A DNA stretch of 53,535 nt, filler included, from Jimgerdemannia flammicorona (taxonomy: Eukaryota): assembly GCA_003990765.1 (NCBI GenBank). It is 3 parts of 3 records of this genome, joined end to end, with 100 filler letters (N's around TTAATTAATTAA, not from the genome) between each part and the next. Parts side by side here need not be neighbours in the genome. Positions count along the whole stretch, not along the records: positions 17,883 to 35,664 come from RBNJ01002414.1; 2 more parts are not named here. One strand, written 5' to 3'. The notes under the pieces were generated by a model. That model made no database searches and had not been told where the DNA came from. It saw only the letters and a list, made by a program, of their open reading frames with translations. Made by a program: the position numbers and the translations under genes. The first letter of the stretch is position 1, and each line of letters begins with the position of its first letter. Positions 1 to 53,535 of the stretch are shown piece after piece.

Positions 1-1602
1 AAAAAAAAAAAAAAAGTCAGCATATCATTTGAAAACTCATGGGGCATTGATGTTTGCCGCTTGTTTTGATAACTCGACTCCCGACGCAAGCTTTCTGTCG
101 GAAAAAAATGCGTCATCGGCACGGCTCAATTATGAGTGCTATAGTTCGAGGTATTAGATAATAGGCTTGCCACCGACTGCGCGGAGAAACATTCGTCACA
201 CTTGACGCGAGGAAAAAAAACCTTACTTGCTATTAGCAGCCTTTTGGAGTCAGGAGGAGCCGACGATCACGGTGTGAACGTTGATGTCGATCAAGCTTTG
301 GAATGGTTGGTGTGCAGGGTCGAATGGTGGTAGCAGTTTTGAGAGTACATCGGGTGATCGAGTCCACAAGTTTGAAAGCGTATATTTATGCACTGGGAAG
401 GAAGGGAAGGTCATCATCCGTGGGAAAGAGAAAGAAATATTTAGTCAATGTTGTTTGCTAATAATACCCATGTGCAACAAAACTTAGTGTGCCTGATTTC
501 AGCGTAAGAAAAGTCGCAGACAATAAACCAACGGAAAATTGAGACGCTACGTAGCATTCGAGACATGAATCTGAAGGAGAAGAATGCTCGCTGACCCTCC
601 GCACTACCACGTTATTTGAAATCTTCCGGCGTCAGGAGGTATTCCAATGTTATTTATGCTCCCAGAACCAGGCCCTCTCCCCCTTTAAACGTGCGGCAGA
701 AGTTGCGAATATATGCGAGAGCTCGTCGGCTATCCTTCAATGCGGCGAATGATGTCAATATTTGGACAACAAGCATATTTTGGTATTTGACTTCAAGTAT
801 GGCTGAAGCGGAACCCAACCAGGTTCCCTCATAGGCGATGAGCGTAATTTAATCTTTCACCAAACACGACAGCATGACTTCCGAAGTGTGTTGTTATCAT
901 TCATTGCACATGCTTCCCGCAGTGGCATGAGGTAACTCCGTTGATCCTTCTGGAAATCGTGCTCAGGCACACAAAGATCACCGTCTTCAGACTTGCAGGT
1001 ATCATTGAGTACAAAAATTGCCAAAAGCAGTGTTACGTTGAGCACATTTCTCCGCTCTTCTTTACTACTCGTATCTTGTATCTCTGAAACCCTGGGCCTT
1101 TTTACCACCTTGTCTTAAGGTAGACGGAATCGTCTTCATGTCTTTGGTTCTGTTCTCGGCATGACAAACATTTAACAAAACGGTATAACATTCGAGTTCA
1201 TACTTTCTGTGACGTTGGTGGGTAAACACCCTACTGCAAAGTTGTTTGGTGGTGGTGTGTCTGAACACAATTTCCTTGTCTCAGTTAGGACAATTTAAAT
1301 TTAAAACAAAGAAAAACAAGAAAAACAAGAATAACCGACGAGATTGTTAAATTTGGCACTGGAGCAAGATCGACAGGGGCACAAAACCTGTGCTATTTAT
1401 AGAGCTGCCCGTCGATCTGAATGTTTACGGCAAATACTATCACGAGTCTGGGTAATTGCCGGGGTTGAACGAAATCGATGAAAAGGGACGTAGGCATGAG
1501 AGATTTCGCGCGCTCGGATCAGGTATATACACGTTCGATGGAGAAGTTGATAACCCTCCTTCTTCGTGGTTTCTTTCAGTTGGTTATCAATCTCGAATCC
1601 CA

Positions 1603-3780
1603 ATGGCAAGGTCCACCTTCCTAACGTTGTTTATGTTGCTCGCCAGCATGGACCGCTTCACCAATGCCTTCAGTCCTCTAGGTACAGCAGCGCAGTCTGC
1701 TGTGCTCATCGAGAGTACTATTTACGTCTACGGTGGCGAAGGAGATAATGGACCAATCTCGAACCTCTACACCCTTGATGTCTCGCTGCCTTGGGAAACC
1801 TCAAGCCCACCATGGTATGACCGCACAAGCGACGCTGGCACGTTCACTGTGCCTCAGGTCAAGTCACACGCTATGTGGCCCTCTCTCGATAGCAATTTCT
1901 TTTATATTTGGGGCGGCAGCAACGAGGGCGAGGACTCCACGAAACAGGCACAAAACGGATTCGCACAGTACAACGTGGTTACAAGAAACTGGAGTCTGCC
2001 ATCTGCTATCGCAAACATGCCGCAGCAAAGAAGTGATCTCACCGTCGCATGGAATTCGTCTGGGTTTGCACATATCTGGGGCGGATGGAGCACTATCTTA
2101 AGTGGGTCACGATTCATGAACTTTTAGATGACAAATAATACAGTACGGTAAAATAACAAAATTTTGTGTTCATCGCACTGACAGATGACACTTTCGACTC
2201 AGACACTACTCACGTATTCAAGGAGATGATTGTTTTCGATACAACGAAGCTTGTTTGGAACGTTTTCAATACCGGGGACCCAACGCCCATAAACAGGATC
2301 ACACACACGGCAACAATGCTTCTGTATGATACCCTTTCTCTTATATCTTCTAATTCGTCCGTACGTGGCTTTTCTTCACGCACATTATTTTCCTCTGTTC
2401 ATGAATCTTTACAGTAATGGGCAAATGGTCATTATCGGAGGGTCGTATAAGCAACCGCTGAATGATCCCCAAATCTATAATACAATTGCTGACATGAGCG
2501 ACATTCCGGTCTTCAAGTGAGCTCCTTATTTTTATTTATTTTTTTAAAAAAAGTATATTTTGATTTTTGTCATTTTCTCTAAATTTGTATCCATCTTACA
2601 TAGCACTATCGTTGGCAAGTGGACTTTGCACAACTCGACAGGCAATATTCCTGCTCCCCGTACCTCTCATATTGCTGCATTAGGTAAATGTCTTCATTTT
2701 ACACATTCCATCACCACCCTCCACCCGACTACGATGCCTTACGTATCAGCGCCCGATCAGCCAAAAATGTCAGCGCAAGCGCGGTTGCAATGCCAATTCG
2801 TGCTCATTCTCCCCTTCTCCTACGAGCTTGGTCCGCATTTCTGCGATCTCACAAAACCGAAATCATTGCTGCCTACATTAAGGGCACGATGCAGCTAGAT
2901 GAAGGCGGAGGATCACGCCAGCATGAGGCTCGAATGACGGCATTACGGGTTGTGTAATGACTTTGTCAACTAACTTTAATTTCGCACATACAGGGATAGA
3001 CAACATCTCCATCATCATCTGCTTCGGGAGCACGCAAACAAAAAATGCGAATCTTAACGACGTTGCCATCCTCAATACTCAGAATTTGTCGTGGACGAAA
3101 CCAACCATCAATGGTACTGCGCCACCGGCAAGATACGGGTCGTCGTCGGTTATGGTCAATGGGCAGCTGATTGTCTTCTTTGGTACGTATGAATCGCTAC
3201 CCCGTCTTCTTTTTGTATTCTATTTTGTCTCCGTTAAATATCTCCATTCAATTTTGAGGCTTCATATTCTTCGTTGCAATGCCTTTGACATCACTCTTAT
3301 ACTCATTTCCTGCTCGGTTAACCAATAACAGGCACAGGCGATTCAGGCTCGAACTTGAATGACGTCGCTGTCTTGGACACCAGAAAAACCCCCTTCAAGT
3401 GGACTACTACCTTCGTTCCCAATCTTACTACGACACAATCCCCTACTGCGACACAATCTCCTTCTACGACACAATCTCCTTCTACGACACAATCTCCTAC
3501 TGTGTCACAATCCCTCACTACGATTACGGGGAGCGTAGTTTTACCATACGTCTCTCCAGCAGCAATCACATCGAATGACACATCAAACGGACTGACCGCC
3601 GTTGGTGGCATTGGCGGTATCATCAGTATATTCAACGTCGTGCTCATCGTTGCTGTCATCGTCTTACTTTTCGTCCGTAAATTGGGGCAGCAGCCCGACA
3701 ATCCCGAAACCCTGCAAGACCCATATGACCGCAATATGCGGCAGGGCCCGCCAGGGCGATATAGTTACGGCGGTCACTAA
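1603..3780 (+). CDS. Kelch-repeat (galactose-oxidase-like beta-propeller) cell-surface protein with signal peptide, Ser/Thr stalk and one TM helix; 6 exons: 1603-2101, 2185-2323, 2415-2516, 2604-2683, 2994-3182, 3332-3780
   Basis: ATG 1603 starts a hydrophobic signal (MARSTFLTLFMLLAS). Kelch motifs IYVYGG, FYIWGG, AHIWGG, RITHTAT, MVIIGG, PAPRTSH, PPARYGSSS, QLIVFFG. All five introns are GT..AG and phase-compatible. TQSPST repeats are followed by the TM helix GGIGGIISIFNVVLIVAVIVLLFV. Confidence 0.88.
3428..3515 (+). repeat. 18-nt coding tandem repeat (ACGACACAATCTCCTTCT; TTQSPS), about 4-5 units, forming the Ser/Thr stalk
   Basis: Directly visible; translates to TTTQSPTATQSPSTTQSPSTTQSPTVSQS. 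Confidence 0.9.
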
Positions 3781-4599
3781 TATTAGGTTCCCATCTACCA
3801 GGGCGGCTACGCCCATTAGATATAGGTCCACCCTATTAATGATTTTTGCAGAAGATGGGGGTCATACCTGATACCTTACTTCGCTGTATTTTTCATTTTC
3901 AATTTATGAATCGTGATCCTTATGTGCACCCTGAATAATATGATATATTGTCGCCACGAGTCCAGCGAGCTTGCTTCCCGAGAACTATTGCAATTTGGCC
4001 TTTCAAGAATCTATGTCGACGGCTGTGAGGAGTATAAGATCATAGGTTAAGACGGAGGCAAGTGAGATCATATCATTTTAGTTTATACCTTGTCTGTTCC
4101 GTTCTCGTCCTGATCATTGTCTTAAAGTGTTTGACATCAGTTCGCCATACCCTTTCATTGTTTACGCGAAAGCTGGCCGTACTTGAGGGTCTCCCTGGAC
4201 CAGCGCTTCCTGGAGTTGAGGCAAGACGGCCGGGTCGTCGATCTTGTCGGAGTCCTTCAAAGGAAAAATAATGGGGTTCTCAGTAACGAATAATCATCAA
4301 TTTCACATTATTCAATTGATTTGTTATTTCGTTGTTGTAGGGAGAACATGCGATGATGGGTTGATGGGCGAAATTACACATCAACATATCGTCGACATAG
4401 TCGCCTTTTTCTCTGAACCTCTAAGCCTGCACTAACACTGCACCACCACACCTACCTCCGCCTTCGTAACCGCACCTCATTGTCAAACCACCCCAGCCAA
4501 GCCTACAATCGTGGCCCCGCAACCTCTCTCGCCAGTTTGCCGATATATGGCACAACATCAAAGTTATCATTGATTTTCGTTTGTTCTCGTCTCAGACTT

Positions 4600-4600
<1 letters not shown>

Positions 4601-4655
<55 letters not shown>
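4601..4655. repeat. 55-nt poly(T) homopolymer
   Basis: Directly visible. Confidence 0.95.
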
Positions 4656-4657
<2 letters not shown>

Positions 4658-5469
4658 GTGCATTGGTTTTTGGGGCTTTTTTTACAGGAGCCACCAACCA
4701 CAAAGGTGGTCGTCCATAAAGTCATTGTTGATTATAGCAGTAAACCGTCAAGGAAAAATAAAACCGGACACACTAAGCCAAAAAGCATATTTCAGACTTC
4801 CCCTCCTCACTAAAGGAAAAAAAGAGACTATGCGTCGGTCGCAAATCTACATTTATCAAACTGCTCTTCCATACCGCCGCGCTGTTGAACGGGGCCACTG
4901 TAAGGGTCGATTCGTTTGGTTGCTTTGCCAATGGGCTGGTTGCTTCTCGCACGAAAGAGTGCTGACACAAAAATATTCTCAGTTCAGGTTACATACCTGT
5001 TTCGAATCATCCGAGATCGATATATTACCCAATTTCCGCCGCGTTTCAACATTAAGGGTTTCACGTCATTGGTCGCGTTTTAACAGTGCTCGCACTTAGC
5101 AAAGCAGAAACCTTTTCACGATGGGTTGCAACTATGGATTCCGAAGCTCCTTTCAATTGACGCCATGACACCGTCATCTTGTAAGTATCCACACTATACC
5201 AACCAAGGTATACACATAATTACGCCGAATCTGGTACCGTCTTGTCGGTACCCCCCGAACCGTTAACATGTAGCATTCAAAGTCCGTACAATAAGGGCAC
5301 CATTGAAGCCGGCCACGAGATAAGGAAGGTAACGCAGGATCGGGGGATTTTGACAGAATCGGCCTAAATCCGATCAGTGTCTTTTGTTCCCTCGTTTTGA
5401 GCAGTGGCAATTGCCCATATTTAAACCTCCATCATCCATGGATCGAGAAATACAACGCTCGTAAAACGA

Positions 5470-6559
5470 ATGTCAATCCTCTCATACTTTAACGCCCCTG
5501 CACCGACCCGTGCGTCCGCGCATCCGTGGCCTCAGCCGCAGTCAGCCATTCTCATCGCCGGCCTATTCTCGCTCTGGTGGGCCTTCACGTCGCCCGACGC
5601 CAAGCTAAGGGCCATTTTCGGCGCGGGGCTTATCTGCACTCTAGGTGAGTTAGCTACGATCAGCTCTTTGTTGCGTTGCATCAAACTGTCTCTTTAAACG
5701 AGCTACTCATCGTCAATTCCTTACAAACATTTGAAGACTTCGTGGTCAAGGGCAGATGGGTTGACTATAAAAATGGTATTTCTCTCTATTTCTTGGAATC
5801 GGCCAATTCGTTTTGGTTCTGGAAAGCGAAAAAATTTTACCACTCATGTTATGTGTTTTACCTTTGTAGGGAAGAAAACATTCGTTCCGTTTACAACGCG
5901 TTTCAAGGAAGGTGAAACGGTGAGTCTTCGATCTATGAGATCTATTTCCAGACTCACTGGTTGAAACGTTTCAGTCGCCGAATGCCGGAGGCACTTCATA
6001 TGGTTCAAAAAAAACCCCCCGCCTCATTTGCACCCTCATCACTCTAGACCCGCTACCAATTCTTTGGAAACATCATAGCGATACCGTTCTTCATCGACAA
6101 TTTCGAAGCGGTAATACCCACTCGCTTCTTGCGCATTGCACTATTCCCGTTCAACTTCTGGGCCATGGAAATGACTATGGGGTAAGTTGGGAGAATGAGT
6201 GGTTCTCGTTCCTCATGTGTATCTTACATGTTGTCTGCTCAAAATTTTACCTCCTACAATCAAACAGATATATCTTCATCTACCTAAACGGATATAACCC
6301 AGCATGGGCTTTCCGACGTATGTTATGATTCATTTCATTCCTTCTTGTTTGCACCAACGACGGTTTCACTTTGCTCATAAATGTAACTTCAACGTCACCA
6401 GATCAAGACGGCCGCTTCCATGGCAACATCCGCATGTTCCACTTCCCGGTCTGGTTCGCGCTGGGGGTCGCGGTCGAGTACTTCGTGTACCAGTTGTTCC
6501 TGGACGCGTTTGACTACGCCGTTGGCGTCGTTACCAAGCCTAAGGCGCTTTGGTCCTAA
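5470..6559 (+). CDS. Small multi-pass membrane protein, TMEM229/CmpB-like; exons 5470-5644, 5737-5775, 5870-5919, 6048-6181, 6268-6317, 6402-6559
   Basis: Five phase-compatible GT..AG introns give one open frame. The C-terminal FWAMEMTMGYIFIYLNGYNPAWAFRHQDGRFHGNIRMFHFPVWFALG resembles the E-x3-G...PWDY...G-I-L-Y-P-W pattern of TMEM229/ABC_trans_CmpB; the family call is from recalled pattern only. Confidence 0.75.
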
Positions 6560-7829
6560 ATGTTAGGTTCATAGATTTATCATTTTGTATATATGCTAAT
6601 TCGAATGCAATGCTGGGGAGGCGATATTCGCTGATGAAGATATGATCGATAAAATAAAGCTCGAAATTCCTCAAAGCCACATTACATTCTGTCTTCTGAC
6701 AAAAAAAGCAGCAGCGATAATGACATTATATTAGTTTCTAAAGCTAGTTTGCAACGACTGTCAGGTTTAGCGACGAATTCCTATTTACCGAAATATCCAC
6801 TCGGAAACCTTACCTTTTCGGTTCACAAAAGAACTATGTATTGTCATGCCCTGTGGCTCCTGTGGCCGGTTTCTTTTGGTATTGGTATCCTTAAGTTCAG
6901 TAATTTGCTATTTCAGGCAGACAACAAGCATCAATCTTTAGATCCTTTGGCTCTATCTTGATACTGCTTTGGAGTAAATGAAACTGAACTGAACTTTATC
7001 TCAAAGTTGCCAAGCTATCTTATATATTTGATATTGCTCCAAATGTCAAGTATATATATTGTAACATACTGGCTCAATAGAGGTAAATTACAAGGTGAGA
7101 CAGCTAAGTAAATTGGCTTGAGCCCCCAGTTACTTTGTCAAAAAGTAACAAAATATTCAATGGTTTGTTTTGAACTGTTCTTTAGAATTATTACAAATAG
7201 ACAGAGTTCTATCCTTAGAACTTGGTAGCAATCTTCAGACTTAATCTAGTAAGCAGACTAAATATAGAATAACTTAAAATAGACTTGACTTACTTTTAAC
7301 AAGAAGACTGGAGTAAAATCAGAAGTAGCTCACAATCTTCTTAACTATAGCTCTTGAGCAGAAATTTTTTTAGATCAAGTAGCTCTTAGTAGATTATATC
7401 TCTTGAAGTATATTAGACAGACTTATCTTTTACTTTTAACTTAAATGTCAGATTAAGGTTTATTTACTTAAATCTCTAAGATATTTTACATAAGTATAAT
7501 TACTATCTAATTACTATCTAAATAATTATTAAATATATAGTAAGGCTAATTTAAAAAAGATATAATCTCTTATTTCTTTAGAGAATAGATATTCTTATAT
7601 TTTCTCAGAAGACAGTATGTTCTAATTTGATACATTTGATTATTTATACAAATTGATAGTATATATAAGTATTTATAAGAGATAACTATGCTAAGTATTC
7701 TTTTTGTATATCATTTAACTATATTATAATATTTACTTATCACATCAGCTTTTACTAAAGAATAGTCTATTCTAAACTATTCTTTAGAATATTTATAGAT
7801 ATTTTTTATATTTATATCTATACTATTAT

Positions 7830-8510
7830 TATTTATTTATTTATTTATTTTTTCCATAAATACTAGACCTCTTTATTAACTAATCTATAACAAATATATA
7901 GTTCTCATATCACACTAATAGTCTCAACCCAATTCTACTCTATCTTATCCTAATATACTCTCTTTTTTCTACTCTTTCTCTCTTAAAAACTATCAGATTA
8001 TTAACTATCTTAACTTACCTATTACTTTTCTTATATATATATCCCTTTTACCAGATATCTATAATGATCTCTTTAAGAGCCTCACCTCTTCTATTAGTCT
8101 GACAGAATATCTATTATCAATTTTTTTACTCTTTCTTCCAAATCTATCTACTTTCTATCCTTAAATATATACTACTAGTATCTAGTCAACTCTATTTATA
8201 TTACTAATATCTACTTAACTGTAAGCCACTTATTATCAATATAACTCACCAACTACTCTCTTAAGTTATTCTATCTCTTCTCCTCTCTGCTATCTTACTA
8301 TCATACTTTTAGATAATCTCCAACTATTACTCAGAAGTCATCAGTATCTCATACTCTCTCAATCAATATTCTGGCATCTATATAATCTCTTCCTCTTATC
8401 TAATATTATAACAATTCTTACACTTAAAAACCTCTCTATCTATCAAGTATTCTGATCTAAAGTTCAATATAATATTCTTTTTTAAGATATACTACTATAC
8501 TACTCAGAAT
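7830..8510 (-). mobile_element. Highly decayed LINE 3' fragment
   Basis: T-rich tail at 7830-7853 (poly(A) on the minus strand), with AATAAA on the minus strand near 7872. The pyrimidine-rich body resembles the LINE 3' ends at 35765 and 41535. Confidence 0.45.
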
Positions 8511-8559
8511 CTCAGAAAAAGTCACTACTATATCTTAGTACTTCAGAACTAGACTTTAG

Positions 8560-10120
8560 TTCAGTATTTGAGATTCTGAGGTCTGAGAGAGGGGGTATTT
8601 ATACTAGTGAGGGGCTATTTAGACTATGCTGAATATGGATGTAACACTTAGTGCCTTGCTGAGTCAGAATATAGTTATGTAGTATAAGTGTAATCTAATA
8701 TATCAAGAGATTATCTGACTGCTGAGTTAGTTAACAATCACATTATATAAGACTAATCTAACTATACTATGACTGCTAAGCTATCTATAGATTTAGATAC
8801 TACATATCTGGGTAGTCTTTGATGATATCACTATTAATGACATTGTCTCTGATGAAGTAGTCATCTAGGAAGAGTAGTTTGTAGATTACTTCTCCCTGTT
8901 TACTGAGATAATAATATATTGGGACTTTATCACTATTCTATAAGATAGTATCATCTGTCTCATATGCTAGATATAGAGTTGGTGAGTGAAAGAAGGGTGC
9001 ATCATTTTCATTTTCATCAGATTTGCTGTCTGTATACCTTCTATAGGTTATAGTACTATGAGTTGCAGAGTTGTAGTATACTGGCAGTTGAGCTTCATAT
9101 TGCTCATACTCAGGTAATAGAGTTTTTGGTTTAATCTTGAGAGTTGTCTAGAGATACAGGTTATGTTTTTCAATTTCTTCATTATAGTTAAAGTAATTAG
9201 GAATAAATATAGGTTAATACTCATACCAGTGGTCATTATTCCAATAAGTCTCATAGATTGTTATGAACTGTTATAAATTTATTAATAAGATTGACAGAGT
9301 GATCAGAGTTGACAGGGATCCTTGACTTGAAGTTATATTAGCATCAGAGGGATTATTGTCTTCTGCTTCATTATTGTTAAATTGAATTATATTGTAAACA
9401 TTCTTCATAGTATATCCAACTTAGATATTTGCAGGATATAGTCATCAGAGTATGGGAAAGTTCTATCTGTAGTTTAAATATACTCAATATACTTATGATT
9501 AAGTTCTTATCAGTAGTAGTAACTTAGAGATAAAGAATAAAGGAGCTATACTCATAGAAGAGTTCTCTGTATTTGTAAGTAATGAGTTTCTAGTATTGAG
9601 ACATCTGGGTAATATCTGTATTATAGTGGTATTTGATTATGTCTTCTAGGAGACAACTGATCTGATAGTAGCTTGAGATTTGTTTAATTCAGTGGGTCTT
9701 GCTAAGTATGTTCAGAGTATTCCATCAGACTTTCACAAAGTAGAGGGATACTAAGCTATAGATATTCATGAAGAGCAGAGAGGGTGTGGCTTGGTTGACA
9801 ATGATATTCCAAATATTAGTATAGATGTAGTTGTAGATCTCAGTAGTCATATTTATATATATGTATGTTTAGGAGTTAGGGTTGTTTGTTTGGTTTGTTA
9901 TAGTTCTCTGTTTCAACATATCTAAGTGCTTGGTATATATGTATTTGGTCTTAATTGATAAGACTCCATTTGTGTAATTTTTGTATTTTGTGACTTCAAG
10001 TTGACTCAGCTTTATATACTGTGACTTCAGTTTAACTTAGCTTTGTAATCATGCATGTGATTTCTAGATTTGTTCAGAGGTGATATGTGATTTTAGTAGC
10101 TTAGAGGTTATGTATTTACA
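8560..10120 (-). mobile_element. Gypsy family A LTR, copy 1 (lacks the R/U5 end), with PPT at 10121-10133
   Basis: Colinear with 44877-46493. Ends ...TTTACA followed by ACTCTCCCCTTAG (polypurine tract on the minus strand). Confidence 0.85.
8793..9850 (-). pseudogene. LTR-encoded ORF of family A, copy 1 (ATG retained at 9850)
   Basis: Minus strand reads ATG ACT ACT GAG ATC TAC AAC TAC (MTTEIYNY...), homologous to 46206-45109. Interrupted by transition-derived stops and a small deletion. Confidence 0.75.
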
Positions 10121-10549
10121 ACTCTCCCCTTAGCTTTCAACATTCTCATCAGGGCCTTCTAATTCTATTCTAATATTATTATACTATTTGGATAGTCAAA
10201 AGTCTGATAAGGTCTATTTTCTCAGAAAGTAGCATACTTATAGTACAGTTGCCTAATACATTGGATTCATATATTAAAGAGTCATGTATTCAATACTATA
10301 TGCCAGAAGTAATTCTGATATTATTCACTACTAGAGAATTTCCTCTAAGAAATTTTCTTAAATATTAATACCTCATTTCCCACCAGTGATATGAGAAGAA
10401 TAAGCTGGCTTTCAGTTTTGCTATTTTTCTAAAGAGTTAGTATTCTTTTGTCTTAACTTGCTGAGTTCTTGATTTTATTTGTGATAATTATAATATTTAG
10501 GAGGGTAATATATAGTATATACTGATAGGTGCAAAAGTATTTCAGTTTC

Positions 10550-11642
10550 TGTAAGAGGGTTACTTGTTAGAGTAACTATTACATAGTTCTGAAAGAGTTT
10601 TCTGGAAGTTCTGGATATTCTGGAAGACTGTTTTCTTATAGTCAAGATCAATTTCATATGGAGTACATCCTCTATGCTTATTGATTTCAAGATTGAATTG
10701 ATGTCTCAACCAAAGTCCTTTTTCAGACTAGTTCTGGATATTCAGAATTTTCCATATTTCAGGAAGTTCAAGAAACTAAGACCAGCTTAGTTGAATTTAC
10801 ATATTGCTACAAACAATACTCAATTAGGAAATTTTGTGACAAGGTTAGGAGTAGGACCTAATAGGGAGTGGATTTACTTAAAAGTATTGTGTAGGTTATT
10901 AAATAGGTTTATTTGCTATTCATGATATTACTATACTAGAAGTAGTTGTATAAAGAGATATTATGGAGAAGTGCTCAGGAGTTGTATTTGAATTATTCAA
11001 GTCTGAGATTCTGAGGTCTGAGAGAGGGGGTATTTATACTAGTGAGGAACTATCTGAGCTATACTGAATATGGATATAGCACTTAGTACCTTGCTGAGTC
11101 AGAATACAGTTATATAGTATAAGTGTGATCTGATATGTCAAGAGATCATCTGACTACTGAGTTAGTTCACAGTTATGTCATACAAGGCTAATCTAACTAT
11201 ATTATAACTGTTAAGCTATCTATAGATTTAGATGCTATCTGGGTAGTCTTTGATGATATCACCATTGATAATATTATCTCTAATAAAGTAGTTATCTAGA
11301 AAGAGTTGTTTGCAGATTAATTTTCCTTATTTACTGAGGTAATAATATATTAGAACTTCATTATCATTCTACAGGATAGTATCATCTGTCTCATATTTTA
11401 GATAAGGCATTGGTGGGCAAAAGAGAAGTATATTATCTTTGCTTTCATTGGATTTACTATCTGTATACCTCCTATAAGTTATGGTACTATGAGTTACTGA
11501 GTTATAGTAAGCTGGTGGCTATGGTTTATGTTGCTCATACTTAGGTGGTGGAGTTGTTGGTTCAATCTTGAGGGTTGTCTGGAGGTACAGGTTGTATTCT
11601 CCAGTCTCTTTATTATAGTTGAAGTAATTGGAAGTAAATGTG
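10550..11642 (-). mobile_element. Gypsy family A LTR, copy 2 (partial), abutting the 3' internal region of copy 1
   Basis: Starts TGTAAGAGGG like 44432 and is colinear with 44432-45520. The segment 10134-10549 matches the pre-PPT internal sequence at 46510-46710. Confidence 0.85.
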
Positions 11643-11644
11643 GT

Positions 11645-12780
11645 ATACTAAAATTCAGCTGCTATTTCTGAGAAAAAGATTACAACTGTTTCTACTTAGG
11701 CTGCAGAAGTGGCAAATAGTTGCAGAAGTACTCTTTATATTATTAGTGAGTATTCAAAAAAGTACTTAGTTATTATTCTACTGATTGATATAATATCTCA
11801 TATTAACTATATTGATAAAGCTTTTAATATCACTGTTCTTTTTACTAAAGTTTGAGATTTGCAGAGTTCTAGTAGAGTTGTTCTATTTGGCTATCTGGCC
11901 TATAATTCCTACCAGAGCTATCAATTGCTTAAATATAACTATTAGTCATTATGCTTATTACTAGAAGTACTATAAGAGTTGATTCTTCTGATGAGATTTC
12001 TGTCTGATATAGTTGAGATACTGTATAACTGAGAGTTGCTTAGTTTCTAGATAGGAGATCAAATAGATTAGTGAGGATAAGTAGTCTAAATCTCTGAACT
12101 GATAGCTAATCTTATTCAGACATCTATAGTTCTTAGCTTACTTAGTTACTAAGAGTGACTAATTGGAATATTTCTAGATCTGTAGTTTTTTATTGACTAT
12201 TATTAGATTGATATTCTTCTTAGTTTTCTTTATAGTTATCTTCTTGATAGATTTGAGTATTATAATACTGACTTAGTCCATTGAAAAGAATTTATAATTC
12301 TGATTAGATAGATAGATCTACTTTTTATTCTGAAGTCTTTAAGAGTGAGTTCAACTATTCTTACTTTAGTCTGATTATGGAGTTTATGTGATAGATTTCT
12401 ACTCTATAGTAGAGTGATATTCTGGTTAAAGTAGTATAGTACTGATCTGAATTAATTTACTCCTCAGCTACTATTTGTACTTCAGGATTAGAGATATAGT
12501 CTAAAAATTCCTAATTAACTATGATTATTATTTCTGAGGTCTTGGTGAGACCAATATAGCTTCAGATAAGTATATTAAACTTATAGTAACTATAGAAATT
12601 CCTAAGACCTAGGTAGTAGTTTCTAAATATCTTATATAGATCTTAGTATATTTAGTCTATAAGCTGTTGATTGAGGCCTTAATTGGGATTTTCCTGAGTC
12701 TCTCTAGTCCTAATAACTATAGCAAGATAGGTCTTAGATTATGGATCAATTCTTGAATTATCTATAATTAGTTCTAAGTA
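11645..12780 (-). mobile_element. Decayed retrotransposon gag-like remnant (tentative)
   Basis: CpG-free with coding-like composition. Possible degenerate Cys/His knuckle near 11680-11740 on the minus strand; no intact motif. Confidence 0.3.
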
Positions 12781-13675
12781 TTCTTTTATTTAAGGTTAAA
12801 CTAGGTCTAATTTACAAAAGGGTCTTAATACTATCTTGATTCAAAATTCTACTATTACTAAGTTATAATAATACTTATTTCTATCTCTCTCTTATCTTTA
12901 AATAATTTAGAAAATAAAGTATTACTTAGAGACTTAATATATATATATTAAGAAGTCTTTTAATTGTTCTTTTACTTAGTAGTATTTACTAATATTAAAA
13001 AAATACTCTCTCTTTATAGTAGAATAAAGATATTGCCCTTCTTTAGTAACTATAGTTATAAGAGACTTATTCTTACTATATATAGATTGAATCTCTTATA
13101 ATTCAGATTTAAAGAGATTTTTCTTTTTAGATTTATATATCAGTTCTTAGTTCTGATAAAAGTTAACTAGACTTCTAAAGTTTAGTTAGAAATACTAGAG
13201 TAACTTAGAGTTTATTACTAAAGAACTCAGAGGAGTATATATGAAGAGAGATTTATACTTGACTAAGAGCTGATTTATTTTGAATACAATTGCTAAAGTA
13301 TTTATATATATTGACTAAGTAATATTTTGTAATTTTCTGACTAAATATATATATAACTAATTTGATATATATAACTGCTTTAGTCATTTATTCATAAAAT
13401 AAATAACTTTTGTATTCAGGACAATTACTTTTGTGATTGTGATCAGGACAAATACTTTTGATAATATATTAATTAAGTAATATAGTTGCTATAGTACTGG
13501 TATAGACTTCAGTATTTAGGAGTTTTGGTATCTTATTTTCTATATTTATCTTTTATATTTCATATGTTACTTATTTATAATATTATTACTAGATTATATA
13601 ATTGCTATTTGTAGTATATCATAATGTAATTCTTATTATATGTAAAAAGAAAGCTATAAGAAATCTAAAAAATAT

Positions 13676-13790
13676 ATAGAGAGCTGCAAGAAACTCTCTC
13701 AAAAAGATATAAAAAATAAATAGAAAGCTGTAAAAAATTCTCTCAAAAAGATATAAAAAATAAATAGAGAGCTATAAAGATACTTCTCCC
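13676..13790 (+). repeat. 44-bp tandem repeat, about 2.5 units
   Basis: AGAGAGCTGCAAGAAACTCTCTCAAAAAGATATAAAAAATAAAT repeated with transitions. Confidence 0.8.
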
Positions 13791-13879
13791 CATTATAATT
13801 CATATTACACAAACTTCTAATAATACTTTTGATACAGTATTTAGAGAAAAGGTGATAATAATATGATAATATACAAGAA

Positions 13880-16800
13880 TTCTGATGGGTGTACTGGGTT
13901 AGATAGATCTGAGGTCTTTGGATAGCAGTATGTTGAGAGAGGTTATGGCCTGAGAATAAGCTCTTTTGGTAGTTTGAGTGGTTAGAAGAGATCTGGAGGA
14001 TAACAAGTAGCAGAGAGGAGTAGAGGCAGATGAGGGCCTATGAGTTTTACTGATAAGATAAAGATGAGAGGATGATTAACAGATACTCAGACTGGTGAGG
14101 CTGGTAGTAGTAATGGACTGGGCTAGGGGAAGATAAGAGGCCCTTTATTAGAAGAGGTGGGTATAGAGACTAGAGAGACTAGAGGAGGGACTGCTGATAA
14201 TTGTATGACTGTAAATCTAGAAAAAATTCAAATATGATAGCTGATAATAGGGCTGGACAAGGGAGCTAAATAAGGAAAGAAGATCTGAGATAGGACTGAT
14301 AGTAGTATCATTACTCAAGAAGTTGATCTTGGAATTTGTCATCACACTATACTTCTGAGGGCTGGCAGTAACTGCAAAGATAGTTTTAGAGTTAATCTCA
14401 AAGCAGATGTCTGAGGTGGAATCTGTAAAGTTTCTATATAAGCTGAAGGAGATTGAAGTAGACTTTAAGAAGGTGAGACTACTAGAGGAGACTTTGAAGA
14501 CTGGGTTGGCATTTGGTGTAGTAGTAGTATCAATAGTAAGATATCTATAGTGAGACCCCAGGGTGGTATAGCTTCTAGTGAAAGGAGTGTCTATAGTGAT
14601 AATTACTGAGATAAGAAAGAGAGTAGAGGATATAATAGTAAAATATAGTGATATAGTAGATGTTGGGTTCTAAGTCTGAGAGGGGACAGCTTTCAGAACT
14701 AGGAATATAGATGTCTAGCTTTAACTTATAGAGAAGGAGGCTATAGAGAAGTCCCAGGACTGGTCTTTAGTAATAATATAGAGAGCTTTTATCTGTAAGA
14801 TAATGAGGATAAAAGAGAGTAAGAGTAGAGGAGCAGAATCTGTTGAAAACATTAGAGGACTTAAGTGAGGCAGTAGAATGTCAAGCTATAGTATGGAGAG
14901 AGTATATCACTTCCACTTACTTGGAGATATAGATGAGAAGTATATTTAGATAGACAAAGTACTGTAGGAAAAGATACAAGAGAGGAAGAGACAGAGAGAC
15001 TTGCTGGTAGAGTTGAAGATAGTATTAGCTGAAGAATTAGAGGAGAGTCCCAAGAGAGCTATGATAAGTAACTGGGCTGCAAGTAGAGTAGAGAGACTAG
15101 GGGAAGGGGGGAAAGTAACCAGAGAAATGAGAAATTAGCAACTATATAATGGTGTTGTGGGAGAAGAAGGAACAATATTAAGATAAGAAGAACTTATAGA
15201 ATTCAATTTGGAGTATCAGATATCACAAAAGGAGAACAGGTGATTGGTGTTGAAGTAAAGGAGTTAGTGGATATCCTAGAGAAGAGGTAGAATGAGTCAG
15301 CTAGTACTGAGGCTGATACTACAATATTGGGTAGAGGGCAGCCAGATACTTCTGGGGGAAAAAATATTAGTAACTTGTGATAGATATACATAATGATATA
15401 CAATCTGATAGTAGAAGAGTTGAGAGAGGTGGACTTGAGGGTGGTTAGTAAGGACTACAGGGAGAAAGTATTGAGGAGAGATAGTATAGTGGAGGTCCTG
15501 AAGTCTAAGGTATTAGCTGTTTAATTTAAAGAAAGAGTCATGAGATAGATGCTATAAGGGAGGCTGAGCTAACTATAGCTGCTAGGGATAGTACTAACTT
15601 CTAGTGAAAGAAGTAGGATAGGAGAATACTATAGAGAGAGATATATAGAGAGAAAATAGAAGAGAAGAATGATAAGATAATTGCTGAGATCTTAGCCAAG
15701 ATGGAGATAAGAGAGACTGAAGGGACAGAGATAGAGACAAAGTATAGTAGAGACTTGGATCAAGAGGCAATAAGAGTAAAGCTATAAAGAGATAGATCTA
15801 CTCTATAAATATCTATTCTTATAAATAGTACAACTAATATTTTCTTACTAAATATAAATAGTTTGAGAGGTTCTAAGAGATGTTAAAACATTTTCTCTTA
15901 ACTAAAGAAATTAGAAGCCAATTTCTTTCTTTTATAAGATATATATTGAGAGGAGAACTTAGATGGACAGGACTGGACTAAGGAATAAAGGGGTGCTGTG
16001 GTTTGGAGAAATAAGGTTAGAATGCTATTGAGAAGTGAAAAAGACAAACTGTGTGAAATTAATAGCTAGAGTAGCTGATTGGTATAGAGTGAGTGGTACT
16101 GATCAGAGTGGATACTAGTTATTATTGGCTCTTATTATTGTCTAGCAGTACAAGGGGAGTAGATTGAATGGTTGAAGAGACTGCTGGATTGTAGAGCATT
16201 GGTAAAAGCAGGTGTAGATATTCTTAGGGGTAATTTAATATAATCAGAGATGTAGTAGTAGACAGAACTGATAGAGAGAGGAGTACTGATAACCATAGTA
16301 ATAGTCTGGAGCTATGAAAGGAAGTTAAGAGACTGAGCTCTTTGGTGAATACAGAAAGGACATCATGGAGAGGCTGGCAGATATATATATACTGAGTGAA
16401 TGGACTTGGAATAAGGATTGACTGAATATTGACAGCTGACTGCTAGAGGATAGATATTTAGAGAAAATTAAAGATAGAGTAGTGCTTATAGTCTGATAAT
16501 TGGAGATTGTTAGGACATAGTTAGTTTGAAGAGAGTGAGAATGGATCTGGATATTGGTGTCTCAATTCCTCCTTACTGGCTAAGCAGAAGTTATAGGATA
16601 GGTGGGTAGAGGACATTAGACAGAATATTATTTATTAGATTAGAAAGGAGTGCCCAATTAAGGTCTACTGGGTAAGGTTGAAAGAGGCTGCCAGAGTATA
16701 CTAGAGGGAGACTGGAAGACTGGCTGGTAAGCAGTATCATAAGAAGGTGAGGTGGATTTCTGTAAGATTAGCATGACTTTAGAGAACTTGGGCTGGTCTG

Positions 16801-17782
16801 CTGAGACTGGCAACAGGAGAGGATTGGAGGCTAAAATGAGCTAGGATGGAGGTAGAAGAGTTATAAAGAGTTTTGAGAGAGGAAGAGGAGACTTATATGA
16901 AGGGAATGACTACTAGGTTGAGATGGTAGGAGCTTGAGGATAGTGAGAGGCTCTTTAAATATTTATCACAGCTTTTTCAGACTTGGAGAGTAAGGCAGAG
17001 GTGGGACAATGTTCTTGATGAGGAGGGCTTGCTGGTGAATGATATTCAACAGATCTTAGACTCTCTGAAGAGAAGATGGGGGAACCTGTAGAGTTAGGAG
17101 AAGAGAGGTACTGATATAGAAGCTATTGAGAAGGTACTGGAGGATTAACATCCTCCTCCAGTAGATAGTCTAAGTAATCTGATTATGTCAATATAGATGG
17201 AGGAAATATAGCTAGTTATTGTAGCTATATTATTAGACACTATACCAGGTAAGGATAGTCTGCTCTGAGCTTTTTGGAAAAAGATAGTGAAGGTCCTAGG
17301 GGTGTTAGAAGATATAGCAGCACTGTGTAACTTTATACTCTTATCTGGAAAGTGGGTCAGAGAGCAGGGCCTTGGTCTGGTAGCACTATTGTTTGAAAAT
17401 AAGAGTAGCTAAGAAGACTGAAAGAACTGATGGCTAATTATACTTCTGGATATAAACTGGAAGTTAGTCACTAAAGTGATTATTATAAGACTACAGAAGG
17501 TGATTGTATTTGAGGAAGGAAAGTATTTGAGTTTGGAGGAGCAGTTGGCAAGATAGAAAGAGTTGATGGAGGATGTCTTGATGGGCTGGTGATTGAGATG
17601 GGGTCTGCAGAGAGATAGGTGACACTGTTTGGTGAAGAAGATCTGTAGGCAGAGTGAGGGGAGAATTGGAGTAGTGGATAGCAGAGTGGTTTTTAAGCAT
17701 AAGAGTATGAAGGAAGGGGGAGGGGGGGGGCTCTCTAGGGGTATTGGATAGTGTGAAGGAATAGTATAATTATATATAATAG
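13880..17782 (+). mobile_element. Decayed L1/Tx1-like LINE: ORF1, APE endonuclease and RT start, with an internal deletion joining to the 3' end
   Basis: Near 15835, NIFLLNINSLRGSKR (APE I motif ILSxNVNGL). Degenerate ILGGDFN near 16220, SD(H) near 16492, PGKDSL near 17245, R-P-I-x-LL-like motif near 17430. The 3' UTR at 17710-17782 resembles 49290-49350. Confidence 0.8.
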
Positions 17783-17882
17783 NNNNNNNNNNNNNNNNNN
17801 NNNNNNNNNNNNNNNNNNNNNNNNNNTTAATTAATTAANNNNNNNNNNNNNNNNNNNNNNNNNNNNNNNNNNNNNNNNNNNN
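17783..17882. other. Artificial contig linker N44-TTAATTAATTAA-N44
   Basis: Six-frame-stop 12-mer centred in Ns; identical to 35665-35764. Confidence 0.97.
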
Positions 17883-18202
17883 TGCGCTTCGCGCGGGGCT
17901 TAAAGTTCTTGGATCGGTTTTCTTAAATAAGTCATATTTGGCACCCCACTTGGCCTATCCTGGCCACCAAAATTATGACTCGGGACCATCGGCGAAATAA
18001 TCCTCAGTCGTGTTACAGGAGCGTGGAACCCTTAAAAGTTTGGTGCAGTGACCGAGTCGTAGCCATAGCGGTCATCTGACTTTGTTATCTACTCGATTGA
18101 CAACATTTGAGCGATTGCATCTTATTTCATTTTAGTGCTTGGTGACCACGCTTGTCGAGAATGCGTTTTGCGAAAGTCGTTTACGGTAAAGTCGGTTACG
18201 TT

Positions 18203-19524
18203 ATGGTAAAGTCGGTTATTCCGACGAAGCAGAGGGCGCCCCATCTCTGTTATTCTGAGTCGTCGTTATATACGCGAAGTAAGTATCAAATTTGTTTATT
18301 ATTTCTTAACCAGAAACTCTTGTCCATTAATTTACAGGAGTGCGCAAAAGAGATGCGAAAAGCACCTGGTTGAATGATACACTAACTCGTAAGTCCAGTC
18401 CACCTTTGTTTAATACAGAATTCCTATGCACGCCCACTTTTCGCTTATATTCCTTTTGTTAGGGGGGCGCGAGAAACCCTTCGTGATCCTGAGCATTATC
18501 GTGGCCCTCCTGGCATTCCTCGCGACGAAAATCTTAACTGTCATCCTAATTCCTAACGCCGGCACCATCGTCATAACCACTGTCACCATCACGTCAACCA
18601 CCACTGCTACAATCACGTCGCCAACCACTGCCACCATCACATCCATAACTACCCCAGTTGGGGAACCTATTTTCATACGATATGGAGACGAAATTGAACT
18701 CAGATATTCTTCGCTTGGGGTTTGGAGATACCTTACCACGAACTACAAGCATAAGTACAGGTGGGGGAGCAAACAGCGCATGGTGAGCCATTGGCATTGT
18801 GTAGTAGGCGGGTTGGAAAGACGAGCGAGAGGTGGACTCATGATGGCAACTGAATAACGGATGGATTTACAGGTCTTTACCGACAACAAATCATCCGCAA
18901 ATCTCTTCAAATGGACCGTGCTACCGACTACCTCTGATTCTGACCTCTTGGGCAAGCTCGTCCGTTATAACGACATCATCCAGCTCCAACACTGGTTGAC
19001 TGACGGAATGCTTCACTCTCACAAAGGGTTCTCCCTCGGCGTGGAAGGGCAGGAGGTGACTGCCTTTGAGGGCTCCGACAGTAATAACAATTGGAAGCTT
19101 GAGAGGCCACCCACTGTCGGAGTGCAGGTAATGTTATTTTTTACTTTTTTCGGAGAGAATTAAATTTTTCAGTGACCGTTCGGATGCTCCAAGCATGGTT
19201 GCGATTTCATACGACTCTTTCTTATGTAGAAATGGCAAACTGATCAAACCTTCGTACTCCGTCACGTTGAGACCAACCGCTTTCTCAAGGGTAGTAGCAG
19301 CAGAATCGAGGTTGACAAATACAATGTCGTCGCGAGGGAGGCAGGGACATTATGGGTATGTAAAAGTGTTTTGACCCTCGACAGCTCCGTGTTCATGCCT
19401 ACTTCTCCAAGCGGCTAACGTATCCGTGTTTGTTGTTCTGTAAATCCACTACGTTTTCTTCCATATCCCTTACTATTCACTGGCATGGTTGTCTTCCTTG
19501 TAGGAGGCGAGCTTAAGTGGTTAG
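18203..19524 (+). CDS. Membrane-anchored MIR-domain (SDF2/PMT-type beta-trefoil) protein with Thr-rich stalk; exons ~18203-18278, 18338-18388, 18463-18782, 18873-19127, 19230-19355, 19504-19524
   Basis: Three MIR repeats: IRYGDEIELRY..YLTT..Y..GSKQRMV, VRYNDIIQLQHWLTDGMLHSH..QEVTAF..DSNNNW, and WQTDQTFVLRHVETNRFL. TM helix FVILSIIVALLAFLA. Phase-compatible GT..AG introns. Start uncertain (ATG 18161 or 18203, or 18426 if the upstream introns are wrong). Confidence 0.8.
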
Positions 19525-20986
19525 GACTTTTAATTGTAAGGAGGCTCTTTACTATGTTGTAATAATTTTCACATTATATTGCTTGAAAATGAAATTGATA
19601 AAAAGTCGGATATGATGACTAGGCCACAGTGTGTACTTTTTATATTGATCAAGTTGCTAAAGTAATTACATTTGAAGTGAAAGAGCAATTTAATCAGTAG
19701 TAATATTGTTATTATAATAGATAGTGTGGTGATCGATCTGTATCAGCTCAATATGCCTCAGGGCAAGTTAATGCGCTTCCCGATAGTTTCTGTGTTGAAC
19801 AATGGTTCCGGGTACTGCTGTATGTGGTCCAAGTCAGCTGAAAACGCGTACTCGATTTGTGCAATATGTCGCGGCTGTCTGATAGCGGGTTTCTGGTCGA
19901 CGAACTCGGGTGTTTCTTGAGCAGTGAGCCTTGTTTCAATTGGAGTGGTATGACGTCTTTACTTCGGGTGACGCGTTCTAGAACCAGCAAGTGCCTAAAT
20001 TCGGAAGAATGCGTGCAACCAACCCAGTATTTATTACATGGATACTATAGCATAGCCAGATGACATACAAAGAACACTTAGCATAGTTACCCCACATAGT
20101 TACCACATATACTACAAATTTATATAAATAACCAGATGTACCAAATCAGGCATATTGATTTCATTTCAAGTGGAACACTCATCCCAAGTGGAACACCCAT
20201 TTCACAGAGAACACCCATCTCACAAGAGAACAAGTGGTCATACCTTCTCTAAATTAGCCTTACTATATATTCTATAATTATTCAAATAGCAACTAGATGG
20301 CAACCATACTTGTATAAAATATTCCAGAGATTTGAGTGAATAAACCTCAGTCTGGAAAGTCAAAGAAAAGCAAAAGTCAATTATCTGATATAAGGAAAAA
20401 TGTCTGCCAAAAGTCACTTGATTCAAAGGAAAGAATTGCAATACTTAGAAGATATATCTATCAATAAGCCACTACTAAGAAATTGTGAGCTTTATTCCTT
20501 TTCCACTCTAGTCTACTTTCTGATATAAAGAAGTCTGCTGATTTTGGTCTACTTATCAGATTAAGTTTATAGAACTCAAATTATCTACTAATTTTAATCT
20601 ACTTATATAATAGTTCTAGTTTTTTTTAAGAGGAAGTAGTTAAGTTTGGTAATTCTGATAGGTCTAAAGTAGCTCAGAGAGATACTTATAGGTTCAAGTA
20701 TTCTTAAAGAAATTCTGAAAAAAAAATATTCTGAGCTTTATTAAAGCAGAGATTAAGGATATTTATATAAGATCTGAAAGAAAGATCTGAAAGAATCTTA
20801 AAAAAGAAAAGAAAGACCAAGAAATTAATTTTCAGTAAAGATAACTAATAGAATTCTATAATATTCCAAAAGGTTTTATAATAAGATACTTGGTGCCAAA
20901 AAAAGACAGAAATATTCTAGTATATTTATATATGTATAAAGAGACCAAGTATATATTTTATTCTAAGAGGAATAGGAGAGAGGAAT

Positions 20987-23900
20987 TACAAAAACTTGAT
21001 TGTAGATACAAATTGCTAAATAACTAGTTATTGATATATAATTAAATGTATAATTGAATATAAAGTATATAAAGTATCAGAATGTTCACCAGAGAAGTAA
21101 AGTGATACTTGAAGCAGGCATACTACTGAAACTCAAACTAACTAAGGTGGTGTGGGTACAGAGAAATAATTGAAACTAAGCTGAGCTATATGATTGTATA
21201 AATATTAAGTGAAAGATAGACTGCATGAATGTTAAGTAACTATGACCACTTTGCTACCATTTGAACTATGTTTATAACTATATTAAAGTTTCTTATATAT
21301 AGGAGTTATGGTGTGAAGATTGAAGTAGAAATATTTCTGTATAGAAAAGAGTCATATAAATATCTATCAGATATAGGTTTGGTAATAAGGAAGCATATGC
21401 TTCCAGAGGTCTACCAATTGTATTCATATGTAAAAAGGCCAAACCATAGGTCAAGAAGTGGATAAGGCTTCTAAATATAGTGCTGGTACTGCTGACCACT
21501 TGTCGATATCTTGTGATCACTACTTGCTAAACCCAAGATCTGCTAGTAATCAAGAAGGGGCATGGTAGCTAGAGTGATAGTTGTCTGAGACAGAATGTGA
21601 TTAAGTTATCAAATATAATACAAAAAGGCTAAGAACTTCTAGTGATCAGCTAACTAGATAATATGATCTAAGTAGCCCACTTTTATGAGTAGAGTGGTAC
21701 TACCAATATGAAAGAAATGGCTGTAAATTCTGGTAGCCAGAGTGGTACCTCCCAGAGGGTCTAAATGATATCAATGAATATTGAATGGAAAAGAAGTTGA
21801 GTTGGGCTAAAGCAAAAGATGGGATTGTGGGATTGAGTAGAATAAATGTAAACTATATTATCAATAGCTATGCAGGAGTAGTCAAAAGTACCTAAATATC
21901 TCAAGAATATATTACCAGAAGTACTCAACTTGGTATGAGGAAGATAGAGAGATCAGAATGGCTAAGAGAGAGTAGAGTCCCAGTACTGCCAAAGGTGTGA
22001 CCAGCAGACCTGCCATTGTGGATTAAAAGATAAATAGTTGGGGATGTGAGTTCACTGATATATATCAGGCCATAGAACACTATATATGTCATAGCCCACA
22101 TAGTAGCACTATAGGGTATATTAAGAGAGAGAGTAGTATGAATGAGATAGAGATATTGATAGATAATTGGGAGGCATTCAAGAGAGTATAAAGAGGAGGG
22201 TAAGTGGCTCTGGATTAATTTGAGGACAATGTCGAATAAAGGTAAAGAAGTACAATAGAGAGAGGGGCTATAATGGTGAGCCAATTGATAGATAGCAATG
22301 TTGTAAAAATAGTTCTTAATAGTAGTATATGGTTTCTTATCATTAGTCAGCCAAAGGGTCCAGTAGCTGAGAAGGTCATCATGGAGGGGAAAGGCAATAT
22401 TGTCATTAATGCTGTAAGTGCTTAAAAGTGGTAAAGGGAGTTGGTACCAGATTGGAGGGTACCTGTGCAGATGTAGGAATGTTGATAGAGACAGAACTTG
22501 AAGCAATAATGAAGCCAAAGAGAGATATTATCAACAATGAGAGCAGTTTCTGAGGATAAGTGGAGAGGTAGCATAGGTAAGAAAGGGGGTTAGCAGAATT
22601 AGATGCAGATGGAATATATTGAGCTTGAATGTCAAAATCTATTTGGAGATATAGTAGAGTAATGTAATATAAGAGGTCATTGACAAGAGGGTGGTATTAT
22701 GCCCTACTGCTAGTTAAAGATATAATACAGGACTGGCTATTACACTATAAGATAATATATTGTTTCTAAAAAGAGAAACCCTATAGTAAAAGTGAGACCC
22801 AGACTGTAAATATTTCTTTTCAGAAAATATCATATTCTGGCTGATTGCTAAATAATGTGACCCACTGAATATTCTATCAGTATTGATCAAAGAGGCCACC
22901 AGTACTAATTGTTCTGGAGGCATTTATAAATAGACTACAATTCTGTCAATTAGAGTGAAAAAGCAGGCAATGACCTGTTCAAGAGAATAGGACATCCTGC
23001 CACTATTAAAGATTAGTAATGAGATAAGAAGATAGATGATGCTGCCTGACATAGGGCAGTTTCTATGAGGAGATAAAATAAATAACAGAGTCACAAAATA
23101 CTTTCCCATCAGATAGGACCTGGGTGATATGTATAAGATGACCTAGTAGAGACTGGGCTTCATAATAGGACCTAGGGTATGGCTGGTGTATATGATGAGA
23201 TAGAGTAAGTCAGTCAGTCAGTAAGGTGAGAATGTAGGTATGCTTTTTATAAGAAAGGCCAATTGTTATATTTGGGACATCAAGAAGGAAGCCCACATAC
23301 TTGATAATTAGTATTGAAGATATGTTCTTGGCAACCTTAAGGAGAAGGCCAAAATGGATAATAATGGAGTGAAATTGCAAGTATGTAGACTGTGTTATAG
23401 TTGATGAAGCAATATAAATAAAGTCATCTACAAAATAACCCAAATTAGAAAGGTTATACAGATAAATACAGATCTATATGAATAAGTTTATTAGAGATAT
23501 AAATATGAATAGTGCTGAGTAAAGACTGAATGAGAGAAATATGTTAAAAAAGAAAAAGCTGAGCTAATAGATGCCTTGTATGGTCCAGTCAGACTGGTGT
23601 ACAGGAATCATGCAAAAGGCTTCAGTGATGTTACTCTTCTAGAAAAGAGTAGAGATACTTAGTGCTAATAGTATGTAGATAACTAACTGGATAGACTAAT
23701 ACTAAATAGAGAACTCTTTAGGGTTGATATTATTATTAATAGATGCTCCTTCTGAGAAGGACAGGTGTTAGATAGTGTGAAGTTTAGTAGAGTTCTTCTT
23801 TGAGATAATGCCTAAGAGAATGTTACAGAAGGGGTAAAACTTAGTAGATAATATTGATAGAGATAAAAAGAGGTCTAGATAATGACCTGCTTAGAGTTCA

Positions 23901-26292
23901 GTGAGGATGTTGGTTGAAAGAACTTTATGGTATTGGTAGGCTAAAGCCAATTTGTCTGATATATGATCAATGTAAAGCTCTGGGTGGGAATGGTTACTAT
24001 GAAAGTAGTCATAACATAGGCCAGCAAGATGATACTAAATGAGAGATTAATCTGAGTAGGCATAAAGTGCCTACTACCATTCTTGGATATTGTAAGGACT
24101 TTCTGGAGGGTTGGAAGATAGTGGGGTCATGAGATTAGCTGCAGTGGACAGTGCACTCTGTACCTGGATGAGAGCTATAGCAGAAAAGATAAATATGGGA
24201 GCAGTCACAATTAGTGCAGTAGTCTATACTATTATAGTTGTGATAGATGGAGGTAGTAGTGCTATCTGAGATGAGAGTAGTGCTCTAAATAAGTTGATCC
24301 AGATCAGATTCAAATCCCATCTGGATCAATTCAAATCAATCATTGTTTGATTTCCAAATTAGATAATTAAATGTTTATATTAATAACTTAATTAATAATC
24401 ATCCAATTTTGATAATCTTGATGTCATTTGAAAGCCCTTAATAAGGCCTTTTTAATAATATCAAGAACGTTAAAATTGGATCATGCATTGCTGAGTTATC
24501 AAAGAAAAACATCTGACTTGCTGATTTTGGAAATTTCTTCAAAACAACATTTTTTTTAATAACTCGGCAATACATAATCCGATTTTAATGTTCTTGGTAT
24601 CATTGGAAAGGCCTTACTAAGGGCTTTAAAATGACATCAATATCATCAAAATTGGATAATTATTCATTAAGTTATTGATGTAAACATTTAATTGTCTAAT
24701 TTGGAAATCAAAACAAAATTGATCTGAATAGAATTCAAATCCCATCCAAGTTGATCTAGATGGGATTCAATCTGAATCCAATCCAAATCCAATCCGGATT
24801 AAATTGACTTATTCAGAGCACTAGGTGAGAGTGTCTTCAGGTTTGATAGTGAACATAGATTGTAAAAGTGGGGTTTGGGTGCAAGTGGTCAATATATGTC
24901 CCCACACTCTGTACCAAAAGCACAATAGAGGATTGCAGAAGTTGTTCTGGGGCCCCTGATTGAGGGGGTGGATGCTAGAGCTGACCTATGTACTGGCTGA
25001 TAAGTAAATAGTACTAATGCTGGCTGACTAATAATAGTTTTGAATATGTATCAGACAGCATCTAGATTACTAATGTCAAGCTCTATAAAAGATGTCTTGA
25101 GGGTATGAACTTGTCTATCAAACCATTATAGAGCCATCTAGTCATATCAATCATTAATGGCCTTAATAATGAAGATATTATATATCAGTAGCTATATGGT
25201 ATATACTGTATAGATAGTAGTTTATATAATACAAAAGATCAGTAATATATTCCAAATTTTAAAGATAGTCTCCAACTAAAGCAATAAGTTGAGGTCATAG
25301 TCTGGTAAGTGAGAGTTAGGTTTCTGCTAAATGCTTGAATATGATAGCAGAACATTTCTAGTCCATTCAGCCAGGATTTGATATTCTCTTGCTTCAAGCA
25401 AAGTCAACAGCTCTAAGGGGACTCAGTCATGATGTAGAATGGTATCAGAGATGAATGAGAAAGTTGATAACTCATCATTAAGAGGATTTGAAGACCAGAA
25501 TAGTGAGGATACTACTGGAATTGGCAGCAATATGAATGGGATTGCCACTAAAGGATAGAATACTACTAGAAGGTAGGCTGAAGATAGTAGATTAGATAGT
25601 AGGGTTGGGAGGGTAACATTGGTACCCACAGTTATAGCAGTTAAGACAGGTGATCTATTAAGATGTACAGTCAGTGCAGAGAGTAATCATTTAATCAATA
25701 TGTCAACTACTTAGGCATTGGTGGGAGTTGTCAAAGCTGGTATCATAGGGTCTATAGTTAGAGGTTCAGGATCTGGTCTGTTGGTATCAAGATGTATAAC
25801 CAGAACAGCCTTCTGACTATCTATAGAAAGGTCATAATTGTGATAGAGTATAATTAGTTGATCCTTACATAGTGTTTGTAAGCCAGAAAGATTAGAAATT
25901 AATAGGCATATGTGTGAAGAACCAGATACTAGAGCTGGAGCAGAAGGCAGGTCTTGAGACTAACAGATAGGTGGTATATTGTTAGATAGAGTAGGTAAGT
26001 ACAAAAACTTAATTGTGAATACAAATTGCTAAATAACTAGTTGTTGGCATACAATTGAATATATAATTAAATATAAAATATATAAAGTACCAGAATGTTT
26101 ACCAGAAAAGTAAAGTGGCACTTAAAGTAGGTATACTACTGAAACTCAAACTAAGATGGTATGGGCATAGAGAAATAATTGAAACTAAGCTGAGCTGCAT
26201 GATTGTATAAATATTAAGTAAAAGATGGACTGTATGAATGTTAAGTAGCTATGATCACTTTGCTGCAGTTTGAACTATATTTATAACTATAT
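20987..26292 (-). mobile_element. Decayed Ngaro/DIRS-type tyrosine-recombinase retrotransposon (gag-like, RT/RH, YR) with ~300-bp direct repeats
   Basis: Direct repeats at 20987-21284 and 25998-26292. RT motifs YFVDDF (~23430), degenerate LPFGLRSAP (~23510-23540), KS(D)I..AF..IPV (~23600-23640), KK....R.I.HLS...SIN (~23730-23800). YR C-terminus SH(S)F(R)IG(GA)T...(GRW)KS.AF..YI at ~21610-21725. Confidence 0.85.
24278..24823. mobile_element. hAT-type non-autonomous palindromic MITE, copy 1, inserted in the Ngaro element
   Basis: Termini TAGTGCTC..AATAAG / CTTATT..GAGCACTA. 8-bp TSD GATGAGAG/GGTGAGAG. The body is a ~200-bp-arm inverted repeat. Confidence 0.88.
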
Positions 26293-27395
26293 ATTCTCTA
26301 TTATAATAATTAATAAATATATACAGTCTAATACTATATTATCTAATGCTGAATACTTGATATTATATGCAGTAAAAATATACATTCTATGACAACTATA
26401 CTCTTTATTTATTATAATGAAGTATTATTAATAGATGATATCCTATTATATATACTATTTTGCATAAATACTAATGAACTATATATAAATTTACAGCCAC
26501 TATGGTCCAGATTGTTACTTTACAGACAATATAATAATGCTAGTTCTGATAGTATAGTATATAGCTTAAGATGTGGCTATATCTAAAAAAAAAATTCAAG
26601 TATTATTGATAATAACAAAATAGAGTAAATACTATAAGATAAAGGAGAAAATAAAAACTTAAAAGACATTTTAATGATTATTAGCTTATAGTGTTGACTT
26701 TTCTGTTATATTATAAACTTGAAGTAGATAATTATTATATTTAGAGATTATTGTAATAAAAAAAAAAAAAAAAAAAAATAGTTGATATATTTGTCTATAG
26801 TCTGATACTATATAAGTTTTTGAAATTAATACAATAAAGTTAGTTTAATAAATAGTGATATAATCTCTTATAAACCTATATATCAAATTAAATAAGAGTA
26901 GTACAGATAAAATGAGAACAGTTATAAAATATTTAGTTGATTAATACTCTCTCTTGATATATATATTATCTTCTAATTGACTTATTACTGACTTACTACT
27001 TTGTACTCTATCTTTGATAGCTTATTGTATCTTATTGTAAAAAATTTAAAAAACAGTAGATTTGATCACTATTCTCTCTAGAAAACCTAATAATAAATTA
27101 TAGGATACTAGATTTCTCTTAAGCTCTATCTGAAGTTCTATAATAAATATTATTATTTATAGAAAAAATGGTAAAGAATTTCTATTTAATGACTCCTACT
27201 ATTTTTTCAACTATATATTGACTAACTGGACAAAATCAAAAGTTAGATTGTCAATAATCTTAGAGCAGAGATCTAAATATTAGTAATTATTTACTTATTG
27301 TAATGGTGACCCCAGAATGATGATATTAGCACAAGAGATAGTCTTTCCTTACAAGCCAGTAGATCAGAGCATAAGAAGATCATACGGTATATGAG

Positions 27396-28365
27396 ATGAG
27401 CAATGATGACCAATTGTGAGTCATTGTGACCATAGTTGAGTATCTTGAGAAATATAAAAGAAGGATCAAGGAACTGTAGTAGCAGCAACCAACAAGACCC
27501 ACTAATCCCAAAATAGCTCAAAGACTTACCACAAACAAAATATCTGCTACTTGCCAAACCTCAAGGTCAAGGAACCATCAAGGCATCTCAGTTAAAGAAA
27601 GGATGTTCCAAGACATCAGAAGAGCCATGAGGACCTGCTCCTAGTATCAACCTGGGTATTGGTGACCCTTATCATTATATTCTCTACTGCCATGAAATGG
27701 AAACAAGGATCACTATTACTACTGAATATCTCCAAATATAGCAGAAGTACAAAATAGAAAACCTCCTCTACCAAGAGTTCCCACAGGCCAGCACTCAAGA
27801 GCTATAAGATGCCACTTCCATAGATATATGTGAAACAAGGACAGCTAAGAAGATCCATCAGATCTTCAGGCATGTACCATAGTTGATCCCCAACTTGGAG
27901 TATGTTAGAGTCTCAGATTTCAGAGACCTATCATCTCACTGTATCAATGTACTAGAAGCCAGGGTGGCCACAGAAGCCCAGTCCACTATCACCCTTAATA
28001 GTGATGAAGTAGAAGACTTCTGGCATTCCATTCTCCAGAACAACTCAGATCAATTCCTGCAAGGATTGATCTCAGTATTCCAAGGCCCAAGTATCCAGAT
28101 TAGACCTCCCCAAGACCCCACATTTGTTCCCTATTTTGTGGAAGAGAACCTCATAGACTGGAGAGCTCCAGATATCCTTGTTCCTGCTGCTGCCACTGTT
28201 GAACATGATGATGTCATCTTACATGACATGAAAGTATATGAAACATGCAACCTATGTGATGACAATGACAAGACAGATGAGATGTTCATGGACCTCATCT
28301 CCTTCAAAGACATCCTGACCTCTGATGAGGATGAAGCCCTTATGGTCTTGAACATTCTGCTCTAA
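27396..28365 (+). pseudogene. LTR-encoded ORF of family B (about 320 codons in consensus)
   Basis: The open 160-aa C-terminal part (27883-28365) extends in frame through 27697 (METRITITTE...) across three TAG/TAA stops; the last two read CAA and TGG in the 50.9-kb copy. One small indel near 27636 links it to the MSNDDQL... frame from 27396. Confidence 0.72.
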
Positions 28366-28375
28366 GTCCTTTGGT

Positions 28376-28470
28376 TATACTGAATAATACCAGCACCGGC
28401 ATTTTGATATAACACTGAATAATGCCAGCATTGGCATTTTGATGTAACACTGAATTATACTAGTATCCTG
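28376..28470 (+). repeat. 35-bp tandem repeat (about 2.6 units) in LTR B, immediately after the ORF stop
   Basis: ACACTGAATAATRCCAGCAYYGGCATTTTGATRTA repeated. Confidence 0.85.
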
Positions 28471-29901
28471 AACCTGTACAACTATCAGTGCCAACTCTGG
28501 AACTTAGCAGTTTTTTCTGTCCTGGTATTTTATTTTAGTTATTGGAATTTATATTTAGCTTTATATCTTAGCAACCATTGAATTATATTTTGTATAAATA
28601 CCCCTCTTATTTCCTCTAAAATAAAGTCAGCCTATTCAGTTCTAGTTCACTTATACACAATCCCTTGCAAGCAATCTAAGAGATAATAAGACAGTTTAAA
28701 AGATAAGAAGTTTGAGGACTATAAGACCTTGGGAAGGTACTCCAATAAGAACTTGCTTATAACAAACTTGAGTTAGTCTAAGAGATACACCTTGAAGAGA
28801 ATCTGGCATATTTGAATGACTCAGCGACCACTATATGACATTATATAATCTATTGGAGTTTTTCTTAATAATTTTATATATATTATCTTTCAGTAGAACT
28901 TTTATAGTATATTACTAAAGAATAGTAATAAGGCAGACTCAGAAAATTATTATTTATTTATTTATTAGTAAAATATTCTAGTAAGAGATATTAATAATAG
29001 CTACAGTAATATACTTTAATAACAGATTTATCAAGTAATCTAGTAAGGCTAAGATTGATCAGAAGCAGATTATTTAAAATCTCAAAAATGATGTTTTTAG
29101 AATAGAGGTCATGATGGATATAATAGAATATATGAAGATTAGTAAGACAGTAGAAAAAATAGAAGAATAGTTATACAATAAGGTTTTAGTCATTTGAGTA
29201 ATAGGAAATAATACTTTTAAGAGTACTATGTAGAGTAAATTCAAATACTGTTAAGTATTGATAGTCTTTAGAATAGTGAGAGAGACTAATAAAACAAATA
29301 GTAGATTCTATATCATAAATAGTCAGATAAAAATTTAAGACTAACTATAAAAGTGAGTTTAAAATAAAAAGTAACAGTATAAGTAGGTTTGAAATAGAAT
29401 ATAATATTATAAGTAAGTATTAAATAAAAAGTAGTAGTATAAGTAGAAATAAGACAAAGTTAAATATAGTAATCTTATATATATATCTTAAAAGAGCAAA
29501 ACTCATATCTCTTTAATTTCACTATTCAATTCCTTAAGTATAAAGTATACTATAGTATTCTCAATATTGAAAGTAATAGTTCTTTTATATATCTGTAATG
29601 GTTTGTTACATACAAATCTGTCAAATTTATCTTATTATGCTAAACTGTACCTAATTAGGAAATTGCCAAAATTGTCTATATTATATGAGAACTTATATCT
29701 ATTTTGAATGAACATTTTAGCCTTTAAAAATTCTAACTAAAATTCCAATAGAAATTTTATTGGAAATTCTAATAAAATTCCAACTAATAGTTATAGATAT
29801 CTCATATAGTATAACTATATATAAATATATCCAGTATACTATATTTAGCCATAATCTTAAATATATATAAATATTCTCTATACTGAGTGTATTGTAACCT
29901 C

Positions 29902-31086
29902 CCCCCTTTCTCCGCTACCTTACTGGTCACAAGGTTTGGTAGGCGACTTCTGAGTTCCCTTTCCCCTATTATTACCCCCTCTACCTCAGGTTGGTTTGCT
30001 GTGCCTGCAGGGGCATGGTGGGAGGAGGGCGATGGTGATGAGTTGCCCCTTTATCGGTGTCAGATCGGTGCTTCCTCCACTTTTTCGCAGATTCTGGTGC
30101 CTTCAGCTGCGTCTGGGGTGTACCCGTTTTGGTGCAGTGCCTTCTTCCTTTTGCCGTCACCAACAAGGAGTTGTCTTGGTGTGTCTCGGGCTACGTGGGG
30201 AGTCGGCCGACCTTGGGCGTCAAGTGCTCAGTGTAGGTTACCTGCAGGTCCTCGGTGCCTGTGGTGGGGCCCTCTGGCTTTGGTGAGCTTCCCAGTGAGC
30301 GCGGTTCTGGTGTAGGTGACTGTTTTTCGGGTGTTGTCGGAATGGGAGGGGAGATGGCCATCACAGATAGGCGGAAGGGTGATAACGGTGAACCAGTAGG
30401 GTGCCAGGCTGGGGGCAGTCATCGGGGCTGGGGCGGGTGCTGCTTCGGTGGGGCCTTTTGATTGGCGCGGTGCGGTTAGGTGGTAGGTGTCACTCTTGGC
30501 TTCTTTGGGCGATTCGTGGGGTTGGGCCCCAGTCGTCTGGGGGGGTCAGGGGGGCCCGAGGCTACCCATTTCAGGCGTCTTGGCTACACTCAACTGGAAC
30601 TAGGAGCTGACACAGCAACATGATTGAGGTCCACAGGCTTGAGTAGTGGGATATTGGGGGTCTCCTCCCACCTCACGTATAAGTCCTCTACTCACCTTGA
30701 CTGGGAGAACCAGGCCCTATCCACCATGTTGTGCTTTGATGAGGGTTTTTTCTTTGCCTGTCATTCTCTTTGGGGTGGCAGGGGCTATTCTATTCAGCTT
30801 GGGCGTGGCCTTGTACATTCATTGGGTTCTTGGGCATATGCTTTCGGTCGTTGGTGTATGGCTGGGTTTCCCCTGGTGGTAGGGAGAGCATGGTGTGCAG
30901 AATGAGGTGCGGGCTATTTGCCCTGCTGCACCTGGCATGGTCGAGCCGCTGGACAATAGCTAGCCTAGGTTAATGGGGGGGCAGTGCTTGATGGGTGGTG
31001 GGGGAGGGTTTTGACCTATATAGTCTAGGTTCCCTTCCAATAAAAATCCGCGGGACATAGAGTCCGTTAAACAAAAAAAAAAAAAA
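29902..31086 (+). mobile_element. ~1.2-kb poly(A)-tailed non-autonomous retroposon, young copy
   Basis: 15-bp TSD GTGTATTGTAACCTC (29887-29901, 31087-31101), AATAAA at 31039, poly(A) tail, CpGs largely retained. Confidence 0.92.
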
Positions 31087-31424
31087 GTGTATTGTAACCT
31101 CAGTCTAAAAGCTAAAGAAAAGCTTAAAGCTCTTCTTTTCTCTAAATATAAGAATAAAGTAATATTCTTATCACAAAACCCTCAGATCTGATTTATTGAT
31201 TATTCTGAGTCTGATCAACTTGAGATACAAGTATAGTACTTTCAAGAAGTATAAAAACTCAAAAGTAATACCAAGACTCTGCTATAATAGATAACTAGAA
31301 CTTAGCACTTCCTCAAAAGAACTCAGAACTTAGGACTGATAGTTAGCTTGATTATCTACAATATATTAATTATATTAATATATTATTTTATTATAATATA
31401 TTTACAAAACTACTTTTATAAATT

Positions 31425-32078
31425 AAGTTAAAGTTTATAAACTGATTTGTTGAGATTTAGACAATATAGTCCATAAGCTCTGAGAGTCTCAGCTAGCCAA
31501 AATACTATTAAAGAGTATGAGTTCAGAAAATAAACTTTGTAATAATAGATATATATATACTATTGTAGAACTAGCCAGACTTTTGAATAATGGAAGAAAG
31601 TTCAGTAGTGAAGTTTGGTGATGAAGTTTGGCCATTTTGAGATAAAGAAATAATATACAAAATAAATTATAACTACTAGTCTTTAATGATATATATAACT
31701 ACTAGTTCTCAATAGAGTAGTATAATAAGATAACTATTTTTTTTCTAAATTAGTACTGTGCTACTTCCAATTTGAATTAGAGAATGTAAAACTTAATGTC
31801 ACCTTTTGAAAAGAGTTTTTATTCCTTTCATTCTTTCTATCTTTCACTTTTTCTCACTTTTTTCTTTTATTTTTCTTCTTTCTTATCTTAAAATTATTAC
31901 TACTAGACCACCTCTCATTACTTAAAACTCTGAATAAATATAATAGTATATATCTGTCATTATAAAGATTGTTTCTCAGATTCCAATGTTCTATAACAGT
32001 ATCTTAGCTGGCTGAGAGTTCCAGAGCTTACAGACTATATTTTCTAGATCTTACCAAACTAGTTTACAAACTTTCACT
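31425..32078. repeat. Foldback element: ~140-bp inverted arms (31425-31566 and 31940-32078)
   Basis: ATATAGTCCATAAGCTCTGAGAGTCTCAGCTAGCCAAAATACT pairs with AGTATCTTAGCTGGCTGAGAGTTCCAGAGCTTACAGACTATAT. Confidence 0.75.
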
Positions 32079-32288
32079 TTTCAATGAGATAGTTTTACCA
32101 AGAAACCATTGCAGAATATTGAGGAGTATTTCACTTTCAAGAAATTGAATAGAAATATAAAGGAGTTATAATTTTTACACTTTCAAATTACATGCAAAAT
32201 TATTATGTTCAACTTTATTTTATTTCAACTCATACTGACAATAGTTGGTCCTAAACATCTGTCTGACTACTAATGATATAGATACTGC

Positions 32289-32901
32289 TAGTGCTCCAAA
32301 TAAGCTGATCCAGATCAGATTCTAATCCCATCTGGATCAACTTGGATGGGAAAATAAGTTGATCTAGATCAATTCAAATCAACCATTGTTTTGATTTCCA
32401 AATTAGACAATTAAATGCTTACATCAATAACTTGATGAATAATCATCCAATTTTGATAATCTTGGTGCCATTTAAAAGCCCTTAATTAGGCCTTTCTAAT
32501 GATATTAAGAATATTGAAATTGGATTATGTGTTACTGAGTTATCAAGGAAAATGTCCGACTTGCCAATTTTGGAAATTATTCAACTTGCCAATTTTGGAA
32601 ATTTCTTCAAAAGATGTTTTCCTTAATAGCTTGGCGATGCATAATCTGATTTTTAATATTCTTAGTATCATTTGAAAGGCCTTATTAAGGGCTTTCAAAT
32701 GACACCAAGATTATCAAAATTAGATAATTATTCATCAAGCTATTGATGTAAACATTTAATTATCTAATTTGGAAATCAAAACAATGGTTGATTTGAATCA
32801 ATCCAGATTAACTTATTTTTCTATCTGAGTTGATCTGGATGGAATTCAATCCAAATCAATCCAAATCCAATCTGGATTAAATTGACTTATTTGGAGTACT
32901 A
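32289..32901. mobile_element. hAT-type palindromic MITE, copy 2
   Basis: Same termini and body as 24278-24823. 8-bp TSD GATACTGC/GGTACTGT (two transitions). Confidence 0.88.
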
Positions 32902-33125
32902 GGTACTGTTATCTCCCTAATTAGTCTCTCTCAATATTCTATCACTCACTGTTACTTAATAGTATTCAAATTTGCTCTATACAGTATCCTAGAATTCATA
33001 ATTTTGGACAATTTCAACAACTGAAACCTTATTATACAGATATTTTCTATCTCTCACACTGCCTAGCAAATATTCATATATTTAGCTATATTCACTATAA
33101 TCTCTAACTTAGAAATATTATTCTC

Positions 33126-34332
33126 CAGACTCCTTTCTCTACTATCTTACCAGTCATAAGGTTTGGTAGGTAACCTTCCAAGTCTCCATTTCCCTATTAT
33201 TATCCCCTCTATCTCAGGTTGGTTTGCTATGCCTATAGGAGTATAGTGAGAGGAGGGCAATGGTGATAAGTTGTCCTTTTATCAGTATCAGATCAGTGTC
33301 TTCTCCACTATTTTGTAGATTCTGGTGCCTTCAGCTGCATCTGAGATATACCTGTTTGGTACAGTGCCTTCTTCCTTTTACTATTACCAACAAGATGTTG
33401 TCTTAAAGTATCATGGATTACATAGAAAGTCAGCCAACCTTGGGCATCAAGTGCCCAGTGTAGGTTACCTACAGGTCCTTGATACCTGTAGTAGAGTCCT
33501 CTGGCTTTGGTGAGCTTCTTGGCAAGTATAGTTCTGGTGTAGGTGACTGTTTCTCAGGTATTGTTGAGATGAGAGGGGAGATGGCCATCACAGATAGAAG
33601 GAAGGGTAATAATGGTGAACTAGTAGAGTACCAGGCTGGGGGTAGTCATCAGGGCTGGGGTAGGTACTGCTTTGGTGGGGCCTTTGATTGGTACAGAGTA
33701 GTTAGGTAGTAGGTGTCACTCTTAGCTTCTTTTGGTGATACATGGGGTTGGGCCCTGGTTATTGAGAGGGGTCAGGGGGCCCAAGGCTACTTATTTCAGG
33801 CATCTTGGCTACACTCAACTAGAACTGAGAGCTGACATAGAAACATGATCAAGGCCCATAGACTTGAGTAGTGGGGTATTGGGGGTTTTCTCTCATCTCA
33901 TATATAAGTCTTCTACTTATCTCATTTGAGAGAACCAGGTCCTATCTACTGTGATGTACTTTGATGAGAGTTTTTTCTTTATCTATTATTCTCCTTAGAG
34001 TGGCAGGAGCTATTCTATTCAGCTTGAGTATGGTCTTGTATATACATTGGAATTTCAGGCATGTGCTTTCAGTCATTATTATATGGCTGAGTTCTCTCTG
34101 GTGGTAGAGAGAGTATAGTATACAGAATGAGGTATAGGCCATTATAGGCCCTGCTGCACCTAGTATAGTTGAGCTGCTGGACAATAGTTAGCTTAAATTA
34201 ATAAGAGAAAAGTGCTTGATGGGTAGTGGGGGAGGGTTTTGGCCTATATAGTCTAGGTTCCCTTCTAATAAAAATATGCAGGACTCTGAGTCTATAAAAC
34301 AAAAACAAAAATAAAAAAATAAAAAAAAAAAA
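33126..34332 (+). mobile_element. ~1.2-kb poly(A) retroposon, hypermutated copy
   Basis: Colinear end to end with 29902-31086. 16-bp TSD TAGAAATATTATTCTC (33110-33125, 34333-34348). Confidence 0.92.
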
Positions 34333-35664
34333 TAGAAATATTATTCTCAAGTCTTCACACCCCCTACTCCTAATTGATCTTGGCCTTACTATATCTTTTG
34401 ATAAGCCTGTTATCTAATTTGGATGCTGTAGCTACTATTGTAAATATCTTCTACTGAAATTTTTTACCAATAAACTACAAATATCAGCAGAGGACATATA
34501 TTACTATATTACCATTTTTTATCATTATACTATAGATATCCTACAGAAAGGTGGTACATTTATAGCTATTGTCAAAAACCCAGATAGATTATATGAGTAA
34601 ATGATTTCTGAAGTATTGCTTGAGTTTATAGTTCTGCTTTAAGAATGTTGGTAACCTGACCATCACTTGTGCCTATCTATACAAAAGGTCAATGTATGGT
34701 TGAAGAAATAGTGGAGGTTGTTCAAAGGAATTTCTATGCTATTTTCATTATAAATAGTAGTATTCATTATGGAACTTTGAGTAGAGCTTGAGAAGGATTC
34801 AGTACTATGTAATTCATTATAAAGTTTCATAAAGATAGGATTGATTGGACATTTCATAACTATATCTATTTCTCCTGTGCTGTTCTTTCAAATTTCAGTA
34901 TTTGGACTCACAAAACATTATATCATTATATATTAAATAAACTACATTGTATTGATATTAAGAATTTATTTATGCTGTGAGACCTTTTACAAATATATTG
35001 GTTTTTTATTATTTTATTTTATTTTATTTTATTTTAAATCACAGAATTTAAGAATTTTCTAGTTTAAATATATTATGATAGATATGATTCAGTAACAATT
35101 TAAATGTACCTTACGGGTTCATTCCCTCCTTGTCCAAAGGTATATGTACCACATTTTATTTTTTTTGTCATTATCAATAACACTCAGATGCAAAATGTCA
35201 TTGTAATGACCATCTCGGAAGCAATTATTTGAACAATGGTGGCTGCAAATACACATGCATTTGTCAATATTTATGTAGAATGCCACACATGGCGAGGCCA
35301 TTGTGCATTACCATATCGCAATAAACGAGCGTGTGCATGGTGTATTTAACTGTCGCAGGGCGATTTTTATGGCAACAAATGTTAGCATTGACTAATGTGG
35401 TGGCAGGCTGAAATGGTGCCAGGATGCTTATATTCATTACATTACTTGTGGCGTTCGCGACGCTAAAGTATTTCCATCACGTCGTGTAAATATAATTGTT
35501 AATAAAATACATCTTGTTGACTTCGACATGGACAAACCAAATATTGCATTCGCGTCATGACGTCACCTTCCGCACATCCGCAAATACCGAAGACATGAAT
35601 TGGCGTACGTTTAATTGAGTGACATTTTATATCCTAATTCAGTTGCAACAACTGATAAAAAAAA

Positions 35665-35764
35665 NNNNNNNNNNNNNNNNNNNNNNNNNNNNNNNNNNNN
35701 NNNNNNNNTTAATTAATTAANNNNNNNNNNNNNNNNNNNNNNNNNNNNNNNNNNNNNNNNNNNN
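35665..35764. other. Artificial contig linker N44-TTAATTAATTAA-N44
   Basis: Same as 17783-17882. Confidence 0.97.
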
Positions 35765-38700
35765 TTTTTTTATAGTCACTTAGACTGCAACTTTATTATT
35801 ACTATTATAATAACAATTAACTATGAACTACTACTAACATAATATATATAGGAAGGATTGCTCAGCCAACTCCTTTCTTCTACCTAACCCCATGATCATC
35901 TAACACCAGGTGCCCTCATCTCTGCTATATAATATCCTGCATCTTCTTTAAGGCCTCTGGTTGAAGCTGCTTTCTCTGATACTACCACCCCTATACTACC
36001 TCCTGGAGAAGCCACCTCTACTACTCCACTAACTCTCCGATTCCCATCCATAGGTCCTGCTCAAATATCCATCATCAATGTACTGCCATCAGAACCTAGA
36101 TCCCTAAGACCTAACCTAGGCCTCCCCAGATATCACCAATCTCTCCCACCAGCTGGTGCTTGACCACCAGACTGACTGGATTCCTAGATCTTCAACCCCC
36201 AGGGTCCCAGTAATCTTCAAAACTCTACCAAAACCCTTTAACCCTAGGACAGGCTACCAGAACATGCTCTGGTATCTGAACCATCCCTCCATCTACCTCA
36301 CTGCACTACTTGCAGTCCCAACAACTATCTACCTCCATCCAGCCTATCCTATAACCCAGCATCACATTTTTTCTCAAGAATCACTACCAAACTACCTAGT
36401 ACTTAGGGGGCACTACCTTGAGCAAAGAGGCTCCCCAACTTCAGATTCGGCCCCACTCTCAGTCTTTACCAAATCCTGCTCTCTGCCAACCAGCTGGCCA
36501 TCTCTCCAGAGGGCTAGACCTGATCCACTCCATTGCCTCAACCAGTGAGTACTCCTTCAAACTATGGCCACCAATGCAGAGTTTTCTCAGTCACCACCAT
36601 CTCTACTCTAGGTTCACACCAACCTCTATCTCTGGTCCTACTAACCTCATGGCCAGCCAGGCCTCTACAATGCCCCACCAGAACCCCTTAAACTGCAGTC
36701 TACCTATATTTCCAATCTGAAGCAGACCCTGCATATCCTTCCAAACCTCACCATAGAGGCAGAACAAACCTCCCAATTGTCTATGGCTAGTCTGCCCCAA
36801 CCCTCCTCACCTAGTACTACTAGGTGACACCCCTACCAACCCTGAAGTACCTTCAGCTAGCATCTGAAGTCCACTAACCCCAGGTCTCCATCAACTATCC
36901 TCATCACCACTGTGTCCCACCTGATCTGTGACCACTTTCTATTTTACAACTATCCTTCTATAATCTTCTTCAGCCACTGTACCACCCACTCTAGAAAATC
37001 CAGGTGATATTCTAGATACCACAATTTGAGCAACCAATATATATTCAAAATCACTATCCTACCTACCAAGGAGAAGCTCCTCCCTGACCAACCAGTCAAA
37101 GTATCTTCCAACTTCTGAATCAATCCACACTACCACTTCTTCAGCAGAACTGTTCTATATACTGAGAACCAAATATCCAGATACTGAATAGCACTTCCTG
37201 GGGCCACCAATTGTCCAAATTGTCCATGTACCCCCAGACTAGCACTAAGTTCCATTGTCTCACATTTGCCCCAATTCAACTTAGCCCCTGCCAGCCTATC
37301 AAACTGTCCAACCTCTTCCTGTAGGAGGTCCACATCCTCCATACTACCCAACCCTACCACTATGTCATCTGTGAAAGCACCTAGCTTCCAGACCACATTA
37401 TCTATTTATAGTCCAGTAAGCCATCTCTTTAGCCATACCAGCAAAGGCTCTAAAAAGAGTACATAGAGGAGGGGGGAGAGAGGGTCTCTCTGTGGTACAC
37501 CTTGCTCCAAGGCAAACTCCAGTCTACTTTATCCATTCATCATAACTGCTGCTCAGCATCTCTATACTAGGCTCATCAATTGCTCTGCCTCTGCTACACC
37601 AAACCCTACCCTCTTCAGAACAGTCTCCAAATAACTCCACCACACTCTGTCATAGGCCTTCTTTTAATCAAGAAAGACCATCTGGCCATCTACCTACCAG
37701 CTCCTACAGCCCTCCAAGACATTCTGCATTCAAGCAGTACTATCTCTGATCTATCTCCCCTTGATAAAGCCTCACTGCTCTTTCCCAACTAGCACACTAA
37801 TATACTGCTGCATCCTCACTACCAAAATATTTAAGACCAGCTTTCTATCTATATTCAGCAGCATGATAGGTTACCAATTATGCCACACTCATCGATCTCC
37901 CTTTTCCTTATATAGAAGGGAAACTAATTCCAAGGAATCATAACCGATCTAGCTGCCCTCCTTCAAAATGAAGTTAGCCATCTCCACCAACCAGCCACCA
38001 AACTCTGTCTGGAACTCCTTCCAGAATTTCCAGAGCAACCCATCCTCCCCAGGTGATGAGCCAGTTTGTGTCTTTCTCAATATCTCCAAGACCTCATCTA
38101 ATGATACCTCTCTTATGACCATCTTACCTATCTCAGATAATGCTATTACTGGCCAATTATTCACCATATTGTCATTGTCCTCCCAAAGTACTGTATCCTC
38201 AGCATTGTCCCCACCATCCTGCAAGAGAGCCTGTCATTGTCCCGATATCTCTCCCAATATATCCACAATCTCTGAGATCTTTACTCTATCTTCACACAAT
38301 ACTGAGGCCCAGCTATGTCATACTCTCCTGGCCTTCAAAATACCAGACAGATATTTAGTCAGCCTCTCTCCTTCTTCCAGCTATCTAGCCTGCAATCTGG
38401 CTAGCAGGCCATCTACCACCCTGTTCTCAGATATCCTCAAGTCTGTCTACAACTCTGCCACCTCTACTATCAACTGGTAGTATACCTCTCCAGACAAGTT
38501 TCCCTCTTCTAATAACTTCAATTGCCATTATAGCCTCTGCTCCACTCTCCTTTCCTTGTCCTTCTGCTCCTTTCCAGCCACTTCTCCAACATCATGCCAG
38601 TAAGTACCTGCCAAATGTTTGAATTTACCCCACCATTCTACTATCAACTGCCCATCATTCTGCCATTGTGCAATCTCCTGTCTTGTAACTGCCACAAATT

Positions 38701-41400
38701 GCTCTCTCTCCTTCTTCCTTCTGAGTAAGGCCACATTGAGATGCCAATGCCCTCTACCACTGCCTGCTGTTTGGAATCTACCACACATCTCTACTCCCTA
38801 GTAATCAGACCAAGAGCACCAATGTACCTCTGTAATGTCCAGCATATTGCCCCAGCACTCAGCTACTAACACCTAATCTATTCACATCTCAACCAATCTA
38901 TTACCAACTGGGTGCTACTGGGTAAAGGACCCTGACTTATCCCTCTGATGCTAATAAATACCATCCACCAATCCTATGTCATGCTCCACCTGAAGCCATT
39001 AAGATAGACCAGAGGACATTGCTACTTCTGCTCCACCATTAGACCTATCCATTGTTTGATCATGCACCATATTAAAGTCTCCCCCCAGAATGTCCAAAGC
39101 AACTACCTTCCAACCTTCTTAAGCTTGCCAGCTCTCAATCTATTGCTTTCGCTCTCTGCCAACTGTAGGGAGGTAAACTGAGCCTACTGCAAAACCATTA
39201 TCTGCCCCTTCTTTTAGTCTTCCCCATACCAGTCTGTTACCATAGACCACTACCTCCACTTTGCCTATACTAACCAAGATGCCCACCTGCTTATTCCAAC
39301 CTACCCCACTGTATCATTCTTTACTCCACACCTCATAGTCTTGCTCCCCATAAGCTCAAATGTCCTGAAGAAAAACAATATCATATCTCCTGACTTTAAG
39401 CTATCAGAATAGCTACCATCTCTTAACCCTATCATGCAATCTATTGACATTGATTGATAAAATATATAAACTGTTCATCATCATTAAAGAAATTGTTTAA
39501 AGCATAGCTGGGACTGCCACACCCTTCTCAGCCCTTCCTCTAATGATCTCTTACTGGTTCTCACAAATTGCCCTCCTGATACAATCACCATTCACACTGT
39601 TGCAGAAAAGATCCACTCTTAAAGCTGTTATCTTTCTGATGTCTGCCATTCTGCTCTTATCAACTTCATATCCTTCATCATCCAGAAGAGCTGCCACAAT
39701 TGCCATCACCAGCTTGGGCCCCTATATTGTAACATTGAGAAATACTTCTCATACCTTGTGAGATCCATGAAAAATGTCCACTTCCTTGATATCTTCCTCC
39801 ACAAGTTCCTCAAGTACTACCTGATACTAGTTCTCTGCCATTATTGCCAAAGGCCCAGGAGTCGATGGTCTAGGGGTCCTGCTTAACTCTTGCAGCTGCT
39901 CTCTGTCTGCTGACACATCAGAGGCCACATCCATCAGCTCATCCTCCTCTGCAACCTTCTCCAAATGTACCACTTCCCCAGCCTCAGGGCACTCCCAATG
40001 AATATTTGCCACCTCAGTTATATGGGTGTCCTCCATCTGAGTCTCTGGTACTACTTCAATAATATCCTCAAAGTCCCCCTCTCTCACCTCCTCCTTATCT
40101 GCCCACTTTTCTCTCATTGGTACATACTCTGAGCTTTTCACACTACCCAGCTGGGAGAAGGACACCTCGATAGCTTCAACCCCTTCCATCTGATTCTTGA
40201 CCACCTCTGTTCTCATCTTCTCTTCCAATACTACCCCTTGAAGAGCTGCCTGCAGATGCTCTCCATTTCCTTTCCTCTACCTTCTGCCTGCCATTAGCTT
40301 GAATCCAGACCCAATCCTTGGCAAACTCTTCCCACTTCCTCTTTCACAGCTCCTTGGCAGCCTCTCTCTCCTCTAGAGTAATTGCCAGCTCTTCCTTCTC
40401 CTGTTTGGCTCCTTTCCTCCTCCACACCTTGCACTCTTGTCCTCTAATCTGAATCCCCTCTGGCCAATCCTGTCTCAGCCCTATTGCCTCCTTGCCTTCC
40501 AGTTACAGCATCACCTCACAGTTGCCATTCCTCAGTTTGGTGCCCTCTCAAAACATGAATCTGAAATCCACCATCTCACCATAGCTCTCCAGTGCCTCTA
40601 CCATTATTGTCTTAGTCTCCTGTCTGTCCAGTATTGGCAGGCCTTCTACTACCAGCCATATAGCACACAGGTCCCACCTCAAACACCTCATCATCCCAAT
40701 CCCGATACCCTTAACAGTCAGCTCTTTCTCCAGTGCCTTCATCATTGTCTCCTCTTCCACAAATCCAATCTCCACTGCCTCCACCAATAGGATAAACTTC
40801 AAGAACTCTGCCTCAGCCACATTATCCCCCACCAGTCTCAGAACCTCCCTAGCTAACATTGCCAATCCCAGGAAGTTCACTGAAACTGCCCATATTGACA
40901 CCAACTTGTAAAAGAAGAGCTGCACTACTAGCTTACCTGTCTCAGCCACCAGAGTCACCTTCTCTTTTGTTCCGGAGATACCAGTGGTCACTCCACCAGC
41001 CATAGCTGTACCACCAGTAGTCCTCTCCCCAGCCACCAGCCTAGCCCCAGAATAACCAGTCTCCAATATCATACCACCAGACCCCTGCCCCCTGCTGGAC
41101 ACCTGACCTGTTACCTGACCCATCACCTGACCCCTCCCCCTATCAATACTATGCCCCCCCTGCCCCACTCCCAAAGGCCTGGCTGTAGCCCTCCTGCTCC
41201 CTACTACAGTATGCCAGACCTTGATTCCACCAGACCTCCCCTGACCACTAGTCCCTCCAGTAGCCATACTAGCCCCTGCAGCAGCTACAAAGCTCTTGGG
41301 AAGGTCCAGACCAGGCCTCCTCCTCTCCAGATGCTTAGAGCTAGAGGAACCTTAACTAGCCATATCACCAAAACTTGATGGTTTTTGCTGAAACTTATTG
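35765..41400 (-). mobile_element. Near full-length L1/Tx1-like LINE: ORF1 ~41267-39484, ORF2 (APE+RT) 39478-~35870, poly(A); many premature stops
   Basis: ORF2 starts MNSLYILSINVN. DILGGDFN near 39070-39095, GRGHWHLN, SPGEDGL, GVPQRDPLSPLLY near 37460-37500, AFTDDIVV, GAKLNWGKCE. Tail AATAAA...AGTCTAAGTGACTATA(A)n at the contig start. 5' end approximate. Confidence 0.9.
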
Positions 41401-41534
41401 TGCCTTATAGATAGACTCCTGCTGCATGATGTACACTAGTGTATTTGAAATAAAAACTTGAAAATATATTGTCTTTCACTGAAAGATGTCTGTGTGGCTT
41501 AGCTTGCTCTGAGTAGTTTGAGCAAAAGAAGTCT

Positions 41535-44431
41535 CTTTTATTTTATAGTTACTTAGACTTCTACTTTATTACTAACTAGTCTATATTATACTAATATAGT
41601 ATATCTCTCACTCAATTCCACAAAGTATCTCCTCCTCTCTCTCTCTCTTTCTATTTCTTCAGAAAGTTATCATTCCTCTAACTATCCTAATCCTCCTCTC
41701 ACTTTGCTTACAAATCTTCTCTACAAGCTCTTAGAGCTCCTCTACAGGTCTCCACCCCTGCTACCAACTATTCAAAAGGTTCAGTATCAATCATTTCTAT
41801 CTTATAATCTGTAATCTAAGTGTCAACTACTATCTCTTCTCAAATATATATAGCTAATATTCAGTAAGCCCAATCTAAATAACTAGAGCCCACTCAATAG
41901 TTAACTACTCATTACTAATTCCTCTCACCAGTCTTCTCTGGAGATCATCCCACCTCTTCTCTCCCATTAGTCCAGACAGGTATACTCCTATCTAATCCTC
42001 AATCACTCCCTGAAAGTCACCCATTATCTCACACTCTCTCAGCCAATGCTCAGGAGTCTGTATCACCCTATTCTTCTACTTAATATTAATACACTCCTCA
42101 TACTCCAAGGTACTCCCTTCTATTAAATATTCCAACAAATAGTTCAACATCACATTACACTATAAAAGTCTTCATTATACTACCCAAAACTTGGAGAAAA
42201 TCCACCATACCATCTGCTTGCTCTATGACCAAATACTATTCCAGTCTTACTCTTTACCAATCTTCATCCCTTGCCAAGCCCCCAGCCACAAATCCCTCCT
42301 GTACTCTCAAAGATACTCTATATTATCCTCTAATCTGAAGTTATCTACTAGTGTACCTCCCAATAGAAGGTGGTCCCATCTTTATATCTGGGGTCTCTAA
42401 TCAACCTCTCTCATTGCTCTACTATTAGAGGTCAATTCATCAAGCTCTATCAATCATTCCTTACTAGAATCTCCTAAAGTATATCTTCTAGCTCCCCTCC
42501 AGTACTATCAGAGAAAGTAAGTTATCTGATACATATATTATAGAGAGAGAATCATACCTCTCATACCCTCTCATACCCTCTACATAAAGAGTACTCACTC
42601 TTGGCCCCTCAACTCATTAGCTCACTTCAGCCACTATATCCTCAAGTAGTATAAGTACTTAGTAAAGTCCACCAGACCCAGTGCTCTCTTGTCTACTAGT
42701 AATATCAGCACCTTCCAGCCAATTTGAATTCTCAACTCTATTCATATCCAGATCCTAGCTATCTTCAATAACCTTTTAATTACCCATACTAAAAATCTCA
42801 AGTAATACTCCAAATACTATAACTTAGACAGCCAATATATATTCAATACTATCTAAAGAGATATATCTGCTACTATACTCCAGAAGAGTATTCTTCTACT
42901 CAATTAGCTACTGCTTCTACCATCTCTGAGACAATAGAGAGCCATATACTGAGAAGTAGATCTCTAGATAATAAACTACCTCTCTCACTGAGATAACTGT
43001 TCCAATCACATCCCTATCTACTATCTCTCTACCTAGAACTAGAGTCTCACACTTATACTAGTTAAGCTTTATATATATCTGAGTATCTCTCATATCATTT
43101 TACTGCTCTCTTCAGTACCATCATATCCTCTACAGAGTTCAGCCCAATTACTATATTATCAGTAAAAGCTCTCACCTTTTAATTTACTCTTAGAATATTC
43201 AACTCTTCTACCTTATATCTAATCTTATTCAACAGAGACTCCAGAGAGAGGGCATATAGAATTAATGATAGCAGATCTCTCTGTAGTACTCTTCTGCCCA
43301 GGAGAAATGAAACCCCCCTTAGCAGTCTGACTTCCCTTCAATAGACTAATCAGAGATTATCTAAACTCTGGGAGAACCCTTATATACTTTAGTACCCCCT
43401 CTAACCACACTTGCCAACCTTGTCATATAACTTCTTTTGGTCTAGAAATACTAATCAACCATCTACCTCTGAAACATATACTCCTTCAATAATACTATGT
43501 ATTCATGCTATTCTATCTCTTATCAAATGACCTCCTATAAAGCCCCTCTGTACCTGCTGAGTTACTCCTTATAGTCTTACTACTAATATCTTTATAACCA
43601 GCTTGCTATCTATATCTAGAAGTATGATTGGCCTTCAGTTCTTCCACTTCTCTCTTCTTCTCTTATATTTGTATAATAGAGCTACAAGATCTAGATATTG
43701 CCCCCCAATCTAAACCTTTAAGCTAATAACTTCATCATATATCTACTTAATCTCCTCTAAAGCCAACTCAATACCTGCTATCCTCTTCTAGAAATCTCAC
43801 AACAGACTATTCTTCCTGTTCTGAGACTCATCATTGTCAATATCTTATAGATCTTCTCTGCTTGAACAGGTACTCTAAGTTGATCTAAGCCTACTACTGG
43901 ATCTGAATATCAATCCTCCAGATGCTATTCAATGTCTAGTATATTCTCTCTACCTTTTCCCTTACTATATAATTGCTCCTACTATGAACTCAACTGGTCC
44001 AAGATCTCTAGAGTTCTAACCACCATCTCTTCTATCTTATCTAATACTCCTTTCTACTATTGCCTCACCCTCCTTGCCTAAAGAAGCCTTGATAGGAACT
44101 TCATAGGTCTCTTCCCCTCTTCTATATCCAACTACTATAGCCAGGCTATCATACTTCTCATCTATACATCTTTCTCCTGCCTCAGTATTTCCTTTAGCTC
44201 CTCTATCTCAAGCCAGACCTACTGAACCCTCCAATCTCCCTCCTCTCCATTGTTTGGCAAATCAGTCCATATCATCAATAACTTCTCTAATCTCTAAAAA
44301 GCCCACCTTAGATGATTTCTCTCTGAGCACCCTTCACCCTCCTTGTCTCTCTCTAGAACCATTATATATCTGATTTAAAATACTATCATTAATCTCCAAT
44401 CTCCAGCCTCTCTACTCTCCCAATAAGAATC
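41535..44431 (-). mobile_element. Second LINE (ORF2 part, more decayed), cut at its 5' side by Gypsy LTR A
   Basis: Same 3' tail (TATAGTTACTTAGACT..CTTTATT) at ~41544-41570. Degenerate AF(T)D(D) near 43155-43170, Q(G)D(P)LS near 43270-43285, WRPIILLD near 43615-43640. Confidence 0.8.
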
Positions 44432-46493
44432 TGTAAGAGGGTTGCTATTTAAAGTAACTGTTACATAGTTCTGGGAGGGTTTTCTGGAAGTTCTGGATAT
44501 TCTGGAAGACTGTTTTCTTTTGGTCAAGATCAATTTTATATGGAGTATATCCTCTATGCTTATTGATTTTAAGATCGGATTGACATCTCAACCAAAGTCC
44601 TTTTTCGGACTAGTTCTGGATGTTCAGGATTTTTCTGTATTTCAGGAAGTTCAAGAAACTAAGACCAGCTTAGTTGAATTGGTGTATCGCTGCAGACAAT
44701 ACTCAATTAGGAAATTTCGTGACAGGGTTAGGAGTGGGACCTAACGGGAAGTAGATTTACTTAAGAGTGGTTTGTGGGTTATTAAATAGGTTTATTCGCT
44801 ATTCATAATATTGCTATACTAGGAGTAGTTATGTGAAGGGGTATTGTGGAGAAGTATTCAGAAATGTTCTTATGTGTTCAAGTCTGAGATTCTGAGGTCT
44901 GGGGGAGGGGGTATTTATACTAGTGAGGGGTTATCTGGACTATGCTGAATATGGATGTAATACTAAGTGCTTTGCTGAGTCAGAATGCAGTCACATAGTA
45001 CAAGTGTGATCTGACATGTCAAGAGATTGTCTGACTGCTGAGTCAGTTCACAGTTATGTCGTACAAGGCTAATCTAACTATACTATGACTGCTAGGCTAT
45101 TTATGGGTTTAGGCACTATCTGGGTAGTCCTCGATGACATCACCATCGATTGCATCATCTCTGATGAAGTAGTCGCCCAGGAAAAGTGGTTCGCAGATTA
45201 CTTCTCCTTGTTCACTGAGATAATAATATATTGGAACTTCATCTCCATCCCACAGGATAGCATCGTCTGTCTTGTAGGCTAGATAAGGTGTTGGTGGACA
45301 AAGGAGGGGTGCATCATCTTCACTTTCATCAGATTCGCTATCTGTATACCTTCTGTAGATTACAGTACTATGAGTCACAGGGTTGTAGTAAGCTGGTGGC
45401 TGTGGTTCATGTCACTCATACTCGGGTGGTGGAGTGGTTGGTTCAATCTTGAGGGTTATCTGGAGGTACAGGTTGTATTCTCCAGTCTCTTCATTGTAGT
45501 TGAAGTAATCGGGAATGAATGCAGGTTGGTATTCGTGCCAGTGGTCATTGTCTCAATAAGATTCATATGCAGTTATGAACTATTGTAAGTTCATCGGCAA
45601 GGTTGGGGGAGTGATCAGGGTTGGCAGAGATCCTTGGCTAGAGGTCATGTTGGCATCAGAGGGATCATTGTCTTCTGCTTTGTCTTCATCAAAGTGGATT
45701 ATATCATAGATGTCCTTCATGGCATATCCAACTTGGGGCATTTGCAGGATATGATCATTGGGGTGTGGGAAGATTCTATCTGTGGTTTCAATGTACTCGA
45801 GGTACTTGTGGTTGAGTTCTTGTATCATGTCATCGATTTGACCATAGGACAGAGTAGTAACCATTTCACTGGTAGTAACTCGGAGGCGGGAAATAATGGT
45901 ACTATACTCATAGAAGAGTTCTCGATGTTTGCGGGTGATGAGCTTCTGGTGTTGAGACATCTGGGTAATGTCTGTATCATGGTGGTGTTCAACCATGTCT
46001 TCCAGGAGGCGGCCAATCTGGTAGTAGCTTGAGATTTGTCTGATTCAGTGGGCCTCACTAAGCATGTTCAGAGCATTCCATCGGGCTTCCATGAAGTAGA
46101 GGGGTGCTAGGCTATGGATAATCATGAGGGGCAGAGGGGGTGTAGCTTAGTTGACAATAGCATTCCAAATATCAGTGCAGATATAGTTGTAGATCTTGGT
46201 AGTTATGTTTGTGTGTTTGGAAGTTGTAGTTGTTGTTTGTTTTGGTTCTCTGATTTGAAATCTCTCGGTGCTCAGTATATATGCATTTGGTCCTGATTGG
46301 TAAGGTTCCATTTATGTAATTCTTGTGTTCTGTAACTTCATATTGACTCAGCTTTGTATGCTGTGACTTCAGTTTGACTCAGCTTTATGATCAAGCAGGT
46401 AATTTCCAGATTTGTTCAGAGGTCGTGTGTGATTTCAGTGGCTTGTTCTGAGGGTGATGTGTAATTTCGGTGGCTTGGAGGTGTGTGCTTACA
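44432..46493 (-). mobile_element. Gypsy family A complete 3' LTR (2062 bp)
   Basis: 6-bp terminal inverted repeat TGTAAG...CTTACA. Preceded on the minus strand by PPT AAGAAGGGGAGAGT (46494-46507). TATAAATA at 44919-44912 and AATAAA at 44796-44791. Confidence 0.92.
45109..46206 (-). pseudogene. LTR-encoded ORF of family A (366 codons, one frame, start ATG>ATA, a few transition-derived stops)
   Basis: ORFs 45996-45580 and 45378-45109 share a frame with ATA at 46206 (ATG in copy 1). Internal stops TAA/TGA/TAG revert by a single transition. TATATA at 46281-46276 lies upstream. Confidence 0.85.
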
Positions 46494-47815
46494 ACTCTCC
46501 CCTTCTTAGCTTTCGACATCCTCATTGAGGCCTTCTAATTTTGTTCAGTGGTACAGAGAGGATAGGCTTGCTTTCAGTGTTGCCATTTTTCCAGAGGGTC
46601 AGTATTCTTGTCTTGTTTTGCTGAGTTCTTGGTTTAGTTTGCAATAATTAATATGTTCAGGGGGATAATATATAGTATGTACAGATAGGTGCAAGAGTAT
46701 TTGGTTCTAGTTGTTCAAGGAATCATATTCCTGAACTAGATCAATAGCATTCTGAAGATTGGTCTTGGGTTGTTCTTGTTTCTTGTTATGCTTGGTCATT
46801 TGGGTGAGGGCAGTAGCGATTTTAGCAAAGTTGGCAACAAATTGCCTGTAATAGTTTGCTAATCCCAGGAATGACTGGAGGTCTTTCAGCTTCTTGGGTC
46901 TGGGCCAATCCTTGATTGCAGAGATTTTGCTAGGGTCTACTTTGATTCTATTTGGAGTGACAATGTGTCTAAGGAATTGAATTTCTTTCAGGAGAAATTC
47001 GCATTTGCTGAGTTTTGCAAAGAGTCAGTTTTCTCGGAGTTTTAGGAGTACTAGTTCAAGGTGTTCAAGATGTTTCTCCAGGGTTTTGCTGAAGACTAGG
47101 ATGTCATCAATGTAGACAACAATGAATTTGTCCAGGTATGGATGCAGAATGATATTCATCAGTGTCTGGAAGGTTGCTGGAGCATTAGTTAAGCCAAAGG
47201 GCATATTCAGGAACTCGAAGTGTCCATAGCGAGTTCAGAAAGCTGTCTTGTAGATGTCTTCTTCTTTCATAGCAATTTTCCAGTAACCATTTTGCAGGTC
47301 GAAGGAGCTCATGAATTGCAGGTTGGTAAGTCTGTCGAATATTTCATCGATCCTCGGTAGTGGGCAACAGTTCTTGATGGTCTGTTTATTGAGATCGTGG
47401 TAGTCAATACACATTCGCAGGTCTCCTCCTTTCTTGACAACAAAGAGGACTGGTGCACCATAGGGAGATACACTGGGTCTGATGAATCCTTATTCTAGGA
47501 GTTCGTTGATTTCCTTCTTGAGTGCATCAATTTCTCTCAGAGACATGTGGTAGATTGACTTGAAGGCTGGGTTGGTATCTGGGATAGTCTTGATTGTATG
47601 GTCTACTGCTTGTTTGGGAGGTAGGCCTTTTGGGAGCTTCTTTGGAAATATGTCTCAGAATTTCTGGAGTAGTGGTCTGACATGGCTGTCAACTTTAGAG
47701 TAATCTTCTTCAGAGTTCTCGGGTTCTCCTTTGGATAGATGGATGGAGATGGTGAAGAGAGGATATTTCTTGGCCAATTTCTTAAGTTGTAGCTTGTTGA
47801 TGTGGGTGATCTTTG
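46494..47815 (-). mobile_element. Ty3/Gypsy pol fragment (RT plus connection; RNase H core and integrase missing) of family A
   Basis: [59 protein letters not shown] and FLGLANYYRQF read on the minus strand. Confidence 0.93.
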
Positions 47816-49380
47816 GTCCAGGGTCACTAGAGTTCTGTAGAGTGGTATGAGGAGTACTCTGAAGCTAAGCTGAATTGGCATAAGTGTGAGACAATAGTGC
47901 TAGGCAATAGCCTGGTGGGAGGGGAAGTTATAGGAACAATCATCCCCACTGGTGAAGCAGTGCGGTACTTAGGTATCTACTTGTCAGTCTATGGGTCAGT
48001 TCTGCCCAGGCTATGGTGGGAGCAGAGGATTGGAATCTGGGAGGAGGCCCTGCAGAGTTGGGGGGGATGATATTTTTCTCTGGCAGAGCAGGTCTCAATT
48101 TTGAATGTCTACTGGCTGCCAAAGTTGTGGTACCTGGCATATCATCTGGACTTCCCAGCCTGGGTGGTGAAGAGATTGTTGAAGTTAGTGAAGAGATGGA
48201 TTTGGGCTGGTAGGTGGAGTCAGATTAGTTGGGAGACCTTGTCCCTACCAGTAGCAAGAGGTGGTCTTGGGCTGATTGACTTTCCAAAATGATTACACTG
48301 CTTGAGAGTATGGTGGCTGAAGAGGGTAGTGGAGTTGAAAGGAGGTGGATGGGTCCCTCTACTACAGAAGATATGGGAGAGGCGGGTATCGCCAAGGGGC
48401 TCAACTGGAGATCTCCTCTCCTTGGTTGGGCTTCAGAACACTGCCCAACTGTGATATAAAGGATTTTGGTGGGGGATTGCAGAAGAGGTACACCATATTG
48501 GTATTCATTGGTAGGAGAATGAAGGAGAGGAGGATTGGGACCTGGCAATGTGGAGATGGGATTGTCTACTGCTGGGTAGCGCTCCTTTAGTTGAGTTCAA
48601 CATTGGTGATAGAATGGAATGTCAAAGGGGACCAGGCCAGGATCTGTGGCCTAGCAGTTGGCAGGGAGTTGGTATTGGCAAAGAGTGGAACTGGCATGGT
48701 GTTTGGACCTGGAGTGCTGCAGTGAGAACATGGCTGCTGCCAAAGTACTGGGTGGTCTGGTGGCACATGTGGCGGAGGAATGTTATGCTCAACTTTCATT
48801 CAGGGTATCTTGTTGTAGGGGGTTGCTTTGACTGTAAGGAGTGCCATAATGTAGGGCAGGAGGGGGGTTACGTACAGACACCAGAATATTGGCTAGGGGA
48901 GTGTGAGGTGTTGGGGGATTTTTGGCAGACAATTGGGGATCGCTTGGGGGTATGGGGTAGGGGTGATGAAGTACGGGGGTGGTGGGAGGACTTGAGGGAT
49001 AGATTGGTAGGGGGGATAGGGAAGTAGTGGCTTACTTTAGGTTGGGCTTTAGCTATTTGGGTGGGGTTGGCCAGTCATTGGCTATTTGTTTTTGAGGATA
49101 GGAGGAGACAGAGCTTGGGGGACCAGTTGCTGTAGTAGCATAGGCTTATGGAAGACACCTTAACAGGCTGGTGGCTGGGTTGGGGGATGCAGGGTGGTCG
49201 GAGGTGCCACTTGGTGGAGAACATTTGTGGGCAAAGTGGGGGGAGAGTTGGGGTAGTTGGTGAAAGGGTGATTTTCATTTGTGAGAAAATAGGGAGGGGC
49301 CCCCCTGTGGGAATTGGATAGTGGGTAGGAATGATGTATATTTATTCATAGACTGGTAATAAAGGCAGAGTCCAAGTGAC

Positions 49381-49425
<45 letters not shown>
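47816..49425 (+). mobile_element. 5'-truncated LINE 3' portion with ~42-nt poly(A)
   Basis: AKLNWHKCE, RYLLV, LPVARGGLGLID, C-terminal CKEC..QTPEY...C. AATAAA at 49358, then the tail AGTCCAAGTGACTAT(A)n. Confidence 0.88.
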
Positions 49426-49427
<2 letters not shown>

Positions 49428-49439
49428 TGAAGATGATGA

Positions 49440-50345
49440 CAAATTCTCTAGCAATAAAATATCTATTAAAAAAAAAGTACTTCAATATTTACTATTAAAC
49501 CTATTCTAATTTAGAAAGTTATCAAGATATACTAAAAACTTCTCAATATAAGAACTATATGAGCTATAGTAAAGTATACAAATATACACATTATAACATC
49601 TGATAAGCTATATATATATTATGAAGCTATAACTAGTTCAGATACATAGTAAGAAATGAAAATAAGCTATAGATGATAAATATGATTGTCTATTGAGAAT
49701 AATATATAAGATCTAGCATCTCTTTTACCAAACTATCAAGCAATCAGATCTGAATAGATATATGATAAAATATAATACTGATAGAAATATAAAGTAGTGT
49801 AAAGCTCATTTTATAGCTAAAGATTATTTATAAGATTATAGCATAGACTATTATAAGACTTTTTTAACTATATTTAACTCACTTCACTTAGAAAGCTCTT
49901 TATAATTAGTATGCTATATATATAATTTAAAAATCTATCAAATAGATATTAAGATGGCTTTTTTATATAGTAAAATTATTACTAAACTATATATCTATCA
50001 ATCTAAAGAATAAAAACTTATAATAGTCAGAATAGTAATCTTATATATAAACTATTTAAAAGACTATAGAGTATTAAATAAAAAGTATAATTATGAAATA
50101 AAAAATATAATTAATAATAGATTTTTATATTATAAAACAGATAATTATATATTTATTCAGTATTATTATAATGGTAGCATACTATTCATTAGTATATAGA
50201 TGAATGATATTATTATCATTATTAGTAAGAATAGGCTTAATAGAGATAAAGAAGATCTATACTGAAAGTTCAAGATAATAGATATAAGTAATACATTCTT
50301 CCTTTTGAAAATATATATTAATTATATATTATAAGTAATATATAT
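49440..50345 (+). mobile_element. Heavily decayed Ty1/Copia RT remnant
   Basis: KAHFIAKDY..DYSIDYYKTF (= KARFVAKGY..GIDY.ETF) at ~49800-49863, YQIDIKMAFLYS (= HQMDVKTAFLYG) at ~49935-49970, degenerate YVDDII near 50200. Confidence 0.8.
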
Positions 50346-50351
50346 ATATAT

Positions 50352-51894
50352 TATAACAATGACCTCAGAATGATGAGATCATTATAGGAGATAGTCTTTC
50401 CTTATAAGCCACTAGATCAAAACACAAGATTATATAGCATAACTTACCCAGGCTATGAGATGAGTAATAATGACTAACTATGAGTCATTATGACTATAAG
50501 ACAGATATCTCAAGGAATATAAAAGAAGGATCAAGAAACTGCAGTAGCAGCAACTCAAACAAGGCTCACAGAAATAGTTTAAAAGACTTACTATAAATAA
50601 AATACCTGCCACTCACCAAACCTTAAGGTCCAGAAACCACCAATGCCCCTCAGTCCAGGAAAGGATATTCCAAGACATCAGAAGAGTTATAAGGACCCAC
50701 ATAAGAAGGACTTCTAGCCTCAACCTGGGTACTGGTGACTCTTATCATTATATTCTCTACTTGTAAAATGGAAACAAGGATCACCATTACTATTGAATGC
50801 CTCTGGATATACATAGCAGGAATATGAAATAAGAAACCTCCTCTACTGAAAATTCCCTCAGGCCAGTCTCCAAGAGATACAAGATGCTACTTCTATAGAT
50901 ACATATGAAATAAGGATAGCCAAGAAGATTCATCAGATCTTCAGGCATACACTGTGGTTAATCCCCAACTTGGAGTATATTAGAATCTCAAACTTCAAGG
51001 AATTGTCAGCCTGCTGTACCAATGCACTGGAGGCCATGGTGGCAATAGAAGCCAAGTCCACTATCACTCTCAATAGTGATGAAGTAGAAGAGTTCTGAAA
51101 TCCCATCCTCCAGGACAATCCAGATCAATTTCTGCAAAGATTGATCTCAGTATTTTAAGGCCCCAGTATTCAGGTTAGATCTCCCCAAGATCCCATCATT
51201 TGTTTCTTATTTTGTAGAAGAGAATGTTATAGATTAGAGAGCCCCTGCTATCAGCAAACATGATGACATTATTAGTGATAATGTCATCCCACTAATGGGC
51301 AACATATACAAAGTATGCAAAATGAACAAAATGTTTACTGACCTCATTTCCTTTAAAGACATCCTGTCTCTGATCTTTAGCCTTAATAATAGTGATGAAG
51401 ATGAAGCTCCAATAGTTCTGAACTTTCTGCTCTAAGTTCTTGATAATACTGAAATCTACCAGTATCCTTTTTCTATATAACTGAATTCTACTAGCATCCA
51501 TTTTCCTATATTTCCAAAATCTACTGGCATCTTGAACTTGTACAACTATTTGTATAGGTACTTGAATTTATACTTACAACTGAAGTTTTTTGTGTTTCAG
51601 TATTTTATTTGGTTATTGGAATTTATATTTAGCTTTATATCTTAGCAACTATTGAATTATATTTTGTATAAATATCCCTTTTATTTTCTTTGAAATAAAG
51701 TCAGTCAAGTTCACTTATACTCAATTCTGTGCAAGCAATCTAAGAGATAACAAGATAGTTTAAAGATAAGAAGTTTGAGAACTATAAGACCTTGAGAAGA
51801 TACTTCAATAAGAACTTGTTAATAACAAACTTGTAGTTAGTCTAAGAGATATGAATCTGATATATTTTAAGATCTCAGCAATCACTATATGATA
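50352..51894 (+). mobile_element. Gypsy family B 5' LTR (1543 bp) containing the decayed U3 ORF
   Basis: Colinear with 27299-28840; termini mutated to TA...TA. Followed after 3 nt by TGG. Confidence 0.88.
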
Positions 51895-51897
51895 ACT

Positions 51898-51914
51898 TGG
51901 TGCCCATTGGCTGG
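51898..51914 (+). promoter_or_regulatory. Primer-binding site TGGTGCCCATTGGCTGG (tRNA not assigned)
   Basis: TGG 3 nt after the LTR end and just upstream of the gag ATG at 51924. Confidence 0.7.
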
Positions 51915-51923
51915 TGATTCAAG

Positions 51924-53521
51924 ATGAATTTCTTACTTTCAAGCTGAAAAACAAACAACTACCATAATAACTACCCTGACTACAAGAGTTACCCCTGTAA
52001 GAATTCAAGATAAGATGGAAATGTATTTCCTCACATTCTATAGATATATTACCAAAGAGTCAATCCTGATCTTCATTGAAGACTTTAAACAATTTGCTAC
52101 CATATCAGCTCTCAATATCAATGTATAATTGGCCCTTCTACCAGTTAGTCTCAGAGGACCTACCAGAGATAAGTTCAATATAACTACCATTGCTGTACTG
52201 GTGCAGCCAAACTTACCAACATGAAGATCTTCCTCAGAACTATATACTATACTGAAGAGATCAAGCAAGCTCTCAAGGATCATATCAATACTATCTGCTA
52301 AGAACTCAGTAAAAATCTCAACTTATTCTATATCTGAATCTGCTACCAGATTGTCTTGACTGGCTATAATGATGCTCTCAAGAAACAAATAGCTAATTCA
52401 AAGAGTCTATTCTAAAATTACTCTAGCAATCTGGTCTACCTCAGCTGCTCTGATCCTTGATCAGAAAGTAATCTTTACACAGAGATATTGGACTGCCAGA
52501 CACCCTGCTGAATACTCAATAGAGAAAATAACTAGCATCAAGATAGAGTCACAAAAGCCAACCAGTATTATATCCACCACAGTTGTTAACAGATAGCTAT
52601 CCCCACCTACCCCCAAGACAGCCAAAGCTAATCCAGTGGAGGAACTCACCAAGTAGTTTGCCAAGATAACTATATATCTTGGTGATATTGTTAGAGAAGT
52701 CTGAAATGCAAATAGGAGACCAGTGCAGAGAATTGTAGTTGTTATAGAAGAATACAATATCATATACTTTAGATATAGAGAAGAAGTCCACTATGCAAAG
52801 AGTTGTATGACTGAAACAAGATATAAAGCCCAACTAAGCAATGCTACCAGAATTAGAGAACAAATCAATATAGTAGTCATCAAGGAGATTAGTGACACTG
52901 ATGATGAAAAAGACTATAAGGAGTCTGAATTCTACCTATTACTGAAGGTACTAGAACCCAGTCCAAGCTCTATGAAAAGAAGAGCAACAGTAAGCCAGTT
53001 AGAAGACCAAAGAAGACTCCAGCTGTTACTATTCAAAGTAAGACCCAACCTGAGGAGATTGATCAAGATATGGAGTTAAATGAAGCTGTCTGCCAAATTA
53101 TTGAAGGCACTACTCCAGTCTCAGGAGAAAGTGAAAGCAAGAAAGAACAGAAGCTGTACAAGACCAATATCCATCAGTATGATATCTACAAGGACCTCAA
53201 GGAACAGAAGGTCAATACTACTTTTGAACAACTAGTCAAAGTTTCTGCCTTTAGACAGTAGTTAAGAGTAAGACTTGTAACCACTGTCAAGAACCAAGAG
53301 TGCAAGATAATAGAAGCTCCAATATACAAGAAGATGAATAAGAAGACTCAGATAAAGAATCTGAAGACCAGTATAAGATATCAGCCTATATCTCATGTCA
53401 GATTGAATATTATATCTTTGATGCTATCATTGATATGAGTGCTGGAGAATATCTCATAAGTAAGAAGACAATTGACTGCCTAGGTTGGAACATTGAAGAG
53501 TTTACCAAAATGGTCTACCCA
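51924..53521 (+). mobile_element. Family B gag-protease pseudo-ORF, truncated by the contig end
   Basis: IIYFRYREEVHYAKSC = decayed CCHC knuckle (CFRCGEEGHYAKSC) at ~52760-52806. DAIIDMSAG = aspartic protease D-T-G-A at ~53420-53446. Confidence 0.8.
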
Positions 53522-53535
53522 CTTTTTTTTTTTTT

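Follow-up and report, generated by a model that had tools for sequence, protein, structure and literature searches.

A family B long terminal repeat and its landmarks

The window analyzed here, a 53,535-nucleotide stretch of the Jimgerdemannia flammicorona assembly GCA_003990765.1 made up of three joined parts, contains two copies of a long terminal repeat (LTR) that we refer to as family B; all features described below lie on the plus strand. The first copy, at 27299–28840, is a solo LTR of 1542 nt with TG...CA termini (TGTAATGG...ATATGACA), flanked by a four-base target-site duplication, TTAT, at 27295–27298 on the left and 28841–28844 on the right. It aligned end to end, at 86% mean column identity, with a second copy at 50352–51894, identified as the 5′ LTR of a family B element by this alignment and by a primer-binding-site (PBS)-like sequence downstream. 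The limits and duplication originally proposed for the solo LTR were borne out by direct reading of both flanks and by this full-length second copy.

Several candidate regulatory elements lie inside the repeat. An upstream TATAAAA (AATATAAAAG) at 27453–27459 (LTR positions 155–161), 87 nt 5′ of the start-codon position described below, is unchanged across the solo LTR, the 5′ LTR and a related metagenome contig, L001, and is a candidate promoter for an LTR-borne gene. Between the stop of the open reading frame (ORF) and the TATA box, a 35-nt tandem repeat (2.3 copies, 28379–28460) may have an enhancer-like role. The TATA box itself, TATAAATA, the presumed promoter for the genomic RNA of the element, occupies 28593–28600, where it had been placed originally, and is followed 20 nt downstream by an AATAAA poly(A) signal (28620–28625). 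Both predicted elements are kept in the 5′ LTR and in L001, in which AATAAA likewise follows the TATA box.

Beyond the 5′ LTR, a TGG-initiated PBS-like sequence (TGGTGCCC...) begins 3 nt past the LTR end and extends over 51898–51914 (TGGTGCCCATTGGCTGG); no tRNA gene to match it was found within the window. An ORF at 52723–53079 contains a Gag zinc-knuckle relic, YFRYREEVHYAKSC (52765–52806), which would match CX2CX4HX4C if two Tyr were formerly Cys (TGY to TAY). A protease active-site relic, DMSAG (53432–53446, within IIDMSAG), fits D-T/S-G-A-G once transitions are allowed; it had no match among PDB sequences. Pfam recognized none of three read-through frames of the internal region, so the gag and protease calls rest on motif relics read by eye, and no reverse transcriptase was detected within the window. 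The succession of PBS, knuckle and protease originally read after the 5′ LTR thus holds at the level of a PBS-like site and readable relics, not of domains recognized by Pfam. Family B is probably an LTR retrotransposon, its internal-region support consisting of these relic motifs.

Decayed reading frames in both copies

Searching with intact relatives by tblastn located a decayed LTR-borne ORF in the solo copy at 27540–28365 (LTR positions 242–1067 of 1542), in sense orientation, wholly in U3 and upstream of the TATA box at LTR position 1295. It sits within the solo LTR bounded by its target-site duplication and is not internal-region sequence. Its start codon is ATA in place of ATG, an 11-nt deletion near 27635 shifts the frame, and stops occur at 27739, 27805 and 27880; because of these lesions, only the final 160 codons (27883–28365) are open, a length equalled in 2 of 1000 shuffles. 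The counterpart in the 5′ LTR copy (50602–51435) also starts with ATA, is broken into four frame segments and contains at least three stops. Its longest open frame, 91 codons, is not unusual, being equalled by 116 of 1000 shuffles.

The original prediction had described an ORF of about 320 aa starting near 27396. No open frame of this size exists in the window: when read from 27301, the frame terminating at 28365 meets ten stops ahead of the terminal one. The start defined by homology is 27540, from which the product of the subfamily present in the window measures about 271 aa. The accompanying observation that defects in one copy are mended in the other did hold, as two of the three solo-copy stops correspond to sense codons of the 5′ LTR and the 11-nt gap is filled there. 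Both window ORFs are dead copies of a genuine gene.

The decay has a distinct mutational signature. Observed-to-expected CpG ratios were 0.05 and 0.00 in the LTR copies versus 1.09 in a neighbouring gene, and this loss of CpG speaks for deamination driven by methylation and not for classical RIP of the CpA type. The window copies lost the start codon and gained stops and frameshifts, mostly by C>T and G>A transitions at the expense of CpG. A search of public sequencing runs returned no RNA run and two runs of uncertain kind (DNA or RNA; word shares 0.11 and 0.09). Contigs from these two runs, aligned with the LTR, mostly carried C or G at sites with T or A in the window. They also add 11 letters at 27634–27637, which restores the frame, and swap 138 nt of the tail for 147 nt, each a multiple of three. 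The neighbouring gene itself contains several short apparent introns, which make a fungal host probable.

Intact environmental relatives and selection on the coding sequence

Relatives with open frames were recovered from environmental sequence data. An initial search gave four proteins at E ≤ 0.01 among 948 candidates, an exhaustive profile search of 1.84 billion representatives gave five at E ≤ 0.001 (138–342 aa), and a further search identified six relatives among 5124 candidates, one of them P0023 (325 aa, about 30% identity). Clustered at 90% identity, the relatives fall into nine groups that comprise 24 sequences, all of them open, down to ~30% identity; no homologue beyond these nine small clusters was found among the 1.84 billion representatives. 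All are unnamed predictions on short environmental contigs, with no annotated genome among the 24 members. P0008 is encoded on a 4848-nt environmental contig and P0011 on a contig of 2375 nt.

At the DNA level, a metagenome scan yielded one locus, L001, from 259 pattern matches, and none of the 34 pattern matches in viral contigs or the six in prokaryotic genome contigs was confirmed as a related locus. L001, the sole relative available as DNA, is a 1345-nt metagenome contig that begins exactly at the upstream TATAAAA. It is colinear with LTR positions 153–1449 and spans the upstream TATAAAA, the ORF, TATAAATA, AATAAA and part of U5 in the same order as in the solo LTR. Its ORF of 323 codons is intact, and its longest stop-free frame (343 codons) was reached in none of 1000 dinucleotide shuffles (maximum 194). 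About 40% of aligned ORF sites differ between L001 and the solo copy.

Comparison of these two sequences gave a dN/dS of 0.33 over 282 codons and 0.13 in a 156-codon core, values to be read with a saturated dS in both cases (2.4 in the core); the ORF tail gave 1.13. Differences in the core amounted to 0.35, 0.23 and 0.48 per codon position 1, 2 and 3. The two window copies yielded a dN/dS of 0.36 over 267 codons, and dS between L001 and the 5′ LTR copy was saturated and gave no value. Intact frames in the relatives, dN/dS values below 1 for the whole ORF and its core (at saturated dS) and the position of the ORF upstream of the TATA box agree with the original claim that this LTR carries sense protein-coding sequence in U3.

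It might still be argued that there is no gene and that the open frames are compositional chance or gene-caller artefacts on repeats, given the unremarkable longest frame of the 5′ LTR copy and the fact that every relative is an unnamed prediction on a short contig. The stop-free length of L001 relative to its shuffles, the nine clusters that stay open to about 30% identity with start and end motifs in common, and the low core dN/dS all speak against this explanation, which we find hardly credible. On the sequence evidence, we favour, at a probability of roughly 0.8, a real conserved gene that lies wholly inside the LTR, evolves under purifying selection and belongs to no described family.

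Position of the gene start

The original prediction had raised the possibility that the ORF opens in the internal region and reads into the 3′ LTR, as in nef, with only its distal part in U3 and the LTR copies representing 5′-truncated coding fragments. Upstream of 27540, the decayed solo copy does contain frames that look coding, and the window holds no family B 3′ LTR junction. In L001, however, the frame is closed by an in-frame stop 21 codons 5′ of the ATG. Moreover, five divergent proteins (P0012, P0004, P0007, P0008 and P0023), to about 30% identity, have one MP(A/P)..R start in common that maps onto LTR position 242. The upstream stop and the conserved N-terminus together indicate that the gene begins inside the LTR, and among the members returned by the profile search of 1.84 billion representatives the longest measures 342 aa and none is fused to pol or gag. 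A start in the internal region is thus highly improbable. A branch-point/AG candidate at about 27499–27514, picked out by eye, was dropped after proving not to be conserved in the 5′ LTR or L001.

The ORF might also not be a stable part of the LTR but belong to an unrelated element, or to a host gene acquired by capture, that became nested in the repeat in this subfamily. LTRs often serve as insertion targets, and the ORF resembles neither gag nor pol. Neither direct or inverted terminal repeats nor duplications flank 27540–28365. L001, despite its divergence at ORF sites, keeps the order of TATAAAA, ORF, TATAAATA, AATAAA and U5, and no homologue was found outside the nine clusters among the 1.84 billion representatives, in viral contigs or in prokaryotic genomes. 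We consider nesting quite improbable; an ancient capture as the origin of the gene is compatible with these data.

Properties of the predicted protein

From the intact relatives, a product of 215–342 aa is predicted whose N-terminus is basic and rich in Ser/Arg, whose core is helical and conserved, and whose tail, strongly acidic and disordered, closes with a conserved P-x-x-LNF motif. Net charge ranges from −20 to −36 overall; in P0004 and P0003, the N-terminal 60 residues carry +7 to +8. The tail is acidic in the charge profile, as the original prediction had it for the C-terminus.

Homology searches identified no known family. In Pfam, including its MMTV superantigen model, 0 of 10 family members reached the cut-off (best E-value 0.13); a profile search of PDB gave no sequence match at E ≤ 1, and ESM Atlas returned just unnamed or implausible clusters (0.86–0.91). 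AF2 produced poor models, with a mean pLDDT of 40.1 using four sequences and 48.1 using ten. With these, Foldseek against PDB found no match at E ≤ 0.001 (best 1.1), and the best VIA-align hit among 48,161 chains (Z 6.2 over 70 residues) lies within the stated noise for helical models. The LTR-borne protein is an orphan, with no Pfam, PDB or fold match, the fold comparison being drawn from poor models; its charge pattern is the sole clue to function. As a tentative suggestion, the basic N-terminus, the hydrophobic-rich acidic tail and the accessory nature of all retroviral U3 genes lead us to propose that it could act in the nucleus as a regulator or accessory factor, for instance by activating the LTR of its element or by counteracting silencing by the host.

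Proposed expression of the LTR gene

The gene may be transcribed from its own TATAAAA and polyadenylated at the AATAAA of the LTR, a route to which we assign somewhat less than even odds. This would produce an mRNA of about 1.15 kb, and with its own promoter and poly(A) site each LTR, solo ones included, would be a self-contained gene. Another conceivable route is a spliced subgenomic RNA that would yield the product from the copy in the 3′ LTR, the way MMTV sag is expressed.

A different reading takes the upstream TATAAAA as the true promoter of the element, which would place the ORF in a very long R region (~1.1 kb) as the 5′-proximal cistron of the genomic RNA. Most transcripts would end at the poly(A) site of the 5′ LTR, a smaller share reading through to gag-pol. 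Retention of the upstream TATAAAA in the window copies and L001 suits this arrangement, as does the setting of the L001 ATG, which has A at −3 and no other ATG in the preceding 68 nt. But TATAAATA, with AATAAA about 20 nt later, is conserved too, and a 1.3-kb strong-stop DNA would be unusual. The spacing from the TATA box to AATAAA fits a transcription start just past the poly(A) signal, in which case the signal would enter the transcript from the 3′ LTR only. We regard a long R region as unlikely.

A second family and known LTR-borne genes

Another LTR family in the window, family A, carries a decayed frame of about 250–330 codons that, like that of family B, encodes an acidic tail and has an intact environmental relative (P0022, 247 aa, 63% identity). 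The two ORFs are not homologous (hhalign probability 0.75%), in agreement with the lack of visible similarity noted before. A motif that seemed common to both (RDDVIDD; P.F..YF) was set aside as chance; for the RDDVIDD heptad, 207 of 2000 shuffles score as well against the family B motif profile. The proposal that two families have coding LTRs is thus strengthened by the family A relative, its scope being two families in one window; that of a lineage-wide strategy goes beyond this scope.

In PMC2664473, sag and lentiviral nef are given as the long ORFs of orthoretroviral LTRs, nef being an accessory gene whose coding sequence fills the 5′ part of U3 in the 3′ LTR. Family B is closest in layout to MMTV sag, a long sense ORF of ~320 codons wholly within U3 of an unusually long LTR (1.3 kb, compared with 1.5 kb in family B); in both, this location places a copy in every LTR. 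The proteins have no sequence relation according to the Pfam search described above. MMTV Sag is a membrane glycoprotein, whereas the family B protein is acidic and has, by eye, no long hydrophobic segment. Unlike MMTV, family B is a retrotransposon without visible env, and its host is probably a fungus. Lentiviral nef starts upstream of the LTR, in contrast to the family B frame, which is closed upstream and begins with the conserved Met at LTR position 242, and it shows no sequence similarity to the family B protein. Besides gag-pol, plant LTR retrotransposons contain additional ORFs (aORFs) that are mostly orphan, lineage-specific and of unknown or regulatory function, as reviewed in PMC7264820. 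We take these aORFs to be internal-region genes, lying either 5′ of gag or 3′ of pol, none being worded there as lying in an LTR, where the family B ORF is located.

Implications

LTR-internal genes are known from a few retroviruses. Full-text literature searches, in which subscription journals are thinly covered, returned no report of an LTR-internal ORF in any non-retroviral LTR retrotransposon. A broader interpretation, which we offer as speculative, is that the LTR is a complete gene (promoter, ORF and poly(A) site) for a trans-acting accessory protein and that this organization arose independently in at least two families, giving a sag-like system with an orphan fold outside retroviruses. 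Each insertion, and each solo LTR left by recombination, would then add an expressible copy. Independent origin in two families would suggest that the strategy recurs, its purpose being for instance self-activation or the suppression of silencing based on methylation or RNA.

Because LTRs are deemed non-coding and are masked before gene calling, conserved LTR genes would be systematically missed, a view that fits a family whose known members are all unnamed predictions from environmental contigs. The analysis also yields two new families of orphan proteins to test. The finding would carry the principle of sag and nef, accessory genes in U3, from vertebrate retroviruses to retrotransposons. Were LTR genes expressed, each solo LTR would be one of many scattered copies of a factor encoded by a transposable element (TE) instead of an inert scar, and models of TE–host conflict and of TE ‘public goods’ would change.

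LTR copies of family B and the broken frame in the window

Family B, the LTR family with an ORF in its U3, is represented by a solo LTR at 27299–28840, which starts TGTAATGG, terminates ATATGACA and has TTAT on either side, and by a 5′ LTR at 50352–51894 that aligns with it over its full length (86% mean column identity). With the TTAT flanks and the end-to-end second copy, the LTR boundaries, the reading of the first copy as a solo LTR and TATAAATA at 28593 all agree with the original prediction. Located 3 nt past the end of the 50352–51894 copy is TGGTGCCCATTGGCTGG; downstream of this LTR, one frame reads YFRYREEVHYAKSC and another FDAIIDMSAGEYLIS, which we infer to be a transition-damaged CCHC knuckle and D-T/S-G protease site. 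Pfam recognized none of the three read-through frames downstream of the 5′ LTR, and PDB sequences gave no match to the protease relic.

The predicted coding ORF in U3 stands as a probably real gene inside the LTR but not as an open frame in the window: followed from 27301, the frame that terminates at 28365 meets 10 stops ahead of its terminal stop and is open only over 27883–28365 (160 codons). Aligned to intact relatives, the gene spans 27540–28365 in the solo copy and 50602–51435 in the 5′ LTR copy. The former reads ATA in place of the start codon, has lost 11 nt near 27635 and is interrupted by three stops (TAG at 27739, TAA at 27805 and TAG at 27880); the latter is split into four frame segments with at least three stops. 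As predicted, defects of one copy are repaired in the other, two of the three solo stops being sense codons in the 5′ LTR copy. The 160 open codons were matched by 2 of 1,000 dinucleotide shuffles and the longest open frame of the 5′ LTR (91 codons) by 116 of 1,000. By itself, the window thus provides only suggestive evidence for a gene. The sole internal repeat is a 35-nt unit (2.3 copies) between the ORF stop and the TATA box. Neither direct nor inverted repeats flank the ORF, which therefore bears no mark of a nested element.

Intact relatives and position of the gene

The sole DNA relative compared was L001, a 1,345-nt metagenome contig and the only locus confirmed out of 259 pattern matches. 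It aligns with LTR positions 153–1449 and presents, in order, a conserved AATATAAAAG at its start, the ORF, a poorly conserved spacer, TGTATAAATACCCCTC, AATAAA and an end in U5. Its ORF is intact (69–1040, 323 codons), all three solo stops being sense codons, and its longest stop-free frame of 343 codons compares with a maximum of 194 in 1,000 shuffles.

Of 948 candidates from a word-indexed search with the read-through translation, four proteins scored at E ≤ 0.01, and a profile search run exhaustively over 1.84 billion representatives returned five at E ≤ 0.001 (138–342 aa), none of them a fused form. Profile searching of 90% clusters gave six among 5,124 candidates and added P0023, bringing the environmental relatives to nine clusters that hold 24 sequences. 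Each of the 24 is an environmental entry in JGI/IMG or ENA, lies on a contig of 540–4,848 nt and has no name beyond ‘hypothetical protein’. Where the window copies are interrupted, the relatives stay open; the three solo stops, for instance, correspond to W, Q and W. Five (P0012, P0004, P0007, P0008 and P0023) share an MP(A/P)..R start, with identities to P0012 from 57% down to ~30%, and most full-length members end in P-x-x-LNF. Judged by these sequences, the family B frame is a real gene.

It had been suggested that the ORF might start in the internal region and read into the 3′ LTR, as does nef, the lentiviral ORF beginning upstream of the 3′ LTR. L001 argues against this: its frame is closed by an in-frame stop 21 codons ahead of the ATG, and the conserved Met-Pro start maps to LTR position 242. 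Both features favor instead an arrangement like that of sag, the mouse mammary tumor virus (MMTV) superantigen ORF. We put the probability that the gene is real and lies wholly in U3 at about 80%.

CpG loss, selection and frame keeping

Between the solo and 5′ LTR copies, 235 of 323 differences are transitions. CpG observed/expected ratios are 0.05 and 0.00 in the LTR copies and 0.33 across the window as a whole, against 1.09 in the neighboring Kelch gene. Where the relatives have Arg codons, the window has Cys, His or Gln (YCHE for YRRE, for example). This pattern is the signature of methylated-CpG deamination rather than CpA-directed RIP. The intact L001 ORF is likewise CpG-poor (0.08). Together, these values suggest that CpG has long been lost or avoided in a host that methylates repeats.

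In the core of the ORF, L001 and the solo copy differ at 0.35, 0.23 and 0.48 of sites at codon positions 1, 2 and 3. Nei–Gojobori dN/dS for this pair was 0.33 over the whole ORF (282 codons), 0.13 in the core (156 codons, dS 2.4) and 1.13 in the acidic tail (78 codons). Solo against 5′ LTR copy gave 0.36 (267 codons); for L001 against the 5′ LTR copy, dS was not computable. The values are rough because dS is saturated and the window copies include neutral decay after insertion, but they favor purifying selection acting on the core.

Contigs from two public sequencing runs of one organism (X1 and X2) cover the family B LTR, with 2 of 43 pieces in X1 and 12 of 54 in X2 at least 99% identical to it. 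They mostly carry C or G at the window’s T or A and add 11 letters at 27634–27637. In a high-depth X2 contig, 147 other letters replace the 138 nt at 28184–28323 in the acidic tail, both lengths being multiples of three. Commoner copies therefore keep the frame lost in the window copy. Tails of P0012 and P0008 are much longer than those of P0003–P0005. The acidic tail appears to vary as a module without loss of frame.

Predicted protein and known LTR genes

None of ten members reached any Pfam family cutoff (best E value 0.13), and PDB sequences gave no match at E ≤ 1. AF2 models had mean pLDDT values of 40.1 (four sequences) and 48.1 (ten sequences), the latter with a helical core at residues ~55–160 (pLDDT 53–85) and a disordered tail. 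Foldseek with the predicted model returned nothing at E ≤ 0.001, the best VIA-align Z of 6.2 over 70 residues is inside the stated noise for helical models, and the ESM Atlas gave no lead. The charge profile is striking: in P0004 and P0003 the N-terminal 60 residues carry +7 to +8, net charge overall is −20 to −36, and the acidic tail is studded with hydrophobics (DLISF, DLITF and VLNF). From this charge profile and by analogy to retroviral genes in or overlapping U3, the product might be a nuclear regulator or accessory factor, an assignment we regard as doubtful.

The available text of PMC2664473 gives MMTV sag and primate lentiviral nef as long ORFs of orthoretroviral LTRs, and notes shorter ones in bovine foamy virus and certain HML consensus LTRs. 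The available text of a plant aORF review (PMC7264820) does not contain the phrases ‘in the LTR’, ‘inside the LTR’ or ‘LTR region’, and the additional ORFs that PMC2864245 describes, from fungal and plant chromoviruses and Athila, are all internal. Our full-text literature search, of incomplete coverage, found no report of a retrotransposon LTR-internal ORF. In sequence, the family B protein is a new orphan family; in position, wholly in U3, it resembles sag.

Family A and the surrounding sequence

Family A, the other LTR family, has a decayed frame in three copies, all on the minus strand (45115–45864, 8806–9506 and 11231–11641). An intact environmental protein of 247 aa, P0022, is 63% identical to this frame, reads Q or W at the stops of the window copy and is strongly acidic (net charge −36). 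Comparison revealed no homology between the family A and B proteins, as predicted; a shared heptad was rejected as chance. The P0022 match also supports the proposal of two unrelated families with LTR-borne genes, a notable finding in 53 kb. The wider reading in the original prediction, a lineage-wide strategy that may answer the host’s repeat-mutating defense, is speculative.

Elsewhere, an apparent host gene at 1456–3780 (plus strand) comprises several exons separated by short gaps and encodes Kelch repeats (Pfam Kelch_6, 31.2 bits versus a cutoff of 25.3) followed by a region rich in Ser/Thr and, after a hydrophobic segment, a short tail; this multi-exon gene makes the host probably fungal. 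A plus-strand frame at 4470–5099 contains ~20 Phe codons in a run, reflecting a long T tract. GC skew is extreme at 14001–18000, 22001–24000, 36001–44000 and 46001–50000 (+0.48, and −0.42 to −0.45), probably from strand asymmetry in composition or in the decay of further nested elements. Direct repeat pairs at 29947–31086/33175–34314 (3.2 kb apart) and 20984–21283/25997–26292 (5.0 kb), with 78–90% identity, are likely to be the paired LTRs of further elements surrounding the solo LTR.

Expression model

A TATAAAA at 27453, 87 nt ahead of the start position, is conserved in the solo LTR, the 5′ LTR and L001; in L001, no ATG lies between it and the start, which has A at −3. Downstream, TATAAATA at 28593 precedes AATAAA (28620) by 20 nt, and L001 keeps the same arrangement of TATA box and, shortly after, AATAAA. 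Expression from the gene’s own candidate promoter in the LTR is a tentative reading, to which we give somewhat less than even odds; a spliced subgenomic RNA, as for sag, and a very long R region whose first cistron would be the ORF are rival models. The simplest model would have two promoters in the LTR, the downstream one producing genomic RNA that begins just past the poly(A) signal and the upstream one an mRNA of ~1.15 kb. As this mRNA would end at the LTR’s own poly(A) site, we propose that every LTR may be a gene.

Follow-up and report, generated by a model that had tools for sequence, protein, structure and literature searches.

In Neurospora crassa and other Pezizomycotina, RIP destroys transposons by C:G to T:A transitions, favors CpA among the non-CpG sites and leaves AT-rich relics beside intact genes. 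A RIP-like transition bias also occurs in transposons of a non-ascomycete group, the Pucciniomycotina, as TpCpG hypermutation that is CpG-centered with a 5' T. CpG decay in vertebrates, and in basidiomycetes with DNMT1 and DNMT5, leaves CpG-normal gene islands among CpG-depleted repeats and turns CpG into TpG and CpA. The vertebrate CpG O/E is about 0.2.

RID-1 is described in PMC9963178 as confined to Pezizomycotina, while DIM-2-like homologues occur in Endogonales; the Jimgerdemannia flammicorona proteins among the rows listed in its Dataset S1 are DIM2-class only (JGI 471264, 479070 and 483080). According to bioRxiv 10.1101/115501, RIP can also be mediated by DIM-2, in which case CpA is strongly preferred and the process spreads into neighboring single-copy DNA. 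In Zymoseptoria tritici, an ascomycete that also has RID, dim2 is reported to promote mitotic C>T changes in repeats (PMC8016269). The Dim2-dependent transposon 5mC follows the order CG > CA > CC with almost no CT (PMC8016269, legend of Fig 3D), and more than 98% of the dim2-dependent mutations fall at CpA, CpG being methylated yet not highly mutated (PMC8016269). A 2026 review credits early-diverging fungi with near-undetectable 5mC (PMC13297926). R. irregularis transposons have bimodal CpG methylation in a study that called CpG only, and so is silent on non-CpG sites, and that states that the RIP signature was not detected in Mucoromycotina (PMC8647823). RIP-like mutagenesis is limited to Ascomycota according to PMC12543289 (abstract and section 9). 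A literature search that covered few subscription journals turned up no earlier account of such decay in Endogonales or Mucoromycota, whether RIP-like or at non-CpG sites.

The DNA analyzed here, referred to as the window, consists of 53.5 kb from three contigs of J. flammicorona (Endogonales, Mucoromycota), an early-diverging soil fungus for whose 231-Mb genome a repeat content of 73% is reported. The host is therefore of the kind that the initial annotation had supposed, and ordinary RIP in an ascomycete, which that annotation offered as a way in which its reading could fail, does not apply. The features are collected in Table 1.

Table 1. Coordinates and composition of features along the window.
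Feature	Position	Strand	Description
Genic island, Kelch-repeat gene	1-6867		45% GC, 372 CpG, O/E 1.07; spared
Fully decayed block	6868-17782		10.9 kb, 32% GC, 0 CpG vs 260 expected
LTR a	8569-9208	+	LTR-type element, contig piece 1; 0 CpG
LTR b	11004-11639	+	sister of LTR a
Genic island, MIR-domain gene	17883-20012		45% GC, 109 CpG, O/E 1.01
Repeat block	20013-29886		LTR element, MITE-like hairpin, other relics; 32% GC, 9 CpG, O/E 0.037
LTR of second element	20984-21283	+	partner at 25997-26292
Partner LTR of 20984-21283	25997-26292	+	
Copy A 5' target-site duplication	29887-29901		GTGTATTGTAACCTC; read directly; same as 31087-31101
Copy A	29902-31086	+	young poly-A retroposon; 56% GC, 42 CpG, O/E 0.47
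Copy A tail	31073-31086		14-A
Copy A 3' target-site duplication	31087-31101		15/15 match to 5' duplication
Copy B 5' target-site duplication	33110-33125		TAGAAATATTATTCTC; intact
Copy B	33126-34332	+	old decayed copy of the copy A retroposon; 42% GC, 0 CpG
Copy B tail			A-rich, interrupted
Copy B 3' target-site duplication	34333-34348		16/16 match to 5' duplication
CpG-normal end	35114-35664		contig piece 2; 23 CpG, O/E 1.13
Retroelement relic, intermediate stage	35765-44429		43% GC, CpG O/E 0.031
Reverse-transcriptase remnant	37133-37405	-	within 35765-44429
Younger repeat block	44430-49199		44% GC, 50 CpG remaining
LTR c	44885-45521	+	contig piece 3; same family as a and b, less decayed
Reverse-transcriptase remnant	47238-47489	-	within 44430-49199
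Decayed block	49200-53535		32% GC, 0 CpG vs 112 expected

The window is bipartite. Three genic islands have a CpG O/E of 1.01 to 1.13, five other blocks have values of 0.000-0.037, and the edges between islands and blocks are sharp. A Pfam search of 83 stop-to-stop ORFs recovered the Kelch domains and the two reverse-transcriptase remnants; matches to ATG5_HBR and RIX1 were weak and likely due to chance. An Atlas search with the MIR-domain ORF (18858-19163) returned MIR-domain clusters of mixed taxa, and the ORF had no homologues in the 'longer' length class. Within the first island, 11 ORFs of positions 4000-6867 gave no Pfam match. Island stretches with no recognizable coding sequence have 43-47% GC, a TpA O/E of 0.59-0.80 and a CA/TG O/E of about 1.0-1.1; because these values are kept in such stretches, the CpA bias described below is specific to the decayed compartment and is not genome-wide. 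The stages of decay can be ordered by age, from copy A through the younger repeat block (44430-49199) and the relic at 35765-44429, where CpG is gone and CA/TG are left, to the fully decayed block at 6868-17782. At 36001-41000, CA/TG were still undepleted, with an O/E of 1.13-1.33. Standard RIP indices were mostly negative, and the composite index was positive only at 6868-17782 (+0.23) and in copy B (+0.12). If a steady state is assumed, the complete loss of CpG implies that CpG is lost about 500 times as fast as reverse transitions occur.

The two strings that the initial annotation quoted as evidence of RIP-like hypermutation between two retroposon copies are both present, and the pattern is confirmed over the whole length of the copies. 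A global alignment of A and B spans 1207 columns, with 953 identical positions and 226 substitutions. Read from A to B, these are 106 G>A, 73 C>T, 15 T>C, 8 A>G and 24 transversions, so that at 179 of the 226 sites copy B has T for a C of copy A, or A for a G (direction excess 178 vs 23, binomial p=1e-23). All 42 CpG of copy A are lost from copy B, which has 115 TpA against 45 in copy A, in agreement with the proposed elimination of CpG and the conversion of CpA/TpG to TpA. The loss per cytosine depended on the 3' neighbor: 54/84 (0.64) at CpG, 63/175 (0.36) at CpA, 49/243 (0.20) at CpC, where some changes had also been claimed, and 12/154 (0.08) at CpT. The difference between CpA and CpT was highly significant (Fisher OR 6.7, p=5e-10). 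Copy A is itself partly decayed, since among the matches listed (40 rows), 8 of the 23 sites with T/A in A and C/G in B were C/G in soil contigs. The suggestion that target-site duplications and LTR termini were mutated as well, the latter from TG to TA, was not upheld; the duplications of both copies are intact and LTRs a, b and c all start with TG. Copy A has no recognizable ORF (3 tested, no Pfam match), and neither copy had a match in the Pfam search of 83 ORFs. An Rfam search of 29000-35000 returned only two matches, both below the gathering score and inside the MITE-like hairpin, with none in copy A, which is not recognizable as a tRNA-, 5S- or 7SL-derived SINE.

The LTR family provided an independent comparison in which the direction of change could be assigned, with LTR c as the outgroup that polarized changes in LTRs a and b, and a change was counted only when the ancestral state of the 3' base could be inferred too. 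Over 636 aligned bases, LTRs a and b are separated by 101 transitions and 11 transversions. Polarized C>T changes were found at 40/105 CpA (0.38), 11/54 CpC (0.20) and 17/158 CpT (0.11), with an OR of 5.1 for CpA vs CpT (p=2e-7), whereas reverse A/T>G/C transitions amounted to 21/665 (0.032). Because C>T at ancestral CpA exceeds that at CpT, the gain of TpA is not explained by two-step decay of CpG, the other way in which the hypermutation reading could have failed. Pooling the LTRs with the A to B losses gave 54/84 for CG, 95/261 for CA, 56/285 for CC and 25/267 for CT, that is, rates of 0.64, 0.36, 0.20 and 0.09. CpA (OR 5.5, p=5e-14) and CpC (OR 2.4, p=7e-4) both stood above CpT, so the decay is not confined to CpG, and the order CpA > CpC > CpT was also seen in each LTR lineage pooled.

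The other repeats of the window behave similarly. In the LTR pair of the second element, 33 transitions stand against 2 transversions. The two LTRs of a single element thus differ in both cases, which places the changes after insertion. Transitions outnumber transversions in all nine repeat pairs, from 24:15 to 33:2. The top contexts were always CpG and CpA and the lowest was CpC or CpT, these two exchanging ranks in 7 of the 18 directional comparisons. At about 200 nt, the MITE-like arms lost CpA at similar rates.

Within the repeats of the window, the context analysis that had been proposed showed that the 3' neighbor sets the rate, in the order CpG > CpA > CpC > CpT. The 3' base changed the rate 4- to 7-fold and the 5' base at most 1.8-fold (NCA 0.26-0.48). 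This dominance of the 3' base is suggestive of methyltransferase-like recognition. Symmetric CHG targeting was rejected because CAG was changed at 0.29 and CTG at 0.07. By 5' base, CpG was lost at 11/21 TCG, 13/15 ACG and 18/26 CCG. TCG is therefore not above the others, and this fact, together with the decay of non-CpG cytosines, distinguishes the locus from the Pucciniomycotina, with which it shares the transition bias. The strands were equally affected from A to B, with 73/262 C (27.9%) and 105/394 G (26.6%) changed. The strand clustering that the initial annotation had advised looking for was absent: the 178 changes from A to B fell in 90 runs (P=0.57; null 0.499 +/- 0.036 runs per change) and the longest same-strand run was 8, against 8.7 under the null. 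All that this test rules out is a small number of heavy events on one strand; many light cycles of RIP would look alike and escape it.

The locus thus resembles RIP in that repeats change almost only from C:G to T:A, CpA is favored among the non-CpG sites and AT-rich relics lie beside intact genes. However, it differs in that the host belongs to Endogonales, for which PMC9963178 reports no RID, CpG and not CpA is the fastest class, strand tracts are absent, young near-identical copies persist and RIP indices are mostly negative. CpG decay systems share the CpG-normal gene islands within depleted repeats and the products TpG and CpA, but depletion here is total (O/E 0.00-0.04) and the non-CpG cytosines also decay in a fixed order.

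Deposition of 5mC in several contexts by a DNA methyltransferase, followed by deamination in heterochromatin, would account for the C>T decay of the transposons and is probably the correct explanation. The initial annotation had left the choice between a RIP-like process and dense multi-context 5mC. The latter, with deamination, is favored by the lack of strand tracts, the age-graded decay, the many copies of at least 95% identity and the lack of a reported RID, and homology-triggered RIP seems less likely. The spectrum of the changes, their contexts, strand symmetry and timing after insertion, the compartment limits and the host are read directly from the data, while the methylation, the enzyme and the chromatin state are inferred with the help of the literature. 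The non-genic, transposon-derived part of the genome would be a cytosine-methylated heterochromatin compartment, in which methylated C would change to T in place, after insertion and on both strands, at a rate that depends on the 3' neighbor of the C: CpG far above CpA, then CpC, then CpT near background. Fresh insertions, of which copy A is an example, would arrive GC-rich, lose all CpG and next CpA and CpC, and end as relics of 25-32% GC, with the genes untouched. The most likely writers would be the three DIM-2-like BAH-domain DNA methyltransferases listed for J. flammicorona, which would act on CpG and non-CpG sites in H3K9-methylated chromatin, and deamination of 5mC, spontaneous or enzyme-promoted, would fix the change. 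The tempo would be one of slow, continuous decay with no homology-triggered premeiotic burst.

The rates observed here follow the order CG > CA > CC >> CT of Z. tritici methylation as given in PMC8016269. The transposon- and heterochromatin-limited action of the dim2 mitotic mutator, for which meiosis is unneeded and a DIM-2-class enzyme is available, also has its counterpart in the confinement of the decay to the transposon compartment, with the genes spared. The analogy is inexact, because CpG is the fastest class here; it is eliminated and CpC is clearly affected, whereas the Z. tritici mutations are nearly all at CpA and CpG is little mutated. CpG may be served by a maintenance system of its own. 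For methylation followed by deamination to hold, the generalization of near-absent 5mC in early-diverging fungi, as worded in PMC13297926, would have to fail in Endogonales. The 500-fold CpG loss rate is high for passive deamination. This rate and the fixed CpA > CpC > CpT order would fit an enzyme-driven process, and it is tentatively possible that Endogonales have an ancient, RID-independent C>T mutator of the DIM-2 type that is coupled to heterochromatin and is not passive. If this were true, Dikarya would be younger than the heterochromatin branch of RIP, and RID-dependent, homology-triggered RIP would be a later ascomycete addition.

An alternative is a homology-triggered, repeat-induced C>T mutator that works in the sexual cycle independently of RID, weakly and over many cycles, perhaps along the lines of the Neurospora heterochromatin branch of RIP (DIM-2, DIM-5 and HP1). 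The purely C:G to T:A changes, the preference for CpA among non-CpG sites and the fact that every testable mutated segment is a repeat would agree with it, as would a CpG loss that seems far faster than usual passive decay, the DIM2-class genes listed for J. flammicorona (PMC9963178) and the reported ability of DIM-2 to mediate CpA-preferring RIP (bioRxiv 10.1101/115501). However, such a mutator is unlikely in view of the absent strand tracts from A to B and of copy A, which retains its 42 CpG with copy B (80% alike) only 2 kb away. Near-identical copies evidently coexist, since of 1980 contig pieces of soil run X1, 806 were at least 95% like copy A, 213 of them at 99% or more and the other 593 at 95-99%. 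The MITE-like arms, about 200 nt long, decay at similar CpA rates. Moreover, in supplement file 13 of the kingdom-wide screen PMC12543289, AT-rich words are enriched in J. flammicorona non-coding DNA (TATA 4.0x), but annotated repeats have 0.76x the level of non-coding DNA overall.

Another proposal is that only CpG is methylated and lost, and that CpA > CpC > CpT is a general AT-biased context spectrum visible in unconstrained DNA. The loss of CpG is by far the strongest signal, the CpT rate of 0.08-0.11 is about three times the reverse rate of 0.032, as ordinary AT bias would give, and the bimodal methylation of R. irregularis transposons concerns CpG in a study that did not call non-CpG sites (PMC8647823). 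This proposal is nevertheless improbable, as CpA is changed 5 to 6 times as often as CpT where the ancestral context is controlled, and the island stretches with no recognizable coding sequence, by keeping their GC and CA/TG, mark the bias as compartment-specific. Hypermutation of retroelements from C to T and G to A would also be the expected product of an AID/APOBEC-like cytidine deaminase editing retroelement cDNA or genomic DNA. AID/APOBEC enzymes read 5' bases. Here the specificity lies in the 3' neighbor and neither 5' specificity nor strand bias was found, C and G being equally affected where cDNA editing would mark a single strand. Furthermore, the divergence of the LTR pairs dates from after integration, and hairpin elements that lack poly-A are affected too, so that editing is highly improbable. 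A sequencing or assembly artifact was ruled out, as the pattern tracks element boundaries, target-site duplications and age, and UV-type dipyrimidine damage was ruled out by the effect of the 3' neighbor.

Strong, context-ordered and compartment-limited C>T decay of transposons is therefore present in Endogonales, a group outside the ascomycetes to which surveys, in the sections cited above, restrict the RIP-like pattern. Screens based on indices or words would miss it, because decayed CpG refills CA/TG and the relics in which decay is most advanced are no longer annotated as repeats. Three questions can now be tested: whether a DIM-2 route to cytosine mutation is older than RID, whether Endogonales carry non-CpG cytosine methylation, and how so thorough a mutating defense allows a 231-Mb repeat-filled genome.

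Further retroposon copies were sought in JGI metagenome contigs with a 56-nt R/Y-degenerate pattern, which gave no matches. Two loci found there with a 33-nt pattern (L001 and L002) had no blastn similarity to the retroposon and were treated as chance. Words of the retroposon were present in soil metagenomes of 12 studies (20 runs), with shares of 0.04-0.30.

Copies A and B, the young and the old, decayed copy, derive from separate insertions of a single poly-A retroposon, both in the middle contig piece. No Pfam-recognisable ORF was found in either copy by Pfam search, and neither matched in the Rfam search. Their alignment comprised 1207 columns with 226 substitutions, which from A to B were 106 G>A, 73 C>T, 15 T>C, 8 A>G and 24 transversions, a directional excess of 178 vs 23 (p=1e-23). 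The GC content fell from 55.9% to 41.7%, TpA rose from 45 to 115 and CpG went from 42 to 0, the 42 CpGs of copy A appearing in copy B as 17 CA, 13 TA, 11 TG and 1 AG. The loss per cytosine depended on the 3' neighbour: 54/84 at CpG, 63/175 at CpA, 49/243 at CpC and 12/154 at CpT (CpA vs CpT, OR 6.7, p=5e-10; CpC vs CpT, OR 3.0, p=9e-4). These alignment counts bear out the core of the initial annotation, which had described C>T/G>A hypermutation not confined to CpG. Its statement that target-site duplications (TSDs) and LTR termini were mutated too was not borne out at copies A and B, where intact TSDs flank both insertions (15/15 and 16/16 positions, respectively). The pattern is genuine, has strong statistical support and is shared by every repeat of the window.

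Coordinates of the features discussed, with CpG counts where blocks were compared
Feature	Position	Strand	CpG observed	CpG expected
Kelch-repeat ORF	1456-2127
Block	6868-17782		0	260
LTR pair of a single element (sister LTRs)	8569-9208 and 11004-11639
MIR-domain protein gene, second gene of the window	18414-19400
Block	20013-29901		9	246
LTR pair of a single element	20984-21283 and 25997-26292
MITE-like hairpin elements, one family	24326-24732 and 32324-32846
Retroposon copy A	29902-31086
Retroposon copy B	33126-34332
Block	35765-44429		10	321
Reverse-transcriptase remnant, weak	37133-37405	minus
Third, less decayed LTR of the sister-LTR family	44885-45521
Reverse-transcriptase remnant, better match	47238-47489	minus
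Block	49200-53535		0	112

The two strands were hit alike, with changes at 73/262 cytosines and 105/394 guanines. Same-strand clustering was absent, the 178 changes forming 90 runs (P=0.57, runs test) with a longest same-strand run of 8 vs 8.7 expected. Of the 12 bins of 100 bp, 11 had a mutated fraction of 0.21-0.37 and the 3'-terminal one 0.14. The 3' neighbour affected the rate 4- to 7-fold and the 5' neighbour at most 1.8-fold; the CpA loss by 5' base was 0.42 for ACA, 0.36 for CCA, 0.48 for GCA and 0.26 for TCA. DNA cytosine methyltransferases choose their sites by the 3' neighbour of the cytosine, AID/APOBEC deaminases by the 5' bases. Symmetric CHG targeting was also considered and is ruled out by the loss at CAG (0.29) vs CTG (0.07).

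The direction of change was examined with contigs of four soil-metagenome runs (X1 to X4), aligned to copy A at a likeness of at least 80%. Many positions at which copy A has T or A are C or G in nearly all of the soil contigs; copy A itself is partly decayed. Among the variants listed, at least 8 of the 23 apparent A/B reverse transitions had C or G in the soil contigs. The true reverse rate is therefore lower still. Relative to copy A, the contig variants were 55 C>T, 63 G>A, 26 T>C, 27 A>G and 15 transversions in X1, and 67 C>T, 81 G>A, 30 T>C, 27 A>G and 24 transversions in X4. Across 12 studies, 20 soil-metagenome runs contained words of the copy A element (29888-31102). In X1 their summed depth was in the thousands, and 1980 contig pieces aligned to copy A. 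Over the four runs aligned, the copy A family is very abundant and recently active in some soils.

A concern in such comparisons is that a CA/TA difference between two copies might go back to an ancestral CG. Changes in the sister LTRs were polarised with the third, less decayed copy, which lies on another contig, and sites were counted at which the ancestral cytosine and the ancestral 3' base were each supported by the other two LTR sequences. The initial annotation had raised a scenario in which the TpA excess is fully explained by two-step decay of CpG plus background mutation; this fails, since lineage-specific C>T reached 40/105 at CpA vs 17/158 at CpT (OR 5.1, p=2e-7). The corresponding count at CpC was 11/54, while A/T>G/C transitions numbered 21/665 and transversions at A/T sites 4. 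The polarised fractions are close to the A to B values, although the LTR family is unrelated to the retroposon. The pooled C>T rates were 0.64 for CG, 0.36 for CA, 0.20 for CC and 0.09 for CT (CA vs CT, p=5e-14).

Self-comparison of the window gave nine repeat pairs, and transitions exceeded transversions in all nine (274:36, 150:20, 201:24, 228:83, 101:11, 65:13, 40:11, 24:15 and 33:2). In every pair CpG and CpA were hit most and CpC or CpT least, the CpC and CpT ranks being exchanged in 7/18 directional comparisons, mostly of small samples. Both LTR pairs showed 12-18% divergence, almost all of it transitions. As the LTRs of an element are identical at integration, this divergence arose in place after insertion. 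The arms of the MITE-like hairpins, inverted and 183 and 196 nt long, show 86-89% complementarity, and most differences between them are transitions (24:15 and 40:11). A Chlorobi-RRM Rfam match in one hairpin scored 32.6 bits vs a cutoff of 45 and is probably due to chance.

The decay is confined to a compartment. Genic islands of about 10 kb in all (blocks 1-7000, 17883-20100 and 34900-35664) hold 506/620 of the window's CpGs, with an observed/expected ratio (O/E) of 1.07 in 1-6867, 1.01 in 17883-20012 and 1.13 in 35114-35664, and their borders with the decayed blocks, for example at 6867/6868 and 20012/20013, are sharp. Outside the islands the window is nearly devoid of CpG. Long island stretches without recognisable coding sequence still have 43-47% GC and low TpA, indicating that the bias is a property of the compartment rather than of the genome at large. 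The decayed sequence can be arranged in stages: copy A, with a CpG O/E of 0.47; 44430-49199, with 50 CpG left; 35765-44429, where CpG is gone and the CA/TG O/E is still 1.13-1.33; and 6868-17782 with similar blocks, at 24-32% GC and with CA/TG down to 0.57. This order indicates an early, fast loss of CpG, followed by that of CpA and CpC. Given 1492 CA and TG sites able to regenerate CpG in 15.25 kb with zero CpG, and equilibrium being assumed, the CpG loss rate would be, as a rough steady-state estimate, at least ~500 times the reverse-transition rate. If G:T mismatch repair (TDG, MBD4 or UNG homologues) were lost, a rate this extreme would need no active deaminase. Retroelement relics retain a very strong GC skew (+0.43 to +0.52 in 14001-17782 and -0.39 to -0.48 in 36001-44000); a skew that outlasts decay is expected if cytosine loss rates are equal on both strands.

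The best-supported reading of these sequence patterns is that cytosines of the transposon compartment would be methylated in CpG and non-CpG contexts specified by a methyltransferase, and that 5mC would be converted to T continuously after insertion. PMC9963178 reports homologues resembling DIM-2 in Endogonales and Glomeromycota, and its Dataset S1 assigns to the DIM2 class three J. flammicorona proteins (JGI 471264, 479070 and 483080) that carry BAH and C-5 methyltransferase domains; these are candidates for the methylation step. In Zymoseptoria tritici, as described in PMC8016269, Dim2-dependent 5mC of transposons occurs at CG, then CA, then CC, with almost no CT, which is the rank order of the mutation rates found here, and a functional dim2 raises repeat C>T during mitotic growth. 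The parallel does not extend to CpG, which in that account carries methylation without being highly mutated, whereas it is the fastest class in the window. A 2026 review describes 5mC as near-undetectable in early-diverging fungi (PMC13297926), so the methylation reading needs Endogonales to be an exception.

The alternative is that homology-triggered RIP produces the changes. RID-1 is reported in PMC9963178 only from Pezizomycotina, and RID is unreported from the host in the literature; according to bioRxiv 10.1101/115501, Neurospora DIM-2 can mediate a heterochromatin-dependent RIP branch. Against RIP, strand tracts are absent, copy A is nearly intact 2 kb from the 80%-alike copy B, 806/1980 X1 contig pieces reach a likeness of 95% or more to copy A, and hairpin arms of ~200 nt show similar CpA rates. 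None of these points settles the matter, as a weak RIP-like process acting lightly over many cycles would leave the same picture. The initial annotation had posed the choice as a RIP-like process or dense multi-context 5mC: the outcome is RIP-like, while in anatomy the process behaves like a methylation-type, context-ordered, compartment-wide decay.

The RIP indices TpA/ApT and (CpA+TpG)/(ApC+GpT) were mostly negative across the window despite the alignment-based CpA bias, because decaying CpG refills CA and TG; the composite index was positive for 6868-17782 (+0.23) and copy B (+0.12) only. A survey of such genomes that relies on indices alone may thus yield false negatives. J. flammicorona (231 Mb, 35,354 sequences, 73% repeats) is among the genomes of the word screen that Badet and Croll ran across the kingdom (PMC12543289). 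In the values given there, AT-rich words are more frequent in non-coding than in coding sequence (TATA 4.0x), with a lower frequency in annotated repeats than across non-coding sequence as a whole (0.76-0.81x), and by the rule of that screen the species is not RIP-like. This fits the window, in which the recognisable repeats are young copies that are still GC-rich, and the relics at the furthest stage of decay have ceased to be identified as repeats. RIP signatures are stated to be absent in Mucoromycotina in PMC8647823, citing Venice et al. 2020. A prior report of the signature in Endogonales or other Mucoromycota was not found in a search that covered few subscription journals.

The initial annotation's supposition of an early-diverging fungal host agrees with the matches of the Kelch-repeat ORF: the host is J. 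flammicorona (Endogonales, Mucoromycota), and an ascomycete is ruled out. The first homologue search returned protein matches only from J. flammicorona, at 54-65% identity. A second search gave a J. flammicorona hypothetical protein (P0004, 'near' length class) with 97% identity over 69% of the query and an Endogone sp. protein with 51% identity. The MIR-domain gene added nothing on taxonomy. Within the Kelch-repeat gene, a tandem repeat at 3423-3523 (18-nt unit, 4 listed copies) codes for a Ser/Thr/Pro-rich stretch preceding a hydrophobic segment. A run of ~55 T lies at 4598-4655 in the CpG-normal genic block. The artificial linkers at 17783-17882 and 35665-35764 (44 N, TTAATTAATTAA, 44 N) join three ~17.78-kb contigs; as the pieces are separate contigs, a feature in one is not physically linked to a feature in another. 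In the third piece, a 42-A run at 49384-49425 terminates a repeat, and the 3' end preceding it is like that of copy B (repeat family D9), which hints that the retroposon shares its tail with a longer element.

Follow-up and report, generated by a model that had tools for sequence, protein, structure and literature searches.

A probable former accessory gene within the long terminal repeat of a decayed Ty3/Gypsy retrotransposon in Jimgerdemannia flammicorona

The window, that is, the whole stretch of DNA that was analyzed (53,535 nt), joins 3 records of the Jimgerdemannia flammicorona assembly GCA_003990765.1, and its positions 35,765–53,535 come from RBNJ01002415.1. This last part contains a long terminal repeat (LTR) of 2,062 bp on the minus strand (positions 44432–46493), which is the least mutated of three related copies in the window and which we designate LTR-A copy 3. 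The ends proposed in a preliminary description of this DNA were all located: TGTAAG at 46493–46488 and CTTACA at 44437–44432 form a perfect 6-bp terminal inverted repeat, and a 13-nt polypurine tract, AAGAAGGGGAGAG (46507–46495, minus strand), lies 1 nt ahead of the LTR start. Copy 1 is likewise preceded by a polypurine tract, AAGGGGAGAG. At the other end, homology to the other copies stops at 44430–44432, and the summed cover by public contigs (sets labeled X1, X2, X4, and X7 below) drops from ~1000–2700 to 2–3 at 44432. Past 44432–44434, the sense strand continues in one X2 contig with ACT followed by TGGTAGCAGCAG, a candidate tRNA-type primer-binding site, and in one X4 contig with the shorter ACTTGGTAG; we take both to match a tRNA 3′ end. 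The window itself, which lacks a 5′ LTR, had 0 matches to a primer-binding-site pattern, and Rfam and tRNA scans of it were likewise negative.

On the sense strand, LTR-A copy 3 is laid out as U3, which includes an open reading frame (ORF), followed by the main TATA box TATAAATA, R, and U5. The ORF (45109–46206, minus strand) comprises 365 codons plus a stop (TAA at 45111–45109). Its own upstream TATATA, noted before, was found at 46281–46276 (minus strand), 70 nt before the frame begins; copy 1 conserves it, and it may be the promoter of the ORF. The leader between the TATATA and the ORF start is A/C-rich and has no ATG. The main TATA box (44919–44912, minus strand) is invariant in 3/3 copies and lies 190 bp past the ORF stop, which agrees with the earlier estimate, and an AATAAA in R (44791–44796, minus strand) is a candidate polyadenylation signal. 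Given the long-LTR model, the whole ORF (46206–45109) lies between the LTR start at 46493 and the TATA box at 44919, that is, inside U3. In X7, contig depth is 900–1176 over 44626–44867 and at most 38 upstream of the TATA box, which would fit LTR-promoted R/U5 transcripts; that X7 is an RNA run is a guess, and the depth peak carries no weight as evidence.

Upstream of the polypurine tract is a non-coding segment, unit X (46508–46706, minus strand), which is 81% identical to positions 10397–10542 and separates the tract from the pol stop codon (TAG, 46709–46707). The translation that ends at this stop (46707–46771, minus strand), which reads EPKTNLQNAIDLVQEYDSLNN in other copies, is presumably the C-terminal end of the Pol chromodomain; the call follows the domain consensus, and the end, too short for Pfam, was read by eye. 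The pol stop and the chromodomain end are located 214 bp upstream of LTR-A copy 3. They adjoin a Ty3/Gypsy reverse transcriptase (46772–47435, minus strand; RVT_1, E = 8.4e-31 at 47435–46971). X2 and X4 contigs depart from the window at 46771 and then read GYPIHDATW in the same frame. RNase H and integrase have been removed by an internal deletion that joined the reverse transcriptase in frame to the chromodomain end, with the breakpoint placed at 46771/46772 from loose contig ends. A Pfam search for gag and protease in read-through frames of 47430–48620 returned 0 families; zinc-knuckle and protease candidates in the same interval are by-eye readings only. The chromodomain Pol end and pol stop, followed by the polypurine tract, bear out the assignment of the LTR to Gypsy, and LTR-A copy 3 is best explained as the 3′ LTR of a Ty3/Gypsy retrotransposon, now decayed, whose Pol had a chromodomain.

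The two other LTR-A copies were found close to where they had been placed, also on the minus strand. Copy 1 (8569–10102; 77% identical) includes U3 with the ORF, ends at the equivalent of 44885, and is heavily mutated. Copy 2 (10548–11640; 84% identical) retains 1.09 kb of 3′ LTR sequence, which begins within the ORF, ~140 codons before its end, and extends to CTTACA. The end of copy 2 and the start of copy 1 directly flank a second unit X with its polypurine tract (10121–10547, minus strand). We considered from this LTR–X–LTR order that copies 1 and 2 might be the two LTRs of one element and rejected it: over 627 bp they differ by 11 transversions and are no closer to each other than to copy 3, from which they differ by 12 and 9, respectively. 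A word-7 BLAST of the window detected no second LTR-A upstream of the internal fragment. Neither a complete element flanked by two LTRs with the ORF and by a target-site duplication nor a solo LTR was observed. The missing second LTR reflects decay at this locus and may not hold for the family. A loose end of X7 at 46493, whose flank has no polypurine tract, was also discounted as evidence for the flank of a 5′ LTR or a solo LTR; it has 8 letters in common with the loose end at the chromodomain and may mark another internal deletion.

The ORF is a pseudogene in the window. In copy 3, the frame has 5 internal stops (codons 20, 54, 209, 218, and 265), and its start is ATA in place of ATG. The frame has 11 internal stops, a 43-bp deletion, and a 1-bp deletion in copy 1, and 4 internal stops within the 140 codons covered in copy 2. 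The preliminary description held that one frame runs from 46206 to 45109 and that the copies complement each other. The frame is indeed more open than chance, but it is interrupted by the 5 stops and has no ATG in copy 3. As to complementation, copy 1 does retain the ATG and a CAA where copy 3 has ATA and TAA; however, copies 3 and 1 both have TGA at codon 54, a part of the frame that copy 2 lacks. Judging from the mutations that they carry, the three copies are pseudogenes inactivated by C>T/G>A hypermutation resembling RIP, the repeat-induced point mutation of fungi.

Despite this damage, several features indicate that the frame once encoded a protein. The 5 internal stops compare with a mean of 18.2 (sd 4.1, minimum 6) in 2000 shuffles, 0/2000 of which had 5 or fewer, and the two other sense frames of the ORF region have 16 and 36 stops. 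The counts of G at codon positions 1/2/3 are 98/41/48 in the ORF and 31/31/25 outside it. In the selection test, RIP-type changes were left out by counting transversions alone between copies. Between copy 3 and copy 1, 13/25 transversions (52%) are synonymous in the sense frame, compared with 14.5% expected (binomial P = 1.2e-5), and the comparison with copy 2 gives 5/8. By contrast, the two other sense frames give 4/24 and 0/24 (copy 3 versus copy 1), and the non-ORF part of the LTR, used as a frame-wise control, is not enriched (11/72). The corresponding rough, transversion-based dN/dS is ~0.16 (copy 3 versus copy 1), which is not near 1. As read from these substitution patterns, the frame 46206–45109 is a real former gene that evolved under purifying selection.

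Two stop-free relatives of the ORF protein were identified in protein databases. P0003 (128 aa) covers residues 1–128 with 86% identity; its first residue, M, aligns with the predicted start, and R replaces each of the two stops within its span. P0002 (247 aa) covers residues 115–364 with 63% identity and 79% positives, interrupted by two 2-residue gaps only; it has Q, W, and Q at the three remaining stop positions and the same C-terminus, YPDSI. These are the 2 relatives found among 5.8 billion clustered proteins, and 1 relative was found among 1.84 billion representatives, where an exhaustive profile search (a profile of 247 positions) returned P0002 only. No longer homologue was found among 744 candidates, and scans of metagenome, genome, and viral contigs yielded pattern matches but no relative. 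The claim that the sense-strand frame was a gene is thus supported by the openness of the frame relative to shuffles, the frame-specific synonymous excess, and the two stop-free homologues.

The ORF protein is an orphan with no confident fold. A Pfam search with E up to 10 returned 0 families and no link to gag, pol, sag, nef, or bel; a PDB profile search gave two chance matches only (E = 0.44); and the ESM Atlas, whose model of P0002 has a pLDDT of 0.39, gave no usable match. AlphaFold, suggested earlier as a check, was applied as AlphaFold2 and likewise reached a pLDDT of only 31.6 for the full protein and 49.5 for the N-terminal 128 residues, values too low to support a fold search. The protein is very acidic (net charge −43), with many Tyr and Pro residues, and lacks a hydrophobic span (the highest 19-residue Kyte–Doolittle mean is 1.23). 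Helices are predicted for its N-terminal third (~140 residues); the remainder is probably disordered, with many short motifs.

The motifs PPPEY and PPAY were located at 45388–45432 (minus strand; residues 259–263 and 270–273) as reported, with [LP]PxY matches at residues 260 (PPEY) and 270; the surrounding region is Pro-rich and probably disordered. PPAY is retained in copy 2, where the first motif is PPPKY. The earlier statement that the copies differ at these motifs solely by C>T/G>A does not hold for copy 1, the second motif of which also has A>G and T>A. Moreover, P0002 has PLSEY and PLAY at the two sites and no [LP]PxY match, and the absence of both motifs from this 63%-identical relative weakens the proposed connection to Nedd4/Rsp5. 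Our best guess is that the product was a protein–protein adaptor serving the element; the motifs hint weakly that such an adaptor might have acted by binding the WW domains of Rsp5/Nedd4-type ubiquitin ligases.

Could the true LTR be shorter, ~0.63–0.68 kb from a TGTACG at ~45063 or from the ORF stop, with the ORF internal and present once per element? The TGTACG agrees with the terminal TGTAAG in 5/6 letters, and passages of two papers describe additional ORFs between pol and the LTR in other elements (PMC8365987; PMC7264820). Summed contig depth also jumps past the ORF stop, from 891 to 1841 in X1, from 87 to 239 in X2, and from 48 to 232 in X4; over longer stretches of X1 the difference is about twofold (~1840–2700 downstream of the stop versus ~480–1400 over the ORF), although contig depth is unable to rank parts of a gene. 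Such a difference would fit a shorter LTR or LTR variants that have no ORF. However, the step lies at the ORF stop and not at 45063. Depth falls again at 46493 (from 1055 to 138 in X1, from 81 to 13 in X2, and from 34 to 0 in X4). The perfect terminal inverted repeat is also at 46493 and 44432, and in copy 3 as in copy 1 the 13-nt polypurine tract abuts the LTR start (46493); there is no purine tract before 45063. We regard a short LTR as unlikely, with perhaps a minor share of the probability.

The remaining alternatives concern the ORF. It might be a passenger of no use to the retrotransposon, acquired from a host gene or from another small element that inserted into the LTR in a single lineage. 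An orphan protein with no link to gag or pol would suit such an origin, as would the hint in the contig depth that related LTRs without the ORF segment are more numerous. Against it, no host or other homologue of the protein was found among the 1.84 billion representatives, the 63%-identical P0002 keeps the same end, and the synonymous transversion excess between diverged element copies shows that selection acted while the gene travelled with the LTR. This origin seems distinctly improbable. A real gene on the plus strand, antisense like brtn of the Botrytis element Boty, would leave the sense frame open as a by-product, and the codon-aligned antisense frame has just 4 stops in 366 codons. In that frame, however, 3/25 (copy 1) and 0/8 (copy 2) transversions are synonymous, against 13/25 and 5/8 in the sense frame; T would fill 40% of second codon positions; and both database gene calls are in the sense frame with matching start and stop. 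We consider an antisense gene very improbable. That the frame is open by chance in a repeat and was never a gene could be argued from the stops in all window copies and from the failure to find a family or fold, but no shuffle was as open, the synonymous excess is specific to one frame, and two homologues are stop-free; we give this explanation almost no credence.

We therefore favor, with a probability of roughly 0.6, the reading that LTR-A copy 3 is the 3′ LTR of a chromodomain Ty3/Gypsy element whose U3 holds a complete sense-strand gene of 365 codons, RIP-dead in the window. Every LTR would carry this gene because U3 is copied to both ends in reverse transcription, and its presence twice per element and survival in solo LTRs would follow logically from the U3 location. 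The likeliest mode of expression would be a separate mRNA of ~1.4–1.7 kb, initiated in U3 and terminated at the poly(A) site of the same LTR, given the upstream TATA-like box, the ATG-free leader, and the position before the main TATA box and candidate poly(A) signal. The product would be an acidic adaptor protein acting for the element, and RIP-like hypermutation has inactivated all three window copies.

A bolder extension, which we put forward tentatively and hold to be doubtful as a whole, is that each LTR is a self-contained cassette (promoter, ORF, and poly(A) site) for a retrovirus-style accessory protein, an acidic adaptor with which the element manipulates its host, Rsp5-type ubiquitination and genome defence being possible targets. 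Solo LTRs would then persist as dispersed expressed copies, and LTR-A would be, animal retroviruses aside, the first described case of a retrotransposon with an accessory gene embedded in its LTR.

A gene in U3 would be copied to both element ends and outlive the element in solo LTRs, and its dosage would scale with LTR number. Standard annotation of transposable elements regards LTRs as non-coding, and gene annotation works on repeat-masked DNA; U3 genes would escape both. Were they to act on host silencing or ubiquitination, they would form a hidden layer of transposon–host conflict in repeat-rich fungal-type genomes. The present case also indicates that past selection is recoverable from RIP-wrecked copies by counting transversions only.

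Accessory genes are a hallmark of complex retroviruses; the usual descriptions of LTR retrotransposons give them gag-pol alone, apart from an occasional additional internal ORF. Passages of several papers describe additional ORFs in Ty3/Gypsy elements as extra and lineage-restricted (PMC7264820; PMC8365987; PMC2864245), and the rice element Retrosat2, with LTRs of >3.2 kb, is described in part of another as having an ORF0 upstream of gag-pol that occurs in no other organism (PMC3485330). The LTR-A ORF resembles these additional ORFs in being an ORF besides gag-pol that was carried by the element and under selection. Plant aORFs, Retrosat2 ORF0, brtn of Boty/BcGypsy1, and the "add. ORF" of fungal chromoviruses are all, like it, extra Ty3/Gypsy ORFs, sometimes accompanied by long LTRs; they are located in the internal region, whereas the LTR-A ORF is inside the LTR. 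Judging by the title of a 2011 report by Zhao et al., brtn is reportedly antisense; by this description, the LTR-A ORF, sense and inside the LTR, is set apart from the antisense and internal brtn. The phrases "in the LTR," "within the LTR," and "inside the LTR" have 0 occurrences in the aORF review, and no fungal LTR retrotransposon with an ORF inside its LTR was found in the open-access literature.

With the PPxY late domains and PY-motif adaptors of Nedd4/Rsp5, the LTR-A ORF protein shares two PPxY motifs in a Pro-rich region; the protein is not Gag, and P0002 lacks the motifs. Lentiviral nef and spumavirus bel/bet are 3′-terminal accessory genes that run into U3, and spumavirus LTRs are long for that reason. 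These genes overlap U3 in part and start in the internal region, whereas the LTR-A ORF and its candidate promoter lie wholly in the LTR, and their products have no sequence similarity to the ORF protein. The Sag protein of MMTV is a membrane glycoprotein, from which the LTR-A ORF protein differs in having no hydrophobic span and no Pfam match. The MMTV superantigen is described, in passages of one paper, as controlled by the ORF of the 3′ LTR (PMC2118998). Like the LTR-A ORF, sag is a complete frame inside U3 that is duplicated with the LTR and is accessory beyond gag-pol; sag belongs to an animal betaretrovirus, whereas LTR-A belongs to a fungal-type chromovirus.

LTR-A copy 3 (44432–46493, minus strand) is preceded on the same strand by a reverse transcriptase of the Ty3/Gypsy type (RVT_1, E 8.4e-31, 47435–46971), and RNase H and integrase are missing from this element. 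Contigs from the public sequencing runs X2 and X4 depart from the window at 46771, and their continuation reads GYPIHDATW in the sense frame; joined to the next codons of the window, it gives TWEPKTNLQNAIDLVQEY...NN-stop, which we take to be the C-terminal half of a chromodomain. This chromodomain half, together with a reverse transcriptase devoid of RNase H and integrase, argues for a chromovirus in which an internal deletion, running from the end of the reverse transcriptase to the middle of the chromodomain, has kept the frame. The pol stop (46709–46707) is followed by a 199-bp non-coding stretch (designated unit X), the polypurine tract, and the LTR. Further upstream of the Gypsy fragment, a C-rich segment (48.6–49.4 kb) is bounded by poly(A) on the plus strand, that is, a run of ~40 T at about 49384–49425 (minus strand). 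A non-LTR (LINE-type) retrotransposon (35800–41500, minus strand; RVT_1, E 7.7e-20, 37882–37250) is the next element downstream of the LTR, and G is strongly enriched on its coding strand (plus-strand GC skew −0.39 to −0.48 over 36–44 kb). A second, weak reverse transcriptase fragment is located at 43643–43095.

LTR-A copy 3 is bounded by TGTAAG at its start and CTTACA at its end, which form a perfect terminal inverted repeat at 46493/44432, and AAGAAGGGGAGAG plus one T immediately precedes its start, as the preliminary description had proposed for an LTR bounded by these motifs and a polypurine tract. Self-BLAST also bore out its count of three copies: copy 1 (8569–10102, minus strand) equals 44885–46444 with 77% identity, and copy 2 (10548–11640, minus strand) equals 44430–45521 with 84% identity. 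The polypurine tract adjoins the equivalent of 46493 in two independent copies. Word-7 BLAST revealed no further LTR-A copy in the window, which contains no 5′ LTR for the copy 3 element. Contigs from four public runs were placed on 43900–47500; arguments from their depth are treated only as hints, because contig depth cannot rank the parts of a gene. At 44432, contig cover falls from about 1000–2700 to 2–3. Past 44432–44434, one X2 contig reads ACT TGGTAGCAGCAG... in sense, and one X4 contig reads only ACTTGGTAG; these letters form a candidate tRNA-type primer-binding site. A pattern search found no such primer-binding site in the window, and a possible leader match at ~48574 (16/19 letters) is a hint only. 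On the basis of the terminal motifs, the polypurine tract, the end of pol, the putative primer-binding site, and the drop in cover, we take 46493 and 44432 to be the ends of the LTR of a Gypsy element with a probable chromodomain.

The window is repeat-rich; its GC content ranges from 22% to 58%, and base composition is skewed between the strands over long runs. C>T/G>A changes make up the overwhelming majority of differences among repeat copies, the share of sites changed being 0.65 at CpG, 0.48 at CpA, 0.29 at CpC, and 0.16 at CpT, and CpG is absent from LTR-A copies 1 and 2. Such a pattern is that expected of repeat-induced point mutation (RIP). Three other repeat families are a direct pair 3.2 kb apart (29905–31086/33132–34314, 80% identical, including a kilobase of 57.8% GC), a 1.6-kb pair (27278–28838/50330–51892, 74% identity), and a family of long hairpins (24278–24826/32289–32904) with arms of 183–196 nt that are 86–89% complementary. 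A Kelch-repeat gene of host type (PF24681, E 4e-12 and 2e-12; 1456–3325, plus strand; GC ~45%) is free of the RIP effect and is split into pieces by short gaps, as short introns would give. The RIP pattern and these short gaps between exons together suggest that the DNA comes from a filamentous fungus. Runs of exactly 44 Ns occur as two pairs (17783–17826 and 17839–17882; 35665–35708 and 35721–35764) with 12 bases between members, and were taken to be masked or withheld sequence.

The accessory frame in U3 of copy 3 (46206–45109, minus strand; hereafter the ORF) spans the 365 codons previously described, but as a single frame it is interrupted by 5 internal stops and has ATA in the start position. 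The neighboring signals lie as proposed, with TATATA 70 nt upstream and the ORF stop 190 bp before the main TATA box, TATAAATA. The copies had also been said to complement each other: copy 1 indeed carries ATG and CAA where copy 3 reads ATA and TAA, but codon 54 reads TGA in each of the two copies that extend across it, and no continuous joint frame results. Internal stops number 11 in copy 1, which also carries deletions of 43 bp and 1 bp, and 4 within the 140 codons of copy 2. All three copies in the window are pseudogenes.

Four independent lines of evidence (openness, codon periodicity, past selection, and stop-free relatives) establish that the ORF is a former gene. (i) None of 2000 shuffles, averaging 18.2 ± 4.1 stops, reached as few as 5, and the other sense frames contain 16 and 36. 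(ii) G occurs 98/41/48 times at codon positions 1/2/3 and A occupies position 2 in 148 of 365 codons, whereas base composition by codon position is flat in the rest of the LTR; copies 3 and 1 are separated by 84/36/86 transitions at the three codon positions inside the ORF and by 34/32/30 outside. (iii) Selection was assessed on transversions alone, because RIP swamps transitions. Between copies 3 and 1, 13 of 25 transversions are synonymous in the ORF frame, compared with 14.5% expected at random (P 1.2e-5), and 14 of 29 are when unique sites including copy 2 are counted. The corresponding values are 4/28 and 1/28 unique sites in the other two sense frames, 3/25 and 0/8 in the codon-aligned antisense frame, and 11/72 in frame-wise controls on the non-ORF LTR. 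These counts indicate past selection and correspond to a rough transversion-based omega of ~0.16. The excess in the sense frame settles the coding strand. The antisense frame (45073–46296, plus strand), which has only 4 stops in 366 codons and could mislead gene callers, was rejected as a gene and regarded as a by-product, given its 3/25 synonymous transversions. (iv) Two stop-free database proteins resemble the product. P0003 (JGI, 128 aa, from a contig of 1180 bp) shares 86% identity with residues 1–128; its initial M falls on the predicted start, and R replaces the stop at each of the two stop positions that this protein spans. P0002 (ENA, 247 aa, on a 998-bp contig) matches residues 115–364 with 63% identity and 79% positives, with two 2-residue gaps, and has Q, W, and Q at the remaining three. 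The C-terminus YPDSI is common to P0002 and copies 1 and 2. The searches yielded no other or longer relative, and P0002 alone among 1.84 billion representatives.

The product matched no Pfam family (E up to 10) and had no PDB relative and no Atlas neighbor. No confident fold was predicted (pLDDT 31.6 over the full length and 49.5 over the N-terminal 128 residues), and no hydrophobic span was detected. The protein contains 31 Tyr and 29 Pro, and its 62 acidic (D+E) and 19 basic (K+R) residues give a net charge of −43. In keeping with the earlier impression of a helical N-terminal part and acidic patches, residues 1–140 are about neutral and predicted helical, and the remainder is acidic and mainly coil in models, with well-conserved short blocks (DYFNYNE, PPTPY, YYYL, and YFIRDD). 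The motifs earlier read as PPxY ligands of Nedd4/Rsp5 are PPPEY/PPAY in copy 3, PPPKY/PPAY in copy 2, LLPEY/LPVY in copy 1, and PLSEY/PLAY in P0002; as P0002 does not keep them, the WW-ligase idea stands on one lineage. We tentatively suggest that the product serves the element as a protein–protein adaptor; a role as an acidic activation domain is our second choice. Direct DNA binding seems less likely, given that the N-terminal domain is not basic.

We put the probability that the ORF lies inside a long LTR at roughly 0.75–0.8. Alternatively, a short LTR could begin downstream of the ORF, leaving the ORF internal, the case that the preliminary description had named as refuting; the approximate doubling, in X1, X2, and X4, of summed contig depth immediately past the ORF stop fits this arrangement, which we nevertheless consider unlikely, since no purine tract occurs at the putative short-LTR start, the polypurine tract and the perfect inverted repeat both mark 46493, and depth at 46493 also drops, five- to eight-fold. 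The depth step could be compatible with a long LTR if ORF-less variants share the promoter/R/U5 part. One X2 contig (depth 2) joins the LTR 5′ terminus (46445) directly to 44803, a few bases upstream of AATAAA; this R-to-U3 junction is not what a 2-LTR circle or a tandem LTR would give, and the contig may be chimeric.

Copies 1 and 2 are separated by a second copy of unit X (10121–10547, flanked by 10548 and 10120). On the sense strand, it begins within 3 nt of the CTTACA end of copy 2, starts just after the pol-stop equivalent, and is followed by a polypurine tract and copy 1, giving an apparent LTR-X-LTR arrangement; its ~185 extra bases are also present in public contigs. Over 627 bp, copies 1 and 2 are 11 transversions apart, about as far as each is from copy 3 (12 and 9), and their interpretation as the two LTRs of one element is unsupported. 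The arrangement may have arisen from a subgenomic RNA that was reverse transcribed, through a precise deletion, or by tandem insertion. The homology of copy 1 stops at 8569 (equivalent to 44885), 27 nt past the TATAAATA TATA box and about at the expected U3/R boundary; beyond this point come a short palindrome (CTCAGAATCTCA ... TCTGAGATTCTGAG) and a stretch rich in purines.

In a long LTR, the ORF would belong to U3; it would lie in the untranslated 3′ part of the genomic RNA and be copied into both LTRs. With a TATA-like box and a leader of 45 nt, rich in A and C and lacking ATG, upstream of the ORF, and the main TATA box and AATAAA (44796–44791, minus strand) downstream, each LTR could serve as its own promoter–ORF–poly(A) cassette; alternatively, the ORF might be expressed from a spliced subgenomic RNA.

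We conclude that an accessory gene of an LTR retrotransposon, dead in the window, was probably placed inside the LTR. By position, its closest analogues are the retroviral U3 genes, which include nef, spumavirus bel, and MMTV sag, described in the literature as the LTR ORF. By host type, the closest analogues are the additional ORFs of LTR retrotransposons. Outside retroviruses, we found no retrotransposon with an ORF within its LTR in the open-access literature. As far as these sources describe them, the plant aORFs (PMC7264820), ORF0 of Retrosat2, an element whose LTRs exceed 3.2 kb (PMC3485330), brtn of Botrytis BcGypsy1 (PMC8365987), and the "add. ORF" of fungal chromoviruses (PMC2864245) are all located in the internal region. 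Accessory genes of retrotransposons are known, and what differs here is the probable position within the LTR; that the LTR-A ORF was a gene is backed by a clean signature of past selection.
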